DNA from: an uncultured bacterium
GTDB lineage: Bacteria; Bacillota_I; Bacilli_A; RFN20; CAG-826
Direction: 5' to 3'
Assembly: GCA_949292105.1 (NCBI GenBank)
Contig: CASEYK010000028.1
Location: 5,246-69,245 of the forward strand
DNA length: 64,000 bases
A model generated the notes under the pieces. That model was not told where the DNA came from. It ran no database searches and was given only the letters and a program-made list of their open reading frames with translations. Shown piece by piece: positions 1 to 64,000 of this stretch (within the stretch, counting starts at the first letter, position 1; each line of letters opens with the position of its first letter). Both the position numbers and the translations under genes were made by a program.

Positions 1-1
1 T

Positions 2-766
2 TTGATTAATCGAAATATGCGAAATAGAGCAGACTTCAATTTCTTTTATTGTGGAAGCCAAAAAAGAGGCGAAGAGCAAGCGACATTTTTTAGAAGTCTT
101 CACTCTCAAATTATTAATGGTCACAATGAATTGTTGACTTGGGATAAAAATAGTTATGAGGAGAATTCTATTCTCGTCAAAAACTGGTTAGACAAAAGAG
201 GCTGTTCTTTGTCTAATGAACAAAAACAATTGAAGAAATTGCGTGAGTTACTAGAAGATCTTGGATGGGGTAAAAGTATATTGTTTTCTCCATATGAACT
301 ATACAATTATGAAACTAAAATATCTCGTGAACTCAAGAGTTTGACTCTAATAGCCGCCAATACAACCGATGATGTGAAAGGCGGAGCGATATTTCCTTTG
401 GTGGCCGAAAATTTGCAAAGAGGTGTTAAGTACACATATTTGTTCTTTGAATATCCTGGTGCTAAGAAGCAATTAGAAAACATATATTTATCACATGATA
501 GTAAGGTGAGGGATAAACTTAATGTTCAACTGGTTAAAAGCAAGGCGTGGTTCGCAGCAGATATTCTTTTAATCAAAATTTATGAATTTAAAAATGATGC
601 TCTACCAGAAATTTTCTTTCGCATAAAGATGTCAACTGATCAGCGATCAGAACAGTGCATTTATATAAAAGGTGATTACAACAAAATCCCAATTATTCAA
701 CAAGAAATTGAGGATTTAATTGAAGAACAACAGGTTGTTAAATTTAATGGAGAAAAATGGGAATAA
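2..766 (+). CDS. Hypothetical protein, 5'-truncated by the window edge, with no recognisable motif.
   Basis: Open frame running from the window start (254 aa). Codon usage matches the neighbours. An AT-rich 350 bp spacer follows it. Confidence 0.45.
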   Translation: MINRNMRNRADFNFFYCGSQKRGEEQATFFRSLHSQIINGHNELLTWDKNSYEENSILVKNWLDKRGCSLSNEQKQLKKLRELLEDLGWGKSILFSPYELYNYETKISRELKSLTLIAANTTDDVKGGAIFPLVAENLQRGVKYTYLFFEYPGAKKQLENIYLSHDSKVRDKLNVQLVKSKAWFAADILLIKIYEFKNDALPEIFFRIKMSTDQRSEQCIYIKGDYNKIPIIQQEIEDLIEEQQVVKFNGEKWE

Positions 767-1115
767 TAAGTTAGCTATCATTTTATATAAGATATTATTT
801 GCGTTTGAAAAGAGTATAAAAGATGCTCTTTGAAAAATAAGATTTCTATATGTATTAAAATATAAATATATCTAAAAATTTTTTAGATACAACACTTGAA
901 AAATATAATTTCAAAAGTTTTTGAAAACCAAATTTCTAAAATATTTGGCGACATTGATCTTTCAATTATTGAATGGATTGATTAATCAAATTTAAATATT
1001 ATAAATACTCTGATTATTTTTATTTGAATACAAAGATTTATAAATCTATATTTTATATTGAAAAAAATCTTTGGATGTAAGATAAAAGTTTGATACAATA
1101 AGCGAAGAACAAATC

Positions 1116-2165
1116 ATGGAAAAAATTTTGAAAAATACTAAATATCGAAGAAACTATTTTACTAGCAAAGAACTGGTACCTTTTTATGATGCTTTAGTGG
1201 ATGCTATTTCAAAAAAGAAAAACTTTTTAGAAATTGGAGAATTACTAAATGATGTAAAAGCAGTAGATATTTCAAACGCTTTCGAAAATGTTTTTTTAGA
1301 TAATCCACAATTTTATTACTGTTTCAAAAATACTTTAGTGTTCATTCAAAATAATAGGTTAAATTTAAACTATCAAAACGAATTCACTGACAAAGAAGAA
1401 CAAAACATCGAACAAATAATCGAATATCTTGAAACAAAAACCAATGGTATGGATGAGTATAATACAGCGCTTTTTGCTTTTGAATTTTTAACTCGTTTTT
1501 GTGTGTATGATTCGCGAGCATTGGAAAAGGATTTATCAGAAAAATATGAAAAATTGTACTCTTCTTTTACTTTAAGAGGTGCTTTGATTGATCGAGTTGC
1601 GTGTTGCAATGGTGTTGCTTCAGCTTATTTATATATATTGTATAAATTAGGTATTGATTCGTATATTGCTCGTGCTTCTTTGCCATCACCAAATTCTAGC
1701 GAAAGATTGGAACATGTTTACAATGTCGTAATTATTAATGGTGTCAAGGTTAATGTTGATATTACTTTATCGATGAAAGAGAAGAATAGATTTTTTAGCA
1801 AAGAGAATAGAAATGTTTATTACACAACTCATATCGGCTTTGGTGTTAGCGATAAAGATTTAATTAATATGGGATATCGCCTTTATCAAGATCAAGTTGT
1901 TGACGTACCAACAGATGCAAATGAGAATTTTTCATATTTCATGAAAAATAATTTAATTTTTGATGATTTTCCTGCATTGCGTAACGCCATGTTCTCTATG
2001 TGTAATCGTCATAAGATGTTTGAATGCCGATATGATGGACATTTTAGTAGTCAAAAGCTTAGTGAAAATATTAGTAGGATAAAAAGCATTGTTTCTTGTG
2101 GGGGTATATTAAACCAATATGGAAGGTTCGTTATTTTAATAGGAGGAGAACTATATGAAAATTAA
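1116..2165 (+). CDS. Transglutaminase-like cysteine peptidase domain protein.
   Basis: The CNGVASAYLYILYKLGIDSYIARAS ... EHVYNVVII ... VNVDITL spacing fits a transglutaminase-like Cys-His-Asp core (C-x35-H-x15-D). Its stop overlaps the next start, so it is the first gene of a long + strand operon. Confidence 0.5.
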   Translation: MEKILKNTKYRRNYFTSKELVPFYDALVDAISKKKNFLEIGELLNDVKAVDISNAFENVFLDNPQFYYCFKNTLVFIQNNRLNLNYQNEFTDKEEQNIEQIIEYLETKTNGMDEYNTALFAFEFLTRFCVYDSRALEKDLSEKYEKLYSSFTLRGALIDRVACCNGVASAYLYILYKLGIDSYIARASLPSPNSSERLEHVYNVVIINGVKVNVDITLSMKEKNRFFSKENRNVYYTTHIGFGVSDKDLINMGYRLYQDQVVDVPTDANENFSYFMKNNLIFDDFPALRNAMFSMCNRHKMFECRYDGHFSSQKLSENISRIKSIVSCGGILNQYGRFVILIGGELYEN

Positions 2166-4344
2166 CAGCAACAGTTCAAAATTTCAAGAGGATTTATGGC
2201 AATATCTACAGTTATATAACAATATTATTATTGATGGTCTAATCACCGACAATCAACTCTATTACATTAGCAGTGAATCCGATAATTTAGATTTGGCCAA
2301 TGATGTTCTTCACTACATTGAGACCGCTTATAGCCAAGATTATATTATTATTGCTTATGATTCTGATAAGTCCGAAAAAAATCGCTTTCAACTTTTAACT
2401 GGCACCGAAATGGTAAAAGCAAATTTTAATTCTAAACAATTGGCTGAATTAGTGGATATTTTCAAGTTTGAAGGCTTGAAAGAAAACGATAAAGAAGAGT
2501 CGAGTTCGGATGTTGATGAGCTAAAACAAACTTTACAAAATTTTGATAAAAAATCAGAAGAAAATTTTGAAGAATCCCTTGAAATTAAACATGATAATTC
2601 TGGCCCATCGCTCGATATTTCAAAAATAATTTATGCTTCGAATAATATCACTGGTAAATTGCCATTCCTTTTTGTTTTTACTTCGACATCGCGTATGGCT
2701 ATGAATTCTGGGACTATTTCAACCATTTCAGAACAGATGACATATTCTGCTATTTTAAATTTATGCCGTGAAGATATTGGTGATAATAGGGCTATTATTC
2801 TCGTGAATAAAGCCAACGACTTACCTGCCTGGCTTGGCAGTGAGACAATCAATTTAGATATTAAGACACTCTCGATCGGTAAACCTAACATTGAACAGCG
2901 AAAACTGTTAGTTAAATATTTTCTGACTCTAACCGATAAAAATGGACAGTTTATTTCGAGCGGCAATTATTTAGATTATTACCGTCAAAATGATGTTGAA
3001 ACATTTACTAGTGATGTCGCGACTATTACGAGTGAGTTCACAAATGGCAAAATTTCCTTTTTGTTTGATTTTATGTCCATTTTTGCTGATACCCTTTTTG
3101 ACAAAACAACAAAAGAACCTTTGCCTTTAGACAAAGTTTTGTTCTTATTCGAAAATGGTGCCAATGCTCAAAATCCTTGGGATTCAAACGATGTCTACGA
3201 TAAAGTCAAACAAATCGAAGATGAGATTAATGCGACATTAGCAGGACAAGAGTATGTGGCTAAAAATATCCGTAAAAATTTAGGCACGGCCGTAACAGGT
3301 AGCAGAAGAATTTCAAATAAAAATGCTCCTCGCGCTGTATTTTTCTTAGCTGGTCCTACTGGTGTAGGCAAAACGGAAGCTACTAAGGTTATTGCTAAGA
3401 CTATTTTTGGCAGCGAAGACAAAATGAAGAGATTTGATATGTCAGAATATGCTCAAGAGCACACCGATCAAAGATTGTTTGGTGCTCCGCCAGGATATGT
3501 CGGTTATGATGCTGGCGGTGAATTGACCAATTATGTCGCTCAAAATCCATTTTCTCTACTTTTATTTGATGAAATAGAAAAAGCACATCCTAAAATTTTT
3601 GATAAATTTTTACAAATTTTGTCCGATGGTCGTTTAACCGATGGACAAGGGCGCACGGTTAGCTTTGAAAACTGCGTCATAGTGATGACGAGCAATGCTG
3701 GCATTTCTGTTGACAAATTTCAAAACAATGTTGGTGGAACTATCGTTGAAAGTATTGATCCAGATTTAGCTACCGCTTATGAAAAGGCTAATGTCGATTA
3801 TCATCTCGCAGATATCTCTAACCTCATCAAGCTTGAAACTGACAAGGCGCCTATTACCAGCAAAACCAATCCAAATATCGTGCTTAAAGATCCAAAAGAT
3901 TTTTATAGTCATTTTATCAAGTATGTCAACTGTAACCTTGAGTATCATTTTGAAAAAAAATTAAACCGAAAAGAGATTTATGGCCGTTTAGTTGACTCGA
4001 TTATTGTGTATAACTACATATCTCAAGATGCGATGGAAGTTATTGTTAAAAATCAAATTGAAAAGACCAACAAGCATTATTTGTCGACATATAATTTGAC
4101 TATTGATCCTTCAAAACAAGATGAACTGAAAAAGTTTTTAATCGATAAAGCCAATAACTCGACAACAAGAAGTCTCGGCGGGCGAGGCATCATTAAACTC
4201 ATTGACACTTTTTATGCTGACGCAATATCAGATACGATTTTGCAATTAGATTTGAAAAAAAATGGTCAACCAGTTGTCCTTTCTTGGGAAGAAATATCCG
4301 ATAACTATACGAAACAAAACAAATTGACTTTCAAATTGAAATGA
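2155..4344 (+). CDS. AAA+ ATPase with a ClpA/ClpB/ClpC D2-type module (residues about 390-560) and an unknown roughly 380-aa N-terminal region. No IGF/VGF ClpP-docking tripeptide is visible.
   Basis: Sequence FFLAGPTGVGKTE (Walker A) ... LFGAPPGYVGYDAGGELT ... SLLLFDEIEKAHPKIFDKFLQILSDGRLTDGQGRTVSFENCVIVMTSN is a near-textbook Hsp100 D2 signature. Confidence 0.7.
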   Translation: MKINSNSSKFQEDLWQYLQLYNNIIIDGLITDNQLYYISSESDNLDLANDVLHYIETAYSQDYIIIAYDSDKSEKNRFQLLTGTEMVKANFNSKQLAELVDIFKFEGLKENDKEESSSDVDELKQTLQNFDKKSEENFEESLEIKHDNSGPSLDISKIIYASNNITGKLPFLFVFTSTSRMAMNSGTISTISEQMTYSAILNLCREDIGDNRAIILVNKANDLPAWLGSETINLDIKTLSIGKPNIEQRKLLVKYFLTLTDKNGQFISSGNYLDYYRQNDVETFTSDVATITSEFTNGKISFLFDFMSIFADTLFDKTTKEPLPLDKVLFLFENGANAQNPWDSNDVYDKVKQIEDEINATLAGQEYVAKNIRKNLGTAVTGSRRISNKNAPRAVFFLAGPTGVGKTEATKVIAKTIFGSEDKMKRFDMSEYAQEHTDQRLFGAPPGYVGYDAGGELTNYVAQNPFSLLLFDEIEKAHPKIFDKFLQILSDGRLTDGQGRTVSFENCVIVMTSNAGISVDKFQNNVGGTIVESIDPDLATAYEKANVDYHLADISNLIKLETDKAPITSKTNPNIVLKDPKDFYSHFIKYVNCNLEYHFEKKLNRKEIYGRLVDSIIVYNYISQDAMEVIVKNQIEKTNKHYLSTYNLTIDPSKQDELKKFLIDKANNSTTRSLGGRGIIKLIDTFYADAISDTILQLDLKKNGQPVVLSWEEISDNYTKQNKLTFKLK

Positions 4345-4362
4345 AACGATAGGATTTAGAGT

Positions 4363-4656
4363 ATGGACGATAGAATAAATTATCTAATTTTTGGTAGATA
4401 TTTAGAAACGGCCAATCAAACAGATGATGCCGTTATTGCGTATGAGCATTTTATTAAAACACATAATTTTTATTCTTACTACGTTAACTTAAAAGGGAGA
4501 GAGTTTGTTGAGGAAGAAATAAAACAATTAAAAAAGATAGAAGATTTTTGTCATTATGAAGCGTTTTTGGATCAGTTAGAACAATTCTCTGAACATAATG
4601 AAATCAGTCAACTATCTAACATTGATTTTACTATTTGGCAAAATAGTTTCAAATAA
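4363..4656 (+). CDS. Small hypothetical protein (97 aa).
   Basis: ORF in operon context, sitting 19 bp after the stop of the previous gene. Confidence 0.4.
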   Translation: MDDRINYLIFGRYLETANQTDDAVIAYEHFIKTHNFYSYYVNLKGREFVEEEIKQLKKIEDFCHYEAFLDQLEQFSEHNEISQLSNIDFTIWQNSFK

Positions 4657-4683
4657 TTGTAAGGGAAAGGAGTAACAAATACG

Positions 4684-6189
4684 ATGGGCAGGCAAAAAAG
4701 TAGAAGCGCGTTTATTCGTCCAAAAGTAGTGCAGGACGAGCTGACAGCAGAAGAAAATAGTTCTACCAATTTTGAAAATGTTAATTCTTCTGAAGACTAT
4801 TTTCAGAGTAATTTAGATGCTTTAATGACTGCGGATGATGAATCTTCTATTCCCACAGCCAAAGAGCCAACAACTTCTGTTTCTGCTTATAATTTTTGTG
4901 GCAAAATTTTTGATATCGGTCAAGAAAAACAAGCTCTTGATTTTCTTTATGACAATAGAGCGGTTGATTATGTGTTCGCGTCAGATTTTTCTAAAACCAA
5001 TGAGTCAATTTCCTTTTCAAACAACTTTCAAAATATCATTAACAAATATTTTGCTTTGTTAGACAAAAAAAATGATGATTTGCAAAAATACGCCGAAGAA
5101 TATGTGCGCAATCATTTTTCTGAGCAAGATATTAATTTGAAATACAAAACCTTTTTGATAATCATGGCTTATGCAACCGACAAACTTATTATTAACTATA
5201 ATAACCGAAAGATTCGCTTTGAAAATCCAAGTGAAATGTTGAAAAAACTTTCAAGTGAAAACTTTAAATTAAATGGTGATTTTATTAAAAAATATGTTGA
5301 TGTTCTAGACTTTTATTATTTTAAAAAAGTCAACAACCACGATTATTGTGGAGCTCTATCAAAAGAAATATATAATAATTTTCTCGTTTTTGTTTCTCTC
5401 TCACCAGAAACAGGAAAAACTTATTTCGGAACACGAGAGGAAATCAAAAAGCTCTTAGACAAAAATAATTTCGTTGATGAAAAATATCATGCGGTATTAA
5501 ATGTGGATGAAGATTATAAATTTAAAACCCAATCGTTTTTAAATAACATTAGTCCAACAAATAAAGCAGAATTAAATACTGTCTTGCGCCATTTTGTTTC
5601 CCAATCATCAGTCCTTAATTATCTTTGCCTTTTGTTTATTAAAATTTCATTGATGAATTCAAGGATGTTTGTTTTAACAAACATTGATGAACAGCAAAAC
5701 TATGAATTGAAGTTTAATCAAGCCACCATTTTCGATGATTTGTGTGAGCTTGCTTCAAAATATGTGAGAAAGCAAATTAAGCCAATGTCGCCAGAAAGCA
5801 AAAAACTCGATATTATCTATTTATTTTTCAAAAACGGAATCTTTAGTGGATGGTTTGCTGATCGGCTATTGGATGTTAGTGATTCGCATTCAACTATCCA
5901 AAATTATGCTCAGCAAAAGAATTTGGACGATTTTTGTTTAGCGGTTTTTGATGCAACTAACAGCAAATATATCAAATGTAATTTTGAGTATTTAACTTAC
6001 GAAGAATTAATCGACGGAATGAAAAAAACACAGCCTATTAAATTTCTTTCAACACTCAGCGTATACATGAGAGACACAAAATTTTTTGAGACCTTAGGCA
6101 AGACTTTGGGCACAAAAATTGACATCGAAGCAATCCGCAAAAATGCAACTAATATACTGGAAAGTTGCGCACTAAATAAAAGGAGATAA
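4684..6189 (+). CDS. Hypothetical protein (501 aa).
   Basis: Long ORF preceded by a GGAG RBS. No recognisable motif. Within the operon. Confidence 0.5.
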   Translation: MGRQKSRSAFIRPKVVQDELTAEENSSTNFENVNSSEDYFQSNLDALMTADDESSIPTAKEPTTSVSAYNFCGKIFDIGQEKQALDFLYDNRAVDYVFASDFSKTNESISFSNNFQNIINKYFALLDKKNDDLQKYAEEYVRNHFSEQDINLKYKTFLIIMAYATDKLIINYNNRKIRFENPSEMLKKLSSENFKLNGDFIKKYVDVLDFYYFKKVNNHDYCGALSKEIYNNFLVFVSLSPETGKTYFGTREEIKKLLDKNNFVDEKYHAVLNVDEDYKFKTQSFLNNISPTNKAELNTVLRHFVSQSSVLNYLCLLFIKISLMNSRMFVLTNIDEQQNYELKFNQATIFDDLCELASKYVRKQIKPMSPESKKLDIIYLFFKNGIFSGWFADRLLDVSDSHSTIQNYAQQKNLDDFCLAVFDATNSKYIKCNFEYLTYEELIDGMKKTQPIKFLSTLSVYMRDTKFFETLGKTLGTKIDIEAIRKNATNILESCALNKRR

Positions 6190-6195
6190 CGCTAT

Positions 6196-8049
6196 ATGAG
6201 TTTATATACGCAAATTAATTATTACATCGATAAAATTCCATATAAATATCGAAATGTTATCAGTTATACAAATGGTGGATATTATGTCGATGGCCAGCGC
6301 ATCGCAACGCCGAGCGCAGATAGCGATGAAATAGAAGAGGCTTATCAGCAATATTTGGTGCAAACAGCGATTGATAATCTGCAAAGGAAAATTCGTTCGA
6401 AATATCGCTCGAGTTCATCTCAATTAGCTTCAGCCAAAAAACTCTATCAGCAAAAAATTAAAAATTTAAATTTAACCATGCAAGATTATTTGCAAAAACT
6501 TGATCGAATTGCACCTTCTTTAAATTCGCTTGAACAAATCAAGAGTCAAATTGCAAAACAAATAAGCGGTGGAATGAAAGAAGAAATAATAAGCAAACAA
6601 TCAATTGAAAATTCAATCGACAATGAAATAACAAAACTAGAAAAAATATATTCAAATTTCTCTAAAGAGAAAACCCCTTCTCTAAAAAAACTTGAAGATA
6701 TTCGATCTGAAATCAACGGAATCAGCACTAACTTTTTTAATTGTAAAGAGTCGCAAAACATTGATTTTCAACCCATTATAGATGCTTTTAATTCTTTATG
6801 CTCCATTGTCGGCGAAGCCTTGTCGACTTCAAACCAACTTTTTGATGAAACTGACAAGCAAAAATTGCAGCAGAAAATAGAAGCAGTGCTTAAAATGTGT
6901 CCGACAAATTTAAACGGCATTAATGATGCTGCAAAAGAAATTCAAACACATTATTCGGAAATAGTAAAAATCGCTGAGCAACGTTTAAAAAGAAAAGAAC
7001 GAGATATATCGCGAGAGGAATACTATCAGTTAGAAAAACAATTGTTTCAAAATCTAAATCATGTTGGCGAAATCCGAGAAAGAATATATGGAACGGTCGG
7101 TATGCAAGATTATTCGGGTTCCGCTGATGCCTTAAAAAAAGATGTCAAAAAACTTTTGGATAGTTTCAACTTCAGCGATTTAAATGAAGAATATATCGAT
7201 GAATATAAAGATATTGTTGAATACTTTTCGTCTAGATTTGACTCGGCCAAATTTTGGAACCAGCTTGAGTATAATGATTTAATAAAGTTGCGCGATCGAT
7301 TAATGCTCTTAAAAGATAACAATAGTGTACTAAGTGGAAGAAAAAAGAGTTTTGAGTCTCGTATTCGACAAATCAAACGATTTGCTACAATAGCTGGCAA
7401 AGAGTTTGATGTACCAAAAATGTCGCTTCTAAATTTTGAACAACAAGAAAAAATTTTAGAGAAGATACTGGCTGAAATGAAAACGGCTGCAGTCTTAAAA
7501 ACTTATCAAGAAACAATTAAACAGATTAGTCGGTATTTTCAAGAAAAAAATTTTATAGAACTAAAAACAGAGCGAACATCGCGAATGTTTGAAGGCGGAC
7601 TCTCATCACACCAAAGAGTCTTTGTCGATGAAAAGAACCCTTTCATTTTGCGCGTTGTAACAATCTATTCAAACAGCGAAGTAATTTCAGAAACTCGCCC
7701 AGCTGTTCTTGAACATAATGGCAAATTTTACTATTTACCTTTAAGCCAAGAACTTCTTAAACAGTTAAATAATTCATGTGATAGAGCAAAGGACAACAAG
7801 TTAATAGACTACAAAGGCGGCGTTGAAGAAGATCACAAGACATTAGAAGATGTATTTTATTATCGCGTATCAGACTCTGGTACCCAACTTATACTTGATT
7901 TATACAAATCTAATCAAGATATGCTTAATATTATTAAGCAAAGAGAAACAGATACTCTAAACGAGAAAATCAATAATATTACTACATCCCTCTCTAAGAA
8001 AGAAATGTCGCTTAAGATTGCTAGTCCTAGAGGTGGTAGTCAGTCATGA
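6196..8049 (+). CDS. Hypothetical coiled-coil-rich protein (617 aa).
   Basis: Long ORF preceded by an AGGAG RBS. K/E/Q-rich heptad-like stretches. Its stop overlaps the next start. Confidence 0.5.
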   Translation: MSLYTQINYYIDKIPYKYRNVISYTNGGYYVDGQRIATPSADSDEIEEAYQQYLVQTAIDNLQRKIRSKYRSSSSQLASAKKLYQQKIKNLNLTMQDYLQKLDRIAPSLNSLEQIKSQIAKQISGGMKEEIISKQSIENSIDNEITKLEKIYSNFSKEKTPSLKKLEDIRSEINGISTNFFNCKESQNIDFQPIIDAFNSLCSIVGEALSTSNQLFDETDKQKLQQKIEAVLKMCPTNLNGINDAAKEIQTHYSEIVKIAEQRLKRKERDISREEYYQLEKQLFQNLNHVGEIRERIYGTVGMQDYSGSADALKKDVKKLLDSFNFSDLNEEYIDEYKDIVEYFSSRFDSAKFWNQLEYNDLIKLRDRLMLLKDNNSVLSGRKKSFESRIRQIKRFATIAGKEFDVPKMSLLNFEQQEKILEKILAEMKTAAVLKTYQETIKQISRYFQEKNFIELKTERTSRMFEGGLSSHQRVFVDEKNPFILRVVTIYSNSEVISETRPAVLEHNGKFYYLPLSQELLKQLNNSCDRAKDNKLIDYKGGVEEDHKTLEDVFYYRVSDSGTQLILDLYKSNQDMLNIIKQRETDTLNEKINNITTSLSKKEMSLKIASPRGGSQS

Positions 8050-8612
8050 TTATCGCCTATATCATTCCAGACATAAAAGACACACTAGGCCCAAACAACC
8101 GATTATGTATATGGGTGAAAGGATGTAAAAAACATTGCAAAAACTGTTTATCACCAGAATTAAGAGCTTTTGCGGGAAATGATTTAGATGTTATAACTTT
8201 TCTCGAAGATAATGTTGATTTTTCGAAAGTGGAAGGAGTAAGCATATCAGGCGGAGAGCCATTTTTACAAAATAATGAACTATTAGATTTGGTTGTTTAT
8301 CTCGAAAGTAAAACAAAGGATATCTTAATCTATTCAGGATACAAATATGAAGAATTAGCAAAAGATCCAATCAACAGATTAATTTTCAAACACATCGCCT
8401 GTTTAATTGACGGAGAATATCTTTACGAACAAGATAAAAACGAAAAATTGAAAGGTTCACTAAATCAGCGCTTTATTTTCTTCCGAAAAGAGTTTGAAAA
8501 CTTATATTTATCTTTGAATAAAAAAGAGAGACAGCCAATTCCTATCATATTTGATAATGAGCATCTATATTTAGAAGTTGGACTACGAAAAAGGAGTACG
8601 AAGAATGTATAA
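8046..8612 (+). CDS. Radical SAM activase-like protein of the 4Fe-4S single-cluster NrdG/QueE/PflA-type.
   Basis: Sequence GPNNRLCIWVKGCKKHCKNCLSP carries a CxxxCxxC cluster motif after a GP..R motif, as in NrdG. VEGVSISGGEPFLQ is the GGEP SAM-binding motif. Size is 188 aa. The start overlaps the upstream stop (ATGA). Confidence 0.6.
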   Translation: MIIAYIIPDIKDTLGPNNRLCIWVKGCKKHCKNCLSPELRAFAGNDLDVITFLEDNVDFSKVEGVSISGGEPFLQNNELLDLVVYLESKTKDILIYSGYKYEELAKDPINRLIFKHIACLIDGEYLYEQDKNEKLKGSLNQRFIFFRKEFENLYLSLNKKERQPIPIIFDNEHLYLEVGLRKRSTKNV

Positions 8613-10680
8613 CTATTACTTTGATTACAAAATTAAAAATGCATCAGACGGTAAAGAATTGTCGAAATATGACGACATCATGTTTTACATAGATCGTCTA
8701 TTTGACGACAATATTTCAAAATTTTGTTATCGTTTAGTGCTCTGCATTAGAAGAGAAATATCAGAACCAACAAACGGCGAACAATGTGTCGACACTATTT
8801 TTGGATGTGAGGATAATTTAAACGAAAAAAACTATGTATCTATTATCCATTTTAAACCCGGTGCATTGCCATCCAATCGCGATGATTTCAATTCTAATTA
8901 TTATTCTCTTTTTGAACATCCAAATAGTGACATTCACTATTTTTTCGAGCATTATACGAGGCTCAGTTCAAACAAAGATGACAATAAAGAGTGTTACTAC
9001 TTGAAATATGTTCTTGATATTCCTGAAGAAAATATTTCATCAATTGGAATGATTGGATTTTCTTCGTCGCTTCAAGAATGCCCTTCGCTGGCTAATACAT
9101 ATTTCTATGAAATTGAATTTTATCGGAAAAAACATATTTTTTATAGCATAGAGAAAAGTTCAAAAAAACTAAAAATTACAATCAAAAACATTCCTCAGGT
9201 TCCGAGTGATATCAAGTTTGTTGTTGCTGGTGATTCATCCCCCATTTATAAATTTGATAACAATATACTCGATGGATTTGAATTAGAGATGAAAGCTGGT
9301 TCTGCTTCTAGAACTATTGAAAAGGAATTCGAGTTGAGTGACGAACAGAGCAAATACAATCATTTTCGTCTTGCCATTAAAACTTATTCAAATGATGACG
9401 AAAATGAATATTTGAAAAATCTTCCATCAAAATTATTTCTTCTTTACCCTCTTCAAGCGCCCGATATAAAAGACAAAACTGATAAGGTAGAAAGAGAAAA
9501 TGTCGGGACTGAAAAGAAAATTTGTCCATTTTGTGCTCAAGAGTTGAATAAAGATGCTTTACAAAGTAAACATCTTCAATATTGTGATGGTGAATTAATA
9601 CCAGTTAAATTTCTTAACAAAAAAGGCAAAAAAATTAAAAAGGTTGTTGCTTGTAAACGATATAACAAATCTAATGGTAAATCTAATCCGACGGTGCCGA
9701 TGGTCATTCCACCTTTTTTGCTCAAAAAGAAAGCAAAAACGATAGTAATCGGTTTAAGCGGTGCTGCTAGCAGTGGTAAATCAGTTTTTCTTTCATCCCT
9801 CTTAAAACTTCAAAATGGCGTTAGCCACGATTTAACATATTTGAACGCCTATACGTCTTTTTATAAAAACAATTTTGAATTAGTTGATTTATTTTATGTC
9901 GAAAATAAAAAAGAAACTGGTCCGACCAACATCTGTGATTTAATGTCGCAACTCGTAAAAGAAACAACGAACAGCACTTCCTCGCGCCTTTACGACAATT
10001 TTAAAATGAATTATTTGAATAAGGGAGGCTTGTTTCAAAAGACCGGAGGAGACGACTTTTATCATCCATTTATTTTTAAATCAAATCATGCTTCATTTGT
10101 TATCAAGGATTTTGCTGGAGAAATTCTATTTGAGGAATCAGAAAATTATGACAATCCTTTGGACCCAAAATTGACCATTGATAATTCTGATGCCTATCTT
10201 GTTTTAATTAAGCCGAATCAAACTGTAGATGAATTTGGAAAAACTTTATCTAGAATTTTAAATAATCAAGATAATAAAAATAAGCCAATCGCCATTGTTT
10301 TGTCTAAATTTGATCTGTTCATTCAACAAAATCAAGATAAAATAGATCCTTCTTTGGCAGCCTTGGTAGATGATACATACTCTCTAATGAATCTTCGCTC
10401 TTATTCTGGCTCTTTGTTAGAAAAAAATGTCGAACGCGCTTCAGAAGAAATTAAAGCTATAATCAAAGATACAATCAAGTCTTTCCCCTTCGAAGCCACA
10501 GAAGGATTTACAAATGTAAAATATTTTGCCATTTCTTCTTTAGGAGGAGATTATCGTTCTTGTCCTGAAAATTTAACAAACGCAGGCGATAGTAATAATA
10601 TATTAGGAATTTATCTTTCTCCATATCGCATCGAGCTCCCAATCCTTTGGATATTACAACAAACTGGAATTATCATGTAG
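8605..10680 (+). CDS. Zn-ribbon + P-loop NTPase (GTPase-like G1/G3/G4 motifs) protein.
   Basis: Sequence CPFCAQELNK...HLQYCDG is a CxxC...C ribbon. GLSGAASSGKSVFLSSLL is Walker A / G1. DFAG is G3. SKFD is a G4-like motif. The start was moved to the ATG at 8605, which follows an AAGGAG RBS. The ORF track begins at a TTG at 8578. Confidence 0.5.
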   Translation: MYNYYFDYKIKNASDGKELSKYDDIMFYIDRLFDDNISKFCYRLVLCIRREISEPTNGEQCVDTIFGCEDNLNEKNYVSIIHFKPGALPSNRDDFNSNYYSLFEHPNSDIHYFFEHYTRLSSNKDDNKECYYLKYVLDIPEENISSIGMIGFSSSLQECPSLANTYFYEIEFYRKKHIFYSIEKSSKKLKITIKNIPQVPSDIKFVVAGDSSPIYKFDNNILDGFELEMKAGSASRTIEKEFELSDEQSKYNHFRLAIKTYSNDDENEYLKNLPSKLFLLYPLQAPDIKDKTDKVERENVGTEKKICPFCAQELNKDALQSKHLQYCDGELIPVKFLNKKGKKIKKVVACKRYNKSNGKSNPTVPMVIPPFLLKKKAKTIVIGLSGAASSGKSVFLSSLLKLQNGVSHDLTYLNAYTSFYKNNFELVDLFYVENKKETGPTNICDLMSQLVKETTNSTSSRLYDNFKMNYLNKGGLFQKTGGDDFYHPFIFKSNHASFVIKDFAGEILFEESENYDNPLDPKLTIDNSDAYLVLIKPNQTVDEFGKTLSRILNNQDNKNKPIAIVLSKFDLFIQQNQDKIDPSLAALVDDTYSLMNLRSYSGSLLEKNVERASEEIKAIIKDTIKSFPFEATEGFTNVKYFAISSLGGDYRSCPENLTNAGDSNNILGIYLSPYRIELPILWILQQTGIIM

Positions 10681-10692
10681 GAGGAACTGAAA

Positions 10693-12882
10693 ATGGAAGA
10701 AAAAACAAACTGGAGTTTTATCAAGCTAGATGCTCAAAAAGATGTGCACATCGCTTTGACGAGTGGTATTTTTCTCGGAAATAACTCTGCATATTACAAA
10801 GATTTAAGCGCGTCAGGCTTTTTGAATATTCAAAGCAGCTTTTTATGCGAACAATTTTTTAGTTATCGGCCAATTGTGATCAATAATACGCTTACCTATT
10901 CTTTTATCTATGGATTTAAGGCCCACGCGACAACCAATCGAAGCACAAATGCCTTTTCATATATTGCATGTTCATCAAATACTTTCAATGCAAATCCAGC
11001 ATTGTTTATTGATAATTCATTTTGTTCAAGCCTTTTTGAAGAATTTAAAACGCTAAATAATGTTGATGCTCTAAACGAGAGTATTAACACAAAATTTGCC
11101 GATAAACCGAAACAATATCATATTAATGAAGAGCTTTGCTCTATCGTTATTGATATAGTCGACAAAATGGTTAAACACGATTTTAAGAAAACTATTTTGC
11201 TCAAAAATTTTGATACTGCTACTATTGGTCTCATCATTCAAGGCGTTTTTTATCTTCTTCCCAAGGATATTGCAAAAGAGCTCTCGTATGTTACCTCCGC
11301 TAGCGGACAAGAAGTTTTAAAGTTTGCTATCGCGGGTCAAACTGATCAATCTAGTCTTGATTCTTCGCGGTTCATCGAATTTCCATCAAAAAATATCAAT
11401 ATCGAAACTTCATATGGAAAGTTTTTGCTAGATAACAAATCTCGAATCGATGATATTGCAACAAAAATTCAGCAAAAACTCGAAAGCCCTATCTTCAATG
11501 ATTTGATAGCTAACAAAAAATATTCCGACGCAGCAATGCTAACTCCTATTTTTATTGGCGAAAAAGATAATTACTTCAATTTGAAATTCGATTTGCAACA
11601 AGTAATTTTAACGAGTTGTGCCAATAATTTAACTGCAGGCATTGCAAAAGAAGCAGTGGAGAAACTACTAAGCGCTTCAATTGATGACAAAAATAGTCAA
11701 CAAAAGGCCGCCCAACAAAGTATCATAAATTTAAGCAAACAATGTGATTTTATATCTTTGATAAATAATGACGACTTAAAGAAATTCGCTGAAAAAATTA
11801 TAGGCGGCAAAGCCACAATCAACTTTGAAAAGATTAATAACCACTTATTAGAATATTATCGCGTGATGTTTGATTGTGTTTTAACTCTTGGTGATGACGA
11901 ACAAAAAGCTAAATTTGTTAATAAATTATCAAACAACTATATTGAGGCAGCATTTGTTAGACAATATCTTACTGATTTGCTTGAATGCGATGATAGCCGA
12001 CAACTTATCAAATACTTATTATTAGAAAACGACTTTATTGAAACTTATTTCAAAGATCGTTCTTCAAACCTAACAAATAACCAATCAAACTTTTCGAAAG
12101 CAGTTGAGGTTAATGTTGTCAACCCAAATAACATCGAATCAAATTTGAAGATATTATTATCAATCGAAAATAATGCATCGGTTAAAAAATTAAGTGAGAG
12201 AAAAAATAGTTTAAATTTTTTGGCTGCCCACTGTTTTAATTATTCTATTGAAGAAATTCTAGGAAACAAAGAGTTAATTATTCACTCAAACTATTTGTAT
12301 AGGCAAGCTTACGCTGCGATGGCTAAAATTATTGGTAGCGATGACAAAGAAACTGAAAAAACTATCAAGAAAAATCTAGACGAAATTCTAAAATTTTGTA
12401 ACCACATTAATGAGTTAGAAGTTGGTGATAACGGCCTTGATACTTTTTCCATTGATAAAATTAAGAAAATGTCAGAATTCGCTGAAAAAGAAAAGAAATC
12501 ATTTTTAATCTTAACCGATGAAAACGATGGTTTTTTAACTAGATTTAACCAGTTTGATAACTATGTGAAAAATATTCCAGCAACAAAAGCTGAAACAAAT
12601 TTCTTTAAAACAACATCCGCGACATCATATTCCCTTATCATTTGTTTTGTCTTAATTGATTTGTTGCTCTCCATCCCGATTTTTTATATGGACAAAGTCA
12701 TATTCCTGTATTCGCTGCTCTCCATCCCTCTTACAATTATTGTCTCGCTTGTCATTCAATTTTTATTTGAAAAAACGCTTAAAAAAATCATGATGAAATA
12801 CATCTCGCTCGGGGCATTATTCAGTTCGATTATTCCTCTAGTTTTAATCAACATATGTTTATTCGTTCTAATGTTTATCTAG
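10693..12882 (+). CDS. Large hypothetical protein with four C-terminal transmembrane helices.
   Basis: ORF of 729 aa preceded by a GGAGG RBS. The last roughly 110 aa are strongly hydrophobic segments. Confidence 0.5.
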   Translation: MEEKTNWSFIKLDAQKDVHIALTSGIFLGNNSAYYKDLSASGFLNIQSSFLCEQFFSYRPIVINNTLTYSFIYGFKAHATTNRSTNAFSYIACSSNTFNANPALFIDNSFCSSLFEEFKTLNNVDALNESINTKFADKPKQYHINEELCSIVIDIVDKMVKHDFKKTILLKNFDTATIGLIIQGVFYLLPKDIAKELSYVTSASGQEVLKFAIAGQTDQSSLDSSRFIEFPSKNINIETSYGKFLLDNKSRIDDIATKIQQKLESPIFNDLIANKKYSDAAMLTPIFIGEKDNYFNLKFDLQQVILTSCANNLTAGIAKEAVEKLLSASIDDKNSQQKAAQQSIINLSKQCDFISLINNDDLKKFAEKIIGGKATINFEKINNHLLEYYRVMFDCVLTLGDDEQKAKFVNKLSNNYIEAAFVRQYLTDLLECDDSRQLIKYLLLENDFIETYFKDRSSNLTNNQSNFSKAVEVNVVNPNNIESNLKILLSIENNASVKKLSERKNSLNFLAAHCFNYSIEEILGNKELIIHSNYLYRQAYAAMAKIIGSDDKETEKTIKKNLDEILKFCNHINELEVGDNGLDTFSIDKIKKMSEFAEKEKKSFLILTDENDGFLTRFNQFDNYVKNIPATKAETNFFKTTSATSYSLIICFVLIDLLLSIPIFYMDKVIFLYSLLSIPLTIIVSLVIQFLFEKTLKKIMMKYISLGALFSSIIPLVLINICLFVLMFI

Positions 12883-12898
12883 TAAGGAGGATGTAGCA

Positions 12899-13882
12899 AT
12901 GGCACAGAAACAAAAAAGAAGTTTAAAACCATCACAAATCGAAAAAAACATTGTTGTTATTACCTCCCTTCTAGGAGCGATATTTCTTTCTTTTGGAATT
13001 TATCTTGTCACCGAACGAAAAATAAACAATGAGTTAAAAGAGTTTGATGATTTCACTTCATCGACAAAATACATATATTCAGTCAAGGATTTGAATGGCA
13101 TCAAATCCAAAAACATGAATGATACTTATATTTTGATGGAAGACTTAACTATTGAAAATGGTCTTTCCACATATAGTGCCAATTCATCATTAACAGGTAC
13201 TTTCGATGGCAATGGCCACACCATAACTTTTAACTGTATGCCTAAAAACCCGTTATTTTATCGAATTGATAAAAATGGCACTGTTAAAAATCTCGGACTA
13301 AAATTTAATATTTCCTTTACGCCTGAAACCAAAAACTTTGCCGGCATTTGTGAGATTAATGAAGGGACAATTATGGACTCATTCGCTTATTATGAATCGC
13401 TCGGAGTTTTGGATAACAATTATATCGGCGGATTAGTTTGTTATAATCAAGGCATTATTGAAAGATGTGTCTCTTCTGTTTCTTTTCAAGAAAATTCAAA
13501 CTACATTTCGTCATATCGCATCGGCGGTATTGCTGGAGTTAATCGGGATGGTGGCAAAATAACAAAATCTTTTTCGGTGGTTTCTTCTTATTATCTCGAC
13601 AATTTAAATTTTGAAAACCATTCGGAAGAATTCATTCCTTACATCGGTTCAATTGTTGGCTATCAATCTAGCAACTCTACATTGTTGAATGTTTACACAA
13701 ATACTAACGATGCTCCTTTCAGCGATAGGAATGAAGTTATTCAGTACGACCTCACTTATTTATTGACGTCCGATTTTCTATTTTCAACTAAAACTGTCAA
13801 TTTTTCTTCAACTAAATGGCATATTGTTGAAGGAGAATTACCCCAGTTGAATGAACAAATTAAAAGCGAGGGTATTTTATGA
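12899..13882 (+). CDS. Membrane-anchored GLUG-motif protein.
   Basis: N-terminal TM helix. TGTFDGNGHTITFN box followed by IGGLVCYNQGIIERC and IGGIAGVNRDGGKITKSF, which match the GLUG repeat pattern. An AGGAGG RBS precedes it. Confidence 0.5.
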   Translation: MAQKQKRSLKPSQIEKNIVVITSLLGAIFLSFGIYLVTERKINNELKEFDDFTSSTKYIYSVKDLNGIKSKNMNDTYILMEDLTIENGLSTYSANSSLTGTFDGNGHTITFNCMPKNPLFYRIDKNGTVKNLGLKFNISFTPETKNFAGICEINEGTIMDSFAYYESLGVLDNNYIGGLVCYNQGIIERCVSSVSFQENSNYISSYRIGGIAGVNRDGGKITKSFSVVSSYYLDNLNFENHSEEFIPYIGSIVGYQSSNSTLLNVYTNTNDAPFSDRNEVIQYDLTYLLTSDFLFSTKTVNFSSTKWHIVEGELPQLNEQIKSEGIL

Positions 13883-16800
13883 AAACCATTTATAAAATTG
13901 TTGCGACTTTATTAATTCTTTGTATTTCGGCGATTGCCGTCATTCCATTGACTTTGTATTTCTTAGATGACAACGAGATTGAAGAAATTGTTGTTGACGA
14001 TGATGTAATGGAAGTCAGGCCATCTAGAACTTATACAATTTTGCCACAAGCTTTAGATGAAAAAGGTTCGCTCTCGTCTAATTACGAATTTGAATTTTCT
14101 TCTTCCAATCCAAATATATTGACTTTTGAATCCGAAAATAGTGGTACATTTACAGTCTCGAGCAAAGCAAGCGTTGGTAGCGAATGTGAAATTGACATTT
14201 CTGTTCAAAATGTGAGCAAAACAATAGAAGTAAAAGTTGTCGAATCACAAAACTATTTTCTTGATATCGATTTGAGCAATAATGGCGAAAATATTTCTAG
14301 CCAAGATTTGTTTTTTGGAAATGAATACAAACTTAATTTTACTATTTATCCCAACTTAGTTTCTTTACTTGATTGTCAAATATCTGTTTTAGATAGTGAA
14401 ATGAATATCATAAATAATTTGATTGAAATAACAAAAGACAGTAGCAATTACTATTTAAAAATGGTAGGCGCTGGAACTGGTTTTATTAAAATTCAATACA
14501 ATGGCGATTTCTTTTTAATTCCATTTATTTCAAGTTTTAAAGAGAAGGTTCTTAATGACGCATTAAATATTACAAATCAAAACTATACAAGAAACGATAT
14601 CAATAGTTTGACAACCATATTGATTGATATGGATATATCAAGTATTGATTTGCAAGAGTTAAGCTCATTTTCTTCACTTGAATATATTACTGTTGTTAAC
14701 GACAAAGTTATCGATTTTAAAAACTATAACAGTTCAAATTTTGATATTGTTGTGCGAACACATAGTGGCAGTTTGCAAATTTACGATTTATACGAAAAAA
14801 GTGAGATAGATAATAAACTTTTAAGTCGAATATATCCAGCATCTCCTATCACTTTTAATTTAACGGTTGTCTATTACTACACAAATCCGAACACGAGTAT
14901 TCTTGAATATGAAGTGATGTATTATAAGCAAGATGGAACAGAACAACTTTTGGATATGCCCAGTTGTTTTTCTGGCCAACTATATGAGACAGTACCAAAC
15001 AATGAGTATTGGTACTATACATCAAATTATTCTGAACAAGTTGAAGGTATTGACACAATTCAACAACCGCGCGTTAAATTGTTCGGCAAATTCATAGGAT
15101 CTCAATTTAATTTATCTTTTATTGTAGGAAATGAGGTATTTAAAGAAATGACAATTTCTCACAACGATTTAATTACAGCCGAAGATTTAGAAGAACTCAA
15201 TAGAAATAACATTGAAGAATTTTATTTCAAAAACAACGGATACTATTCTAGATTTTATGATTGGGTTAATAAAGAAGGAGATGTGGTTGATATAAATCGA
15301 GAAATAGCAAATATTTCTTCTGATACTGAAGGCTCGGAAGTATCTTATTACGCGAGGATGAAAAGAGAATTTGAAGTTCAAACATTAGTAAGTGAAGAAG
15401 CCTATTACACTGAAGATTCAAAAAGAGAATTCATTGTTTGCTATAAGGAAACTTTTACAGGCTTAAACGATGTTAAGGTTTCGAGAGACAATATTGCTTT
15501 GGAAGGATGGTATTTTAATAATTCAATTAAAATTACGCCAGACTCTATTTTCGATTTTGATGTCGATTACAATCAGACGATTATATTAGAAGCCAAGTGG
15601 TTTGGAGCATTCAGTTATATTTACGAATTTACCGCCTATGTGTTAGACGACATTTCTGAAGCAACTTTAGACTTATCTAATTATACTGATTCAAATCACA
15701 CTCATTATGAACTGTTAGTCAAAGACAATATTCAATCTCTCAATATCATCGGCAGCAGTAATGGAACATATGTGAATACAAATATTGTTATTGCCGAGCG
15801 CCAGTCGGATTTGGAATTAACGCTAGAAAATGTCAACATATTAAATAATTTAGATGTTATGACAATTGATGCGACACAAGTCAAAGATCATTACATTTAT
15901 TTGAATATAATTGGGGAAAATAATTTTGTTTCATCTGGCCGAAGTTTTGGTTCGGATAAATTTATGGTCAACATCCCTAATTTATTTGTCAGTGGCAGCG
16001 ATGCAATTATCTCTTTTACATCGACATCCCCATATGGAGAAAATGGAATGTTGGTGGATAATTTGACTTTAACTCATGCTAGCATGAGCGTTATCGGCTC
16101 TTCAAATATTTCATATACTGAAGGGCAAAAAAATGGTGGCATTGGTCTTAAAGCGAATAATGAAATAAAAATGTTAGATGGCGCAAAATTAGAAGTAAGA
16201 GGCGGCGATGGTGCAGATGGGAAAGATTATGGAAACATCACTGCTCAAGCCGGCGCTAACGATACTGCTTCTGGCGCTAATGGTAGCAATGGTGAATCAG
16301 GAATAAATGGTGAAAATGGTGGTAATGGTGGCGACGCAATAGTTGCTAATAGTTTACATATTGAGAATAAATCAACTCTTATCGCTCAAGCCGGCAATGG
16401 TGGCAATGGCGGCGATGGTGCTAGTGGTGGTCGCGGAGGAAATGGAGCGAAAGGATCAACCGCTAGCAAAGGTGGTGACGGCGGAAATGGTGGCAATGGC
16501 GGCAATGGTGGCGATGCTGGTAACGCTGGCTTCTCATTAAATACCAACATTTTGAAAGCTATTGATAATGGAGCTCGCATTGATTTATATGAACCAACGC
16601 CTGGAAAAGGTGGTAATGGTGGTAACGGCGGCAACGGTGGTAACGGCGGCGATGGCGGCGATAAAAAAACATTTATAGGTATTCCCTATGGTGACAGAGG
16701 TGTAAAAGGTATTGGTGGTAACGGTGGCGATGGCGGTGATGCTGGCCAAAACGGACAATATAAATTAGCTATTACCATCAATGATTACGAGTCTTCATCT

Positions 16801-16998
16801 TCAAGTATAGGCATACCAATTTATGTTCATAAAACAAGTACTGTTTCATTAACTGCTTCTGGTGGTTCGTATGGTCTTATGGGGAATAATGGTTCAGAAG
16901 GTAAAACACAATCAATAACTGGTGTTTCTGGCAGTTCTGGCGATTCATTCATTGCCATTTACGATTTAGAGTATCCACTTTATTGTGTTATGATGTAA
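13879..16998 (+). CDS. Large surface protein. It has an N-terminal signal/anchor, a Big_2-like Ig domain, and a C-terminal Gly/Asn/Asp-rich low-complexity tail built from GGNGG repeats.
   Basis: Hydrophobic N-terminus. A TYTILPQA...GSECEIDISVQNVSKTIEVKVV segment looks like a Big_2 domain. Residues about 770-960 are GGNGGNGGDGG-type repeats. The start overlaps the upstream stop (ATGA). Confidence 0.55.
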   Translation: MKTIYKIVATLLILCISAIAVIPLTLYFLDDNEIEEIVVDDDVMEVRPSRTYTILPQALDEKGSLSSNYEFEFSSSNPNILTFESENSGTFTVSSKASVGSECEIDISVQNVSKTIEVKVVESQNYFLDIDLSNNGENISSQDLFFGNEYKLNFTIYPNLVSLLDCQISVLDSEMNIINNLIEITKDSSNYYLKMVGAGTGFIKIQYNGDFFLIPFISSFKEKVLNDALNITNQNYTRNDINSLTTILIDMDISSIDLQELSSFSSLEYITVVNDKVIDFKNYNSSNFDIVVRTHSGSLQIYDLYEKSEIDNKLLSRIYPASPITFNLTVVYYYTNPNTSILEYEVMYYKQDGTEQLLDMPSCFSGQLYETVPNNEYWYYTSNYSEQVEGIDTIQQPRVKLFGKFIGSQFNLSFIVGNEVFKEMTISHNDLITAEDLEELNRNNIEEFYFKNNGYYSRFYDWVNKEGDVVDINREIANISSDTEGSEVSYYARMKREFEVQTLVSEEAYYTEDSKREFIVCYKETFTGLNDVKVSRDNIALEGWYFNNSIKITPDSIFDFDVDYNQTIILEAKWFGAFSYIYEFTAYVLDDISEATLDLSNYTDSNHTHYELLVKDNIQSLNIIGSSNGTYVNTNIVIAERQSDLELTLENVNILNNLDVMTIDATQVKDHYIYLNIIGENNFVSSGRSFGSDKFMVNIPNLFVSGSDAIISFTSTSPYGENGMLVDNLTLTHASMSVIGSSNISYTEGQKNGGIGLKANNEIKMLDGAKLEVRGGDGADGKDYGNITAQAGANDTASGANGSNGESGINGENGGNGGDAIVANSLHIENKSTLIAQAGNGGNGGDGASGGRGGNGAKGSTASKGGDGGNGGNGGNGGDAGNAGFSLNTNILKAIDNGARIDLYEPTPGKGGNGGNGGNGGNGGDGGDKKTFIGIPYGDRGVKGIGGNGGDGGDAGQNGQYKLAITINDYESSSSSIGIPIYVHKTSTVSLTASGGSYGLMGNNGSEGKTQSITGVSGSSGDSFIAIYDLEYPLYCVMM
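16195..16765 (+). repeat. Degenerate tandem 15-nt repeats (ggt ggc aat ggc ggc, and variants) encoding the GGNGG tail.
   Basis: Visible by eye. The antisense PPLPPLPP ORF at 16386-16634 is the mirror image of this repeat. Confidence 0.7.
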
Positions 16999-17032
16999 AA
17001 CAATATAAATAAAATTTGGCGAGGTGTTTTCA

Positions 17033-20000
17033 ATGAAAAAGGTTTTTATCAGTTATGGTCGTGACAGTTTAAGTTTTTTTCCTACTCGCGTGAGCGAAGA
17101 TTTGATAAAAACGGAGCGGTTTGAGACCATTATCGATCAAAGGATGGAATGTGCTGTTAAGTTTGATGATTGGATTCAAGATAGAATTGATGAGAGCGAC
17201 CTCATTATCTTTTTCATGACAAAACATTCAACAAGGCGCCACGACAGCGTATGCTTGGATGAAATCGCATATGCTCGTAGTAAATCTATTCAAATCATTC
17301 CTGTTTTACTCGAAGAGTGCTCTCCGCCCCTTCTTGTGTCACGCATCAATTGGTTAGATGCTCGCGATTGTATAAATGTTGCTAATAAAACCATTATTGA
17401 AAGCCGATACAATGAAAGACTTAATCAAATAATAAAAGCTCTTGACGATGGTGGATTCGATGACGAACTCATTGGAAATGCTTTAAATTTGAAGAAAAAA
17501 CTTCAACCTTTTGACTTTTCTTTAATTTTGTCAGAAAGAAATGATTTTTTCACCGAAAGGCATGAATTTACTAAATTTTATAATGAATGGATTGAAAGTG
17601 ATAATTCGGTGCTTTGGATTGCCGCTAACGCTGGAAGTGGAAAATCGGTTTTATGTTCACATCTCGCCAACGAAGATGTAAGAGTAAAAGGTATTCACTT
17701 CTGTAAAAATTTTAGTACTGATACTGGTCTTGCTAGACGCATCATGACCCATTTAGCCTTCAATATTTTTACGCAGAACGAGCAGTACGGAAAGTCGCTA
17801 GAAGAGAATGTGGATTTTTCTGCATTTGTCAAAAATGATACAACAAAAGTTTTTTACGATTTATTTGTCAAATGTACAGCCCCTTTAGAGCCTAGCGAAC
17901 CATATATTTTGATTATTGATGGCTTAGATGAAGCTCCTTCGAGAGAAATTACTGAATTGAGTAAAGCCTTGTTTGAAAATCGAAATTTAATTCCAAAGTG
18001 GTTAAAATTTATTATTACTTCAAGGCCAGATTTGACTATCCTCCAATCCCTCTCTTTCCTTAGAAAATATGATTTGTTAAATAACAAAGACGATATATTG
18101 GCCTATATTCAACAAATATGTCTTGTCAAAAATTTAAATTTATCACAGCAAGATGTCGATCAAATCGTCGATTTGAGTCAAGGTAATTATCTCTATGTTA
18201 AAACTCTTTTTGATTTGAATGGCGGTTCCACAATTGATTTAGAAACATTGAAGAGTGGTATGTCTTCCATTTTTTCTATTAGTTTTTCGAAATTTTTTAG
18301 TGAAGAAGAATTTGTTCAATTGCCAAGACAATTGCTCCAAATTTTAGTTGCTGCGAAAGATTCGCTAGATGTCGAGACCATTTCTGAAATCATGGGTATC
18401 GGTCATTACGAATTAAACAATTTACTGAAAAAATTTGGGACATTACTCAATAGCAGCGATGCAAAAATCACTCTTTATCACAAGGCACTTGGCGATTGGC
18501 TTACCAGCCAAGATAATATCAATTACTTTGTTTCTTCAATTGAAGGTGATAAACAGATTTGCTTGTGGATTAAAAATAATCCATTTGGCTTCATGTTTAA
18601 TGACTATATTCGCAAATATGGTTTTGACCACCTCTTTAATACAGGCGATTTTGAGACTATCTTCTCTGCCTTAAAAAATACTAATCAGGAAACAGATGAT
18701 TCTCTTTGCTTGACGCTTGTACATAACGCTGTTCCTAATAAATATTCAGCGATTGCCAAGTTCATCTATGAAGGATTTAAAAATGATCCGAAAATTTTCC
18801 CAATTGCTAAAATAATAAGATATTTTGTCGAATATGGATGTTTTGCGTCCATGAGAAGCTTTTTTGCCAATTTTTTCATTCGCCAAAATAAAGAAATTGA
18901 ATGGATTATTCCTTATTCGGATTTAATCACCAACCGAATGCAGATTAAGATTGAAGAAGCGTATAAAACGCCTGAAGATTTGTTTAAGAATGCTCCAGAT
19001 GATGTTTATGCTGAATATTTTTATTATCGTGCCGAAGCATCGAGAGAACTCGGCAAATATAAAGAAGCCTTGAAACTTTATGAAAAAGCGGCGGAAACTT
19101 CTAGTAGTCCGGATCGATTTGCTCATTATATGTCGCTCATTAAAATTGCTGACATTTATTTTGTGTTTGGCGATAATCCAAAAGCGTTAGAAAAAGCCAA
19201 TAGTGTAGTGTTGGCTGATACCAATTTTGAAGGCAATTTTGCAAAAGAGCGAGTTCTTGGGCATATTTATAGAAGCATGGGCAATAGGCATGAAGCCATA
19301 CTGCATTACGAAAACGCATTAAACATCGCTAAAGACATGGGCAAAATGTACGCGATTGTTGAATCATACAATTCGCTTGCCACGGTTCTTGATGATGATA
19401 CCGCTGTTGAATATTTGTTAAAAGTTATTTCGCTCTGCAAAGCGCATGATTATAAATTAGAATTAGGAAAAGCTTATAGCGAACTAGGTAATATTTATCT
19501 TAAGAGAAGTGATATTAATAATGCCATCGAGTGCGGATTGAACGCTAAGCACAACCAAGAAACCGTCAAATATTTAGGCGGAATTTGTCAAGCGCGACGC
19601 CTTTTGATTCGATGTTATCTCCAGCTTCATGATTATCAAAAAGCCTTGCCCTTAGCTCTTTCAAATATCGAGGATATGCTCAATTCTCATTCGAGCCTAA
19701 AAACAGTGCTCAATGATATTCGCTTATATCATTTTTGCCAAAACGGGCTAGGCATATATGAACCTTTTGACGCTAATTTGTTTGCTCTTAAAGACAAAAT
19801 AACAGATGAATGGTTTTATCGTGAATTAGAAAAAAATACGATTGTCAACGCGGTTTTGAAAGAATTTAATTCGAGACCATCTTCTGATTATAAAATCGGA
19901 TACCACAATCAAAACCATACTGTTTCAGTCAATGGAGCCAAATATATTTTAAGAATTCCAGTGGAAGATTTTGATACAGTTGATATTCATGTATTTAATG

Positions 20001-20845
20001 AAAATGATGTGCTCAATTTCTTGGATGAAATTAACTTATCTGTCGATCATCCTCATTTCATTGGCAATGGCATTTTGAATCATACCATTGTGTCTGTTCA
20101 CTCCTTTATTGAAGGAAAACAGTTGCGAGCAACTATTTCCGATAATAAAGAATTAACTAATAATTTTGTGCTTCAATTCGCCCAAATTATGGCCACTTTC
20201 CATTCTTGTCGAACATGTCTTCCAAGCAATGATAACTTATATAGCACAACCAAATCGTTTTATGCCTATGATTATTCTTTTATTTCGAATCTTGTTAACA
20301 AGTGGTTTTTAAGATATCAAAATATGTACATTAAAATGGGATTTCCCACTGATATTAACCTCTTGCTAGCCAGTCATAAAGATGAAATTTTTGAGAACAT
20401 CACTTGTCTAAATCACTGCGATTTGCATCGTGGCAATGTGCTATTAAAAGACGATGGAAAATTTGCCATCATCGATTGGGAACTAACCCAATTTACTGAT
20501 CCTTTATACGACGTAGCCATTCATTTACACAAAATGTTTTATTCTGAAGAACAAGAAAAAATTTTCCTCGATGAATATTTTTCTCACTTTCAATACGATC
20601 GAGAATCTGCTACGCGACAGATTGAAAATTATCGAAGACTAGAAGAAGTTAAAAGTTGTGTTATCGATATAATTAGACTCGTACATGAATTTGGCACGAT
20701 GTCTAAAGAATCATATTTAAATGCTTGTGAAAAATACATCATGAAATTGAAAGTGCTAGAGAAGGAACAAGAGCAATATAAATCACCTTTTAAAAATAAA
20801 GAATCACTTTATCAATTCATCGAGAAAAAGTGGATTTTCTCTTAA
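17033..20845 (+). CDS. TIR - STAND (NACHT/NB-ARC-like) NTPase - TPR - APH/choline-kinase-like phosphotransferase fusion protein.
   Basis: - TIR: KKVFISYGRDS ... VCLDEIAYA gives the TIR FISY box and conserved Glu.
- NTPase: AANAGSGKSV is Walker A, ILIIDGLDEA is Walker B, and KFIITSRPD is the STAND TTR/sensor-1 motif.
- TPR: TPR-like helical repeats with ...YYRAEASRELGKYKEALKLYEKA...
- Kinase: HCDLHRGNVLL...AIIDWELTQFTDPLYDVA matches the APH Brenner HxDxxxxN and DWE motifs, and YILRIP gives the N-lobe Lys.
- Start: placed at ATG 17033, which follows GGCGAGGTG. Confidence 0.75.
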   Translation: MKKVFISYGRDSLSFFPTRVSEDLIKTERFETIIDQRMECAVKFDDWIQDRIDESDLIIFFMTKHSTRRHDSVCLDEIAYARSKSIQIIPVLLEECSPPLLVSRINWLDARDCINVANKTIIESRYNERLNQIIKALDDGGFDDELIGNALNLKKKLQPFDFSLILSERNDFFTERHEFTKFYNEWIESDNSVLWIAANAGSGKSVLCSHLANEDVRVKGIHFCKNFSTDTGLARRIMTHLAFNIFTQNEQYGKSLEENVDFSAFVKNDTTKVFYDLFVKCTAPLEPSEPYILIIDGLDEAPSREITELSKALFENRNLIPKWLKFIITSRPDLTILQSLSFLRKYDLLNNKDDILAYIQQICLVKNLNLSQQDVDQIVDLSQGNYLYVKTLFDLNGGSTIDLETLKSGMSSIFSISFSKFFSEEEFVQLPRQLLQILVAAKDSLDVETISEIMGIGHYELNNLLKKFGTLLNSSDAKITLYHKALGDWLTSQDNINYFVSSIEGDKQICLWIKNNPFGFMFNDYIRKYGFDHLFNTGDFETIFSALKNTNQETDDSLCLTLVHNAVPNKYSAIAKFIYEGFKNDPKIFPIAKIIRYFVEYGCFASMRSFFANFFIRQNKEIEWIIPYSDLITNRMQIKIEEAYKTPEDLFKNAPDDVYAEYFYYRAEASRELGKYKEALKLYEKAAETSSSPDRFAHYMSLIKIADIYFVFGDNPKALEKANSVVLADTNFEGNFAKERVLGHIYRSMGNRHEAILHYENALNIAKDMGKMYAIVESYNSLATVLDDDTAVEYLLKVISLCKAHDYKLELGKAYSELGNIYLKRSDINNAIECGLNAKHNQETVKYLGGICQARRLLIRCYLQLHDYQKALPLALSNIEDMLNSHSSLKTVLNDIRLYHFCQNGLGIYEPFDANLFALKDKITDEWFYRELEKNTIVNAVLKEFNSRPSSDYKIGYHNQNHTVSVNGAKYILRIPVEDFDTVDIHVFNENDVLNFLDEINLSVDHPHFIGNGILNHTIVSVHSFIEGKQLRATISDNKELTNNFVLQFAQIMATFHSCRTCLPSNDNLYSTTKSFYAYDYSFISNLVNKWFLRYQNMYIKMGFPTDINLLLASHKDEIFENITCLNHCDLHRGNVLLKDDGKFAIIDWELTQFTDPLYDVAIHLHKMFYSEEQEKIFLDEYFSHFQYDRESATRQIENYRRLEEVKSCVIDIIRLVHEFGTMSKESYLNACEKYIMKLKVLEKEQEQYKSPFKNKESLYQFIEKKWIFS

Positions 20846-20934
20846 TTTTTTCGTTAACTATTTCTTTGTAATATTCATTTATCTTTTTACTGTTTATTGT
20901 TAAAATAAAAGTTAGTAAAGTAGGAGATTTTATC

Positions 20935-21855
20935 ATGGACAGAAAAGTGTTCGAACATTATAGAGCATTTTATAATATGGTTCTATCCACGACTATATTA
21001 AGTAATAAATCCAACGAAGAATTTGAAAAAAACGCTTCAAATATCATCGATTTTATTGGCGAATCGTTTAAGTTAGATTCTTCTTTAGTGGCAGAATGCA
21101 AAAAAATCATCTTAGATGATTTAACAATTTTAAGTATTATGGCGGATTGTAACGCTCTTTATAGTACTCGCACTCTCGGCTCAAAAATAAATGATGCAGA
21201 TGTGCTGCTTGATATAAAGTGTGATGTTTTAACTAAACTCAATTCTCTTAGCAATGACGCTATGATGCAAAAAATGGGAGTGAATCAAAGCTGGTTTGAC
21301 TATCACTTTTTTAAATCTTATCAGCCTAATGTGCGATATAACAAAATCAATATCGCCAGCAGCGTTGGCAATTTAATTTGTACGAAACAAGTCGGCATCA
21401 TGAAAGCGCTCGGCATCGGCACCAAACAGGATTATAGCGAAGCGATTAAACGCTTTTTACAAGCTGCTCTTTGGGGCGATGTTGCAAGTTTAAGATATTT
21501 ATCGTATGTCTATACTTTGATTGGCAATCAAGAAAAAGCGTGTATTTTTAATGAAATAAGCGAGTTAAGCAGTCAATATTTGCGATCGGGTATTACCGAA
21601 TTATCCGATGAAGTGAAAAAACAATACCACGAACAAGCCATTTGTTACTATGCGATTATATCTTCAATTAGGCAAGACATCATTTTGCGATTTCAAGTTT
21701 TTAACATCGATTTTTCTTTTGTAGAAGTCATTTTAAAAGATGATATTAGTTTTAAAAAAGCGATGAAATATATCAACGAATACAAAAAAGAGCAGTGGAA
21801 AGAAGAAACAAATTCTTCGCTTGAAGCAGATTCTAGAATAGGTTTTATCCTATAG
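20935..21855 (+). CDS. Hypothetical protein (306 aa).
   Basis: ORF preceded by a GGAG RBS, lying between the STAND gene and the TraG-like ATPase. Confidence 0.45.
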   Translation: MDRKVFEHYRAFYNMVLSTTILSNKSNEEFEKNASNIIDFIGESFKLDSSLVAECKKIILDDLTILSIMADCNALYSTRTLGSKINDADVLLDIKCDVLTKLNSLSNDAMMQKMGVNQSWFDYHFFKSYQPNVRYNKINIASSVGNLICTKQVGIMKALGIGTKQDYSEAIKRFLQAALWGDVASLRYLSYVYTLIGNQEKACIFNEISELSSQYLRSGITELSDEVKKQYHEQAICYYAIISSIRQDIILRFQVFNIDFSFVEVILKDDISFKKAMKYINEYKKEQWKEETNSSLEADSRIGFIL

Positions 21856-21873
21856 AAACAGGAGAAATGAAAT

Positions 21874-23733
21874 ATGGCGAAAATGTCGTTGAGCGAAAAA
21901 ATTAAAAACGAATATCAAGAAAAATATTTAGAAGTCTCTAAAAAGATTACATATTTGGATTTGGATGAAACAGACAATGTTGAAGTGGTCATGTACAAAG
22001 ATTTGCCAAAGACTGTTGTCAAAGGTTTTCCTGTGGCTAGCGATTTCATTGATAAAGAGGGAAATATTTATTCAACAAAAAGCTTCTTGAAACTATCAGC
22101 AGAAAAGAAAAAAGAATGCGAACTGCGATATTTCTTTTTACCTAAAAATCATGAATTGTATGTTGGGGCGACGGGTAGTGGAAAGACGACGGGATGTGTT
22201 GTGCCGCAGTTAAGAGCCATCGCTTCTAAAAAAAATAAGTCCAGCCTTTTTATTACTGATCCAAAGGGTGAATTATTTGATAAAAATGCCGATTTTCTTC
22301 AAAAACAGGGCTATAAAACCTTCGTTTTAAATTTCAAAAACACTAGCCGTTCTGATCGCTGGAGTGTTTTTGAAGATTTGTATAGCATTAAAATTAAAAC
22401 TCTTTCGATTGGCAAAGGAATGAAATATAAGACTGGCATTCCATCTGCTTCGTTAGAATTGTATAGCGATATAAGCGATTTTAATTCGGAAAATTATATC
22501 GAATATGATGGCAAAGCCTTTGCCAACGGTAATGACTTTGATGAATATGTTCGGATTCAAAAAGATTTGATTGAAGCCGAACTGGATTCATCGCTAAATG
22601 AATTAGCTAATACAATGATTGTTGTTCAATCTCGAAATGATAAGACTTGGGAATATGGCGCAATTGATTTATTAAAGGGCATTATTCGCTGTATGCTTAC
22701 TGATTTAGTTAATCCCAAAAGTGGATTTACAAAAGACATGCTCAATTTGAACAATTTACAATTTTATTATACAACGCTCAAAAATACTCTCACTGATTCA
22801 GAATTTTCTGGAAGTAGTCAAAACGCTAGATTCAACAATCATCCACTTCTGGTCGATAAAGATGTTCGAACAAAAGCTTTATTGTCGGCCGCGTTGAATA
22901 ATTCCCCTAATACAATGAGAAATTATTGTGGTGTTTTTGATAATTCGATGACTGATTGGTTTCAAGCCCACATTTATGCATTGACCAATGGTAATAATAT
23001 TGATATCGATAACATTCCTGATGATCAGCCGTATGCCATTTTTCTCATTACACGCGATTATGAAAAAAATGACTATCGCATCGCTGGCATTTTTATCGAC
23101 TATGTTTATCGACATTTGATTATGCGCGCCGAGTGTAGCGAGCGCCCGCGCGAATTCCATTTTTTGCTCGATGAATTTGGGAATGTTCCAAAAATAAAAG
23201 ATTTTGAAAATAAAATTGCTACGGCTAGAAGCCGCAACATTTGGTTCCATCTTTATTTGCAATCATATTTTCAACTTGACGCTATTTACACAGCAGATGT
23301 CGCAACAATTATACGAGATAATTGTAGTTCACAAATCTTTTTAGGAGCTCAAAATCGAGCGACTAAAGAAGACTTTTCGAAACAATGTGGTATGCATTAT
23401 GTACCATCGTTTTCTAGCTATCTAAATAATGAATCACAGCCTAACTTGGTTGAGGTTCCTCTTGTTCCCGTCAGTTCGCTAGATTTAATCGAGCCGGGAG
23501 AAATATATACCAAAAGAACATATAAGCCTGTCATGGTTGCGCAGTTTATTCGAAGCTATGTCTGCGGTGAATGTGGTGCATACGAAGATCATCAAGACGT
23601 TGAAGGTTTAAAAACATGTGTGCCTCATGAGCACGGCGGATTTAATGGTCCTCAATACATTTGGCCCAAACTGCAAGAAATGCATACTAAGAAAAAGAAG
23701 AAAATTGATCTAGATGATATCTTAGGAGATTAA
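21874..23733 (+). CDS. TraG/VirD4-family (type IV coupling protein-like) ATPase. It is soluble, with no N-terminal TM helices, and has a C-terminal Cys-rich Zn-ribbon-like tail.
   Basis: Sequence VGATGSGKTTGCVVPQL is Walker A + the PnLL box. HFLLDEFGNV is Walker B. ARSRNIWFHLYLQSYFQLDAIY matches the T4CP RSrGi...QslsQL block. C-terminal CGECG...CVPHEHGG. Confidence 0.6.
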   Translation: MAKMSLSEKIKNEYQEKYLEVSKKITYLDLDETDNVEVVMYKDLPKTVVKGFPVASDFIDKEGNIYSTKSFLKLSAEKKKECELRYFFLPKNHELYVGATGSGKTTGCVVPQLRAIASKKNKSSLFITDPKGELFDKNADFLQKQGYKTFVLNFKNTSRSDRWSVFEDLYSIKIKTLSIGKGMKYKTGIPSASLELYSDISDFNSENYIEYDGKAFANGNDFDEYVRIQKDLIEAELDSSLNELANTMIVVQSRNDKTWEYGAIDLLKGIIRCMLTDLVNPKSGFTKDMLNLNNLQFYYTTLKNTLTDSEFSGSSQNARFNNHPLLVDKDVRTKALLSAALNNSPNTMRNYCGVFDNSMTDWFQAHIYALTNGNNIDIDNIPDDQPYAIFLITRDYEKNDYRIAGIFIDYVYRHLIMRAECSERPREFHFLLDEFGNVPKIKDFENKIATARSRNIWFHLYLQSYFQLDAIYTADVATIIRDNCSSQIFLGAQNRATKEDFSKQCGMHYVPSFSSYLNNESQPNLVEVPLVPVSSLDLIEPGEIYTKRTYKPVMVAQFIRSYVCGECGAYEDHQDVEGLKTCVPHEHGGFNGPQYIWPKLQEMHTKKKKKIDLDDILGD

Positions 23734-23738
23734 ACAAT

Positions 23739-25916
23739 ATGCTCGCGGTTGATATACTTATTACTCTTTGTCTCATTGTTTTACTTTTCTACGCGCTATA
23801 TGTAGTGACGAAATTGTGTGTTTTAAAACGCGGCGATAAGTTGTCTTATCTCAAAGGTTTTAAAAAAGGAAAGTTTGCTTTCATCTACTTTATTGCTATT
23901 TTTCTCTATTGGATTGGATATTATCAAATCAATAACAAATTAGATCAATCGTTTATAAGCGCGATTAATGACACCATTGATTTGGTTGTTTTAAAAATCA
24001 AGATATCAGGTATTTATTCATATATGGAAACCAATGCGTATTATGCCGCTTCCATGTATATTCTTTTTTGTCTTGTTGTCTTGAATGTCTTTTTATTTGC
24101 TTTTGCGCTGTTTGGACAAAGTATTGTTAATTTCTTTAAAAGAGTTTATTACACGCATGTTGCGAAAAAAATTTATGTTGTTATCGGATTTAATAAGAGC
24201 AATGAATCGGTGCTCAAATCGATTAAAAGTAAAAAATATAATGTTATTTTATTCGCAGAAGCTGGCAAGAACTATTTAGATTTCACATATATAAACAAAA
24301 TTTGCTATATCAAATATTTTGATAACACTGATTTTTATGATAAATTGTCCAAACTTTTTAAGAATTTTACAAATCGTAGCGTAGAAGTAATTATTAATAC
24401 TGGCAACGATGAAAAAAATATTATTCTCACCGAACAAATCAGCAACATCATTCTTGATGATAAGTTGACAAAATATACTTCTGATGTCGATTGTGGCCTT
24501 CGCGTCTATGTCTTTGGTGAGCCACAAAATGTTTCATCTTTTTCCCATTATGTTAAAAAAACAAATGGATGCGTTCATTATTTGAATAAATACAAAATTG
24601 TTGCGAATGATTTTATCGACAAATATCCTCTTACCCAATTTATGAATGATGATGAAATTGATTATAGTAGTGCAACGATTAAAGAAGATGTCGATCTCAA
24701 TGTTATTCTTATCGGATACGGGAAAACAAATCAGCAAATATTCCTCTCTTCCGTGGCCATCAATCAATTTATTACTTTCGACAGAAATCATCGTCTTGTC
24801 GATAAACCAGTTAATTATTTTATTTATGATAAAGAAATTTCTAATAACGAAAAAAACTTAAATCATGCTTTTTATCGCTTTAAAAGCGAATTGGATACAG
24901 ATCAAGATAAATATTTGCCACTCCCTCCTTTCCCTGCCAATGATAATTTCTTAAAACTAGACATTAATGATAATCATTTTTATGAAATGATTAAAAGCAA
25001 TATCCACCCGCAAGGTAGACGAAAAGCGTTTAATTACATCGTTATTGCTTTCGGTACCGATTTAGAAAATCTCGATTTAGCTGAGAAAATATGTTCTAAG
25101 TTAAAAGAGTGGGGATTATTCAATAAAACCAAAGTTTTTCTCAAAATTCGCAACGGCGAATTAGCCACACAAGTCGTCAATAAAGAATTTATATCGACGA
25201 GCGGATTCTATACTTTTGGCAATGAGAGCGAAGTTGTCTATGATATCGATAAAATTGTGACAGAAAAAATTGAATTGATGGCAATGGATCGACATCTTTC
25301 ATATAACATCAAAAGCAATATGAATTTAGAAACAGCCAAGCAAGTAATTGAAGAAGCGACGAAGAGTTGGTACGCGATGCATCAAATTCAAAGAGAAAGC
25401 AACATTTACGCGATTTTAAGTATCCGTTCCAAACTCCAGTTGCTCGGGTTTGATTATGCTCCAGTTAACAGTCCTCTTGGCGATGAAAGTGCAGCATATC
25501 AAAAGGCTTATGAAAAAGACGATCCGATTGTCTATGACGACACAAGAGAAGATGTCAAAGGTAAAAAAACCATTGTTTATACAAATGAACGAGTGAGCCA
25601 TAGCGTAAGAGAAAATCTAGCTATCTTGGAGCATCAAAGATGGAATGCATACATGATTTCCAAAGGAAATATTCCTTCAACTATTGAACAAATTAAAAAC
25701 AATGATTCAAAACGTCTAGATTTGAGAAGGCATGGCAATATTACTACTTTTGAAGGCTTAATTGAATTTAGAAAAATAATGGCCGAAGTCAAGCATCTCT
25801 CAGAAGAAGAAACAGATGTTATCCGTTATGACTATCAAATAATGGATGATTTAGTTTGGCTATTGCACAAAAACGGCTATAAGATTGTCAAAAAAGAGGA
25901 GAAAAAAGATGAGTGA
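23739..25916 (+). CDS. Polytopic membrane protein with two Rossmann/RCK-like cytoplasmic domains and a C-terminal RyR domain (paralog A).
   Basis: Four N-terminal hydrophobic helices. KIYVVIGFNKSNESVLKSI and VILIGYGKTNQQIF are GxGxxG-like. LEHQRWNAYMISKGNIP...RHGNITTFEGL matches the RyR HExW..GW.yg...H.c...eL pattern. It is a paralog of 26999-29383. Confidence 0.55.
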   Translation: MLAVDILITLCLIVLLFYALYVVTKLCVLKRGDKLSYLKGFKKGKFAFIYFIAIFLYWIGYYQINNKLDQSFISAINDTIDLVVLKIKISGIYSYMETNAYYAASMYILFCLVVLNVFLFAFALFGQSIVNFFKRVYYTHVAKKIYVVIGFNKSNESVLKSIKSKKYNVILFAEAGKNYLDFTYINKICYIKYFDNTDFYDKLSKLFKNFTNRSVEVIINTGNDEKNIILTEQISNIILDDKLTKYTSDVDCGLRVYVFGEPQNVSSFSHYVKKTNGCVHYLNKYKIVANDFIDKYPLTQFMNDDEIDYSSATIKEDVDLNVILIGYGKTNQQIFLSSVAINQFITFDRNHRLVDKPVNYFIYDKEISNNEKNLNHAFYRFKSELDTDQDKYLPLPPFPANDNFLKLDINDNHFYEMIKSNIHPQGRRKAFNYIVIAFGTDLENLDLAEKICSKLKEWGLFNKTKVFLKIRNGELATQVVNKEFISTSGFYTFGNESEVVYDIDKIVTEKIELMAMDRHLSYNIKSNMNLETAKQVIEEATKSWYAMHQIQRESNIYAILSIRSKLQLLGFDYAPVNSPLGDESAAYQKAYEKDDPIVYDDTREDVKGKKTIVYTNERVSHSVRENLAILEHQRWNAYMISKGNIPSTIEQIKNNDSKRLDLRRHGNITTFEGLIEFRKIMAEVKHLSEEETDVIRYDYQIMDDLVWLLHKNGYKIVKKEEKKDE

Positions 25917-26451
25917 AAATTATACGGATATAAAAGATAAATTGTTCAAGGATAGAACTATCGTCATCTGCGGTCCAATCGACAACGCTAAAGCGACATC
26001 AATTATTTTTTCTCTTTTAACTTTTGATTCGGAGAGCAATGACGAAATTCAATTATTCATTAGTTCTCTGGGTGGGGAATATCTCGACTCGCTTGCTATC
26101 TACGACACGATTAAAAGAATCAAATCGCCAATATCTGCAACTTGTATTGGATTTGCCAACGGATATGCTGCATTAATTTTGGCGTGCTGTAGTAAAGGGC
26201 ATCGATACGCTTTAAAACATAGTCAAATTAACTTTGAACAACCATATGGTGTAATTAATCAAGGCGTCAATCAAGAAACAGAAATACGCATTAGCGCCAA
26301 AGAAGCAGCAATCGAAAGAGAAGTGTTTGAAAAAATGCTTTCTGAACACACCGGTCAACCAGTCGAAAAAATTCATAAAGATTTAGAAGCCGGCATCACA
26401 TTGAATGTTGAAGAAGCGCTAACTTATGGCGTTATTGACAAAATCATTTAA
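25909..26451 (+). CDS. ClpP-family protein that is catalytically inactive (ClpR-like). It lacks the N-terminal axial loop and has a Lys/Arg-rich N-terminal extension.
   Basis: Collinear with ClpP (IYDTIKRIKSPISATCIGF...). The Ser position reads GFANGYAALIL (Ser to Gly), the His position reads NFEQP (His to Glu), and the Asp position reads LEAGITL. The start was set to the ATG at 25909, which follows a GAGGAG RBS. Confidence 0.7.
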   Translation: MSENYTDIKDKLFKDRTIVICGPIDNAKATSIIFSLLTFDSESNDEIQLFISSLGGEYLDSLAIYDTIKRIKSPISATCIGFANGYAALILACCSKGHRYALKHSQINFEQPYGVINQGVNQETEIRISAKEAAIEREVFEKMLSEHTGQPVEKIHKDLEAGITLNVEEALTYGVIDKII

Positions 26452-26466
26452 GTTGAGGAAATAGTT

Positions 26467-26988
26467 ATGGCCAAAGATATGAGAATTATCCTCATTAGTG
26501 GAGAAATTGATGAAAATGTTGCAATGGATGTCATTTTGCGTCTTTTGCTCTTAGACAAGCAATCCCACACTGAAGAAATTGTTATGTATATTAACTCGAG
26601 CGGCGGAAGTATTTTAAGCGGACTTGCCATATACGATGTCATTAATTACATTCAAGCTCCTGTCAGCACAGTATGCTTTGGCATGGCGGCATCGATGGGT
26701 GCCTTCTTATTATCTTGCGGTCAAAAGGGAAGAAGATTTGCTCTGGCGCATAGCCGCATTCTCATCCATCAACCATTGATTTATTCTTCTTCACCAGTTT
26801 TAAAAGCCCAATCATCTCTTGCTAGAATGGCTAAGCAAATTGAAAATAGCCGTCTTGAGTTAGAGAAGATTATGGCTAAAAATTTATCAAAAAGTTTTGA
26901 AGAGTTGCACCGCGACTGCGAGCGCGATAACTGGATGAGTGCTTTTGAAGCCAAAGAATATGGAATTATCGACAAAGTTTTAGAATAG
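26467..26988 (+). CDS. ClpP-family serine peptidase with an intact Ser-His-Asp triad and the roughly 22 N-terminal residues (axial gating loop) missing.
   Basis: Sequence GMAASMGAFLL (Ser), RILIHQPL (His), ERDNWMSAFEAKEYGIIDKV (Asp). It aligns end-to-end with canonical ClpP from position about 25 onward. A GAGG RBS lies 8 nt upstream. Confidence 0.75.
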   Translation: MAKDMRIILISGEIDENVAMDVILRLLLLDKQSHTEEIVMYINSSGGSILSGLAIYDVINYIQAPVSTVCFGMAASMGAFLLSCGQKGRRFALAHSRILIHQPLIYSSSPVLKAQSSLARMAKQIENSRLELEKIMAKNLSKSFEELHRDCERDNWMSAFEAKEYGIIDKVLE

Positions 26989-26998
26989 AGGTTTATTT

Positions 26999-29383
26999 AT
27001 GAATTGCATTTTTGATGTAGCGTTAAGCGGTGGTTGGCACTTTGCTATTGGAGTTGTTCTTGGCATCATTATTTTAGCTATTGCTTACATTATCTTAATG
27101 GTTGCTTACATCAAAACACGACAAAAATATTCAGGCAACAAATATTTGGTAGAAGTCTTGTATATCGTTGCTGTTCTCATCTTTAGTTTTGCTATTAAAT
27201 TAACAATTATCTCTATCGTGCTTCCAAAAAATATTGAAAGCGGCGTTACAGCCTTTTTCTATGCTTTGTATAACGGATTTGGAGGTTTGGTATTTGAAGG
27301 GTTGAGCGAGGATATTGGTATTATCTCAAGTGCTACTCTTCAATATTTATATACTGGCAGTTCTATTTTAGCTGCTATTATTTTTGTTAGCGTTTTAGCA
27401 ACACGTTTTAACTATGAGATATATAGTTACTTCTCGTTAGTTATTAATCGTTGCATTTTAAAAATACGTAAGAATAAAGATATTTATATCTTTAAATGTG
27501 TTACTAGCGATTCTCTTATATTGGCTAATTCAATTGTAGAAACATATCGTACAAAGGATGTTAAAAATAAAAAATGTTTAATTATCTTCACTGGTCAAAA
27601 TCTGCCTCCTTTTAATCGAAACGATGAGACGATGAAAGAGATTATGGCCAAAGGATACATTTATTGGCCTTATTCCTTATCACACGACAAAGAAAGAAAT
27701 AGATCAGTTTTATCCAAATTACATTTGTATGTTGATAATGAGCACTTTCAAAACAAAACTAATAAAACTTTTAGCAAAAACTATCCTTCAATTCATATTT
27801 TTGCTCTTGACAATAAAGACACAGTGGGAAAAGAGACAAACAACGCTGATGATATTTTTGAAGAGATTCAAATGATGGTTAAAGAATTTCATCGAAAGAA
27901 CAAATATTATCATGTTAATTTATATGTGCTGACGAACAACTATCTCAATTACATTTTCTACGACAAAAGGCTTGACGAAATATGCGGATTAAGACGCAGC
28001 GATAAAAATGGCGAATCCCAAACAATTCAAGAAAAGGCGATTCAAGCTGAAGCAGGAAATTTAAGACAGTATTTTTCCATTCATGTTCTCAATGAAGCAA
28101 ATTTAGTTTCTCGCGATTTTATCAATAAGAAAATCCAAGCATTTGAAAATGGTGGGATAGAAATGGTTGAAGAGCTTGACGGTGTAAGAGCTTATACAAA
28201 TACATATCGTGTATTAACGCTTGGTTTTGGCTATACCGGCCAGCAAGCAACTTTGCAAGCTTATATTAACTCAGCTAATCTTTCGACAAATTTTGAAATT
28301 GATGGATTTGAAGCAGACATTTTTGACACGAAAATGGATTCAATCAGCGGTATTTTTGCCCTTCAGCATCCTTTAATCGTTTGTTGCAATAACGATACCT
28401 CAGAAGAATTAGAAAAGAAAAAGCAGAGAATTATAAGTGAAAAAGCCAATTCTTATTTATCAAGAGGAATAAAAGATAATAAATGCTTTAAACTTCCTGT
28501 TTTCATTTTTCATAATGCCTCCTGTTTTAATCAAGATTTTGTTAAATTTTTGTACAAAGATGGCAACCATGTTTTAGCCAAAAAATACAATCTCATTATT
28601 ATTGCGCTCGGTGATGATGAGATAAATATTAGAGCTGCTAATGCGATTATTAATCGATTAAATCACGAAAGTGTTACAATAGAACAGCACAAGATTGTTG
28701 CTGTTAATATTATCAATCAAAAGAATATTTGCCGCCTCGATGAAGTAAAAAATAGTGATTATGTCCATGTCATCGCTTTTGGCTGCCGCGAAACAATTTA
28801 TTCATATGATTACATCATTAGAGAAGATGCATTTATGGAATATAATTTCCGCTATGGCGTTATCTTTGATGAAAAAAATCATATTTTAGGACCATCTAGT
28901 GGAGATAGTTTGTTAAATTCATTTGTCAAAAAGGTTATTTCAAATAAAAAACTATCTCTGAATAGTCAAGATTTGGATGATATTAATCAAACCCTCACTG
29001 ATAAATTTCGCACAAATGCAGATTATATCGTTGAGAAAAAATGGCAAATCAGTCTTTTCCAAAAACAGTCGAATGTTTTTGCCGCTTTATTCAAACCGAT
29101 AATGGCTTCTTTCATAAGGAGTTATCCTTCAGAAGATGAATTTAATAATAGTGCGGATTATCTTGTTGATAAATTTACATTCTTATCGTGCGTTGAACAT
29201 GAACGATGGTCAAGATTTTTGATAGCCAATGGTTGGGTTTATAGCCAAACAAGAATTGATTCAGCAAGAGAACACAACTGTTTGACAACTTTTTTTGAAC
29301 TTAATGCAACAGATAGGATAAATGATTTAATCAATGTCATTGTCGCTTTAAGTTTGGCAAAAGAAGGGATGAATAAAAAATGA
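26999..29383 (+). CDS. Polytopic membrane protein with Rossmann/RCK-like domains and a C-terminal RyR domain (paralog B).
   Basis: Five N-terminal hydrophobic helices. YRVLTLGFGYTGQQATL is GxGxxG-like. VEHERWSRFLIANGWVYSQ...REHNCLTTFFELNATDR is a clear RyR-domain signature. Confidence 0.55.
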   Translation: MNCIFDVALSGGWHFAIGVVLGIIILAIAYIILMVAYIKTRQKYSGNKYLVEVLYIVAVLIFSFAIKLTIISIVLPKNIESGVTAFFYALYNGFGGLVFEGLSEDIGIISSATLQYLYTGSSILAAIIFVSVLATRFNYEIYSYFSLVINRCILKIRKNKDIYIFKCVTSDSLILANSIVETYRTKDVKNKKCLIIFTGQNLPPFNRNDETMKEIMAKGYIYWPYSLSHDKERNRSVLSKLHLYVDNEHFQNKTNKTFSKNYPSIHIFALDNKDTVGKETNNADDIFEEIQMMVKEFHRKNKYYHVNLYVLTNNYLNYIFYDKRLDEICGLRRSDKNGESQTIQEKAIQAEAGNLRQYFSIHVLNEANLVSRDFINKKIQAFENGGIEMVEELDGVRAYTNTYRVLTLGFGYTGQQATLQAYINSANLSTNFEIDGFEADIFDTKMDSISGIFALQHPLIVCCNNDTSEELEKKKQRIISEKANSYLSRGIKDNKCFKLPVFIFHNASCFNQDFVKFLYKDGNHVLAKKYNLIIIALGDDEINIRAANAIINRLNHESVTIEQHKIVAVNIINQKNICRLDEVKNSDYVHVIAFGCRETIYSYDYIIREDAFMEYNFRYGVIFDEKNHILGPSSGDSLLNSFVKKVISNKKLSLNSQDLDDINQTLTDKFRTNADYIVEKKWQISLFQKQSNVFAALFKPIMASFIRSYPSEDEFNNSADYLVDKFTFLSCVEHERWSRFLIANGWVYSQTRIDSAREHNCLTTFFELNATDRINDLINVIVALSLAKEGMNKK

Positions 29384-30330
29384 GCGCTGAATTAAAAGTC
29401 TATTTTTTATTCGATGAAAATGAGAATTTGACTTTTGAAGAAATTCTAAAAAGTTTAAACAATTATTCAACTGAGGATATTTTTAATGCTATTAATATTT
29501 TGATTGGCAACAGATCATTAAAACTTGATGAAAATGGTTATTTTTCGCGAAATCAGCAAAACAAAGACGCCCAAAATAAATTTGTCCAAAAATTTTCTTC
29601 TCAAGGCATCACGATGTTTAAAAACAATTTATTTAGAACTGATTTGACCATTTTATCAGCTATTTATACTGGCGCGCCCATTGCCAAAAGCCTTCTTGAA
29701 AAAATAATCAAAGTTGATGCTAGGTCATTTCAATACTCTTTAAGTAAGTTGTGCAAATACGATTTAATAAAAGAATTCAATGGTCATTATTACTGTCGGC
29801 TTGATAAAAGTGTTATCTGTGATATCGCAAGTGCGTTCGATGAGCAAGTTGAAGGCGATAACGAAAATAATATTGATAGTATAAGTCCTCACATACAAAA
29901 ATTATTGAACTTGCTCAGCGATTTCCATAATGGAAAGAAAAAAATCAACCATGGTATCTTCAAAGCTGATATCGTTTTGTATTATAAAAACGGAGAAAAT
30001 ACTAGTCAAAGAGGTATTCGAGTTGATTCAAATGCGACAATTGCTGAAATAATTCGATATTATTTAATTGCTGAATGGGGAGAAAAAGAAACTTGTAATT
30101 TTTTTCATAAGTCGGATCTTGATACAAAACAGTTAGTAGAATCTAAAAATAATTATTTTTTAAGCGGTAGCGCATACTTTTTCGATGATGATAATGATGA
30201 ATTATTGGAACTGCATTGGGACGACAAGATTTTTGGTTCTAATGAACGGCTCGATTATCTTTTGCTACGAAATACCCATCCAATAATTCAACTCGATATT
30301 AAAGATATAGGAGAATGGACGGCAAAATGA
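29380..30330 (+). CDS. Hypothetical protein (316 aa).
   Basis: ORF whose start overlaps the upstream stop (ATGA). Confidence 0.4.
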   Translation: MSAELKVYFLFDENENLTFEEILKSLNNYSTEDIFNAINILIGNRSLKLDENGYFSRNQQNKDAQNKFVQKFSSQGITMFKNNLFRTDLTILSAIYTGAPIAKSLLEKIIKVDARSFQYSLSKLCKYDLIKEFNGHYYCRLDKSVICDIASAFDEQVEGDNENNIDSISPHIQKLLNLLSDFHNGKKKINHGIFKADIVLYYKNGENTSQRGIRVDSNATIAEIIRYYLIAEWGEKETCNFFHKSDLDTKQLVESKNNYFLSGSAYFFDDDNDELLELHWDDKIFGSNERLDYLLLRNTHPIIQLDIKDIGEWTAK

Positions 30331-30791
30331 AAAACATAAAAGAACAATTTAGACAATTTTTAAAAAGAAACAAACTTAATTTTGAAGAATCGGACGAAAA
30401 TTTTATTTTGCAGTGGACTTCAGAGGAAAACAGAGATCTTGATTCAACTTGCATGATTGAATTCGACTTAGATAGTAAAAGGATTTTTGTTCATTTTTTA
30501 TTTGCATTTACAATTGATGATTCTTTTTTACTTGAAACTGCGGTCGCTGTTTGCATGGTAAATAATTGCCTCTACGAAGGCAATTTTGAAATTATATTTG
30601 AAAATAATTCGGTGCTATTTAGAAATTGTTACCGATATAATGAGCAAGTTGATGACGATTTGTTTGAAACTGTTATATATAATGGTTTAAAAACATATGA
30701 TCCGTTTGTTTTAAAAATTAAAGAAGTATCTAACGGCGAATGCGGCATTAAAGAATTAGATGATTTTTTAAATGCTCCAAGCGAAGATTAG
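30315..30791 (+). CDS. Hypothetical protein (158 aa).
   Basis: ORF overlapping the upstream gene by 16 nt. It is translationally coupled. Confidence 0.4.
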   Translation: MDGKMKNIKEQFRQFLKRNKLNFEESDENFILQWTSEENRDLDSTCMIEFDLDSKRIFVHFLFAFTIDDSFLLETAVAVCMVNNCLYEGNFEIIFENNSVLFRNCYRYNEQVDDDLFETVIYNGLKTYDPFVLKIKEVSNGECGIKELDDFLNAPSED

Positions 30792-30794
30792 AAT

Positions 30795-32132
30795 ATGATT
30801 TCAAAGAGAAGTACTTGTTTTAAAAAAATCAATCCAAAACTTTTTTTGGATTATTCTTCTCTTTCTTCGAATAAATATTTATTTCCTTATAGTGGATCGT
30901 ATTTGCTAGCTAGGAAAATTTTCGACAATTTTGATAGATCTATAGATAGTGAAAAAATCCCTAGTATGCTCGAGAATATGCAAATAGCACTTAGCTTAAA
31001 TAATCCCTGCGCAATGTATAATACTGGCCTTCTTTTTGAACTAGGCATTGGCGTTCGCAAAGACGAAAAGATTGCTTTTGAACTATTCGAAGAAGCCAAA
31101 TTATTCAATAATTGTGATGCCGAATATGAAATAGCACTCAATTACTTTGATGGTACGCACTACGAGATAGATGAAAATAGAGGCATGGCTATTTTGTATA
31201 AACTATCGATTAGAGGACATCCAAACTCTTGTGGATTGTTGGGCGATTTGCTTTCTAAAAAGAATAATCCTAACAGCGTAGACATTGATGAGGTTTTTCA
31301 ACATTATTGCAATGCGGCTAGAGGCGGACTAGAAAAATACGCATATCGAGCTGCCTTCATATATTATTTTTTGCCTGCTGTTAATGCTGGATATGATCAG
31401 TCGATACTAATTGAACAACTTGCACCTAAGCTTTTTGAATTAGATGATAGTGAAGGATTATTTCTTAAAGGAGTATTTTCTCTTGGTGGCAAAAATTATC
31501 AAAAAGATATAGCGTTAGCTGAACAACTGTTGATTCAAAGTGCTGAAAAAGGTTGTGTTTACGCCCAAGTCTTTCTTGGTCAATTTTATCGAACTAATGA
31601 CTTTGACTTTCCAACCGATATCGAAAAATCGATCAAATATTTAAAAATGGCTGCAAAACAGAAAGATAATAGCGCAATTTTGAGCTTGGGAATTTATTAT
31701 TTAAAGTCAGACAATAACGATAAGAAAAAAGCATATGACTATTTTATGAGTTTCGAAGATGATTGTACCTTCTCCTATGAAAAATATTTTTCTTACAACT
31801 CAATATTCGGTGTTGGACACATCGATTATGTCGAGGAAGCTGTTTCATTTTACGAAAAAGAAGCAAACAACGGGAATGACGATGCAGCGTTTATTCTAGG
31901 CGCTATTTTTTATAATATGTGTATCTTCGATAAAGCATTCTCGTGTTTAAAAAGATTTAAAAAAAGCAACCATCCAAAAGGTTTGTTTTATTTGAGCTTA
32001 TGCTATTTTTATGGTTTAGGTATAAAAAAGAATTTATCTCCTGCAAAAAAATATTGTTCACAAGCCGTCATAGCTGGGAACAATTTTGCACAAGATTTGC
32101 TCAATATGATTGAAAATGAAATTAATGATTAA
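30795..32132 (+). CDS. Sel1/TPR-like repeat protein.
   Basis: Repeated A..lG..Y..G.GV.kD...A..w...AA-type units (AMYNTGLLFELGIGVRKDEKIAFELFEEAA, AQVFLGQFYRTNDF...SIKYLKMAA, and others). Confidence 0.55.
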   Translation: MISKRSTCFKKINPKLFLDYSSLSSNKYLFPYSGSYLLARKIFDNFDRSIDSEKIPSMLENMQIALSLNNPCAMYNTGLLFELGIGVRKDEKIAFELFEEAKLFNNCDAEYEIALNYFDGTHYEIDENRGMAILYKLSIRGHPNSCGLLGDLLSKKNNPNSVDIDEVFQHYCNAARGGLEKYAYRAAFIYYFLPAVNAGYDQSILIEQLAPKLFELDDSEGLFLKGVFSLGGKNYQKDIALAEQLLIQSAEKGCVYAQVFLGQFYRTNDFDFPTDIEKSIKYLKMAAKQKDNSAILSLGIYYLKSDNNDKKKAYDYFMSFEDDCTFSYEKYFSYNSIFGVGHIDYVEEAVSFYEKEANNGNDDAAFILGAIFYNMCIFDKAFSCLKRFKKSNHPKGLFYLSLCYFYGLGIKKNLSPAKKYCSQAVIAGNNFAQDLLNMIENEIND

Positions 32133-32139
32133 TTTAGGA

Positions 32140-33555
32140 TTAATTTATACCTTTTAGTAGATTTATTTGTCTCCATCCACCTTTTCGCCAGCGAATATAA
32201 AAGCCAATTCCGCGTACACATTCGTCGAGGCAAGCGCCAATAAAAGCACCATAAATACCTAATTTGAAGACGGTACATAGAAGTGCTGAAGCCCCGACTG
32301 TAAACACCCATGATGTGACGATAGAACTTATCACTGGAAATGCAATATCTCCAGCTGTCTCTAATCCTTTAACATAGACTAGATTAGTTGCTCTACCTTG
32401 CTCTAACACAACATTGATGCAAAGGCAAAAAACTGCAGTCAATCCGCAGTACATAAAATCCACATTATTGACATTGATTGTTGGGTTGTTTATTGCCGGA
32501 GTCATCAATGCTCCAAAAAGTGGATAAGAAATGCCTAGGACGATTAGTGACATGACAAAGGACACAATTTGTGCCATTTTACCCGTATCACAAACAAGTT
32601 TATAAACAGCTTCTTTATTTTGACTGCCCAAAAGATTACCTTCGATGACTTGCATAGCTATTCCGCTTCCGCTAGCGAACAAGTAAATAATGGAAGTGAT
32701 AGTCATAATATATGTTCTTAAATTTTGATCTAAAACTGTGCAAGAATAGTTGACAATAATCGCTAGAACAAATTGCGATAAATTGTACGATAAAGTTTCC
32801 CCGGCTGTTGGTAATCCAATCTTTAGTTGTTTTTTTAGGAGCAAGGACGGAAATGGTCGAAGCGATTTGAACGATATTCTCGCTCTAACAGTTATCTTAA
32901 AGAAAATATATGAAATAAGGCATGAAATAAATCGTGAAATCAGTATTGCCAAACCTACACCGATTAGTTGATCTTCAATATCGAGATTTGGAATTCCCCA
33001 AAGCACAATGGCACAAATGACAATATTGATAATGTTAGTAGCAAATGAAATAATGGTTGGCTGAACCATTTTTTTATTCGCCCGCAAAAAACTAGAAAAA
33101 GCCTGATTTAAAGAATAAAAAATAAGAGAAGGTGCTGAGATATATAAGTAGAGTTTAGCCAGCGGAATAATTCGTTTATCAACTTGCATCCAATCAAAGA
33201 TAAAAGGTGAAATGGCTAAAAGAATGCCACAGACAATTATTCCGATAAATAAATTCAAAAATAGTGTAAGAGGATAAATCTTTTTTACTCCTTCCTCATT
33301 ATCTGATCCTTTTAATTGTGTAATGAGAATAAGAGAGGATGTTGATAACACGCTAAACGCAACAATAAAGATATTGCTTATTTGATTCACTTGTCCGATG
33401 GCGTTGGTCGCTTGCGGTACACCAGCAAACATGAATTGATTAACATAGCCAATACCGACACCTAAAATAAGTTCGATAAAAACTGGAACAGCCAATTTGA
33501 TGACTTCTTTATTGCGGGAGAATAAGCTAAATAAAGGAAACTTTTGTTTTTTCAC
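32140..33555 (-). CDS. Multidrug efflux transporter, probably of the MATE family.
   Basis: About 470 aa with 12 predicted TM helices, arranged in the MATE-like 2x6 layout. Confidence 0.5.
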   Translation of the reverse strand: MKKQKFPLFSLFSRNKEVIKLAVPVFIELILGVGIGYVNQFMFAGVPQATNAIGQVNQISNIFIVAFSVLSTSSLILITQLKGSDNEEGVKKIYPLTLFLNLFIGIIVCGILLAISPFIFDWMQVDKRIIPLAKLYLYISAPSLIFYSLNQAFSSFLRANKKMVQPTIISFATNIINIVICAIVLWGIPNLDIEDQLIGVGLAILISRFISCLISYIFFKITVRARISFKSLRPFPSLLLKKQLKIGLPTAGETLSYNLSQFVLAIIVNYSCTVLDQNLRTYIMTITSIIYLFASGSGIAMQVIEGNLLGSQNKEAVYKLVCDTGKMAQIVSFVMSLIVLGISYPLFGALMTPAINNPTINVNNVDFMYCGLTAVFCLCINVVLEQGRATNLVYVKGLETAGDIAFPVISSIVTSWVFTVGASALLCTVFKLGIYGAFIGACLDECVRGIGFYIRWRKGGWRQINLLKGIN

Positions 33556-33668
33556 AAGTAATAATTCTATATTCTAAAATTAGAATAACAAGAGTATTTT
33601 ACATTTTATTTGCAAATTGTATTTCGCCATTTAATAAGTCGAGAAATATTTATAAAATATTAAGTGAT

Positions 33669-34484
33669 ATGAAATACGCTCTCATCTCAGGCGCCTCGAG
33701 CGGTTTAGCTAAAGAAGTAATTAATCTCATTAAAGATGATTATTATATTTTCGCTCTCGATATTAATCCAAAACTTTCACTAGAATTGGAACAATATAGC
33801 AATGTTGCCACTTTCAAAGTTGATGTGACAAATATGAGTGACATTCAACTCGCCAAAGCAGAGATTTTAAAAAAGACCGATAGACTTGATCTATTAATTA
33901 ATTTTGCTGGAATTGTTATTTTGGGTTCAACCGTGGAAATAGAGCCTGATAAAGCATTGAGATTAATGGATATCAATTTGTTTGGAATGTATAGAATGAA
34001 TCAAACTTTTTTCGACTTATTATTAAAAGCCAAAGGTCGCATTATCAATGTGTCGAGCGAATATGGTGTTTTAGACGCCATTCCGTTTCATAGTTTTTAT
34101 ACAATGAGTAAACACGCGGTGGAAATTTATAATGATTCGCTGAGACGTGAAGTTTCTTCATTGGGCGTAAAAGTCATTAAAATTAGACCAGGTGCTTTTA
34201 AGACCAAAATGCAAAATAATATTCAGAATCAATTCAACGAATTGACCAAAGAAACAAAATATTTCGAAAAGCCGTTATTTCGAATGAAATTTTTGATGGA
34301 TAAAGAACTCGTTAAGGCTAAAGATACTTCAAAAATTATTAAAACATTCCGCAAGGCAATTTATGCTAAACATCCAAAAGATGTCTATAATGTTAACAAC
34401 TCTTTTAAAATGAAACTATTGTCATGTCTTCCTTCTAAACTTCAAGATAAAATATACAAGCATTTTTTTAGCAATAAAGAATAG
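33669..34484 (+). CDS. Short-chain dehydrogenase/reductase (SDR).
   Basis: Sequence ISGASSGLAK is a TGxxxGxG-like cofactor motif. NVSS...YTMSKHAVE gives the catalytic Ser and YxxxK. Confidence 0.75.
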   Translation: MKYALISGASSGLAKEVINLIKDDYYIFALDINPKLSLELEQYSNVATFKVDVTNMSDIQLAKAEILKKTDRLDLLINFAGIVILGSTVEIEPDKALRLMDINLFGMYRMNQTFFDLLLKAKGRIINVSSEYGVLDAIPFHSFYTMSKHAVEIYNDSLRREVSSLGVKVIKIRPGAFKTKMQNNIQNQFNELTKETKYFEKPLFRMKFLMDKELVKAKDTSKIIKTFRKAIYAKHPKDVYNVNNSFKMKLLSCLPSKLQDKIYKHFFSNKE

Positions 34485-34594
34485 TTTAATTTTTTGTTGA
34501 TTGCAAAGTAGAGCTTGACATAATTCAAGTATGGACTTGGTAGAGCAAATACAAGACATTATTTTACAATTTTTCTCGAAAGGAGGAGAGATAG

Positions 34595-34927
34595 ATGAAA
34601 TTATCGGATAAAATTCGGATTATTCGAAAAGCAAGATGTTTAACACAAGAACAACTGGGATATCGTTTATCAAGGGTTAATGAAAACGGCATATCGCGTC
34701 AAACTATCTCCGATTGGGAAAATGGTAATTTTGAACCTAAATTAGAGAATATTAGAGATCTTGCAGATGCGTTAAATGTTTCATTTGACGCCTTGCTTGA
34801 CGAAACAATTAATTTAGACAATGATCAAGTTTTGCACAAAGTTTTAAACAAAGAAACTATTAATAAGACAGATAGTAATCAAATAAAAAGTTCTATCAAC
34901 TATTCATTGGCTGTTATTATTTTTTAA
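34595..34927 (+). CDS. XRE-family HTH transcriptional regulator.
   Basis: Sequence LTQEQLGYRL...ISRQTISDWENG is a HTH_3 signature. A GGAGG RBS precedes it. Confidence 0.75.
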   Translation: MKLSDKIRIIRKARCLTQEQLGYRLSRVNENGISRQTISDWENGNFEPKLENIRDLADALNVSFDALLDETINLDNDQVLHKVLNKETINKTDSNQIKSSINYSLAVIIF

Positions 34928-34971
34928 AAAGCGATGTCATTTGGATTATTTTAGCAGTTGTCTTCGATGCT

Positions 34972-35379
34972 TTGGCCATTGTTTTACTAATATGTTTGTT
35001 TCTCAGAAGTGGCGAAAAGTTTGAAATTTATCATTGGTTTTTGCTATTTGGAGCATCGATATCAACTGGACTTGGCATTATATCAACTGCTCGAGTTCCT
35101 TTTTGTGTTAGAAATATTGTCTATGGTCGTGTTTCAACCAATTGTGGAAAATTAACCAATGATTGTTTAAAAATAGTAAGCACTTCTGTAGCAATTAAAA
35201 CAACTACAATTCCTTTTAATAAAATCGTCAAAATAGATGTTGACCATAAAGCCAACAAAAGGCATGGTACAATATTTGTTTATCTTACAGACAGGGACGA
35301 TCCAATTGTGTTAAAAGAAATCAAAAATCCTTATCGTTTAATCGAAACATACAATAGTATATTAAATACTATTAAATAA
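34972..35379 (+). CDS. Small membrane protein (2 TM helices + a soluble domain), function unknown.
   Basis: ORF immediately downstream of the XRE regulator. It has a TTG start, so the true start is uncertain. Confidence 0.35.
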   Translation: MAIVLLICLFLRSGEKFEIYHWFLLFGASISTGLGIISTARVPFCVRNIVYGRVSTNCGKLTNDCLKIVSTSVAIKTTTIPFNKIVKIDVDHKANKRHGTIFVYLTDRDDPIVLKEIKNPYRLIETYNSILNTIK

Positions 35380-35409
35380 TTTTATCCTATAGTTTATCTT
35401 TCTTTTTCC

Positions 35410-35619
35410 TTGTTAGGAGGAAAATTTATGATATCTGAATCGGCTTATTATATCGCGATTGCGTTAGGTTGTATTAACACTATTTTTTCAGCAGTTGCTT
35501 GCCCAATTATTGCATATCAAAAGGGAAGAAGCGTTGCCGGATGGTTTTTTGGAGGCTTACTTTTAGGTTTTATTGGTCTTATCATTGTGGCGTGTTTACC
35601 TAAAACTATTTCTAAATAG
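35410..35619 (+). CDS. Small membrane protein (69 aa, 2 TM helices).
   Basis: A GGAGG RBS lies 7 nt upstream of the ATG. Confidence 0.35.
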   Translation: MLGGKFMISESAYYIAIALGCINTIFSAVACPIIAYQKGRSVAGWFFGGLLLGFIGLIIVACLPKTISK

Positions 35620-35675
35620 TAGTTTTCCTAATATAATGTTTTAATAGTAGTAAAATATTTATATTAAGGAAATTT

Positions 35676-36368
35676 GTGAAAAAAAATTTATTGTGTCTAT
35701 TATTTATTGTACTATTAACTAGTTGCGGTATTTCTTCTTCCATAGATGAAAGTTCTCAAGAAGAAAGCTCTTCTCTCGAATCATCTGAATCAAATGAACA
35801 ATCTTCTGAAATTGAAAGTAGTAGCGAGGATTCTAATCTTATTTTTTACAAAGATTTTAGTGGTTACGAGGACGATAGCTTGCCATTTTTTCAAGAAGGA
35901 TATTCAACAGCTAATTCAAAATTCGGCTCAAATTATATTAATCTTATTGATCCTAATGGTTATGTCAGAACATGTGATATTGATCATTTAACCGATCAAA
36001 TGAATATTACCATGTATGCTCATCTTACCAATCTTGAAAGTTTAAATGAAACAGCGCTTAATAAAGTGTTTTCTTACAAAGTCGAAGCTATTGATTATTA
36101 TCTAGATGATAGTGGATTTAGCCATTACGATGTTATTGATACATATGAGTTTTCTCATACTCTTACAGCTGATGATATTATAAATAATTCCGTTCCCGGC
36201 ATCCCTTCCTATAGCGTTGATTTTTCTAATGAACCTATTTCTTTTACGCTTAACGGAAATGGAGCAAATAAAATTTTGATTACTATGACTTCCAAAATTG
36301 AATTTACTGCCGATGGAAAAAACGCCGGATCTAATTTTGCAATTCATAGCATCGAAATCACTAAATAA
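35676..36368 (+). CDS. Lipoprotein.
   Basis: Signal peptide + LTSC lipobox (MKKNLLCLLFIVLLTSCG), then a Ser/Glu-rich linker. Confidence 0.6.
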   Translation: MKKNLLCLLFIVLLTSCGISSSIDESSQEESSSLESSESNEQSSEIESSSEDSNLIFYKDFSGYEDDSLPFFQEGYSTANSKFGSNYINLIDPNGYVRTCDIDHLTDQMNITMYAHLTNLESLNETALNKVFSYKVEAIDYYLDDSGFSHYDVIDTYEFSHTLTADDIINNSVPGIPSYSVDFSNEPISFTLNGNGANKILITMTSKIEFTADGKNAGSNFAIHSIEITK

Positions 36369-36435
36369 CATTTTGTTCACGCTTTAATATTGATAATATA
36401 AAAGTGGAATATTATTTATTGAGTGAGGAATAATT

Positions 36436-36918
36436 ATGAATCACATTTTGATTGCTTATTTTAGTCCCACTAAAACAACTAAACATTATGCTAGTCTAAT
36501 CCAGCAATTCATTGGTGGAGATTTATTTGAAATTGAGCCAACTATTCCATATAGTGATCAAGATTTAGACTGGCGTAATTCCAAGTCCCGTTCAAGTCTT
36601 GAAATGAATCGGTTAGAGTATCGCCCTCCCATCATTGACAAACATCTAGATATAGAACAATACGATGTTATATTCCTCGGTTTTCCGATATGGTGGTATA
36701 TCGCCCCGACCATTGTGAATACTTTTCTTAAAAAGTATGATTTAGCGGATAAAACTATTATTACTTTTGCCACTTCTGGAAGCAGCGGTATGGGACACAC
36801 TATTGAGAATTTAAAAAAGAGTTCTCCTCACTGCCATTGGATTGAAGGTAAAGTTCTCAATCATATAAGTGATGAAGAAATAAAACAGTGGCTCGCTTCT
36901 CTTTCAATTAAATCATGA
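36436..36918 (+). CDS. Flavodoxin-like FMN-binding protein.
   Basis: Sequence ILIAYFSPTKTTK is the flavodoxin N-terminal phosphate-binding loop. Size is about 160 aa. Confidence 0.6.
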   Translation: MNHILIAYFSPTKTTKHYASLIQQFIGGDLFEIEPTIPYSDQDLDWRNSKSRSSLEMNRLEYRPPIIDKHLDIEQYDVIFLGFPIWWYIAPTIVNTFLKKYDLADKTIITFATSGSSGMGHTIENLKKSSPHCHWIEGKVLNHISDEEIKQWLASLSIKS

Positions 36919-37406
36919 TTTATTATTCGACATATTCATCTCCTCTAGGAGATATTTATCTAGTAAGCGATGGACAATTTTTAACGCAACTTTTTTTCGC
37001 TGATCAAAAATTGCCTTCGAGCTACACTTATAATCCAAATCTCCATATTTTTTCTTTAACTATTCAATTTCTTGATGAATATTTTCAAAATAAAAATCCA
37101 AAGATTTTAATCCCAATTAAGCCGAGCGGAACTCAGTTTCAAAAACTAGTATGGAACATTGTTCAAAAAATTGATTATGGAACAACTAAAACATATCGTC
37201 AAATCGCTGAAGAAGTAAAACTCATTACTGGTCAAACTCATATGTCTGCACAAGCGATTGGTGGCGCTTTAAAGCACAACCCTTTGCTTATCGTTATCCC
37301 TTGTCACCGAGTTGTTGGATTGCACCATCAATTAGTTGGCTATAGCGGCGGCTTATCGCTGAAACGCGCTCTTTTAAAAAACGAGCAAATAATAAATGAA
37401 GATTGA
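36915..37406 (+). CDS. ogt: Methylated-DNA--protein-cysteine methyltransferase (Ogt/MGMT).
   Basis: Sequence IPCHRVVG is the active-site PCHRV motif. TYRQIAEEV is the HTH. The start overlaps the flavodoxin stop. Confidence 0.8.
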   Translation: MIYYSTYSSPLGDIYLVSDGQFLTQLFFADQKLPSSYTYNPNLHIFSLTIQFLDEYFQNKNPKILIPIKPSGTQFQKLVWNIVQKIDYGTTKTYRQIAEEVKLITGQTHMSAQAIGGALKHNPLLIVIPCHRVVGLHHQLVGYSGGLSLKRALLKNEQIINED

Positions 37407-37424
37407 TATAATATAAAAAGGAGA

Positions 37425-38213
37425 TTGAATATGGATAACATAAAAACGAAAAAGATTAGAACTTTTAACATAGTTATGGGTTCAATTCATTTATTGCAAG
37501 CGTTTGTAATGCTTTTTTTAGCTATTTTTGTCAAACAAATCGCTGATTTTAAGCCAGGTATTACTACAACTTATTTAGCGTACGAGCAAACGATTAATAC
37601 GCTCGTAGCGACGACAAAAACTCTTTTTGATTTACCATTTGGGATATTTGTATCGCTCTTTTTGTTCATCTCAGCATTTTTTCATTTTCTTGTCAGCGTT
37701 CCTAAAAAAGTGAATGATTATTACAATCGCGGATTAGAGGCAAACATCAATGTGTTTCGCTGGTATGAATATGCCTTATCCTCTTCTATTATGATGGTGC
37801 TGATTGCCGCTTTGTTTGGCGTTTATGATTTAGGCACATTAATTCTTATCTTTTTATTAAATGCATCAATGAATTTATTTGGACTATTGATGGAAAAAAT
37901 GAATCAAGGAAAAGAGAAGACAAATTGGCTACCGTTTATTTTTGGATGTGTCAGTGGCATTGGCGGTTGGATTATCGTCCTTATCAGTTTGCTTTCTTGC
38001 GAAGATCTATCTCAAATCCCTTGGTTTGTATTTGTTATAGCCGCCTCATATTTTATACTTTTTAATCTATTTCCTATCAATATGGTTCTTCAATATAAAA
38101 AGATTGGTAAATGGAAAGATTATTTATATGGCGAACGAGTTTACATTATTTTAAGTTTGGTCGCTAAAACCTTGCTCGCTTGGCTTGTTTTTGCGGGCAT
38201 TATGCAACCATAA
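37425..38213 (+). CDS. Heliorhodopsin, a 7-TM retinal protein.
   Basis: Near-collinear identity to heliorhodopsin 48C12 as recalled from memory: IHLLQ (His), RWYEYALSSS (counterion Glu), MVLQYKKIGKWKDYLYGERVYIILSLVAKTLLAW (retinal Lys in LVAK). Confidence 0.85.
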   Translation: MNMDNIKTKKIRTFNIVMGSIHLLQAFVMLFLAIFVKQIADFKPGITTTYLAYEQTINTLVATTKTLFDLPFGIFVSLFLFISAFFHFLVSVPKKVNDYYNRGLEANINVFRWYEYALSSSIMMVLIAALFGVYDLGTLILIFLLNASMNLFGLLMEKMNQGKEKTNWLPFIFGCVSGIGGWIIVLISLLSCEDLSQIPWFVFVIAASYFILFNLFPINMVLQYKKIGKWKDYLYGERVYIILSLVAKTLLAWLVFAGIMQP

Positions 38214-38334
38214 AATAGATTTTCTACTTTTAGTTGGATAATATTCCACCAAAAATATAGCGATTCAACTGATTGGATATGTAAAAAATATTTTCGGCTG
38301 TTTAAATTATTGATATGACATGGAGGTATTCACG

Positions 38335-38835
38335 ATGAAAACAACTTTAGGACAGCGCATTGCAGCGCTCCGCAAAAGCAAAGGATTAACTCAAGAAGAG
38401 TTAGCAGATAAACTTAACATTTCCAATCAAGCCATATCAAAGTGGGAAAACGACCAAAGCGAGCCAGATGTAGCTATGCTTTTAACTTTATCAAAACTAT
38501 TTGATATCAGTGTCGATGAATTGTTAGGCAATCCAGTTGAAAGAAAAATGGAAGTCAAAAAGAATCTTGATACTGACTTACTTTTACTTCAAATCAAAAT
38601 TCTATCGAATGATGGCGACACCGTTAAAATTCGCTTACCGCTAGCAGTTGTAAAAGCACTAGTTAATTCTGGTGCCGACATTAATTTAGGATCGAATTCC
38701 GAGGCAATAAAGAAGATAGATTGGAATAAAGTGTTTGATTTAGCGGAACGTGGAATTGTTGGCGAAATTATTAATGTGTCGAGTGCCGATGGTGATATCG
38801 TTAAAGTCGCAATTGATTATGAAGATAAAGATTAA
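38335..38835 (+). CDS. XRE-family HTH regulator with a C-terminal domain.
   Basis: Sequence LTQEELADKLNISNQAISKWEN. Start set to the ATG at 38335, which follows a GGAGG RBS. Confidence 0.7.
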   Translation: MKTTLGQRIAALRKSKGLTQEELADKLNISNQAISKWENDQSEPDVAMLLTLSKLFDISVDELLGNPVERKMEVKKNLDTDLLLLQIKILSNDGDTVKIRLPLAVVKALVNSGADINLGSNSEAIKKIDWNKVFDLAERGIVGEIINVSSADGDIVKVAIDYEDKD

Positions 38836-38851
38836 AAGTGCAAAGAAAAAA

Positions 38852-39037
38852 ATGTCTTTGATTCTTCCAACTAAGTTTGTTCTATCTCATTTCGTTTTAA
38901 AGCGTATCGCACCTTCAATTGACGAGGCGACAATAAAGTCAATTTACCGAATACTGAAGAAATGGCGAAAAAATAATGGTCAGCTCATTATTGCTGATAT
39001 TCAAACAAAAGATGAGAATGTCACGATTACTCTTTAA
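38852..39037 (+). CDS. Possible small protein (61 aa).
   Basis: Internal ATG of ORF 38750-39037, lying downstream of the regulator's stop. No clear RBS. Confidence 0.2.
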   Translation: MSLILPTKFVLSHFVLKRIAPSIDEATIKSIYRILKKWRKNNGQLIIADIQTKDENVTITL

Positions 39038-39087
39038 TTTATTTCCCTTCCATTATTTTGTAAAATAAAAAAAGTGAAGGATATAAA

Positions 39088-40034
39088 ATGAAAAAAATTC
39101 TTTGTACTGGTGTTGATGGCAATTTTGGCTCACGAGCTGCCAAAATTTTGATGGACAAATTGCCAAAAGAACAACTTATTTTTACTTCGCCAAACCAAAA
39201 ACTTTGGAAAAATACAAAGCAATGTGCATTGATGCTCGCTACGCTGATTTTAATAATCCTGATCAATTAGCAGAAGCGTTCAAAGGGGCTGACACTGTTT
39301 TGCTTATATCTATGCCTTTTGTTGGCCCACGAAGAAGAGCTGCTCACAAGAATGCAGTAGATGCTGCTGTTAAAGCAGGAGTGAGAAGATTAATTTATAC
39401 ATCTATTGTCGGAGCGGGGCTTGATGAATGTGATACTTATGAAGTAAGCGATCATAAATATACTGAAGCATATATCAAATCGCAGCCGATTCACTATGTC
39501 TTTTTAAGAGATGCCCAATATGCAGAGGCTATGGTTTCTGCTTTTGAAGAAGCATATGAAAAGACAAATGGCGTCTTATCCAATAATATGGGCGATGGTA
39601 AAATGGCTTACATTTCCCGCGACGACTGTGCGCTTTTTGCAGCCACTGTTGCAGCAGGTGCTGGAGAGGATGATGTTATATATGAAGTTAGTGGATATGA
39701 ACCTCTAACTATTGCTCAATATCTTGCTATTGCTTCAGAAGTCACTGGTAAAAAAGTTGTTTATCATGAGATTAGCGATGAACAAATGTATGCCTTCTTT
39801 GATTCGATTGGCGTTCCTCGCACAACGGAGCAAATGTGGGTAGATACCGCGAAAAATTTTCCATTTTGCAGCGATGGTATGGTGACATTTGGAAGAGCAA
39901 TTCGCCTCAATCATATGTCCACATTCACACACGATTCCGAAAAGATTGTCGGCCATAAACCGATGAGCGTAAAAGAAATATTCGAGGATATCGAAAATCA
40001 TAAAATTGGCTCTATAACTTCTACTGAAGATTAA
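39088..40034 (+). pseudogene. NmrA-like / NAD(P)-binding Rossmann protein, split by a frameshift in an A5 run at about 39196-39200.
   Basis: The N-terminal piece MKKILCTGVDGNFGSRA (GxxGxxG) is in frame 1. The remainder, (L)EKYKAMCIDARYADFNNPDQLAEAFKGADTVLL..., is in another frame starting with a TTG at 39204. Adding one A to the homopolymer restores a single NmrA-like ORF. Confidence 0.6.
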
Positions 40035-40054
40035 AAAAGAGTTATAAATTTATA

Positions 40055-40090
40055 AAAAAAGTAGCGGTTTTGCCGCTACTTTTCATTTTC
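40055..40090. terminator. Bidirectional intrinsic terminator between the convergent NmrA-like gene and the permease gene.
   Basis: Hairpin gtagcggttttgccgctac flanked by an A-run on one side and a T-run on the other. It overlaps the stop codon of the permease. Confidence 0.55.
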
Positions 40091-41566
40091 TGTATCTTGT
40101 TTTTTCTTAAAAGATATGTGCATATCGTTTGGTAGCGCCCACGATAAAATCATCGCAATTATAAACATATTGATGACGGGGTTTGAAATAATAATGCTCA
40201 AGTTTTCTAAAGCTTCTCCGCCGCTATTTAGACGATCGAAGAAAGAACTGACAAGAGTTATACCAAAACCGAGGCAAATTGAAAGAGAAACAATCGCGAT
40301 ATTTTTTTCAGTAAAGCCTTCATCTTTAATCATGCTCATGCCGGTAACCGCAATCGAGCCAAAGACAATGATAATTGCTCCGCCAAGAACACAATAAGGT
40401 ATTGTTAAAAGCAAATTAGCAAGAGGAGGGAAAAAACCAGCAATTACTAAAAAGCATGCTCCGATAAAAATAGTAAATCGATTGACCATTTTGGTTTGGG
40501 CGACAATACCAACGTTTTGTGAAAAAGTTGTAAGTGGCAGTGCGCCGAACATTCCAGCTAGCATACTTGAAAGCCCATCAACTGTCAAAACTCCTCCAAG
40601 TTCGCGCTGTGTAATGCTGCGATTGAGACCGCCTTTGCAGACAGCAGAACTATCTCCAATTCCTTCGACTGTCGCAACAAGAAACACAAGACATGTTAAA
40701 ACAATTGGTAGTGGTTCAAATCGCAATTTAGAAAAGTCGACAAAATATGGAACATTAATAAAATCTGTCACTGTTTTAAAACTTAGTGCAGAAAAATCAA
40801 GCATACCGGGAGCAACCGTATAATTAAAAATGAGTGCTAATAAATAACCAAGCACCATTGCAACAATAATATTTAAGTTTTTCCAAATGCCTTTAATGAA
40901 TAATGACCACAGTATTCCAACGATTAATGTGAAAACAGCAACTATGATATAAAAAATATAGACATTATTTGAAATGTCGGATGAAATAACCGATGATCCA
41001 CCCAAAAAATATTCTGCTCCAACACTTAGAAGCGATAATCCAATTCCAAGCACGACAACTGCTGGTACAATTGGCTTAATAATTTTTCCCCACCATTTGA
41101 CAAATGGTCCTAACACACCAATAAAAATGCCACCAATAATAATACTGGCCATAATTGTATAATAAGCATCGATTGATTCTTGTGAGAAAACATTAGGCAC
41201 TCCTTTGTAAAAGGAACAAAAAAGGCCGACAAATGTAAAAGAAGTACCGATTACAATCGGCAAACGAGCGCCGAATAGCAATTGAATAATCGTTCCGATG
41301 CCCGCGATGAAAATAGCGCTACGCACCGCATTAGAAGCAAAAGATGTATATTCAGCTGGCGCGTTTAATAAACCAATTGTGCTAAAGACAATTAGAATTG
41401 GAGCTATATTTGCGATAAACATAGCAAAAATGTGCTGTATACCGAACACTACTCCTTGCGTGAAAGGGACGCGCCCGTCAATCGAATATATATTTTGAGG
41501 ATTTGGCTTGCCTTTAAATATTGAGACAACGCCATTTTTGAAATCTGAGAAAATGGATTTGAGCAT
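40076..41566 (-). CDS. NCS2-family nucleobase (xanthine/uracil/guanine) permease.
   Basis: Sequence GIQHIFAMFIANIAPILIV matches the NCS2 QH..AMFGAT signature. Size is about 490 aa and the protein is polytopic. Confidence 0.65.
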   Translation of the reverse strand: MLKSIFSDFKNGVVSIFKGKPNPQNIYSIDGRVPFTQGVVFGIQHIFAMFIANIAPILIVFSTIGLLNAPAEYTSFASNAVRSAIFIAGIGTIIQLLFGARLPIVIGTSFTFVGLFCSFYKGVPNVFSQESIDAYYTIMASIIIGGIFIGVLGPFVKWWGKIIKPIVPAVVVLGIGLSLLSVGAEYFLGGSSVISSDISNNVYIFYIIVAVFTLIVGILWSLFIKGIWKNLNIIVAMVLGYLLALIFNYTVAPGMLDFSALSFKTVTDFINVPYFVDFSKLRFEPLPIVLTCLVFLVATVEGIGDSSAVCKGGLNRSITQRELGGVLTVDGLSSMLAGMFGALPLTTFSQNVGIVAQTKMVNRFTIFIGACFLVIAGFFPPLANLLLTIPYCVLGGAIIIVFGSIAVTGMSMIKDEGFTEKNIAIVSLSICLGFGITLVSSFFDRLNSGGEALENLSIIISNPVINMFIIAMILSWALPNDMHISFKKKQDTENEK

Positions 41567-41569
41567 AAA

Positions 41570-42025
41570 TTAATATTCCTTATGTTCAAGTTTCATATAT
41601 TCTTCGTAGACTTTTAAGCAGTCAGCACGATCCATTTCAACAATCATATTTTTACGATTTTCAGGTTTTGACATCTCGTAAAATTTTGCATCTCTAAACC
41701 CGATTACTTCAGTATCTTCAATATTGCAGCCGTAATAGACTTTATCAATATTTGCCCACATAATTGCGCACAAGCACATGGGGCACGGTTCACCAGTTGT
41801 ATAAAGAGTACAGCCTTTCAAGTCAAAAGTTTTAAGATTTTTACACGCATCATGGATAGCCATCATTTCTCCGTGGCAGGTTGGATCTTGATTTTTAATG
41901 ACTTGATTATGACCTCTTCCAACAATCTTACCATCTTTGACAATAACTGATCCGAACGGTCCTCCATGACCTTCGTTTATTCCTTGTCTAGCTTCAAGGA
42001 TAGCTTCTTTCATAAATTCATTCAT
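41570..42025 (-). CDS. CDA-fold nucleoside/guanine deaminase (GuaD/TadA-like).
   Basis: Sequence CHGEMMAI...TGEPCPMCLCAI gives the H(A/C)E + PCxxC zinc motifs. It is collinear with B. subtilis GuaD when the start is placed at MNEFMKEA. Confidence 0.7.
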   Translation of the reverse strand: MNEFMKEAILEARQGINEGHGGPFGSVIVKDGKIVGRGHNQVIKNQDPTCHGEMMAIHDACKNLKTFDLKGCTLYTTGEPCPMCLCAIMWANIDKVYYGCNIEDTEVIGFRDAKFYEMSKPENRKNMIVEMDRADCLKVYEEYMKLEHKEY

Positions 42026-42196
42026 ACTTTTCCGCTCACAAAACAAGTTTGTTCTGCAAATAACACCCTCCTAAAATGTTCGTTATTATTTTAACAAAAT
42101 TATCGTGCTGTAAGTAGCAAAAAATATGGATTGCAACTATTTAACTTTCTATACATTTTATCATTTGATATGATAAACTCATATTTGAGAAAAAAT

Positions 42197-43723
42197 ATGC
42201 CTAACGAAGAATTAGAAAAACAAATTCAAGAATACGAAGAAGAGGCTAAAAAAACCACTCCGAATCAACCCAAAAAAAAGAAAACAAAATGGAAATACAT
42301 CGTCAATATTTCCCTTGTTTTGGTTTTTACAATTCTAGCTGTTGTTTTAGCGGTTTATGACAATTTTGGTGAAATTGTCAATAATTTAAAGCGGGCTAAT
42401 TGGATTTATATTGGGCTTATCGTTGGAATTGTCTTTGTCTGCATCTTGATTAAAGGCTTGATTCTATTTTGTTTCGCGCGCCTCTATACTCGCAAATACA
42501 AATTTCATCAAGCTCTTGCCTGTGATCAGGTTGGAACGTTTTATAACGCTGTGACTCCTGGTTCAAGCGGCGGCCAATTCATGCAGGCATATGCATTTAA
42601 AAAACAGGGTGTCCCAATTAGTTCAGCTGTTAGCATTATGGCCATGTATTCTATTATTTATCAAGGCGTTTTAATTCTCTATGGCTTATTATCTTTTGCG
42701 ATTAAATATGATTTTATTATCAGCATCAACAATTTGACATTTAATATCTTTGATTTCGAATTATCTATTCCTATTTGGCTTCTTACAATTGTCGGGTTCC
42801 TCCTTAATCTATCTGTTATCTTGCTCGTGTTTTTGATGGCGTATTGGAAGGGTTTCCATAATTTTATTATGGGTCCATGTATTTCCTTTCTTCATAAATT
42901 GAAGTTGATCAAAGATAGTGAAAAATCACGCGAGTCCCTTCGAGTTCAAGTCGAAAACTTCAAAATTGAATTTCGAAGATTAATGACTAATATTCCATTT
43001 ACTATTCTTGTGTCTGTCCTCTTTCTTGCATATATGACATTTAAATTTTCCATTCCATATTTCGCTGGTATCGCTCTTGGCAATCAAAGTGCATACGCTA
43101 ATTTTTGGGATGCGGTTTTCTTGAGCAATTACCACCAAATGGTCACTGGATTAATTCCTATTCCTGGATCAGCTGGTGTTTCCGAATACTTTTTCTCTGA
43201 ATTGTTCGTCAATCAGAGGGATTTATCAAAAGGTTTTTATTATATTGCAGGTATTACTTCTTCATCCGACAGCACTGTCTTGTGCCGTTCTGCACTTCTG
43301 ATTTGGAGAACTGCAACCTTTACTTTGCCTTTGATTGCCGCGGGCATTGTTACTGCCTTCTATCGCGGTACCCCAAAAGAAGAGGTTGGGCGCAAAGGAT
43401 TTCCAAACCATCAAACATTTGTCGAGTTGCAGAGTGAGACCTATGCGATTCGAAAAAGCGAGTTTGATACTCTTTTAGAGACAAAGCAACTATCGCGACA
43501 AGCGATTCAAGAAAAATTGTTTAATCGACAAAAACATAAAAACGATGCAAAAACAAAGCCTAAAAAGGCAAAAAACGGGCAAAAACTCAATGAAAATAAG
43601 GAAAATAAGCCTAAAAAGGTTCGAAAGAGTTACAAATATTTGGAAAAAGACAATAAACCAAAAGAACAAAATTCTGATGATTTTGCTAATTACAATATAG
43701 ATGAGGACGATGATTCAATTTAA
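42197..43723 (+). CDS. Integral membrane protein, possibly of the flippase-like (lysylphosphatidylglycerol-synthase TM domain) family, with a Lys-rich C-terminal tail.
   Basis: About 8 TM helices. The start at MPNEE follows an A-rich leader. Its stop overlaps the start of the GT4 gene. Confidence 0.4.
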   Translation: MPNEELEKQIQEYEEEAKKTTPNQPKKKKTKWKYIVNISLVLVFTILAVVLAVYDNFGEIVNNLKRANWIYIGLIVGIVFVCILIKGLILFCFARLYTRKYKFHQALACDQVGTFYNAVTPGSSGGQFMQAYAFKKQGVPISSAVSIMAMYSIIYQGVLILYGLLSFAIKYDFIISINNLTFNIFDFELSIPIWLLTIVGFLLNLSVILLVFLMAYWKGFHNFIMGPCISFLHKLKLIKDSEKSRESLRVQVENFKIEFRRLMTNIPFTILVSVLFLAYMTFKFSIPYFAGIALGNQSAYANFWDAVFLSNYHQMVTGLIPIPGSAGVSEYFFSELFVNQRDLSKGFYYIAGITSSSDSTVLCRSALLIWRTATFTLPLIAAGIVTAFYRGTPKEEVGRKGFPNHQTFVELQSETYAIRKSEFDTLLETKQLSRQAIQEKLFNRQKHKNDAKTKPKKAKNGQKLNENKENKPKKVRKSYKYLEKDNKPKEQNSDDFANYNIDEDDDSI

Positions 43724-44898
43724 TGAAAGTTTTAGTTTTTTCTGATACTTACCCGCCATTTATTAACGGTGTGTCCACATCTGTTTTTAACCTTGTCAAA
43801 ATGTTTCGCAATCGCGGTCATCAAGTGATGGTGGTCACTCCTCGATCGTCGGATGGACCATTGGAGGTGATTGACAATGTCGTTTATATGCCTGGCATTG
43901 AAAACAAGAAATTGTACGGTTATCGTTTTCCAAAATTTTATGATCGCAAAGTAATGCAAATGGTTAAAGAGTTCAAACCTGATGTTATTCATTATCATAC
44001 CGATAGTATGCTTGGTGTGTTTGCTCGTATTGCTGCTCACAAATTGCACTGTCCACTCGTTTATACATATCATACTTCTTATGAAGACTACACTTATTAC
44101 GCCACAAAAGGTTTTTTAGACCGTGTCGCAAAAAAAACAGTGCGTCTCTATACTAAAACGATAGCTAAAAATTGTACCGAATTTATTACTCCTAGTTATA
44201 AGACCAAGGAATTTTTAAGAGCAACTGGATCTGATATTTATATGAATGTTATTCCGACTGGCATCGATTTTTCTCTTTTTGATAGCAAAAACATTGATGT
44301 GGAAAGAACTAAACAGTTTAAACTAGAACACCACATCGATGATGACACAAAAGTTTTTCTCATTTTAGGCCGTGTTGCGAAAGAAAAAAGTATGGATGTA
44401 TCAATTCGAGGCTATGCACAGTTTAAAGAAACTTATCCAAACATAAAAACAAAATTGATTGTCGTTGGAGGAGGGCCAGCCAAAACTGAATTAGAACTTC
44501 TTACTCATGAATTAAGAATTGCTGATTCTGTTGATTTTATTGGACCAGTTCCGGCTAGTGATGTACCCTTTTATTACCATTTAGCCGATATTTATACTTC
44601 GGCTTCTGTCACTGAGACGCAAGGATTGACATTTATGGAAGCAATGGCGGCTTCAACGATTATTTTAGCGCGCCTAGATGATAATTTAGCGGGAACGATT
44701 ATCGATGGTCAAACGGGTTTCTTTTTCACGACAGAATCTTCATTTGTCGAAAAGGCATACCGAATACTAACTCTCTCGAGTGAAGAAAAAGAAAAAATTA
44801 TTTCTAACGCTTTGAAACAAGTTGACATTTATTCAATCGATAATTTTTACAAAAACATTTTGGAGGTTTATCAGCGTGCCATCAAAAAATATTGGTAA
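43723..44898 (+). CDS. GT4-family glycosyltransferase of the diacylglycerol glucosyltransferase type.
   Basis: Sequence MKVLVFSDTYPPFINGVST... is a GT4 N-terminus. ETQGLTFMEAMA is the E-x7-E motif. Confidence 0.7.
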   Translation: MKVLVFSDTYPPFINGVSTSVFNLVKMFRNRGHQVMVVTPRSSDGPLEVIDNVVYMPGIENKKLYGYRFPKFYDRKVMQMVKEFKPDVIHYHTDSMLGVFARIAAHKLHCPLVYTYHTSYEDYTYYATKGFLDRVAKKTVRLYTKTIAKNCTEFITPSYKTKEFLRATGSDIYMNVIPTGIDFSLFDSKNIDVERTKQFKLEHHIDDDTKVFLILGRVAKEKSMDVSIRGYAQFKETYPNIKTKLIVVGGGPAKTELELLTHELRIADSVDFIGPVPASDVPFYYHLADIYTSASVTETQGLTFMEAMAASTIILARLDDNLAGTIIDGQTGFFFTTESSFVEKAYRILTLSSEEKEKIISNALKQVDIYSIDNFYKNILEVYQRAIKKYW

Positions 44899-45685
44899 TA
44901 AAACGATTAAAAGTGTTCATAAATACAAAAAGAAAATAGTCGTTTTGTTCTCTGATGGAATTAAAATGTCAATGGACGCCGATACATTTACTTCATTTTA
45001 TCTTTACGAAGGAAAAAAATTATCAACTGCTGAATACCGTAATCTCAAAGAAAGAATTTCGTTGAGCAATGATATTAGTGTCATTAAAAAACGCTTGAGC
45101 AAAAAGCGTATGAGCGAATGGAAAGTGCGAGAAATGCTCTATAACAAGCAAAATTTAGCAAAATCGCGCGTCAATAAAATTATCGCTCTGTTGAAACAAG
45201 AACATTTAATCGACGACAAACAATTAACTAAAGATTATCTCTCTTATTATCAACAAAAAGGATATGGGCAAGAAAAAATTATCTCCTTGCTTCGACAAAA
45301 CGGATTATTTGCTTACTGTGACAAAATCAATTTTTCTCAGCGAGATGAAGCCAGTAGAGCCAAACAGCTGGTTTTAAAGCTTGATGTTCGTTTTCGAAAT
45401 GATCCCTATGAAAAAAGAAAAGCAAAAATTTATGCCGCTTTGTTGAGAAATGGCTTTTCTTCATCTCTTGCTCTTTTCTCTTTAAAATATATAAAAAGCG
45501 AATCAAAACAAGATACAAGTCAAAAACTTAATCGTGATTTAGAGAAATTAATGCGTGCTGATACTCATAACTCAGATTTAGAAAATAGAAAACAAAAAAT
45601 AATTCGTAAACTCCTTAATAAAGGATATAAATATGACGATATCATTTCGGCTTTGGAGGTAATATTTGATGAAAATGGTCAATGA
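44876..45685 (+). CDS. recX: RecX-like regulatory protein.
   Basis: Size and the repeated three-helix pattern, plus the N-terminal KTIKSVHKYKKKIVVLFSDG segment, resemble RecX. A GTG start follows a GGAGG RBS. Confidence 0.45.
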   Translation: MPSKNIGNKTIKSVHKYKKKIVVLFSDGIKMSMDADTFTSFYLYEGKKLSTAEYRNLKERISLSNDISVIKKRLSKKRMSEWKVREMLYNKQNLAKSRVNKIIALLKQEHLIDDKQLTKDYLSYYQQKGYGQEKIISLLRQNGLFAYCDKINFSQRDEASRAKQLVLKLDVRFRNDPYEKRKAKIYAALLRNGFSSSLALFSLKYIKSESKQDTSQKLNRDLEKLMRADTHNSDLENRKQKIIRKLLNKGYKYDDIISALEVIFDENGQ

Positions 45686-46601
45686 ATTTGTTGAAGGCGA
45701 CCGCGTAAATACTCAATTATTGGTGGCGTCTCGTTTAAAAGGTGTAACGAATAATGGATTATCTTATCTAAATTTGGAATTGCGCGATTCCTCAGGCTCG
45801 ATAAACGCTAAAAAATGGGAAGTGACGCCAGAAGATGAACAACTTTTTGTTCCTGGCAATATTATTAATGTGATCGGCGAAGTGATTATGTATAAATCAT
45901 CATTACAAATGAAAGTTCTCAGCGCTTCTATCTTAAAAGACGATGAAATTGATGCTTCGCGCTTCATGAAGATTTCACCAATTAAGCAAGAAGAATTAAT
46001 TGAACGATTGAATAAATACATTAATGGCATTAGAAATAAAGATTGTCAGGTGCTTGTTCGCTCACTCGTTAAAAAATTTCAAGATCGCATCTATGTTTAT
46101 CCAGCAGCAGTCAGTATTCATCACGATTATCGCTATGGGCTTTTAACACATATTGTTTCAATGTGCGATATCGCTCATTTTTTATGCGGTATGTATCACG
46201 ATGTTAATGAAGACTTACTAATTTCAGGTGTTATTCTCCATGATATCGGCAAAACAATTGAGTTAGAAGGTAGCCTTGTTTACCAATATTCTCTTGAAGG
46301 CAAATTAATTGGTCATATTTCTATAATGGTTAGCGAAATTCGACAGATGGCTGAAACGCTAGGAATTAAGAGTGAGGTTCCTCTTTTGCTCGAACATATG
46401 GTTTTATCACATCACGGACAATATGATTTTGGTTCCCCTGTACTCCCGATGACACAAGAAGCGTTGCTCTTATCGCTCATCGATGCACTCGATAGCAAAA
46501 TGGTTTGTCTAAACAAGGCATATGAAAATGTTTCGTGCGGCGAATTCACACAAAAACTATTTTCTTTCGATGGCCGAGTTTTTTATAAACCTAAAATTTA
46601 A
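45666..46601 (+). CDS. yhaM: 3'-5' exoribonuclease YhaM (OB-fold + HD domain).
   Basis: An N-terminal OB fold, then HHDYRYGLLTHIV...ILHDIGK HD motifs. Confidence 0.8.
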   Translation: MMKMVNEFVEGDRVNTQLLVASRLKGVTNNGLSYLNLELRDSSGSINAKKWEVTPEDEQLFVPGNIINVIGEVIMYKSSLQMKVLSASILKDDEIDASRFMKISPIKQEELIERLNKYINGIRNKDCQVLVRSLVKKFQDRIYVYPAAVSIHHDYRYGLLTHIVSMCDIAHFLCGMYHDVNEDLLISGVILHDIGKTIELEGSLVYQYSLEGKLIGHISIMVSEIRQMAETLGIKSEVPLLLEHMVLSHHGQYDFGSPVLPMTQEALLLSLIDALDSKMVCLNKAYENVSCGEFTQKLFSFDGRVFYKPKI

Positions 46602-47008
46602 TCAATTTTAATTTTGTTTTGAAGGGCTGGTAAATTTAAATTATCCGGTCCTTTTTTCATTTCAAGAACAAAACCTTCTTTTTCTTCATATCGCGGAATA
46701 ACATGGACATGAAAGTGCATAACGCTTTGGCCGGCTGCTTCATAACAATTTGATAAGATATTAACACCTTTTGCGCCAAGCATTTTGATTTGCACCTGTC
46801 CGATTCTTTGGGCAACATCCATGACTTTATGCATTATTTCTTGTGGTGTTGAAAGAAAGTTATCAAAATGTTTTTTGCTGATGACTAAGGAGTGGCCTTT
46901 TGTGACTTGAGAGATATCTAAAAACGCCAAAACATCTTCATCTTCATATAATTTATAGCACGGAATTGTTCCGTCGATTATTTGGCAAAACACATCTTTT
47001 GTTTTCAT
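46598..47008 (-). CDS. HIT-family nucleotide hydrolase.
   Basis: Sequence HFHVHVIPR is the histidine-triad motif. Confidence 0.8.
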   Translation of the reverse strand: MKTKDVFCQIIDGTIPCYKLYEDEDVLAFLDISQVTKGHSLVISKKHFDNFLSTPQEIMHKVMDVAQRIGQVQIKMLGAKGVNILSNCYEAAGQSVMHFHVHVIPRYEEKEGFVLEMKKGPDNLNLPALQNKIKID

Positions 47009-47063
47009 AATTTTTACCTCAAAAAATATTTTACATCTTTTTATCTTTAACTTTTATATTAAA

Positions 47064-47092
47064 TGAAAAAAACCGCTGCGATGAGCGGTTTT
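47064..47092 (-). terminator. Intrinsic terminator for the minus-strand lipoprotein gene.
   Basis: Stem aaccgct/agcggtt with a 6-nt loop, followed on the minus strand by T7. Confidence 0.6.
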
Positions 47093-47112
47093 ATTTCGTT
47101 GATTGATTGAGA

Positions 47113-49011
47113 TTAATCAAATAAATCTGGATAGTTTTCTTTGAAATAATCGTAAACGACAGTATCGTGGAAAGCGAGAGCGGCTTGTTCTAACCAATAT
47201 TCAGTTGATAGAGTGCTGTATGATTCGCTCTTAGCAATAATTTTGGCAACTTCGTTGACAACTTCTTCCATGACATCATCGCCCCTGGTTTGTCCATAAC
47301 GGTTGTCGCTGGTTTTGCTAAGTTTTGAACTAGAGACAGCTTCTTCGATTTGGATGATGTAATAGGTCGAAGAACTACGATCGTAGAAGAGCATATCACT
47401 ATCGGAGCCGCCTTGTTCAGAAGTATCGCGTTTCAAATAGTACTTACCATTGATTTTTGCAACGTAGGAGTTGACATCGTTATCAGGATTATATGTCCAA
47501 GTTCCATTTTCGTATGTCCAACGATCTTGGGCAATTGTTTCTTCGTTTTCAACTTCTGGTAAAGCGTTAGCAACAGCGATATTGAATAATCTCGTACGGA
47601 TAGAATCGGGTAAATCAGATAATCCGCCATTTTTGATGAACCATCCATTTGTTGTGTAATTTTTCAAACGGATGTTGTTGGTTTGAATTTCTTGGCCGAC
47701 AGAAATTGGATATGAATTGTTATTTGTGAACTCATTTTCAATTTCGGTATCGGTGAGAAGAGGATCATCGTTGATTTTCTTAATTTTTTCCATCAAATTA
47801 CCGTATTCTGTTCCAAGATAGAATGTTTCGCCATCATAAGTATCAGCTGTAAAACCTTTTGAACTGACTAATAAATCAGTTTCATCGGCAGTTAAGTCAA
47901 TACCTCTCCAAGCGTTAGATAACATTTTGAACGTATCCAAATCAACTTTGTTTGTCGAGTCTGCAACACTTGTAACAGATGCGCCATTATCACCAGCCGG
48001 CATAGCGTTGACATATTCTTTAACAAAAGTTGTCATCAAATAGTCAGCAGCATCCAAATAATTTTCATTATCGGTAATAGCGATAATGTTTACTTTACGT
48101 GCGTAACTACGTCCTAATGTGTTATATGTTTCATCGAGCAAGTATTGTTCAACTAACAATGAACGGTAAATTTCAGGAATGATTTGGTCTTCAATGTATG
48201 TATTTGCATCAGATGCGCTTTCTTGAGCATCTAATGCATAATTTGATTGATAGTATGAACGGTGAAGAAGTGGGGTTGTTGCAATGCCATCGATAGTATC
48301 AAAGACTTGAGTTTCTTCGATGTCTGGATAGATGAGGCTTTCGGTCAAGCCCAAACTAACTTCGGAAGCAACGAGTGGGTTTGCCACATCGTAGAGATTG
48401 TTGAGAAGAGACATTAAGTATTTTTCTTCATAGAAAACACTTCTTGTGCTGTAGGAGCCAGATGAGATATTGCTATAAAGAGTTTCAGAAATGCGATCTT
48501 CTATTGTGTACCACTTAGCTAAAACGCGAGCGTATTCGCTTTGAGATGGTGCAGCATCTTCGCCAACAATCGTTGACTCTTCTTCATCATCGTTGATACG
48601 ATTGCCATCGGAATCAGTGGTCCAATAGGCTTTGTGAGATTTGATAAATTCATCGGCTATCGTTGCTCCGCTGACAATATCATCAGTGCCAGTATGAGCA
48701 AGAATGTCGTTAACAACTTCTTTTAAGGTAGTGGCAGTTGAGTCGCTATTAACAACTTTGTTGTATCGTCCGAAAACGCTGATGGAATATTGATAAAGAA
48801 CATCGTTTAAAACATTATTAGCTAAATCGCCATCACGGATTGCATCATAAACGGTGCTCATGATGTTGTTATAGATTTCCTTATCGTAATCACCAATTTC
48901 GATAATTGGCTTGTCGTAGTCGCTTGGTTCGGCCACAATATCGCTTGAACAAGCAGCCAAACCTAATGTTCCAAGTAATGCGACAGCAATAATTTTATAT
49001 TTACTCGACAT
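47113..49011 (-). CDS. Large lipoprotein (632 aa).
   Basis: Sequence MSSKYKIIAVALLGTLGLAACSS gives a signal peptide + lipobox. Confidence 0.55.
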   Translation of the reverse strand: MSSKYKIIAVALLGTLGLAACSSDIVAEPSDYDKPIIEIGDYDKEIYNNIMSTVYDAIRDGDLANNVLNDVLYQYSISVFGRYNKVVNSDSTATTLKEVVNDILAHTGTDDIVSGATIADEFIKSHKAYWTTDSDGNRINDDEEESTIVGEDAAPSQSEYARVLAKWYTIEDRISETLYSNISSGSYSTRSVFYEEKYLMSLLNNLYDVANPLVASEVSLGLTESLIYPDIEETQVFDTIDGIATTPLLHRSYYQSNYALDAQESASDANTYIEDQIIPEIYRSLLVEQYLLDETYNTLGRSYARKVNIIAITDNENYLDAADYLMTTFVKEYVNAMPAGDNGASVTSVADSTNKVDLDTFKMLSNAWRGIDLTADETDLLVSSKGFTADTYDGETFYLGTEYGNLMEKIKKINDDPLLTDTEIENEFTNNNSYPISVGQEIQTNNIRLKNYTTNGWFIKNGGLSDLPDSIRTRLFNIAVANALPEVENEETIAQDRWTYENGTWTYNPDNDVNSYVAKINGKYYLKRDTSEQGGSDSDMLFYDRSSSTYYIIQIEEAVSSSKLSKTSDNRYGQTRGDDVMEEVVNEVAKIIAKSESYSTLSTEYWLEQAALAFHDTVVYDYFKENYPDLFD

Positions 49012-50821
49012 AATAGCATGAACCTCCTACTTCAAAACGAGGATCTGAACTAGCATCTTTAAAGCCGATTGCACATGTTTCAGGAATCAAGCGTTGTGAA
49101 GTGCGTGTTTGATCTTGACGTTGTACCATTTCAAGATATGCAACCCAAGAATCATTGAGTGTATTCTTTGCACTCCAGTTGTTGTATTCGCGTTTTGCAT
49201 CAATCATTTTTTGAATTTCTTCGCCTAAATTAACACCATTTGTATCGTTGAATTGAATAGTGTTTTTGCTAACAAAATATTCATATAAGCGATATTCATA
49301 TGTTGAGTCAAAGCTTTCAATTTTATCCTTAACTTCTGTGGCACGTTGTTTTAAAACTGATTGATCAGATGTGTTCAAATAATTAACATAAGTAATTTTT
49401 GGTGTGCTGACACCATTTGAATCAACATAGACTGGATAATCAGAATCTGAAGGAACAGCCGTTGTGTAATATTCACTGAGTGAAACATTTTCTGTATCTT
49501 CGCCACCAGTTGTAAATTCATAAATGGATTTTTGCATGACCATGAAATGAACACCAAGTTCACTTCTAACACCAATAATCACTCTGCCCTGTTCATCAGT
49601 TAAGACTCTTTGATTAGAGTTGTTACAAACGCCTTCGACATATCGCCATCCAGAATGTCCAGGTTGCGCATCTGTGACGCTTAAATAAGTTGTGCTACCT
49701 TGGCCATCAACTGCATCAACATTCAAATCGTTGTTACTAATGACAAATGGATTGTGCAAATTGATGTATTTATTCCAATAGATATTGCGCGGGTACGAAG
49801 CAGCGTAGCCATCGTTAACCAGCATACCTTTAGAATCCCTTTCTTCTTCGGCGTAGGTACCAAGAGCAGCAAAGGCATCATAAGGAACATATGTCAAGCC
49901 GATATCTTCTACTGTTTCTTCAACCGTTGAATTATCGAAATCGTCGCTAATCCCTAATCCGTTAGTAATGACGCTGTCACGATTTTCAGCGGAACGGCTT
50001 AATACGCCATCAAAGGCATAGATACCTAATTTAAATTCATTAACGAACGAGGTTGTTAAATCCATAATGCCGACATCGCCATAGTTTTGAGCGCTTGAAT
50101 CATCATCTGAACTCGTATAAGCGATTTGTCCAAAACTGATAATGCCTTCGGCAAATTCTTTCACAATAGTCGATAATTTTTTCGCTTCAGTCGAACTGAT
50201 AGTGCTACGTGTATAATCTGTAGCATCTCCGCTTACTGAAACGAGGATATGACGGATGTGGTATGGAAATCCAGAACTTGTTGGGCTTTCGACCTCAGCT
50301 CCTTCATCATTGACGCCAATGTATTCAGCTTTGAGGGCTTCTTCATTTTCGTTGGCATACCAATCTTCAATTTCTTCTTTTTCTAAGTTGTAGATGAAAA
50401 GTTCCAACAATTCATCTTCATCTTCTACGCCTTGACTTGTTAAATAGCTTTCCCATTCTTCATCATAAGAAGTGCCATTTGTTTTGGCGTTGTCGCGAGC
50501 GTCTGACTTAGCGCTTTTGACATTATTTTCGGCATCTGTGACAATTTCGCTATATGTCTTAATACCAGGAATTGTGTTTTCTTGGAATTGATAGCGAATC
50601 AACACTTCCATAATTGAATTATAGAAGCGTGTAATACCATCGCTTGTATAACGATATTGTTCATAAACATCGTTTGTAATTACATTGATGGTTTCGCCAT
50701 TGTAACCGTTAATTGTTACAATTGCGTTGTCATTAGAAGTCACAGAGCCTGAACACGCACCCATAGCGAGTGCGCCAATGAAACTAGAAACTAATCCAAT
50801 AGCTAGTTTACTTTTTTTCAT
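49001..50821 (-). CDS. Large PrsA-like lipoprotein with a parvulin (PpiC-type) PPIase domain.
   Basis: Sequence MKKSKLAIGLVSSFIGALAMGACSG gives the lipobox. FPYHIRHILVSV...FGQIAYTSSDDDSSAQNYGDVG resembles a parvulin core. The start follows an AGGAGG RBS. Confidence 0.55.
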   Translation of the reverse strand: MKKSKLAIGLVSSFIGALAMGACSGSVTSNDNAIVTINGYNGETINVITNDVYEQYRYTSDGITRFYNSIMEVLIRYQFQENTIPGIKTYSEIVTDAENNVKSAKSDARDNAKTNGTSYDEEWESYLTSQGVEDEDELLELFIYNLEKEEIEDWYANENEEALKAEYIGVNDEGAEVESPTSSGFPYHIRHILVSVSGDATDYTRSTISSTEAKKLSTIVKEFAEGIISFGQIAYTSSDDDSSAQNYGDVGIMDLTTSFVNEFKLGIYAFDGVLSRSAENRDSVITNGLGISDDFDNSTVEETVEDIGLTYVPYDAFAALGTYAEEERDSKGMLVNDGYAASYPRNIYWNKYINLHNPFVISNNDLNVDAVDGQGSTTYLSVTDAQPGHSGWRYVEGVCNNSNQRVLTDEQGRVIIGVRSELGVHFMVMQKSIYEFTTGGEDTENVSLSEYYTTAVPSDSDYPVYVDSNGVSTPKITYVNYLNTSDQSVLKQRATEVKDKIESFDSTYEYRLYEYFVSKNTIQFNDTNGVNLGEEIQKMIDAKREYNNWSAKNTLNDSWVAYLEMVQRQDQTRTSQRLIPETCAIGFKDASSDPRFEVGGSCYYVE

Positions 50822-50975
50822 TTTCTGCTGCCTCCTTAAAATATATAGCGGTAATATTTTACATATTACTTTTTTTCTTTGCAACAAAATTGTTCTAAGT
50901 TAACCATACGCGAAGACTTTAATTGTCAAAATATTGTTATTTGTTACTTCTGATGACACTTTTTTATCGTATTGT

Positions 50976-51004
50976 TTGAAACAATAAGATGCATTTTGTA
51001 GAAT
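50976..51004 (+). promoter_or_regulatory. Sigma-A-type promoter for the suf operon.
   Basis: TTGAAA, a 17-nt spacer, then TAGAAT with a TG upstream. It lies 24 nt before the sufC ATG. Confidence 0.5.
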
Positions 51005-51027
51005 ATTTAAGCGTTAGAGGATAATTT

Positions 51028-51855
51028 ATGGCAAAGATTGAAATCAAAAATTTACATGTTGAAGTCGATTCGAAAGAAATTCTTAAAGGTATTAATTTAG
51101 TAATTGATGACGGCGATGTTTTGGCTCTTTTTGGGCCGAACGGAAATGGAAAATCGACATTATTGATGACGATTATGGGACATCCTCGCTACCATGTGAC
51201 ACAAGGATCGATTCTTTTTAATGGAATTGATATCACAAATATGACGACCGATCAAAGAGCTAAAATGGGCATTTTTCTATCAATGCAAAACCCTGTTGAA
51301 ATCGCTGGTGTAACGAATTCAGATTTCTTAAAAGCTGCCATAAATTCAAATCGTGAAAAGCCTCTTACAACCTATCAATTTTATAAATTGCTCGATGGGG
51401 CAATGAAAGAAGTCAAAATCCCTTTTGAGATGGCGACCAGAGGATTAAATGACGGCTTTTCAGGTGGAGAAAAAAAGCGTAATGAAATACTTCAGATGCT
51501 GTTGCTAAATCCTGATTTTATTATGTTAGATGAAATCGATTCAGGCTTAGATGTCGATGCCATTCAGGTTGTTGCGGATTGTATTTGCGAACAAAAGAAA
51601 CAAAATAAAACAATTTTAATCATTTCTCACTATGCCCGTTTGTTTGACCTTGTTAAGCCAAGTAAAGCTGCGGTCATCATCGATGGTAAAATTGTTTTAG
51701 AAGGTGATGAAAAGCTTATCAAAAAAATTGATAATGAAGGTTATGAATTTATTAAAGTTGAATATGGCATAGATATTGATTCCACAAATAAAAATATGAA
51801 TCAAATTTCACTTGAAACTTGTGCAGTAAAGGATATGACTAAAAAAAATGAATAG
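51028..51855 (+). CDS. sufC: Fe-S cluster assembly ATPase SufC.
   Basis: An ABC ATPase with GPNGNGKSTL Walker A and an LSGGEKKR signature-like motif. Confidence 0.85.
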   Translation: MAKIEIKNLHVEVDSKEILKGINLVIDDGDVLALFGPNGNGKSTLLMTIMGHPRYHVTQGSILFNGIDITNMTTDQRAKMGIFLSMQNPVEIAGVTNSDFLKAAINSNREKPLTTYQFYKLLDGAMKEVKIPFEMATRGLNDGFSGGEKKRNEILQMLLLNPDFIMLDEIDSGLDVDAIQVVADCICEQKKQNKTILIISHYARLFDLVKPSKAAVIIDGKIVLEGDEKLIKKIDNEGYEFIKVEYGIDIDSTNKNMNQISLETCAVKDMTKKNE

Positions 51856-52651
51856 CGATAAATTATCCCATACTTTAAGACTTGGTTGTTTGCCTGCTAA
51901 TACTGGACTGTTTTCTATTGCTAAATTATCAAGCGACACTCTATACAAAATTCAAAGTGATGAGAACGTGTATTTAGTCGATAGAAATGTCGGTGGACAA
52001 GTCTTTAATCTAATATTAGAAGATAATTCTTGTGCTACTTTATCCTTTATTTGCAAAAGATCATTAGAAATGATTGTCAATGTGAAATTAATGAAAAATT
52101 CATCATTTTCTCTTTATTTTGCTGATTTTTCACCTAAAATGCTTCATTTAATTATTAATGTTGAACTTGCTGAAAACAATGCAAATTGCTCAATTAATTT
52201 AGCTAGTATCGCGTCCAATGATGACGACAAATCTTTCGAAATTAATATTTCACATCTCGCCGCTGGAACGAAAGGCAAAGTCAATTGTTATGGGGTAGTT
52301 AGAAACAATTCGAAAATTAAAATTTCTGGCATTTCGCACATTCATAATGGAGCTGTTAAATCAGCTTCATCGCAAAATGCAAAAGCTTTAGTATTTGATC
52401 CAGATGCTGTCGCCATTGTTCGTCCTATTCTTAAAATAGATGAAAACGATATAGAGGCTAGTCATTCTGCTGCAGCTGGCAAAATCGCTGATGAGTATTT
52501 GTTTTATTTAATGTCTCGTGGGTTAAATGAGAGCGATGCTAAACGACTTATTACCTACGGTTATATAAAACCTGTTTTGAAGGGTTTTATCGATAATGAA
52601 GCGCAGCAAGAAATTGAAAAATTAATCGAAAGGAAAATTTCTTATGATTGA
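51848..52651 (+). CDS. sufD: SufD-like protein, unusually short at 267 aa.
   Basis: Position between sufC and sufS, plus a SufB/D-like C-terminal beta-helix region. Confidence 0.55.
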   Translation: MNSDKLSHTLRLGCLPANTGLFSIAKLSSDTLYKIQSDENVYLVDRNVGGQVFNLILEDNSCATLSFICKRSLEMIVNVKLMKNSSFSLYFADFSPKMLHLIINVELAENNANCSINLASIASNDDDKSFEINISHLAAGTKGKVNCYGVVRNNSKIKISGISHIHNGAVKSASSQNAKALVFDPDAVAIVRPILKIDENDIEASHSAAAGKIADEYLFYLMSRGLNESDAKRLITYGYIKPVLKGFIDNEAQQEIEKLIERKISYD

Positions 52652-53876
52652 TATTGAAAATGTGCGTAAAGATTTTCCGATGCTTAATGGCAAGATGATG
52701 CAAGGTCATCGACTTGTTTTTCTTGATAATGCTTCAACAACATTTAAGCCTTACTGTGTTATTAATGAAATTCGTCGTTATTATACTGATATTACAAGCA
52801 ATTCTCATCGAGGCGATTATGATCTGTGCTTTAATATGGATCAAGAAGTTTTATCATGCCGAAAAATTGTTGCAAATTTTGTAAATTGCCGTCCTGATGA
52901 AGTTGTCTTTTCAAGCGGAACAACTATGTCGATTAATTTAGTCGCTTGGGGTTTGGGAATGAAATATTTAAATCCTGGCGATGAAATCGTTATTAGTGAA
53001 GCAGAGCACGCTTCTAATAGTTTGCCTTGGTTTTCAATCGCTAAACTGAAAGGAGCGGTTGTTAAGTTTGTTCCATTAGACGATGATGGCCGTATTACTG
53101 TGACAAATTTGAAAAAAGTTATGAGTGAGAAAACTAAAATTGTTGCGCTCGCTCATGTTGGAAATGTTTTAGGTTATGTTTTAGATTTGAAAACTATATG
53201 TAATTTGGTTCATTCTTATCATGCTTATTTTGTTGTTGATGGTGCACAGTCTGTTCCGCATATGAAAGTTGATTTTAACGATACCGATATCGATTTTCTT
53301 TCATTTTCAGGTCATAAGATGTGCGGCCCGACTGGCATTGGTGTTTTAATTGGTAAATATTCTATCCTTGATTCGATTGATCCTTTTTTAAATGGTGGTG
53401 GCAACAATGCAAAATTTAATATGTGTGGCGATATTGAATATTTACAACCTCCGATGAAATTCGAAGCTGGAACAATTGATTTAGCAGGTATTTTAGGCTT
53501 GTCAAAAGCAATTCAATATCTACAAAACATTGGTATTGACAACATCGAAAAGCGAGAAAAACAGCTTCGTCAGTATGCGATTAAAAAACTAGAAAAACTG
53601 GATAATGTCATTATTTATAATAAAAATGCTGAATCTGGTATTATTACCTTTAATGTCAAAGGTGTTTTTGCTCAGGATGAGGCCACTTTGTTAAATTCAA
53701 AAGGCATTGCTGTGAGGAGTGGTGAACATTGTGCAAAAATGCTTAATGATTTTCTTAAAACTCCTGCGACTTGTCGCGCATCATTATATTTTTATACAAG
53801 TGAAGACGAGATCGATATTTTTGTCGATGCACTTGCACAAGGAGGTGACTTTTTAGATGCCTATTTTAATGAATAA
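52644..53876 (+). CDS. sufS: Cysteine desulfurase SufS.
   Basis: Class-V aminotransferase with SFSGHKMCGPTGIGVL containing the PLP-binding Lys. Confidence 0.85.
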   Translation: MIDIENVRKDFPMLNGKMMQGHRLVFLDNASTTFKPYCVINEIRRYYTDITSNSHRGDYDLCFNMDQEVLSCRKIVANFVNCRPDEVVFSSGTTMSINLVAWGLGMKYLNPGDEIVISEAEHASNSLPWFSIAKLKGAVVKFVPLDDDGRITVTNLKKVMSEKTKIVALAHVGNVLGYVLDLKTICNLVHSYHAYFVVDGAQSVPHMKVDFNDTDIDFLSFSGHKMCGPTGIGVLIGKYSILDSIDPFLNGGGNNAKFNMCGDIEYLQPPMKFEAGTIDLAGILGLSKAIQYLQNIGIDNIEKREKQLRQYAIKKLEKLDNVIIYNKNAESGIITFNVKGVFAQDEATLLNSKGIAVRSGEHCAKMLNDFLKTPATCRASLYFYTSEDEIDIFVDALAQGGDFLDAYFNE

Positions 53877-54309
53877 TGAAATGATGAGAGAAATAATTAT
53901 GGATCATTACTCTCATCCATCACATAAACATATGCCTGCTGATTTAGCATCTTACGAAACAGTTCATATGCATTCAGATAATTGTATTGATGATATTGAT
54001 GTTTATCTTAAAATTGAAAATGAGATTGTAGTGGATGCTCTATTTGAAGGAGTGGCTTGTGCTATTTCGACTGCTTCGACAGATATTATGTGCGAATTGT
54101 TAATTGGTAAGACAAAAACAGATGCTCTCTACATTATTGAGCAATATTTTCACATGATACATGAAGAAAAATACGATGAGTCAGTATTAGATGAAGCTCT
54201 TGCTTTTATGAATACCTCAAAGCAGGCAGCAAGAATCAGGTGCGCCATTATCGGTTGGAGCGCGGCTGAAAAAATTATTGAGGAAAACACTGATGACAAA
54301 AAAAGATGA
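53857..54309 (+). CDS. sufU: Zn-dependent sulfurtransferase SufU.
   Basis: Sequence [16 protein letters not shown] and RCAIIGW supply the three conserved Cys residues plus the Asp. Confidence 0.7.
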
Positions 54310-55696
54310 ACTAAATCTAAGTGAAGAATACAAATATGGTTTTAAGGATGCTGATTCATCTGTTTTCAAAACGGACAAAGGCTTGAATGAAGAAATTGTA
54401 ACACAAATTTCGATGATGAAACATGAGCCAGAATGGATGAGAGAATATCGGCTAAAATCATTGAAAGCATTTCGTAACATGCCTAATCCAAACTTTGGTG
54501 TTGATTTATCCTACTTAGATTATGATTCATATACTTATTTTATTCGTCCTTCTCAAAAAGAAGCACAGAGTTGGGATGATGTGCCGCAAACGATTAGAAA
54601 CACATTTGATCGTCTAGGTATTCCTGAAGCTGAACAAAAGTTTTTAGCTGGTGTTTCAACCCAGTATGAATCTGAAATCGTCTATCACAATATGCTCAAA
54701 GAAGTTGAAGAAAAAGGTGTTATATTTTTGTCTACCGATATGGCTTTAAAACTCTATCCAGATTTATTTAAAAAATATTTTGGGACAGTTGTTCCGTTTT
54801 ACGATAATAAATTTTCTGCTTTAAATGGATCGGTTTGGTCAGGTGGTTCATTTATTTATGTTCCAAAAAACACAAAATTAGATAAACCATTGCAGAGTTA
54901 TTTTCGCATTAACAACGAAAAAAGCGGCCAATTTGAACGAACTTTGATTATAGTTGACGAAGGGGCAGAAGTACACTATGTGGAAGGTTGTACTGCTCCT
55001 ATCTATTCAAAAGAAAGTTTACACGCTGCGGTTGTTGAAATAATTGTCATGAAAAATGCTAAATGTCGTTATTCAACAGTACAAAACTGGTCGACTAATA
55101 TTGTTAATCTAGTCACGAAACGCGCTTTTGTCTACGAAAATGGTCAGATGGAATGGATTGATGGCAATATTGGTTCAATGGCCAACATGAAATATCCCGC
55201 TTGTATTCTTAAAGAATCTGGTGCGAAAGGAACTTGTATCTCTATTGCGGTTGCTGGAAAGAATCAATTTCAAGACGCTGGAGCTCGAATGATTCACGAA
55301 GCACCAAATACGACATCGACCATTATCTCAAAATCAATTTGTCGTCGAGGCGGAGTTGTTAATTATCGTGGGACTGTACGAATTAAAAATAATGCTATCA
55401 ATTCGCGTTCACATGTCGAGTGCGATACATTAATTTTGGATATTATATCCAAAAGCGATACAATACCTAAAAACGAAGTTCATAATAATAGTTCTTACAT
55501 TGAACACGAAGCAACGATAAGCAAAATTAATGAAGAACAATTATTTTATTTAATGTCGCGAGGAATCAGCGAGCAAGATGCAACACAAATGATTATTATG
55601 GGTTTTATTGAACCATTCACAAAAGAATTACCGATGGAATATGCGGTGGAGCTCAATCAACTAATTAAGTTAGATATGGAAGGAAGCGTCGGCTAG
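54293..55696 (+). CDS. sufB: Fe-S cluster assembly protein SufB.
   Basis: Size and position fit SufB, as do conserved SufB blocks. Start set to the ATG at 54293, which follows GAGGAA. Confidence 0.85.
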
Positions 55697-57571
55697 ATGA
55701 ATATCGATTATGATGTTATCGTTGTTGGTGGCGGACATGCTGGTCTTGAAGCTGCTTTTTCGTCTGCTCATTTAGGACATCAAACGCTTTTGATTTCATT
55801 AAATTTTGATAAAGTTGGGAACATGCCATGTAACCCTTCGATTGGGGGAAGCGCTAAAGGAATTGTTGTCAGAGAAATTGATGCTCTCGGTGGAATGATG
55901 GGGAAAGCCGCCGATCAAATGTATCTTCAAATGAAAATGCTCAACACCGGTAAAGGACCGGGCGTCCAATGCCTTCGAAGTCAACAAGATAAGATTGAAT
56001 ATCCAAAAATAATGCAAAATTTTGTTAAAAATACGCAAAACCTGTCTTATTTAGACGGAATGGTTGTGGATTTGATACATGATAACAAAACCGTGAATGG
56101 TGTTATTATGGCGGATGGGACAAGAATATACTCACGCGCTGTTATTTTAGCAACGGGAACATACATGGAAGCACAAATATTCAGAGGAAGAGATGTTAGG
56201 CAAGAAGGGCCAGATGGCGAAAAAGCTTCAATTGGACTTTCTACAAAATTAAAAGAGATGGGTCTAGGCATTTATCGACTTAAAACAGGTACTCCCCCTA
56301 GAGTAGCAAAAGAATCAATCGATTTTTCAAAATCATCTCCTCAGCCTGGCACTGAAGGTCATTATGCTTTTAGTTATGAAACAACACATTTTATTCCTTT
56401 AAGCGAACAAGAATTATGCTATTTAATTTACACTACACCGAATACTCATAAAATCATTCAAGAACACTTAGATGACACCGCACTTTATGGCGGATTAGTG
56501 AAAGGGGTAGGACCGAGATACTGCCCATCAATTGAATCTAAAATTGTGAATTTCAAAGATAAAGAAAGGCATCAGTTATTTCTTGAGCCAGAATCAATTC
56601 ACACTAATTCCATATATTTGCAAGGGTTTGCTACTTCGATGGCGGTTGATATTCAAAAGATGATGGTTGAGAGTCTTCCAGGATTTGAAAAGGCTAAAAT
56701 TCTTAAGTATGCTTATGCGATTGAATATGATGCAATTAGAACAGAGGAATATGACGAAACTCTTGCGATAAAAAAATGGCCAGGATTATATATCGCTGGT
56801 CAAATTTGTGGTACTTCAGGATATGAAGAAGCAGCAGCACTGGGTCTAATTGCTGGGATAAATGCTTGTATGAAAATTGATAACAGAGAACCTCTCATTC
56901 TTCGACGCGATCAATCTTATATCGGTGTTATGATTGATGATTTAGTGACAAAGGGAACTGACGAGCCTTATCGTTTATTATCTTCTCGCGCTGAGTATCG
57001 TTTACTACTTCGCCATGATAATGCTGATTTAAGATTGACAGACATTGGACATGCAATTGGACTGATTAGCGACGAAAGATATAACAAGTTCTGTCATAAA
57101 AGAGATAAAATCAACCAAGCAATTAAAATTTTAAATTCGACATATTTTGGTGCAACTAAAGAAATGAATTATTTTCTCGAAAAAAATGGTTCAACGCCTT
57201 TAAAAGGTGGCGTGCTCGCTGCTGAATTGGTCAAACGACCGATGATTAAACTCTCATCACTTCTTGATTTTTTACCACAACTTGTCAATTTAGACCTTGA
57301 TGAATTTGAAATCGAAGAAGTAGAAATAATGGTCAAATACGAGGGTTATATTGTCAAGCAAGAAAAAGATGCTGCAAATATGAGAAAACTCGAAGAACTT
57401 AAATTAGATCAAAATACTGATTATTTACATCTTGATGGTTTAGCGCTTGAAGCTCGCGCTAAATTAAATGCTATTAAGCCGACAACAATTGGTCAAGCAT
57501 CGCGCATTAGTGGAGTCAACCCAAGTGATGTAGCGATTTTGATTATGCATGTCAAAAGGAATAAAAAATAA
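55697..57571 (+). CDS. mnmG: tRNA uridine-5-carboxymethylaminomethyl modification enzyme MnmG (GidA).
   Basis: Sequence YDVIVVGGGHAGLEAA is the FAD-binding N-terminus. About 624 aa. Confidence 0.9.
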   Translation: MNIDYDVIVVGGGHAGLEAAFSSAHLGHQTLLISLNFDKVGNMPCNPSIGGSAKGIVVREIDALGGMMGKAADQMYLQMKMLNTGKGPGVQCLRSQQDKIEYPKIMQNFVKNTQNLSYLDGMVVDLIHDNKTVNGVIMADGTRIYSRAVILATGTYMEAQIFRGRDVRQEGPDGEKASIGLSTKLKEMGLGIYRLKTGTPPRVAKESIDFSKSSPQPGTEGHYAFSYETTHFIPLSEQELCYLIYTTPNTHKIIQEHLDDTALYGGLVKGVGPRYCPSIESKIVNFKDKERHQLFLEPESIHTNSIYLQGFATSMAVDIQKMMVESLPGFEKAKILKYAYAIEYDAIRTEEYDETLAIKKWPGLYIAGQICGTSGYEEAAALGLIAGINACMKIDNREPLILRRDQSYIGVMIDDLVTKGTDEPYRLLSSRAEYRLLLRHDNADLRLTDIGHAIGLISDERYNKFCHKRDKINQAIKILNSTYFGATKEMNYFLEKNGSTPLKGGVLAAELVKRPMIKLSSLLDFLPQLVNLDLDEFEIEEVEIMVKYEGYIVKQEKDAANMRKLEELKLDQNTDYLHLDGLALEARAKLNAIKPTTIGQASRISGVNPSDVAILIMHVKRNKK

Positions 57572-57572
57572 T

Positions 57573-58274
57573 ATGACATCTTTGATAAAAAAGTGTTTTG
57601 AAAAATGCAATTTAAAGGTAAGTGAGAAACAGATAAATGATTTATCCATGCTCGCTTCTTTGACATTAGAAAAAAATCAATTATTGAATCTAACATCCAT
57701 AAATGATGAAGAAAATTTTGTTGACAAAATGATAGTGGATTCTGCCTTATTATTATTAAATATTGATTTAAATCAAAAATTTGTTTTAGATTTAGGAACT
57801 GGGGCAGGATTTCCTGGATTGGTTTTAGCAATTTTATCACCAAATACGAAATTTGTTTTATTGGACTCGACCACTAAAAAAATTAATCATATACAAGAAG
57901 TTATTCAAAAAATTGGCTTAAACAATGTAGAAACTGTCTCTGCTCGAGCCGAAGAATATATAGATGTTAATAGAGAAAAATTTGATTTAGTTGTCGCTCG
58001 CGCTGTCAAAGAATTGACTATTCTTTTGGAAATTGCGGTGCCATTCGTCAAAAATGGAGGAAGCTTTGTTGCGTATAAAGGGCAAAATTATTTAGATGAA
58101 ATTAATAAATCTAAAAGAGCCATAAAACTTTTAAATTGTTCATTTGTTCAAGCCGCACCTTACACTTTGCCAATTTCTAATGAAATTCGTTATTATCTTA
58201 TATTTTATAAAACGGCTAGTACTGATTTAAAATACCCCAGACAGTATAGCAAAATAATTCACAAGCCATTATGA
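57573..58274 (+). CDS. rsmG: 16S rRNA m7G methyltransferase RsmG (GidB).
   Basis: Sequence LDLGTGAGFPGLVLAI is the SAM-binding motif. It lies just after mnmG. Confidence 0.8.
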   Translation: MTSLIKKCFEKCNLKVSEKQINDLSMLASLTLEKNQLLNLTSINDEENFVDKMIVDSALLLLNIDLNQKFVLDLGTGAGFPGLVLAILSPNTKFVLLDSTTKKINHIQEVIQKIGLNNVETVSARAEEYIDVNREKFDLVVARAVKELTILLEIAVPFVKNGGSFVAYKGQNYLDEINKSKRAIKLLNCSFVQAAPYTLPISNEIRYYLIFYKTASTDLKYPRQYSKIIHKPL

Positions 58275-58298
58275 TGATAAAAAAGAGGAAGGAAAAAA

Positions 58299-59069
58299 AT
58301 GAGTAAAATTATTGCCATCGCTAATCAGAAAGGCGGTGTGGGAAAGACAACAACTTCTATTAATTTAGGTGCAGCGCTTGCTCATTTTAATCGTCGTGTT
58401 TTAATCATTGATATGGATCCTCAAGGCAATGCTTCACGCGGTCTTGGAGTAGATATTACCCTTATCAATCGTTCTATTTATGATGTCTTAGGTTTTGACT
58501 ATGATATCAATTTAGCTATTCGTCGCGTCTATAAAAATTTAGATTTATTAGCTTCAAAATTGATATTAGCATCGCTTGATACAATATTAGCAAGCAAGAC
58601 TCATGAACCTTTTGTTGTGCTAAAAAACGCAATGTCTAACTTAAAAAAAGAATATGACTATATTATTATCGATTGCCCTCCTTCCTTAGGTCTTTTGACT
58701 TTGAATTCTTTGGTTGCGGCCGATTCAGTTTTAATCCCAGTTCAATGCGAATATTTTGCTATGGAAGCTGTGGCGCAGATTTTAGCAAGCGTATCGCGCA
58801 TCCAGCAAACTAACAATCCAAACCTTGGAATTGAAGGTTTTTTGCTAACGATGTACGATTCAAAAACTCGTCTTTGTACTGAAATATCTATGCAAATCCG
58901 CTCTCTTTTTAAAGAAAATACCTTTTTAACACAAATACCTCGAAACATTTCTGTTCCTGAAAGTAACGCCAAAGGTTTGCCGGTAACGGTTTATCGTCCT
59001 TCTTCGAGCGGCGCGCTTGCATATTTCTCCTTAGCCAAGGAAGTAATCGACCATGAAGAAAGAAAATAA
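58299..59069 (+). CDS. parA: Chromosome partitioning ATPase ParA/Soj.
   Basis: Sequence KIIAIANQKGGVGKTTTSINL is the deviant Walker A. Confidence 0.85.
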   Translation: MSKIIAIANQKGGVGKTTTSINLGAALAHFNRRVLIIDMDPQGNASRGLGVDITLINRSIYDVLGFDYDINLAIRRVYKNLDLLASKLILASLDTILASKTHEPFVVLKNAMSNLKKEYDYIIIDCPPSLGLLTLNSLVAADSVLIPVQCEYFAMEAVAQILASVSRIQQTNNPNLGIEGFLLTMYDSKTRLCTEISMQIRSLFKENTFLTQIPRNISVPESNAKGLPVTVYRPSSSGALAYFSLAKEVIDHEERK

Positions 59070-59901
59070 TGACAAAATTTTGAAAAGCTCATTATCGACA
59101 CTTTTAAAGCGTTTTTCTAACACTGATGTCGTTGGCAATATTGAAAAGGAATATAGAGCAGCCTATCAAGGGCAATTATCGCTTTCATTTATCGATGACA
59201 ATCATATTTATAAGAATGTTAAAATCAATAAAGATCGTTTAAAAATAGAAATTGATAAATTATCTGGCCATCGTTTAACTTCGCCTCTTATTGTTCGTTC
59301 AACTGACGAAGGTCGATACGAAATTATTTATCCGCGGCTGACTTATTATGCTTGTTTGTCACTACAACTAGAAACTGCTAATTGCTATGTTGTTGATATC
59401 GACGAAGAAGAGATGCTTCTTCTGATGGCGTCTCAAATTAAAAATGATAAGGATGCTAATGTTGTTGAATTATCTTTTATTCTTAATCGACTTGTCAAAA
59501 AATATCATTTTGTTCAAAAGGATTTGGCGGAATTAATGAACTTATCTAGAAGCCAAATCACAAACATCATGCGTTTGAAAAATCTTCCCACTCGAATTTT
59601 ATCCGATTTGATTAACGGCAAAATTTCTTTTGGCCATGTTCGTGCGATGATGACATTAAGTGAGAGTGAGATGGATCAACTTTTAGAAAAAATATATGAG
59701 AATAATTTATCGGTTCGCGATGTCGAAAAGATGATTTATATGGAAAAAAATGATGTTGATTATTCAAACATTGAACAGAGTATCAACAAAAAATATAATT
59801 GCGCAGCAAACATCGGATCTAATCGTGTCACAATTCGTTTTGAAGATAGCAAGTCTTTTCAAAAATTTTTAAAGAAAATCGCTCCTTTTGTTAAAAAATA
59901 A
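59053..59901 (+). CDS. parB: ParB/Spo0J-like partition protein.
   Basis: Location after parA. HTH KDLAELMNLSRSQITNIMRL. About 280 aa. Confidence 0.6.
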   Translation: MKKENNDKILKSSLSTLLKRFSNTDVVGNIEKEYRAAYQGQLSLSFIDDNHIYKNVKINKDRLKIEIDKLSGHRLTSPLIVRSTDEGRYEIIYPRLTYYACLSLQLETANCYVVDIDEEEMLLLMASQIKNDKDANVVELSFILNRLVKKYHFVQKDLAELMNLSRSQITNIMRLKNLPTRILSDLINGKISFGHVRAMMTLSESEMDQLLEKIYENNLSVRDVEKMIYMEKNDVDYSNIEQSINKKYNCAANIGSNRVTIRFEDSKSFQKFLKKIAPFVKK

Positions 59902-59931
59902 TTCATTAATTTTTTATTTTGTATATAATTA

Positions 59932-60050
59932 TTGTGCTTCAGGGTAAGGTGAAATTCCTTAATCGGCGGTATACCCCGCGAGTCTTAATGGCTGAACTTG
60001 TGCAATTCAAGTGGCGACAGTAAAGTCTGGATGAGAGAAGTTTTTTTCTT
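59932..60050 (+). ncRNA. Candidate cobalamin (B12) riboswitch.
   Basis: Sequence GGTGAAATTCC...GCGGTATACCCCGCGAG...AAGTCTGGATGAGAG matches cobalamin-riboswitch core elements (GGTGaAAnTCC and a B12-box-like AAGTCnGGA). It lies in the 5' leader of the ECF S-component gene, after a TATAAT at about 59924. Confidence 0.5.
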
Positions 60051-60082
60051 GCCCAAGCAGAAAGTAAAGGTGGTTATTCTTA

Positions 60083-60786
60083 TGGAAGGGTACAATCTTA
60101 CAAGATTTGTTATTGGGTGTCTTACCATTGTTATTACGGTTTTGTGTTTTATTAATCGTGTCTTTTTTAAACACAAGCCTCTTTCCACTAAATTTATAAC
60201 AAGAAGTGCTATTCTTGGAGCAATGTCAACAATTTTATATGTTGTTCCATATTTTCAATTCCATCTTCCTTTTTTTCCATCCTTTTTGGAATTTCATTTC
60301 GATGAAGTTCCAGCTCTCATCGCTTCGTTGGCATACGGACCTTTTTCTGCGGCATTTGTTATACTAATTAAAACTTTAATTAAACTTCCTCTTACTTCCA
60401 CCCTCGGCGTCGGTGAGTTAGCAGATTTCATATATGGTATTCTTTTAGTTGTTCCTGCAGGAATTATTTATAAAAAAATGAGAACTTTCAAAGGTGGAGT
60501 TCTTTCAGTTTTGTGCGGAGCACTTATTCAAACGCTCGGCGCTTCACTGATTACTTCATTCCCTATTCTTGATTTTTATATGCTAGTTATGCAAATTCCT
60601 GAGGAAAGTTTATTGGCAATGTGCCAAATCGCTAACCCAAAGGTAACTTCACTTGGATGGACTTTCTTTGGCTATGTCGCCTTACCATTTAACGCCTTAA
60701 AAGATGTATTTATCGTCATATTTACTCTGCTCTTGTATAAAAAGATGCATCAAATCATTGATAAAATCGGGCAAGAAAAAAACTAG
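60083..60786 (+). CDS. ECF-transporter substrate-specific (S) component, possibly the cobalamin-specific CbrT type.
   Basis: Six hydrophobic helices of about 230 aa. ALIASLAYGPFSAAFV is S-component-like. It sits directly downstream of the candidate B12 riboswitch. Confidence 0.5.
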
Positions 60787-60804
60787 CAGCGCTAGTCTTT
60801 TCAA

Positions 60805-60981
60805 TTAATCTTCAACGATTGCGCCAACAGGGCAAACGCCAGCAGCTTCTTCGTCGACCTCTTCGCTAATTAATTCAGCAACACCTTCATCACCGATGCG
60901 GAAATTTTCTGGATAAGAACCGACGCAGCAGCCACAGCCGATGCACACATTTGGATCAACCTTGAGCTTTTTAAGACCCAT
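60805..60981 (-). CDS. Small 4Fe-4S ferredoxin (58 aa). It is below the ORF-track length cutoff.
   Basis: Minus-strand translation MGLKKLKVDPNVCIGCGCCVGSYPENFRIGDEGVAELISEEVDEEAAGVCPVGAIVED. It shows CxxCxxC...CP motifs. A GGAGGAG RBS lies 8 nt upstream. Confidence 0.6.
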   Translation of the reverse strand: MGLKKLKVDPNVCIGCGCCVGSYPENFRIGDEGVAELISEEVDEEAAGVCPVGAIVED

Positions 60982-61147
60982 GATTACTCTCCTCCCGGAT
61001 AGAAAGATTATAAAATATTACCTCAATAAATAAAATATTTTTTGTCAATTAATATTCTGACTGCTTTTCTCATAAAACTTATTAATCTTTTTTATTTTTC
61101 ACTACTAAATATGTAAATTATTTATTAAAATAAAAAAAGTTAGGTTT

Positions 61148-61456
61148 ATGCAAGAGACACGAAAAGAAAAATATCGCGAATATCGCGCCTCGCTTTGCGA
61201 AGAAAATGTCGATCTCAAACCGACCCCCAAAAACGATCCTTTAACAACCCATAAAATTGAAGATACTGCCGGTGCGACTTCAACTCTTCCCATTGATCAA
61301 GTGATCAATGCAATTGAAGAAGAAGACCGTGAAAACCATCGTTTTCTCGTGAAACAAAAAACAAAAAAAATTATTATTTATACATTAATTGCGGTTGGGC
61401 TTCTCGCCTTACTCGCCATTATTATTTGGATTGGCGTTTTGCTTTTCCAAAATTAG
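61148..61456 (+). CDS. Small protein with a C-terminal TM helix.
   Basis: ORF in the intergenic space ahead of cmk, with a hydrophobic C-terminus. Confidence 0.35.
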   Translation: MQETRKEKYREYRASLCEENVDLKPTPKNDPLTTHKIEDTAGATSTLPIDQVINAIEEEDRENHRFLVKQKTKKIIIYTLIAVGLLALLAIIIWIGVLLFQN

Positions 61457-61471
61457 AAAGAAGGTGTAAGC

Positions 61472-62140
61472 ATGAATATTTCAGTTGCTATTGACGGACC
61501 AGCTGCTGCTGGTAAATCAACCGTGGCAAAAAAAGTTGCCAAGATACTTGGATATACTTATATCGACACGGGTGCGATGTACCGCGCTTACACATGGTAT
61601 TGTTTAACTAATGGAATTGACTGCCAAAACGAACAAGCAAGCGTGGCGGTTGTTGACAGGGTTAAAATTCAACTTTTGCCAAATGATATTGTTTTATGTA
61701 ATGGCATTGATGTTACTAAACCGATTCGCGAACCATTTGTATCGGCTAATGTTTCATACATCGCTTCCTATAAAGATATTCGATTAGCTCTTGTTGAACA
61801 GCAAAGAGAAATGGCTAAATCGACATCCGTCATTATGGATGGACGTGATATTGGAACATATGTTCTTCCAAATGCTGATGTGAAAATTTTTCAAATCGCT
61901 TCGCCTGAAACTAGAGCGGTGAGAAGATATGAAGAAAATTTGCAAAAAGGAATTGAGTGCACACTTGAAGAAATTGAAGCAGATGTTAGAAAACGCGATT
62001 ATATCGATTCGCATCGCGATTTTGCTCCGTTAAAACCTGCTGCTGATTCCGTATTATTGGATACTTCATTCTTAAGCGTTGATGAAGTTGTTGATGCGGT
62101 TATCGATATTATTAATCGCAAATTGAAGGAGAAACAATAG
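61472..62140 (+). CDS. cmk: Cytidylate kinase.
   Basis: Sequence ISVAIDGPAAAGKSTVAK is the P-loop. About 222 aa. Confidence 0.85.
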   Translation: MNISVAIDGPAAAGKSTVAKKVAKILGYTYIDTGAMYRAYTWYCLTNGIDCQNEQASVAVVDRVKIQLLPNDIVLCNGIDVTKPIREPFVSANVSYIASYKDIRLALVEQQREMAKSTSVIMDGRDIGTYVLPNADVKIFQIASPETRAVRRYEENLQKGIECTLEEIEADVRKRDYIDSHRDFAPLKPAADSVLLDTSFLSVDEVVDAVIDIINRKLKEKQ

Positions 62141-62143
62141 CGT

Positions 62144-63466
62144 ATGCCTAAACGTTTGGGGATTGTTGCTATTGTTGGCTCTCCTAACGTTGGCAAGTCA
62201 ACTCTTTTTAATCGGCTATGCGGTGAGCGTAAAGCCATCGTTGATGATGAGGCTGGCATTACGCGCGATAGACAGTACGCCGTATGTACTTGGCTTAATC
62301 ATTCTTTCACATTAATTGATACTGGCGGTATTGAAATAAAAAATGCCCCGTTTCAACAAGAAATACGAGCTCAAGTTGAACTTGCAATCGATGAAGCCGA
62401 TTTAATTGTTTTTGTTGTTGATGGAAAAATCGGGGTAACCAACGATGATCTTTTGACCGCCAAAATGATTCGCTCATGTCAAAAACAAATTATTTTTTGC
62501 GTTAACAAAATCGATGAAGGTATTCATGTTGCTTCCGCTCATGAATTTTATTCTCTCGGTCTAGGCGAACCACTTGTTATCAGTTCATCACATGGGGTGG
62601 GAATTGGTGATTTGCTCAATAAAATTATTGAATCATTGCCTGAAGAAAATGAGAAAGAACAAAATGATTCTATTACTTTTTGTTTAATTGGTCGTCCTAA
62701 TGTTGGCAAATCCTCTTTGACTAACGCTTTACTCAGTGAGGAAAGAGTTATTGTATCAACGATTGCTGGAACGACTAGAGATTCTATTGATACGCCTTTT
62801 GAAAAAAATGGACAGCATTATATTGCGATCGATACTGCCGGGTTGAAAAAACGTGGAAAAATTTACGAATCAATCGATAAATATTCGGCAATTCGTGCTC
62901 TCAAGGCAATTCAAAGAAGTGAAATTGTTTTGCTCGTCATTGATGCCTCTAGCGGAATAACTGACCAAGATAAACATGTTATTTCTTATGCTATCGATTT
63001 AAAAAAAGCCATTATCATTGTTGTAAACAAATGGGACTTGGTCAATAAAGATCAAAATACGATGAGCAATTTTACTAAAGTGATACGCCAGCAATATAAA
63101 TTTATTCCTTATGCACCTATTGTTTTTGTATCAGCTAAAACAAGGGCAAGGCTCGATACTATTTTTTCAGCTATTGATATGGTACATCAAGCATATTTCA
63201 CAAGAATTAAAACTTCGACATTAAACGAAGTGATGCAAGATGCACAAATGATGAACCCATCTCCTCATTTCAATGGTGGTAGAGTGAAAATTCTTTATGC
63301 TTCACAAGTCAGCACAGCCCCTCCAACAATTGTTTTATTTGTCAATGATGCACAATTTATGCACTTTTCTTATTTACGCTATTTGGAGAATCGTTTACGA
63401 GAAACATTTAATTTTGATGGTACACCAATTAGAATAATATTAAGAAAGAGAAACGAAAAAATATGA
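62144..63466 (+). CDS. der: Ribosome-assembly GTPase Der (EngA), with two GTPase domains + a KH domain.
   Basis: Two G domains, each with its own P-loop (GSPNVGKST and GRPNVGKSS). Confidence 0.9.
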   Translation: MPKRLGIVAIVGSPNVGKSTLFNRLCGERKAIVDDEAGITRDRQYAVCTWLNHSFTLIDTGGIEIKNAPFQQEIRAQVELAIDEADLIVFVVDGKIGVTNDDLLTAKMIRSCQKQIIFCVNKIDEGIHVASAHEFYSLGLGEPLVISSSHGVGIGDLLNKIIESLPEENEKEQNDSITFCLIGRPNVGKSSLTNALLSEERVIVSTIAGTTRDSIDTPFEKNGQHYIAIDTAGLKKRGKIYESIDKYSAIRALKAIQRSEIVLLVIDASSGITDQDKHVISYAIDLKKAIIIVVNKWDLVNKDQNTMSNFTKVIRQQYKFIPYAPIVFVSAKTRARLDTIFSAIDMVHQAYFTRIKTSTLNEVMQDAQMMNPSPHFNGGRVKILYASQVSTAPPTIVLFVNDAQFMHFSYLRYLENRLRETFNFDGTPIRIILRKRNEKI

Positions 63467-64000
63467 AAATAGGAATAATTGGTGCTGGTACATGGGGTAC
63501 GGCTCTTAGCCAAGTTTTAGATGATAATGGACATCAGGTTGTCTTATATACAAATGATCCAAAGTCCGCTACAGACATCAATCAAAATCACAAAAATTCA
63601 TTTTACTTTGGTAATAAAATCACATTAAGTCCGACGATTGTTGCTACCAATTCATTAGAAGCGGCAGTGGAATCAAGCGAAGTTTTAGTTCTTTCAGTTC
63701 CTACTTCAGCAATGAGAGATGTTTTAAGCAAAGTTAAAGCCATATTAAAAAAACCTACAATCTTTGTAAATACTGCCAAAGGATTTGATACTGAAAAAAA
63801 TATTCGCATGAGCGAACTTATTCGTGAAATTATTCCTCTTGAGTTGATAAGAGGACTTGCTTCGCTAATTGGTCCTAGTCACGCTGAAGAAGTAATTGTC
63901 AGAGATCTTACTTGTGTTTGCTCGGTGTCAACCAATTTAAATATTGCAGAAAAAGTTGCAATGCTTTTTTCCAATTCTTATTTTCGTGTTTACACAAACA
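63463..64000 (+). CDS. gpsA: NAD(P)H-dependent glycerol-3-phosphate dehydrogenase, 3'-truncated by the window edge.
   Basis: Sequence MKIGIIGAGTWGTALSQVL. Its ATG overlaps the der stop. Confidence 0.8.
   Translation, partial: MKIGIIGAGTWGTALSQVLDDNGHQVVLYTNDPKSATDINQNHKNSFYFGNKITLSPTIVATNSLEAAVESSEVLVLSVPTSAMRDVLSKVKAILKKPTIFVNTAKGFDTEKNIRMSELIREIIPLELIRGLASLIGPSHAEEVIVRDLTCVCSVSTNLNIAEKVAMLFSNSYFRVYTN

Follow-up and report, generated by a model that had tools for sequence, protein, structure and literature searches.

Can a ClpP-type protease dispense with the loops that gate its pore and with the catalytic residues of one of its subunits and, if so, what would such an enzyme do? This question is raised by two adjacent genes on a 64,000-nucleotide stretch of DNA from an uncultured bacterium (the window, by which we mean that whole stretch). 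A preliminary description of this DNA recognized in them two ClpP paralogs devoid of the axial gate, one without Ser, His and Asp and the other with all three, and suggested that such a protease would make a plausible suicide or abortive-infection effector.

In this report, we examine the two proteins, their orthologues and their genomic neighbours, using sequences that all come from MAGs and metagenome contigs. Our main finding, which sequence comparison supports well, is that the second protein, ClpP-B, would be the catalytic subunit and the first, ClpP-A, a conserved non-catalytic partner, of one heteromeric and naturally ungated ClpP-type protease. The two may belong to a previously undescribed accessory protease module, possibly an immune one.

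An intact and a degenerate ClpP paralog in adjacent genes

ClpP-A (25909-26451, plus strand) is a ClpP-fold pseudo-protease of 180 aa, and not 181 aa as first given, a length in which the stop codon had been counted; ClpP-B (26467-26988, plus strand) is a catalytic ClpP subunit of 173 aa. ClpP-A shares its first 8 nt with the preceding gene, whose stop lies within them, while ClpP-B starts 15 nt past the ClpP-A stop, with a ribosome-binding site (GAGGA) 7 nt upstream. Both match the Pfam CLP_protease family (PF00574, cut-off 20.2 bits) over nearly their full length and far beyond chance: 155.9 bits and E 1.4e-45 for residues 3-180 of ClpP-A, 200.1 bits and E 3.7e-59 for residues 4-173 of ClpP-B. 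Scores against the NCBIfam models for ClpP stay below the cut-offs, with 153 and 203 bits for ClpP-A and ClpP-B, respectively, against canonical ClpP (PRK00277, cut-off 249), 151.1 and 197.5 bits against PRK12553 (cut-off 228, the lowest among the ClpP models), and 138 and 183 bits against TIGR00493 (cut-off 308.6). The monomer model of ClpP-A is of low confidence (pLDDT 61), and its best structural matches are ClpP structures.

An alignment, one of the checks named in the preliminary description, was run residue by residue against the solved structures of Bacillus subtilis ClpP (3tt6) and Thermus thermophilus ClpP (6hwm), and established that the catalytic residues of ClpP-A are truly absent. 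In E. coli mature numbering, Ser97 is replaced by Gly (GFANG versus GMAAS), His122 by Glu (NFEQP versus MIHQP) and Asp171 by Gly (LEAGI versus TDRDN), the neighbouring Arg170 having become Ala. ClpP-B retains GMAASMG, IHQP and ERD, and the Ser, His, Asp, Arg sensor and oxyanion Gly of the window copy are all intact. The same division holds among the orthologues. S97, H122, D171, R170 and G68 are found in 26/26 ClpP-B sequences and M98, also of the oxyanion site, in 25/26, so that the triad is kept in the whole set as it is in the window. Among the 26 ClpP-A sequences, the Ser position is occupied by Gly (13), Asn (10), Ser (2) or Asp (1), and the His position by Glu (15), Ser (8), Asp (2) or Ala (1) but never by His; the Asp position is Gly in 24, and Asp once. 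The handle motif NQETEI is retained in ClpP-A and the handle region has diverged in ClpP-B.

Both subunits lack the axial loop

N-terminal deletion mutants of ClpP have an open pore and degrade unfolded proteins without the help of an unfoldase. The N-terminal loops of ClpP gate the axial pore, a process in which the H-pockets have a role too (PMC8182300). It is also through this beta-hairpin that canonical ClpP touches ClpX, ClpA or ClpC. In ClpP-A, residue 3 pairs with residue 14 of canonical ClpP and the first residue falls at about position 13; some 12 N-terminal residues are therefore missing, which correspond to the beta-hairpin loop, and the short helix A is still there. The loss goes further in ClpP-B, where residue 4 pairs with canonical residues 26-28 and the start Met lies at about position 23, so that approximately 22 residues are missing, comprising the axial loop and the beginning of helix A.

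Alternative starts, also proposed as a check, were examined on the sequence: no in-frame upstream start in the window DNA restores the loop of either protein. The in-frame stop of ClpP-A lies 5 codons upstream of ClpP-B, and the sole alternative start for ClpP-A is a TTG, placed inside the last part of the gene before it, that adds MSKKRRKK. Loop loss, residue pattern and upstream in-frame stops are common to all 26 orthologous pairs, and the canonical motif xxPxVxExxxxGER (residues 1 to about 18) is missing from ClpP-A and ClpP-B in 26/26. The absence of the axial gate from both paralogs is thus real, and conserved.

The pair is conserved, rare and probably accessory

Tblastn searches found ClpP-A directly followed by ClpP-B in 26/26 non-redundant loci (25/25 fetched loci plus the window), with a gap of 0-21 nt in 25/26. 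The ClpP-A and ClpP-B clades have congruent topologies, and purifying selection acts on both genes (omega 0.07-0.17 for ClpP-A, 0.04-0.13 for ClpP-B). Adjacency, conserved residues, purifying selection and congruent trees together establish a conserved family trait and not an annotation accident. The two genes behave as an obligate pair, which is always inherited as a unit and is present in about 30 lineages of uncultured gut bacteria. All ClpP-A homologues found are in MAGs of Clostridia or Bacilli, and in a tree built without ClpR sequences they form a clade of their own from gut Bacillota. The term 'ClpR-like scaffold', initially applied to ClpP-A, is apt insofar as it designates a conserved pseudo-protease beside an intact paralog, but ClpR itself serves only as an analogy.

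Is the pair simply a second Clp core of the ordinary kind, served by the host ClpX, ClpC or ClpE for specialised housekeeping proteolysis, and its neighbours a coincidence? ClpR provides a precedent for heteromeric ClpP cores that include an inactive subunit, but here both subunits lack the N-terminal loops on which canonical ClpP relies for gating and for functional contact with an unfoldase. The H-pocket, a hydrophobic site for the IGF or LGF loops, gives a mixed picture: Y62 is present in 26/26 ClpP-B and the position is aromatic in all ClpP-A, L114 is present in 26/26 of both, and, on the residue list that we assume for the pocket, positions Y62, F112, L114, L48 and L189 are unchanged or show conservative substitutions, whereas F49 and F82, presumably part of the pocket wall, have given way to polar residues in both families. 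As for location, several loci have the pair among housekeeping genes without F1, F2 and F3 (neighbours described below), and in Christensenellaceae it lies near lon-engB or clpP-clpX-lon. A housekeeping role fits poorly, however, with a rare and patchy distribution (21 of 185,579 species-level genomes) and with the coexistence of canonical clpP-clpX: in one MAG (L026), a canonical clpP with an IPYVVE...GER N-terminus, together with clpX and lon, lies 4.5 kb from the pair, which is therefore accessory in that MAG. Nor is a dedicated Clp ATPase encoded nearby; the 802-aa AAA neighbour in L015 is Lon, and an AAA_2 protein of the island is devoid of an IGF-type tripeptide. We consider an ordinary second core unlikely.

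A VirD4-like ATPase and its Sel1 partner

In the window, the pair belongs to nine genes tightly packed as one operon (20935-32132) within a chromosomal accessory island. Two sets of recurrent partners had escaped the preliminary description: one is made of a Sel1 protein and a soluble VirD4-like ATPase, the other of proteins combining TM, RCK and RyR domains.

The first operon gene encodes F1 (20935..21855, plus strand), a 306-aa Sel1-like repeat protein whose repeats are evident in the sequence, and for which about 96 representative clusters were found, the matches being of repeat type. It always accompanies F2 (21874..23733, plus strand), a 619-aa soluble VirD4/TraG-like ATPase with Walker A (GATGSGKT) and Walker B (FLLDEF) motifs. 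F2 matches the Pfam families T4SS-DNA_transf (103.9 bits), TraG-D_C (85.9 bits) and TrwB_AAD_bind, and scores 202 bits against NCBIfam conju_CD1115, below the cut-off of 250; a scan of 15 orthologues predicted no TM helix in any of them. F1 and F2 adjoin the ClpP pair in 12/24 loci, and the association extends to L041 and L044, two distant relatives in which the identity of F1 is 33-39%. F1 and F2 also occur by themselves, surrounded by housekeeping genes, and at least seven loci have the pair without F1, F2 and F3, its neighbours there being glycoside hydrolases, LRR proteins or kinases. Each module can thus exist without the other, and their adjacency could reflect island clustering. ClpP is not known to interact with any VirD4-type ATPase.

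The T4CP domains of F2 invite another explanation, that the pair is cargo of a mobilisable or decayed conjugative island in which F2 is a true coupling protein that uses a T4SS encoded elsewhere, the ClpP pair processing or degrading transfer-related or host proteins while the island is transferred or becomes established. The nearest annotated relatives of F2 are plasmid coupling proteins, from the CD1115 family and from Spiroplasma and Mycoplasmatota, and its C-terminus carries acidic and aromatic tails, as does that of TraD, whose tail binds TraM. F2 is nevertheless below the NCBIfam cut-off and lacks a membrane anchor, although soluble coupling proteins do exist in some Gram-positive systems. 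The loci resemble insertions between housekeeping genes, with a resolvase upstream in L001, and half of them have F1 and F2 next to the pair; yet F1 and F2 occur alone, and the ClpP pair occurs without F2. Moreover, Pfam and NCBIfam searches found no VirB4, relaxase or other T4SS component among the upstream genes of the window, nor is there any in the flanks of L015, which, like those of L013, L016, L019, L029 and L030 as judged by blast clustering, are made of housekeeping genes (lon-engB, ruvCAB-queA-tgt). Conjugative cargo thus appears quite improbable to us.

A prophage origin, as a ClpP-type (S14) head-maturation protease pair, is most improbable: ClpP-class phage prohead proteases also lack the axial loop, but matches to the NCBIfam model Clp_rel_HeadMat (NF045542) are weak, at 40.1 bits for ClpP-A and 69.2 bits for ClpP-B against a cut-off of 120 (canonical ClpP models give 153 and 203), no capsid, portal or terminase gene is present in any locus examined, and the best phage tblastn matches, about 41% identical, are ordinary ClpP genes.

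Membrane proteins with RyR-like domains flank the pair

On either side of the two clpP genes in the window lies a gene for a membrane protein. F5 (23739..25916, plus strand) is a protein of 725 aa in which 3 TM helices at the N-terminus are followed by Rossmann/RCK-like domains and, at the C-terminus, by a RyR-like domain that carries the motif EHQRW...RRHG...D. It is found just upstream of ClpP-A in 4 lineages, and has orthologues in L004, L011, L014 and L008. In F3 (26999..29383, plus strand), a 794-aa protein found directly after ClpP-B in 11/24 non-redundant loci, about 4 TM helices at the N-terminus precede two Rossmann domains that resemble RCK/KTN, and the C-terminal domain is RyR (R12)-like. 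F5 is a distant paralog of F3 (hhalign probability 95.9%, E 6e-9 against the F3 profile). Fold comparison of the AF2 model of F3 (pLDDT 67, pTM 0.73) places the TrkA gating ring first (4j9v, E 4.6e-4) and Slo1 channels next, all of these matches being weak (TM 0.24-0.39).

Scores against the Pfam RyR family (PF02026) are 23.5 bits for F3 of the window and 21.5 bits for that of L015, below the cut-off of 27.4, while the F3 homologue P0041 carries a precomputed PF02026 match. So does a stand-alone 94-aa RyR protein in L041, which precedes a Sel1-T4CP-A-B arrangement. In phage RyDEP, H75, W78, H100 and D117 contact cADPR (PMC13232231). The F3 residues H734, W737, H759 and D776 are invariant, with the same spacing of 3, 25 and 42 residues as in RyDEP in the window copy, and their equivalents are kept in all F3 and F5 orthologues.

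The three trailing genes of the operon (29380..32132, plus strand), whose starts and stops overlap, encode proteins of 316 aa, 158 aa and 445 aa, the last with Sel1 repeats; homologues of the 158-aa and 445-aa proteins come after the ClpP pair in L001.

Defence context and a possible mechanism

The gene located 90 nt upstream of the operon (17024..20845, plus strand) encodes a 1273-aa protein with TIR (TIR_2, 48.6 bits), STAND NTPase (NPHP3_N), TPR and APH-kinase domains. This TIR-STAND protein might produce a signal for the RyR domains. TIR proteins are encoded within 10 kb of the pair in only 3 lineages, namely the window, L012 with a related protein, and L041 with an unrelated TIR_2 protein. 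Other neighbours include a DolB-like AAA protein upstream of the pair in the island, restriction-modification genes that accompany the upstream resolvase of L001, and a PD-(D/E)XK nuclease downstream in L021.

PADLOC models gave no match to ClpP-A, ClpP-B, F3, F5 or the TIR-STAND protein; no known defence model fits the module, and no description that matches it was found in the literature searched. The proposal of a suicide or abortive-infection effector was thus not borne out, in view of these searches and of the few lineages with a TIR protein nearby, and the occurrence of the pair alone among housekeeping genes in several genomes speaks further against it. Points in favour of an abortive-infection role are the island of the window, the TIR-STAND neighbour and the flanking RyR proteins with their cADPR-contact residues.

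The recurrent neighbours, the location of the operon in an accessory island and the adjacent TIR-STAND gene lead us to read the pair as a proteolytic effector arm. Gene context suggests that it probably has a role in a mobile conflict or immunity module. Taken as a whole, our reading, an accessory, ClpP-derived, self-compartmentalising protease acting as the proteolytic arm of such a module, is a tentative one that may well prove wrong.

How could this effector arm work? ClpP-A and ClpP-B would co-assemble in one mixed barrel, as A7B7 or with mixed rings. This barrel would be constitutively ungated, and the canonical N-loop contact with Clp unfoldases would be impossible; access would then have to be controlled by something else, for which the recurrent neighbours are the best candidates. 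As they keep the RyR pattern His-x-x-Trp...His...Asp, the TM-RCK-RyR proteins probably sense a ligand or serve as membrane anchors, and F2, as a VirD4-like hexameric ATPase, may with its Sel1 partner be the motor that delivers substrates, or else a sensor. The trigger of the module is possibly a nucleotide signal of the ADPR type. The most specific version of this scheme, in which the protease no longer uses AAA+ unfoldases and is instead fed or switched by a VirD4-type (FtsK/HerA-class) ATPase and by RCK-RyR sensors of TIR-derived ADPR signals, strikes us as doubtful. If true, it would establish signal-gated proteolytic effectors as a new class in immunity, and provide the first host-side RyR/R12 domain that serves as a receptor for an immune signal.

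Comparison with known systems

The closest precedents for two unequal ClpP paralogs encoded together are ClpP3/ClpR of cyanobacteria and plastid ClpP/ClpR, in which one subunit is catalytic and the other is not. As in these systems, we expect the two subunits to build one mixed core, where the inactive one is conserved and has a structural part. Unlike them, both subunits here lack the axial loop, and ClpP-B part of helix A as well; the pair is also rare and accessory, placed beside a canonical clpP in L026, and no dedicated ClpC or ClpX partner is encoded close to it. ClpP1P2 of Mycobacterium, Listeria, Chlamydia and Pseudomonas likewise involves two ClpP paralogs in adjacent genes, which form one two-ring protease with labour divided between the rings and an unfoldase docking on only one of them. 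There, triad and N-terminal loops are present in both paralogs, whereas Ser, His, Asp and the Arg sensor are all missing from ClpP-A, and the loop is gone from both of our proteins.

F2 shares with the type IV coupling proteins (VirD4, TraG, TrwB; CD1115) a P-loop fold, Walker A and B motifs, the TraG-D_C domain and acidic C-terminal tails. It differs from them by its missing membrane anchor, its score below the family cut-off and its constant pairing with a Sel1-repeat protein, and no T4SS or relaxase gene was found near it among the upstream genes of the window or in the L015 flanks.

Thoeris, an anti-phage system in which a TIR protein generates a signal that an effector binds, comes to mind because of the TIR protein beside the window operon and those near the pair in L012 and L041. 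The RyR/R12 domain of the flanking membrane proteins has the four residues that contact 2'/3'cADPR in phage RyDEP, and the association of TM helices with a ligand-binding domain in F3 and F5 recalls type II ThsA. The differences are that no Thoeris model matches, most loci have no TIR gene within 10 kb, the TIR protein of the window is a large STAND-TPR-kinase fusion and not ThsB, and no component of Thoeris is known to be a ClpP-type protease.

Finally, the predicted state of the barrel is that of laboratory forms of ClpP, N-truncated or activated by ADEP (for the latter, PMC8182300), in which the gate is lost or displaced and the open pore allows unfolded proteins to be degraded independently of an unfoldase. 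Unlike these forms, the truncation described here is natural, has been kept under purifying selection across some 30 lineages, and comes with an inactive partner and a remodelled handle.

The ClpP-type pair in the window

ClpP-A (25909-26451, + strand, 180 aa) and ClpP-B (26467-26988, + strand, 173 aa) match the Pfam CLP_protease family over nearly their full length, with E values of 1.4e-45 and 3.7e-59, respectively; the preliminary description had the length of ClpP-B right, but its 181 aa for ClpP-A included the stop. The best scores against the NCBIfam ClpP models are 153 bits (ClpP-A) and 203 bits (ClpP-B), and all cut-offs, the lowest being 228 bits, are missed. Residue-level alignment to solved ClpPs bore out the initial claim that the catalytic triad is lost in the first protein and kept in the second. 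In ClpP-A, the nucleophilic Ser is replaced by Gly (GFANG versus GMAAS), the His by Glu (NFEQP versus MIHQP) and the Asp by Gly, the neighbouring Arg being gone as well (LEAG versus DRD), while GMAASMG, IHQP and ERD are all retained in ClpP-B.

In canonical ClpP, the N-terminal loops and H-pockets play a role in gating and in contact with the unfoldase (PMC8182300). The first residues of ClpP-A correspond approximately to residue 13-14 of canonical ClpP, and those of ClpP-B to residue 23-28. The sole alternative start of ClpP-A lies within the 3' end of the preceding gene and adds only MSKKRRKK, and the in-frame stop of ClpP-A is found five codons 5' of the ClpP-B start. Alignment and start-site inspection thus confirm that the axial gate is absent from both subunits, and an upstream start that restores the N-terminal loop, which would have overturned this proposal, was ruled out in 26 of 26 pairs. 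The two genes lie in one reading frame in the window, with TAA and five codons between them (26449-26469). A programmed readthrough fusion is nevertheless unlikely, since the frame is common to only 14 of 26 loci, which argues for coincidence. An AF2 model of ClpP-A, built from a 10-sequence alignment, has low confidence (pLDDT 61); its top matches are ClpP structures with poor TM-scores, so that it adds little to the sequence alignment. A promoter and terminator scan did no better than on shuffled sequence, and a cluster look-up of the window proteins returned no names.

Conservation of the pair

ClpP-A and ClpP-B are no accident but represent a family. When 5.8 billion proteins were searched by word index, nine A-type clusters of about 180 aa (49-93% identity) came up, all devoid of triad and loop. 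With each GTDB species represented by a single genome, ClpP-A was detected in 21 MAGs, namely Clostridia and Christensenellaceae from the guts of humans and animals and a single Bacillales. By tblastn, ClpP-A is directly followed by ClpP-B in 25 of 25 non-redundant loci as well as in the window, with a gap of 0-21 nt in 25 of these 26 loci. Among the 26 copies of ClpP-A, the Ser position is occupied by Gly (13), Asn (10), Ser (2) or Asp (1), the His position by Glu (15), Ser (8), Asp (2) or Ala (1), and the Asp position by Gly in 24; S97, H122, D171, R170 and G68 are invariant in all 26 copies of ClpP-B. Relative to the RII strand, the start lies about 12 residues earlier in every ClpP-A and 3-5 residues earlier in every ClpP-B, and in-frame stops occur close upstream of the ClpP-B starts of the 26 pairs.

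Pairwise dN/dS values are 0.07-0.17 for ClpP-A and 0.04-0.13 for ClpP-B. In a neighbour-joining tree the two form separate clades with largely congruent internal topologies, canonical ClpP being closer to ClpP-B than to ClpP-A. At its start, the handle has 3-4 inserted residues in both proteins; ClpP-A keeps the canonical-like motif NQ[EQ]TEI, whereas the handle of ClpP-B has diverged. As judged from these sequences, the two genes form an obligate pair encoding one predicted catalytic and one predicted dead ClpP-fold subunit, both without the gating and unfoldase-contacting element of canonical ClpP.

The pair might be a specialised second housekeeping Clp core, which we consider unlikely. In Christensenellaceae-type MAGs the module lies near a canonical protease cluster (in locus L026, at 6933-7418 and downstream, clpP-clpX-lon), and this proximity could reflect either an origin by local clpP duplication or a preferred insertion site; lon-engB is found upstream of the module in L013, L015 and L030. 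The canonical clpP of L026 (IPYVVE...GER), together with clpX and lon, is 4.5 kb from the pair, which is therefore accessory at least in that MAG.

Operon and island in the window

The pair belongs to a tight co-directional operon on the + strand, in which neighbouring genes overlap at their ends or leave only a few bases between them. It comprises genes for a 306-aa Sel1-like repeat protein (start at 20935), a 619-aa VirD4/TraG-like ATPase (21874) and a 725-aa membrane protein (23739) before ClpP-A, and a 794-aa membrane protein (26999) after ClpP-B. At its 3' end (29380-32132) are genes for proteins of 316, 158 and 445 aa, with a family assigned only for the Sel1 of the last. In L001, homologues of the 158-aa and 445-aa proteins lie directly 3' of the pair, and the RCK-RyR membrane proteins are absent.

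Ninety nt upstream of the operon is the end of the gene for a 1273-aa protein (17024-20845, + strand) with TIR, STAND NTPase (NPHP3_N), winged helix, TPR and C-terminal APH-type kinase domains. PADLOC gave no match for this protein, ClpP-A, ClpP-B or the two membrane proteins. A related 926-aa TIR protein is encoded 3' of the pair in L012, and a TIR protein occurs within 10 kb of the pair in only three lineages.

Upstream of the TIR-STAND gene lies a conserved cluster (2155-12882, + strand; also in L039, 465-9843) that encodes an AAA_2 ATPase, two unknowns, a 188-aa radical-SAM-activase-like Fer4_12 protein, a 700-aa protein with 24% identity to a 'DO-GTPase2' protein and a 729-aa protein whose C-terminus holds TM helices. 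By PADLOC, the AAA_2 ATPase is DolB- or PDC-M37B-like. Since homologues of the AAA_2, Fer4_12 and 700-aa proteins adjoin the Sel1 and VirD4-like genes in L039 and L040, the cluster is perhaps another candidate for a conflict system. No candidate for a dedicated Clp ATPase held up: the 802-aa AAA protein that recurs by the module is Lon, and the AAA_2 ATPase of the island (2155-4344) resembles DolB or ClpB-D2 and lacks an IGF-type tripeptide. Also present are a 349-aa protein (1116-2165) weakly matching the Mycoplasma MAG6410 transglutaminase-related lipoprotein family, and a 327-aa protein (12899-13882) with a signal-like N-terminus as well as a GLUG motif. Taken with the Spiroplasma and Mycoplasmatota plasmid matches of the VirD4-like ATPase, these two proteins point to a host of the low-GC Bacillota or Mollicutes type. 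Given that housekeeping genes (SufS, SufB, MnmG) occupy the right half of the window, and given the operon with its TIR and AAA_2 surroundings, region 1116-32132 is a chromosomal accessory island.

Recurrent neighbours

Among 24 non-redundant loci, the Sel1 and VirD4-like ATPase genes adjoin the pair in 12, a 794-like protein is encoded 3' of ClpP-B in 11 and a 725-like protein 5' of ClpP-A in 4. At least seven loci have none of these partners nearby; the partner modules are thus recurrently linked to the pair but separable. Searches started from the Sel1 protein recovered four kinds of locus. The Sel1 and ATPase genes form a lone two-gene unit among housekeeping genes in L036-38 and L042 (L036, 10001-12740; L042, 1191-3913), and adjoin the AAA_2/Fer4_12 cluster in L039. 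The distant locus L041 has the order TIR_2 (452 aa), then further on a 94-aa RyR protein, Sel1, ATPase, A-type and B-type ClpP, with T7SS-like genes (FtsK_SpoIIIE, WXG100) also further upstream. In L044 (4134-9508), also distant, a tandem duplicate of the Sel1-ATPase unit stands opposite a single B-like truncated ClpP that has no A-type partner, and a protein like the 794-aa one is also encoded.

The VirD4-like gene suggested that the locus was an ICE, or that the pair is cargo of a mobilisable island with the VirD4-like protein as a true coupling protein. The ATPase does have Walker A and Walker B motifs, and its best plasmid matches are in Spiroplasma and Mycoplasmatota. It scores below the CD1115 cut-off, and no orthologue has a predicted TM helix, hence no membrane anchor. 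The module of L015 is flanked by lon-engB on one side and ruvC-ruvA-ruvB-queA-tgt on the other, as are those of L013, L016, L019, L029 and L030 by gene order and blast clustering, and no T4SS component was found in such flanks or, by Pfam and NCBIfam, among the upstream genes of the window. The ICE reading was dropped on these grounds, and the cargo reading appears improbable.

The ATPase ends in an acidic tail (23550-23733), as do its orthologues in L001, L007, L013, L015, L016, L030, L041 and L044, usually with an aromatic end (DDDF, DDDY, DFDF, EDW, NFDF). These tails recall those of TraD or SSB that dock on partner proteins; the Sel1/TPR-like protein encoded next to the ATPase could plausibly be their receptor.

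RCK-RyR membrane proteins

At the N-terminus of the 794-aa protein, about four TM helices are predicted. The AF2 model of this protein (pLDDT 67, pTM 0.73) has two domains of Rossmann type and, C-terminally, a helical domain. Of solved structures, the TrkA gating ring matches best and Slo1/BK channels come next, a weak but consistent signal. At the C-terminus, matches to RyR (PF02026) are sub-threshold in the window and in L015; precomputed PF02026 matches exist for a homologue (P0041) and for the 94-aa protein of L041. The 794-aa protein has a distant paralog in the 725-aa one (hhalign probability 95.9%). Residues H734, W737, H759 and D776 are invariant in the 794-aa family, with the spacing of the cADPR-contact residues of the phage protein RyDEP (PMC13232231), and all four ligand residues are kept in every orthologue of both membrane proteins, which are therefore plausible sensors, at the membrane, of ADPR-type or adenine nucleotides. 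In the 94-aa protein of L041 (9684-9968), encoded directly 5' of Sel1, Thr takes the place of the second ligand His.

Proposed role and comparison with known systems

We infer that ClpP-A and ClpP-B would co-assemble into one ungated ClpP-type barrel under the regulation of non-canonical partners. The likeliest reading, which we hold tentatively, is that this barrel would serve a mobile conflict module as its proteolytic arm, controlled or fed by the RCK-RyR membrane proteins, by the Sel1 protein and the soluble VirD4-like ATPase, or by both sets. A phage head protease is extremely improbable, having been rejected on NCBIfam profile scores and phage tblastn.

The N-terminal loops are deemed indispensable, both to keep ClpP harmless and to couple it to ClpX, ClpA or ClpC. 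Their stable loss from both subunits, combined with active/dead pairing, offers the Clp field a natural experiment and a natural counterpart of ADEP-activated ClpP, and raises the questions of how an open chamber is controlled and what substitutes for unfoldase contact. The linkage to RyR/R12 domains with kept cADPR-contact residues, and likewise that to TIR-STAND and an orphan VirD4-like ATPase, would open a host-side RyR sensor to direct testing. With such links, the parts list of conflict systems would gain a protease of the ClpP type and an ATPase of the T4CP type, in the little-studied setting of uncultured gut Bacillota and Christensenellaceae.

The pair is not described in the literature searched (ClpP pair with coupling protein, RyR, Thoeris, conflict systems). 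Its logic is similar to that of the ClpP3/ClpR and ClpP1P2 cores. What sets it apart is the combination of a dead subunit, axial loops naturally lost from both subunits, a remodelled handle, and linkage to an orphan soluble VirD4-like ATPase and RCK-RyR proteins; no system described in that literature or known to us has all four, and the wider module, beyond the ClpP pair, could be new in kind.

Follow-up and report, generated by a model that had tools for sequence, protein, structure and literature searches.

Does a heliorhodopsin (HeR) gene lying directly behind a gene for an O6-alkylguanine-DNA alkyltransferase (ogt) mark a link between light and DNA repair, or only an accident of gene order? 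What HeRs do is still under debate, and hypotheses are drawn mainly from gene neighbourhood; helper-rhodopsin operons include those of TfHeR with photolyase, of HeR with glutamine synthetase and of OcHeR with OmrDE. A conserved HeR-Ogt operon would have offered a new, testable HeR partner. The locus lies in a 64-kb stretch of DNA, referred to here as the window. Our analysis suggests that we are probably dealing with an ordinary TaHeR-like HeR, equipped with its own promoter, that has come to stand behind a coupled flavodoxin-ogt pair through a lineage-specific accident of gene order, and not with a conserved functional module. The host is an uncultured, low-GC (34%) bacterium with the standard genetic code. 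The features discussed below are the following.

36390-36398, + strand: candidate fld-ogt promoter, extended -10-like TGATAATAT within ATTGATAATATAAAAG, read from the sequence
36404-36415, + strand: copy A, GTGGAATATTAT, of a 12-bp inverted repeat, downstream of the candidate promoter and ahead of fld
36436-36918, + strand: fld, short flavodoxin (Flavodoxin_4), 160 aa (PF12682, PRK07116)
36915-37406, + strand: ogt, O6-alkylguanine-DNA alkyltransferase, 163 aa (PF02870 and PF01035, TIGR00589)
37404-37412, + strand: extended -10 box TGATATAAT, in overlap with the stop codon of ogt and 19 nt upstream of the ATG of HeR
37431-38213, + strand: heliorhodopsin gene (HeR), 260 aa, TaHeR-like (PF18761, NF038020, matches to PDB 6is6 and 6su3)
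38235-38249, unstranded: palindrome TGGATAATATTCCA of about 14 bp, 22 nt after the HeR stop, holding copy B
38238-38249, - strand: copy B of the 12-bp repeat, inside the palindrome
38320-38835, + strand: XRE-family HTH regulator (HTH_3, E 4e-19) with an uncharacterised C-terminal domain

Identity of the three gene products

An initial annotation of this DNA had placed flavodoxin, ogt and HeR reading frames here on the forward strand; its ORF coordinates stand, and the three families are borne out by Pfam and NCBIfam. The HeR protein matches Pfam PF18761 with 322.5 bits (cut-off 26.7, E 2e-96) over profile positions 1-242 of 242, and the NCBIfam equivalog NF038020 with 310.2 bits (cut-off 100). 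When aligned to the structures of TaHeR (6is6, E 1e-65) and 48C12 (6su3, E 1e-53), its K246 (SLVAKT, which reads SLVAKS in 48C12 and TaHeR) falls on the Schiff-base lysine of TM7, E113 (RWYEY) on the counter-ion glutamate of TM3, and H20 and H85 on H23 and H80 of 48C12; all four residues are invariant in an alignment of 23 homologues. As reference numbering we assume K241, E107, H23 and H80 for 48C12 and K238 for TaHeR, in agreement with the chain positions in the alignment. The collinearity with 48C12 that had been claimed, including the retinal lysine, the counter-ion and both histidines, was confirmed by HMM and structure alignment with none of these residues missing. These results support the assignment of the protein as a genuine heliorhodopsin in which no chromophore residue is missing, and the gene is apparently intact and functional. 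By homology it would have the inverted topology (cytoplasmic N-terminus), bind retinal and run a long photocycle.

The match to TaHeR from a Thermoplasmatales archaeon (6is6/7u55) and to 48C12 (6su3) is full-length, about 260 aa, and includes the key residues and the SSS motif of TM3. Met218 is as in TaHeR, whereas 48C12 has Gln213; the source is bacterial and Acholeplasmatales-like, while that of TaHeR is archaeal; and the protein lacks the fused MORN or Zn-ribbon domain described in PMC8612252. Nothing in its sequence suggests a new HeR subtype. Its relatives form a continuous identity series from 74 to 95%, and the closest named one, judged by HeR, is an Acholeplasmatales MAG. The TaHeR-like type of HeR is common in Bacillota and Mollicutes.

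The length of the protein depends on the start codon. It had been given as 262 aa with a gap of 18 nt to ogt, and both figures hold for the ORF opened at TTG 37425. The likely protein is shorter by two residues and begins 24 nt behind ogt, at ATG 37431: this start is probably the correct one, because the Shine-Dalgarno sequence (GGAG 37420-37423, or GGAGA 37420-37424, + strand) lies 7 nt upstream of the ATG, while the TTG follows directly on its 3' side. The 260-aa version is identical to database protein P0001, as called there, and an exact look-up of the 262-aa version returned no database record.

As had been observed earlier, the window contains no visible retinal biosynthesis gene. A Pfam scan of its ORFs, many of which between 1 and 32 kb have no Pfam match, found no carotenoid cyclase, synthase, desaturase or Blh family, and the annotation of an identical contig lists no retinal-synthesis gene in the window either. 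The HeR would have to obtain its retinal from the environment or through genes of the organism outside the window.

The fld product is predicted from its profile matches to be a full-length Flavodoxin_4 protein (PF12682, 199.9 bits against a cut-off of 24, E 2e-59; NCBIfam PRK07116, NF005501, 214.8 bits against 198). Ogt has the N-terminal Methyltransf_1N domain (PF02870, E 7e-10) and the C-terminal DNA_binding_1 domain (PF01035, E 2e-26), scores 89 bits against TIGR00589 (cut-off 46), and aligns full-length, over residues 1-157, with Mycobacterium tuberculosis Ogt 4wxd (E 4e-28). With the mycobacterial protein (4bhb/4wxd) it shares the two-domain architecture, the PCHRV motif, the Asn hinge and the GG(L/I) motifs. 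The acceptor C130 sits in an intact PCHRV (IPCHRVVG) that aligns to the M. tuberculosis enzyme; all of 121 Ogt homologues keep P, C, H and R, and 119 of them keep V. Where human AGT and M. tuberculosis Ogt read AARAVG, with the arginine of the recognition helix that we take to be the "finger" R128 of human AGT, the window Ogt reads MSAQAIG, with Gln113 preceded by a five-residue insertion. A defective enzyme was considered on this account and rejected, since glutamine is a subfamily trait found in 98 of the 121 homologues. About 95 of them also have residues at the insertion; judged from the alignment, both peculiarities are traits of the subfamily and not special to this locus.

Probable coupling and candidate promoters in the cluster

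The stop codon of fld overlaps the start of ogt in an ATGA (36915-36918), as first reported, and ogt lacks a separate Shine-Dalgarno sequence, for which reasons translational coupling of the two genes is likely. A candidate promoter for the pair would lie at 36390-36398, inside a block also kept in L002, a related lineage; the list produced by a consensus scan does not contain this candidate. We did not find any regulatory RNA near the cluster in Rfam.

All three genes are close-packed on one strand, and no terminator was found after ogt or HeR, the consensus scan having returned only intragenic chance matches. The RNA segment 38205-38325 (121 nt) folds no more stably than its shuffled versions (z = +0.86), and the palindrome at 38235-38249, lacking a T-run, is not a terminator. 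This tight packing without a terminator makes some co-transcription of fld, ogt and HeR likely, and to that extent the earlier proposal of co-transcription stands; its obligatory form is weakened, because the spacer between ogt and HeR contains a perfect extended -10 box. Boxes of the form TGnTATAAT occur only three times in the 64 kb, both strands counted, and the one at 37404-37412 is probably the HeR's own promoter. It is kept in L002 and L092-94, and the same TGATATAAT stands at a similar distance upstream of a solitary, monocistronic HeR in the sister locus L003, whose HeR is 80% identical. Measured against the operon criterion of PMC11109279 (a neighbouring partner gene of the same orientation and a gap free of predicted promoters), ogt and HeR fit in adjacency and strand, and the gap of 24 nt holds the extended -10 box. 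Expression may accordingly be pictured as follows: fld and ogt would be expressed from a promoter near 36390, and HeR mainly from its own promoter at 37404-37412, with read-through from fld-ogt into HeR possible.

Gene order in relatives and in the wider family

The order fld-ogt-HeR-HTH is found only in L001 (100% identical), L002 and L092-94, where collinearity extends over the entire block, MatE through NmrA. In L002 and L092-94 the identities to the window are 93-95% for HeR, 85-86% for Fld and 86% for Ogt. The arrangement has been kept across two lineages that are about 14% apart in Fld and Ogt protein, an observation that counts against a mere accident.

Sister HeRs (74-84% identical) occur in five quite different contexts (L003/L095; L004; L005-7 with L013; L008-11; L012), none of which has an Ogt or a Flavodoxin_4 within 6-10 kb. 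A search for remnant synteny between the window and these sister loci found nothing in common near HeR except HeR itself. Homologues of Ogt drop from 99% and 86% to at most 48-49% outside the lineage, and those of Fld from 85-86% to 57% or less; the nearest outside relatives of Ogt (L096, L179) have neither flavodoxin nor HeR nearby, and those of Fld (L180-183) neither Ogt nor HeR. Because HeR has relatives of 74-84% identity and Fld and Ogt have none, the three genes have no single common history. One further ORF of the window, encoding 725 aa and lying in the upstream island 12 kb before HeR, is shared with L004 at 57% identity. A carotenoid link in L005-7 was considered and rejected, as the FAD oxidoreductase beside HeR there scores 111 bits against a CrtI-family cut-off of 587.

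We then extended the comparison to 160 independent HeR loci with 1.23 Mb of flanking sequence, comprising 80 GTDB species representatives and 80 metagenome contigs (the best 80 of at least 558 genomic and the best 80 of at least 553 metagenomic loci); 125 of them have at least 1 kb of upstream flank. A tblastn search with 21 Ogt and 16 flavodoxin queries matched none of these 160 best-ranking loci within 6-10 kb of HeR. Clustering of 85 non-redundant loci (the 80 species representatives, four sister contexts and the window) recovered photolyase as the commonest neighbour (11/85), followed by DUF2177 and DUF1295 (6/85 each). PMC11109279 counts photolyase and DUF2177 as frequent HeR neighbours, and their recovery serves as a positive control for the survey. 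Neither Ogt nor flavodoxin is listed as a HeR neighbour in the surveys of Cho et al. 2024 (PMC11109279) and Bulzu et al. 2021 (PMC8612252), nor do they figure among the redox and two-component genes of the latter. In HeRs of this clade, in Bacillota and Mollicutes, the recurring neighbourhood is photolyase with DUF1295 and DUF2177.

The initial annotation had taken the ogt linkage as an additional hint of a role in DNA repair and had proposed a survey of Ogt-HeR neighbourhoods. The linkage is absent from the five sister contexts, the 160 loci and both published surveys; it is not conserved outside the lineage, an outcome named beforehand as telling against the hint, which finds no support. Because the pairing is limited to one lineage and HeR seems to have its own promoter, the arrangement gives no real support for a link between light and alkylation repair. 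With a promoter that HeR probably keeps for itself and a partner confined to one lineage, the locus becomes one more example of HeR genes in highly variable contexts, as already known. Both published surveys likewise describe unrelated soluble-enzyme genes beside HeR on the same strand, in highly variable neighbourhoods (PMC11109279, PMC8612252).

Alternative readings of the arrangement

Common regulation of three otherwise unrelated genes is the first alternative to consider. The 12-bp inverted repeat occurs exactly twice in the 64 kb (36404-36415 and 38238-38249), both times in intergenic regions, and brackets exactly fld, ogt and HeR, which could mean common regulation and also counts against an accident; copy A may be an operator. 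The downstream copy lies within the 14-bp palindrome, itself a single match in the window where 0.08 would be expected. The XRE-family HTH gene, likely starting at ATG 38335 after a GGAGG, is a candidate local regulator; it comes next after the cluster and keeps that place in every member of the lineage. The three genes could then form a co-regulated stress unit, controlled by this regulator through the flanking GTGGAATATT(AT) sites. That the two spacers would share a 12-mer by chance has a probability of about 0.003, which is a rough estimate for a repeat found post hoc. However, the upstream copy is not palindromic, and although the core GTGGAATATT is kept in L002, both spacers are conserved overall between the two lineages, so that conservation of the motif tells little. 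The HTH gene is syntenic with HeR only inside the window's lineage, and this regulator is missing from the sister HeR loci. We hold a stress unit of this kind to be unlikely.

A second alternative is that HeR assists Ogt in a light-dependent manner, alone or together with the flavodoxin, the illuminated HeR binding Ogt and raising the repair of alkylated DNA. The one-strand packing, with its 24-nt gap and no terminator, would suit such a role, and there is a precedent in Trichococcus flocculiformis, where TfHeR likewise lies close to, on the same strand as, and binds the product of a gene for a direct-reversal repair enzyme, the CPD II photolyase (PMC9769723). Trichococcus HeRs are 56-59% identical to the window HeR and belong to the same Bacillota-type clade, and the frequency of photolyase, a direct-reversal enzyme, points to a DNA-repair theme in the family. 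A local interaction is conceivable even without conservation, because published HeRs bind the products of lineage-specific neighbours, as with photolyase (PMC9769723) and an ABC transporter (PMC11109279). The photolyase linkage, however, recurs (11/85) and its binding was measured (PMC9769723), whereas the Ogt linkage is confined to one lineage and missing from five sister contexts and 160 independent loci. The published lists of frequent HeR neighbours do not include Ogt, the Ogt of the window has a sequence usual for its subfamily without additional domains or uncommon motifs, and HeR has a promoter-like box of its own. Moreover, O6-alkylation is a lesion not induced by light, and Ogt, unlike photolyase, has no chromophore. 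This reading thus looks highly improbable. Very slight credence can be given to its evolutionary version, in which HeR would have been recruited as a light-dependent Ogt helper within the Acholeplasmatales-like lineage, with flavodoxin as a possible third partner and possible XRE co-regulation via GTGGAATATT; if true, photolyase would be joined by a second class of direct-reversal DNA repair in its reported relationship with HeR.

That the three genes are a small mobile or horizontally acquired cassette is scarcely credible: inverted repeats at both ends, Ogt and Fld without close relatives outside the lineage, the variable, island-like HeR contexts of relatives, and conjugation and defence genes 12-35 kb upstream would fit it, but no transposase or integrase adjoins the cluster, no GC or skew anomaly marks a recent insertion there, HeR and the other two genes differ in history, and at 12 bp the repeats would be unusually short as terminal inverted repeats, with no target-site duplication seen.

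Under the preferred reading, that of an ordinary HeR placed by accident behind fld-ogt, HeR would act as its family does, as a retinal-binding, slow-photocycle light sensor or helper, and Ogt would work on its own as a stoichiometric alkyl-transfer repair protein.

The C-terminal domain of the HTH protein, which has no family match, was also considered as a conserved HeR partner. It stands 2.7-5.5 kb from HeR in five loci of the Izemoplasmatales type and is absent from the sister lineages; this candidate was rejected. In at least one of the five, the domain adjoins a tRNA methyltransferase gene that also recurs there, and its recurrence most likely reflects clade synteny.

Heliorhodopsin, flavodoxin and Ogt genes

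36436-36918, + strand: fld, a 160-aa short flavodoxin (Pfam Flavodoxin_4, E 2e-59)
36915-37406, + strand: ogt, O6-alkylguanine-DNA alkyltransferase of 163 aa (Methyltransf_1N and DNA_binding_1; TIGR00589)
37431-38213 (probable start ATG), + strand: heliorhodopsin (HeR; PF18761, E 2e-96, whole profile)

The heliorhodopsin proposed in the initial annotation, with its retinal lysine, counter-ion glutamate and both histidines, is borne out by the Pfam match, by the NCBIfam HeR equivalog (310 bits in the profile search, cut-off 100) and by alignment with solved structures. The protein is TaHeR-like and matches TaHeR (6is6) at E 1e-65 and 48C12 (6su3) at E 1e-53. In 260-aa numbering, K246 (SLVAKT) aligns with the Schiff-base lysine and E113 (RWYEY) with the counter-ion of TaHeR and 48C12, and H20 and H85 align with both conserved histidines of the solved HeRs; all four residues are invariant among 23 aligned homologues. 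An ORF of 262 aa, annotated as lying 18 nt past ogt, is indeed present, but its TTG start at 37425 directly abuts the ribosome-binding site, while ATG 37431 lies 7 nt past GGAG and yields 260 aa, as in the identical public gene call P0001. With this probable start the gap to ogt is 24 nt.

The neighbouring genes are likewise what they were taken for. The flavodoxin scores 214.8 bits (cut-off 198) against NCBIfam PRK07116 in the profile search, and the window Ogt, which keeps an intact IPCHRVVG active site, aligns from residue 1 with Mycobacterium tuberculosis Ogt (PDB 4wxd, E 4e-28). In the region of residues 103-113 its subfamily has the motif MSAQA(I/V)G, which follows a 5-residue insertion relative to human and M. 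tuberculosis AGT and places a Gln where those enzymes have the Arg finger. The fld stop does overlap the ogt start (ATGA, 36915-36918), and because ogt, as read from the sequence, lacks its own Shine-Dalgarno site, translational coupling from fld to ogt is likely.

Putative transcription signals and repeats around the three genes

36390-36398, + strand: ATTGATA-type element TGATAATAT, 5' of fld; a similar element is also found 5' of the downstream HTH gene
36404-36415, + strand: 12-mer GTGGAATATTAT, just 5' of fld
37404-37412, + strand: perfect extended -10 box TGATATAAT in the ogt-HeR spacer, overlapping the ogt stop, 19 nt 5' of the HeR ATG
38235-38248: palindrome TGGATAATATTCCA, past the HeR stop
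38238-38249, - strand: second copy of the 12-mer, 25 nt past the HeR stop, inside the palindrome
38320 or 38335 to 38835: XRE-family regulator, directly downstream of HeR

The suggestion that the three genes are co-transcribed agrees with their tight packing on the + strand, and since a terminator scan and RNA folding found no terminator-like structure between them or past HeR, read-through from fld-ogt into HeR is possible; the promoter-like box before HeR speaks against obligatory co-transcription. Counting both strands, the window has just three TGnTATAAT boxes, versus 5.8 expected from shuffles, and the chance placement of a correctly oriented one here is unlikely (a rough estimate is of the order of 1e-3). 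The same box lies at a comparable distance 5' of a solitary HeR in the sister-lineage locus L003 (HeR 80% identical), and is kept in L002 and L092-L094, contigs of the window's own lineage. Its position, rarity, recurrence and conservation together suggest that HeR has its own promoter, and that it was, or remains, a self-contained single-gene unit.

A minor alternative is that the two 12-mers, perfect, inverted and the only copies in 64 kb, could be candidate operators for the adjacent XRE-family regulator and so co-regulate the three genes that they bracket. However, the pair was noticed post hoc and may be due to chance, the upstream copy is non-palindromic, and motif conservation carries little weight because L002 conserves the two spacers as a whole.

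The C-terminal part of the regulator (~38575-38835) forms a domain of about 80 aa with the motifs DGDxVxIxLP ... VGEIVNIxSxDGDxVKI; it has no Pfam or NCBIfam match and is single-copy in the window. In five independent loci of Izemoplasmatales or Mollicutes (L022:2888-3280, L032:160-522, L047:6328-6711, L072:771-1136 and L088:11905-12285) it recurs as a stand-alone protein of 120-130 aa, at 2.7-5.5 kb from HeR. As HeR loci of the sister lineages lack the domain, this recurrence is probably clade synteny.

Gene context across heliorhodopsin lineages

Only contigs of the window's own lineage show the order lipoprotein, fld, ogt, HeR, HTH, NmrA. L001 is identical to the window over this arrangement, and in L002 and L092-L094 (HeR 93-95%, Fld 85-86% and Ogt 86% identity) the entire MatE-to-NmrA block is collinear, so that the three genes are not singled out. 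The next-closest HeRs (74-84% identity) occupy five unrelated gene contexts; the nearest in species-representative genomes (74-79%) come from an 'uncultured Acholeplasmatales bacterium' and a MAG.

Contexts of sister-lineage HeR genes
L003, L095: downstream of glycoside hydrolases and HTH genes
L004: adjoining an acetyltransferase and a TIR protein
L005-7, L013: FAD and ferredoxin oxidoreductase genes, in convergent orientation to HeR
L008-11: amid radical-SAM, FMN reductase and nuclease genes
L012: unlike each of the other four

A tblastn search with all window proteins found no gene other than HeR common to the window and the sister loci near HeR. The two genes convergent to HeR in L005 (10745-13455), L006 and L007 (HeR 79-84%) encode a Fer2-FNR-type reductase and an FAD oxidoreductase of 515 aa from the CrtI/carotenoid-isomerase superfamily; the latter scores far under the family cut-offs and is, as it stands, not evidence of carotenoid synthesis.

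We then surveyed the best 80 of at least 558 HeR loci from GTDB species representatives and the best 80 of at least 553 from metagenomes (HeR 51 to 79% identical to the window; 1.23 Mb of flank in total; at least 1 kb of upstream sequence in 125 of the 160). Searches by tblastn (E 1e-4) with 21 diverse Ogts and 16 flavodoxins found neither gene near HeR outside the window's lineage (0/160). With about one ogt per few-Mb genome, well under one copy is expected in 1.23 Mb, and there is thus no Ogt enrichment near HeR; given the thousands of species that carry HeR, a single lineage with ogt next to it is within what chance allows. Clustering of flanking ORFs from 85 non-redundant loci (80 GTDB representatives, four sister contexts and the window) recovers photolyase and other recurrent neighbours, which indicates that the method is able to detect them.

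HeR neighbours recovered by clustering (loci of 85)
Photolyase, the commonest: 11/85
ABC ATPase: 10/85
tRNA-U5 methyltransferase: 8/85
FakA/DegV: 7/85
DUF1295: 6/85
DUF2177: 6/85
Ogt: 1/85 (window only)
Flavodoxin_4: 1/85 (window only)

Cho et al. 2024 (PMC11109279) list ten frequent HeR neighbours, including photolyase and DUF2177; neither this list nor the survey of Bulzu et al. 2021 (PMC8612252) includes Ogt or flavodoxin. In Bacillota/Mollicutes loci (L027, L059, L062, L088 and others of L012-L091) photolyase, DUF1295 and DUF2177 recur as a group upstream of HeR, at a distance of 2-4 kb, and a FakA/DegV-type gene often adjoins them.

The histories of the genes also differ. HeR relatives form an unbroken series from 95 to 74% identity, while Ogt homologues in a 5.8-billion-protein collection fall from 99% and 86% to 49% or less, and flavodoxin homologues from 85% to 57% or less. 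The closest outside Ogt relatives (L096, L179) lie beside UvrA and tRNA methyltransferase, or acetyltransferase and DUF1848 genes, and the closest outside flavodoxins (L180-183) are flanked by radical-SAM and MatE genes. Both the fld-ogt and the ogt-HeR pairs are therefore lineage-specific, and, judged from these comparisons, no single evolutionary history is common to all three genes. No compositional anomaly was found at the cluster.

A functional link between HeR and Ogt, which the initial annotation had read from the linkage as a hint of light-linked DNA repair, is in our view very improbable. The linkage is not conserved elsewhere (0/160 loci and 0/5 sister contexts), O6-alkylation is not a light-dependent lesion, and the window Ogt appears typical of its subfamily, in which Gln replaces the Arg finger in 98 of 121 homologues. 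In its favour, photolyase, the commonest HeR neighbour in the clade, is likewise a direct-reversal repair enzyme, and there are reports of HeRs binding the products of genes that neighbour them in particular lineages, namely photolyase (Kd 21.7 uM; PMC9769723) and an ABC transporter (PMC11109279).

The earlier interpretation thus holds for gene identities and packing, but not for function. We consider it quite probable that fld-ogt is a translationally coupled bicistron, that HeR, expressed mainly from its own putative promoter, is a retinal photosensor or helper of the ordinary TaHeR-like kind, and that it lies behind ogt through an accident of gene order, peculiar to this lineage, in a variable part of the chromosome. 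The locus would then add a further member to the heliorhodopsin family, in a non-recurrent gene context. The window ORFs that were scanned yielded no member of a carotenoid or retinal gene family, as previously noted, and retinal would presumably be taken up or made elsewhere in the genome.

The wider window

The window is chromosomal (34% GC, TGA as stop codon), with an FeS-assembly (suf) operon, mnmG, rsmG, parA and parB downstream. Positions 1-32132, a long + strand gene run, look like a conjugative/mobile or defence island.

2155-4344, + strand: ClpB-like AAA_2 protein
17024-20845, + strand: TIR-NPHP3_N(NTPase)-TPR-APH kinase protein, 1273 aa
21874-23733, + strand: T4SS coupling protein
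25885-26988, + strand: two adjacent ClpP genes
within 1-32132, + strand: Sel1-repeat protein
within 1-32132: some ten ORFs, 300-1040 aa long, without a Pfam match

One upstream-island ORF is also present in L004 by tblastn: a 725-aa ORF (23739-25916) with no Pfam match has a 57% homologue at L004:8967-11126, after a TIR_2 protein and 3 kb from HeR, and in both organisms HeR lies near island-type genes. Further downstream, an FMN riboswitch (Rfam RF00050, 92.9 bits; 59931-60046) lies upstream of an ECF-transporter S component (59998-60786) and overlaps its called start. This component is presumably a riboflavin importer, and the organism may therefore scavenge flavin.
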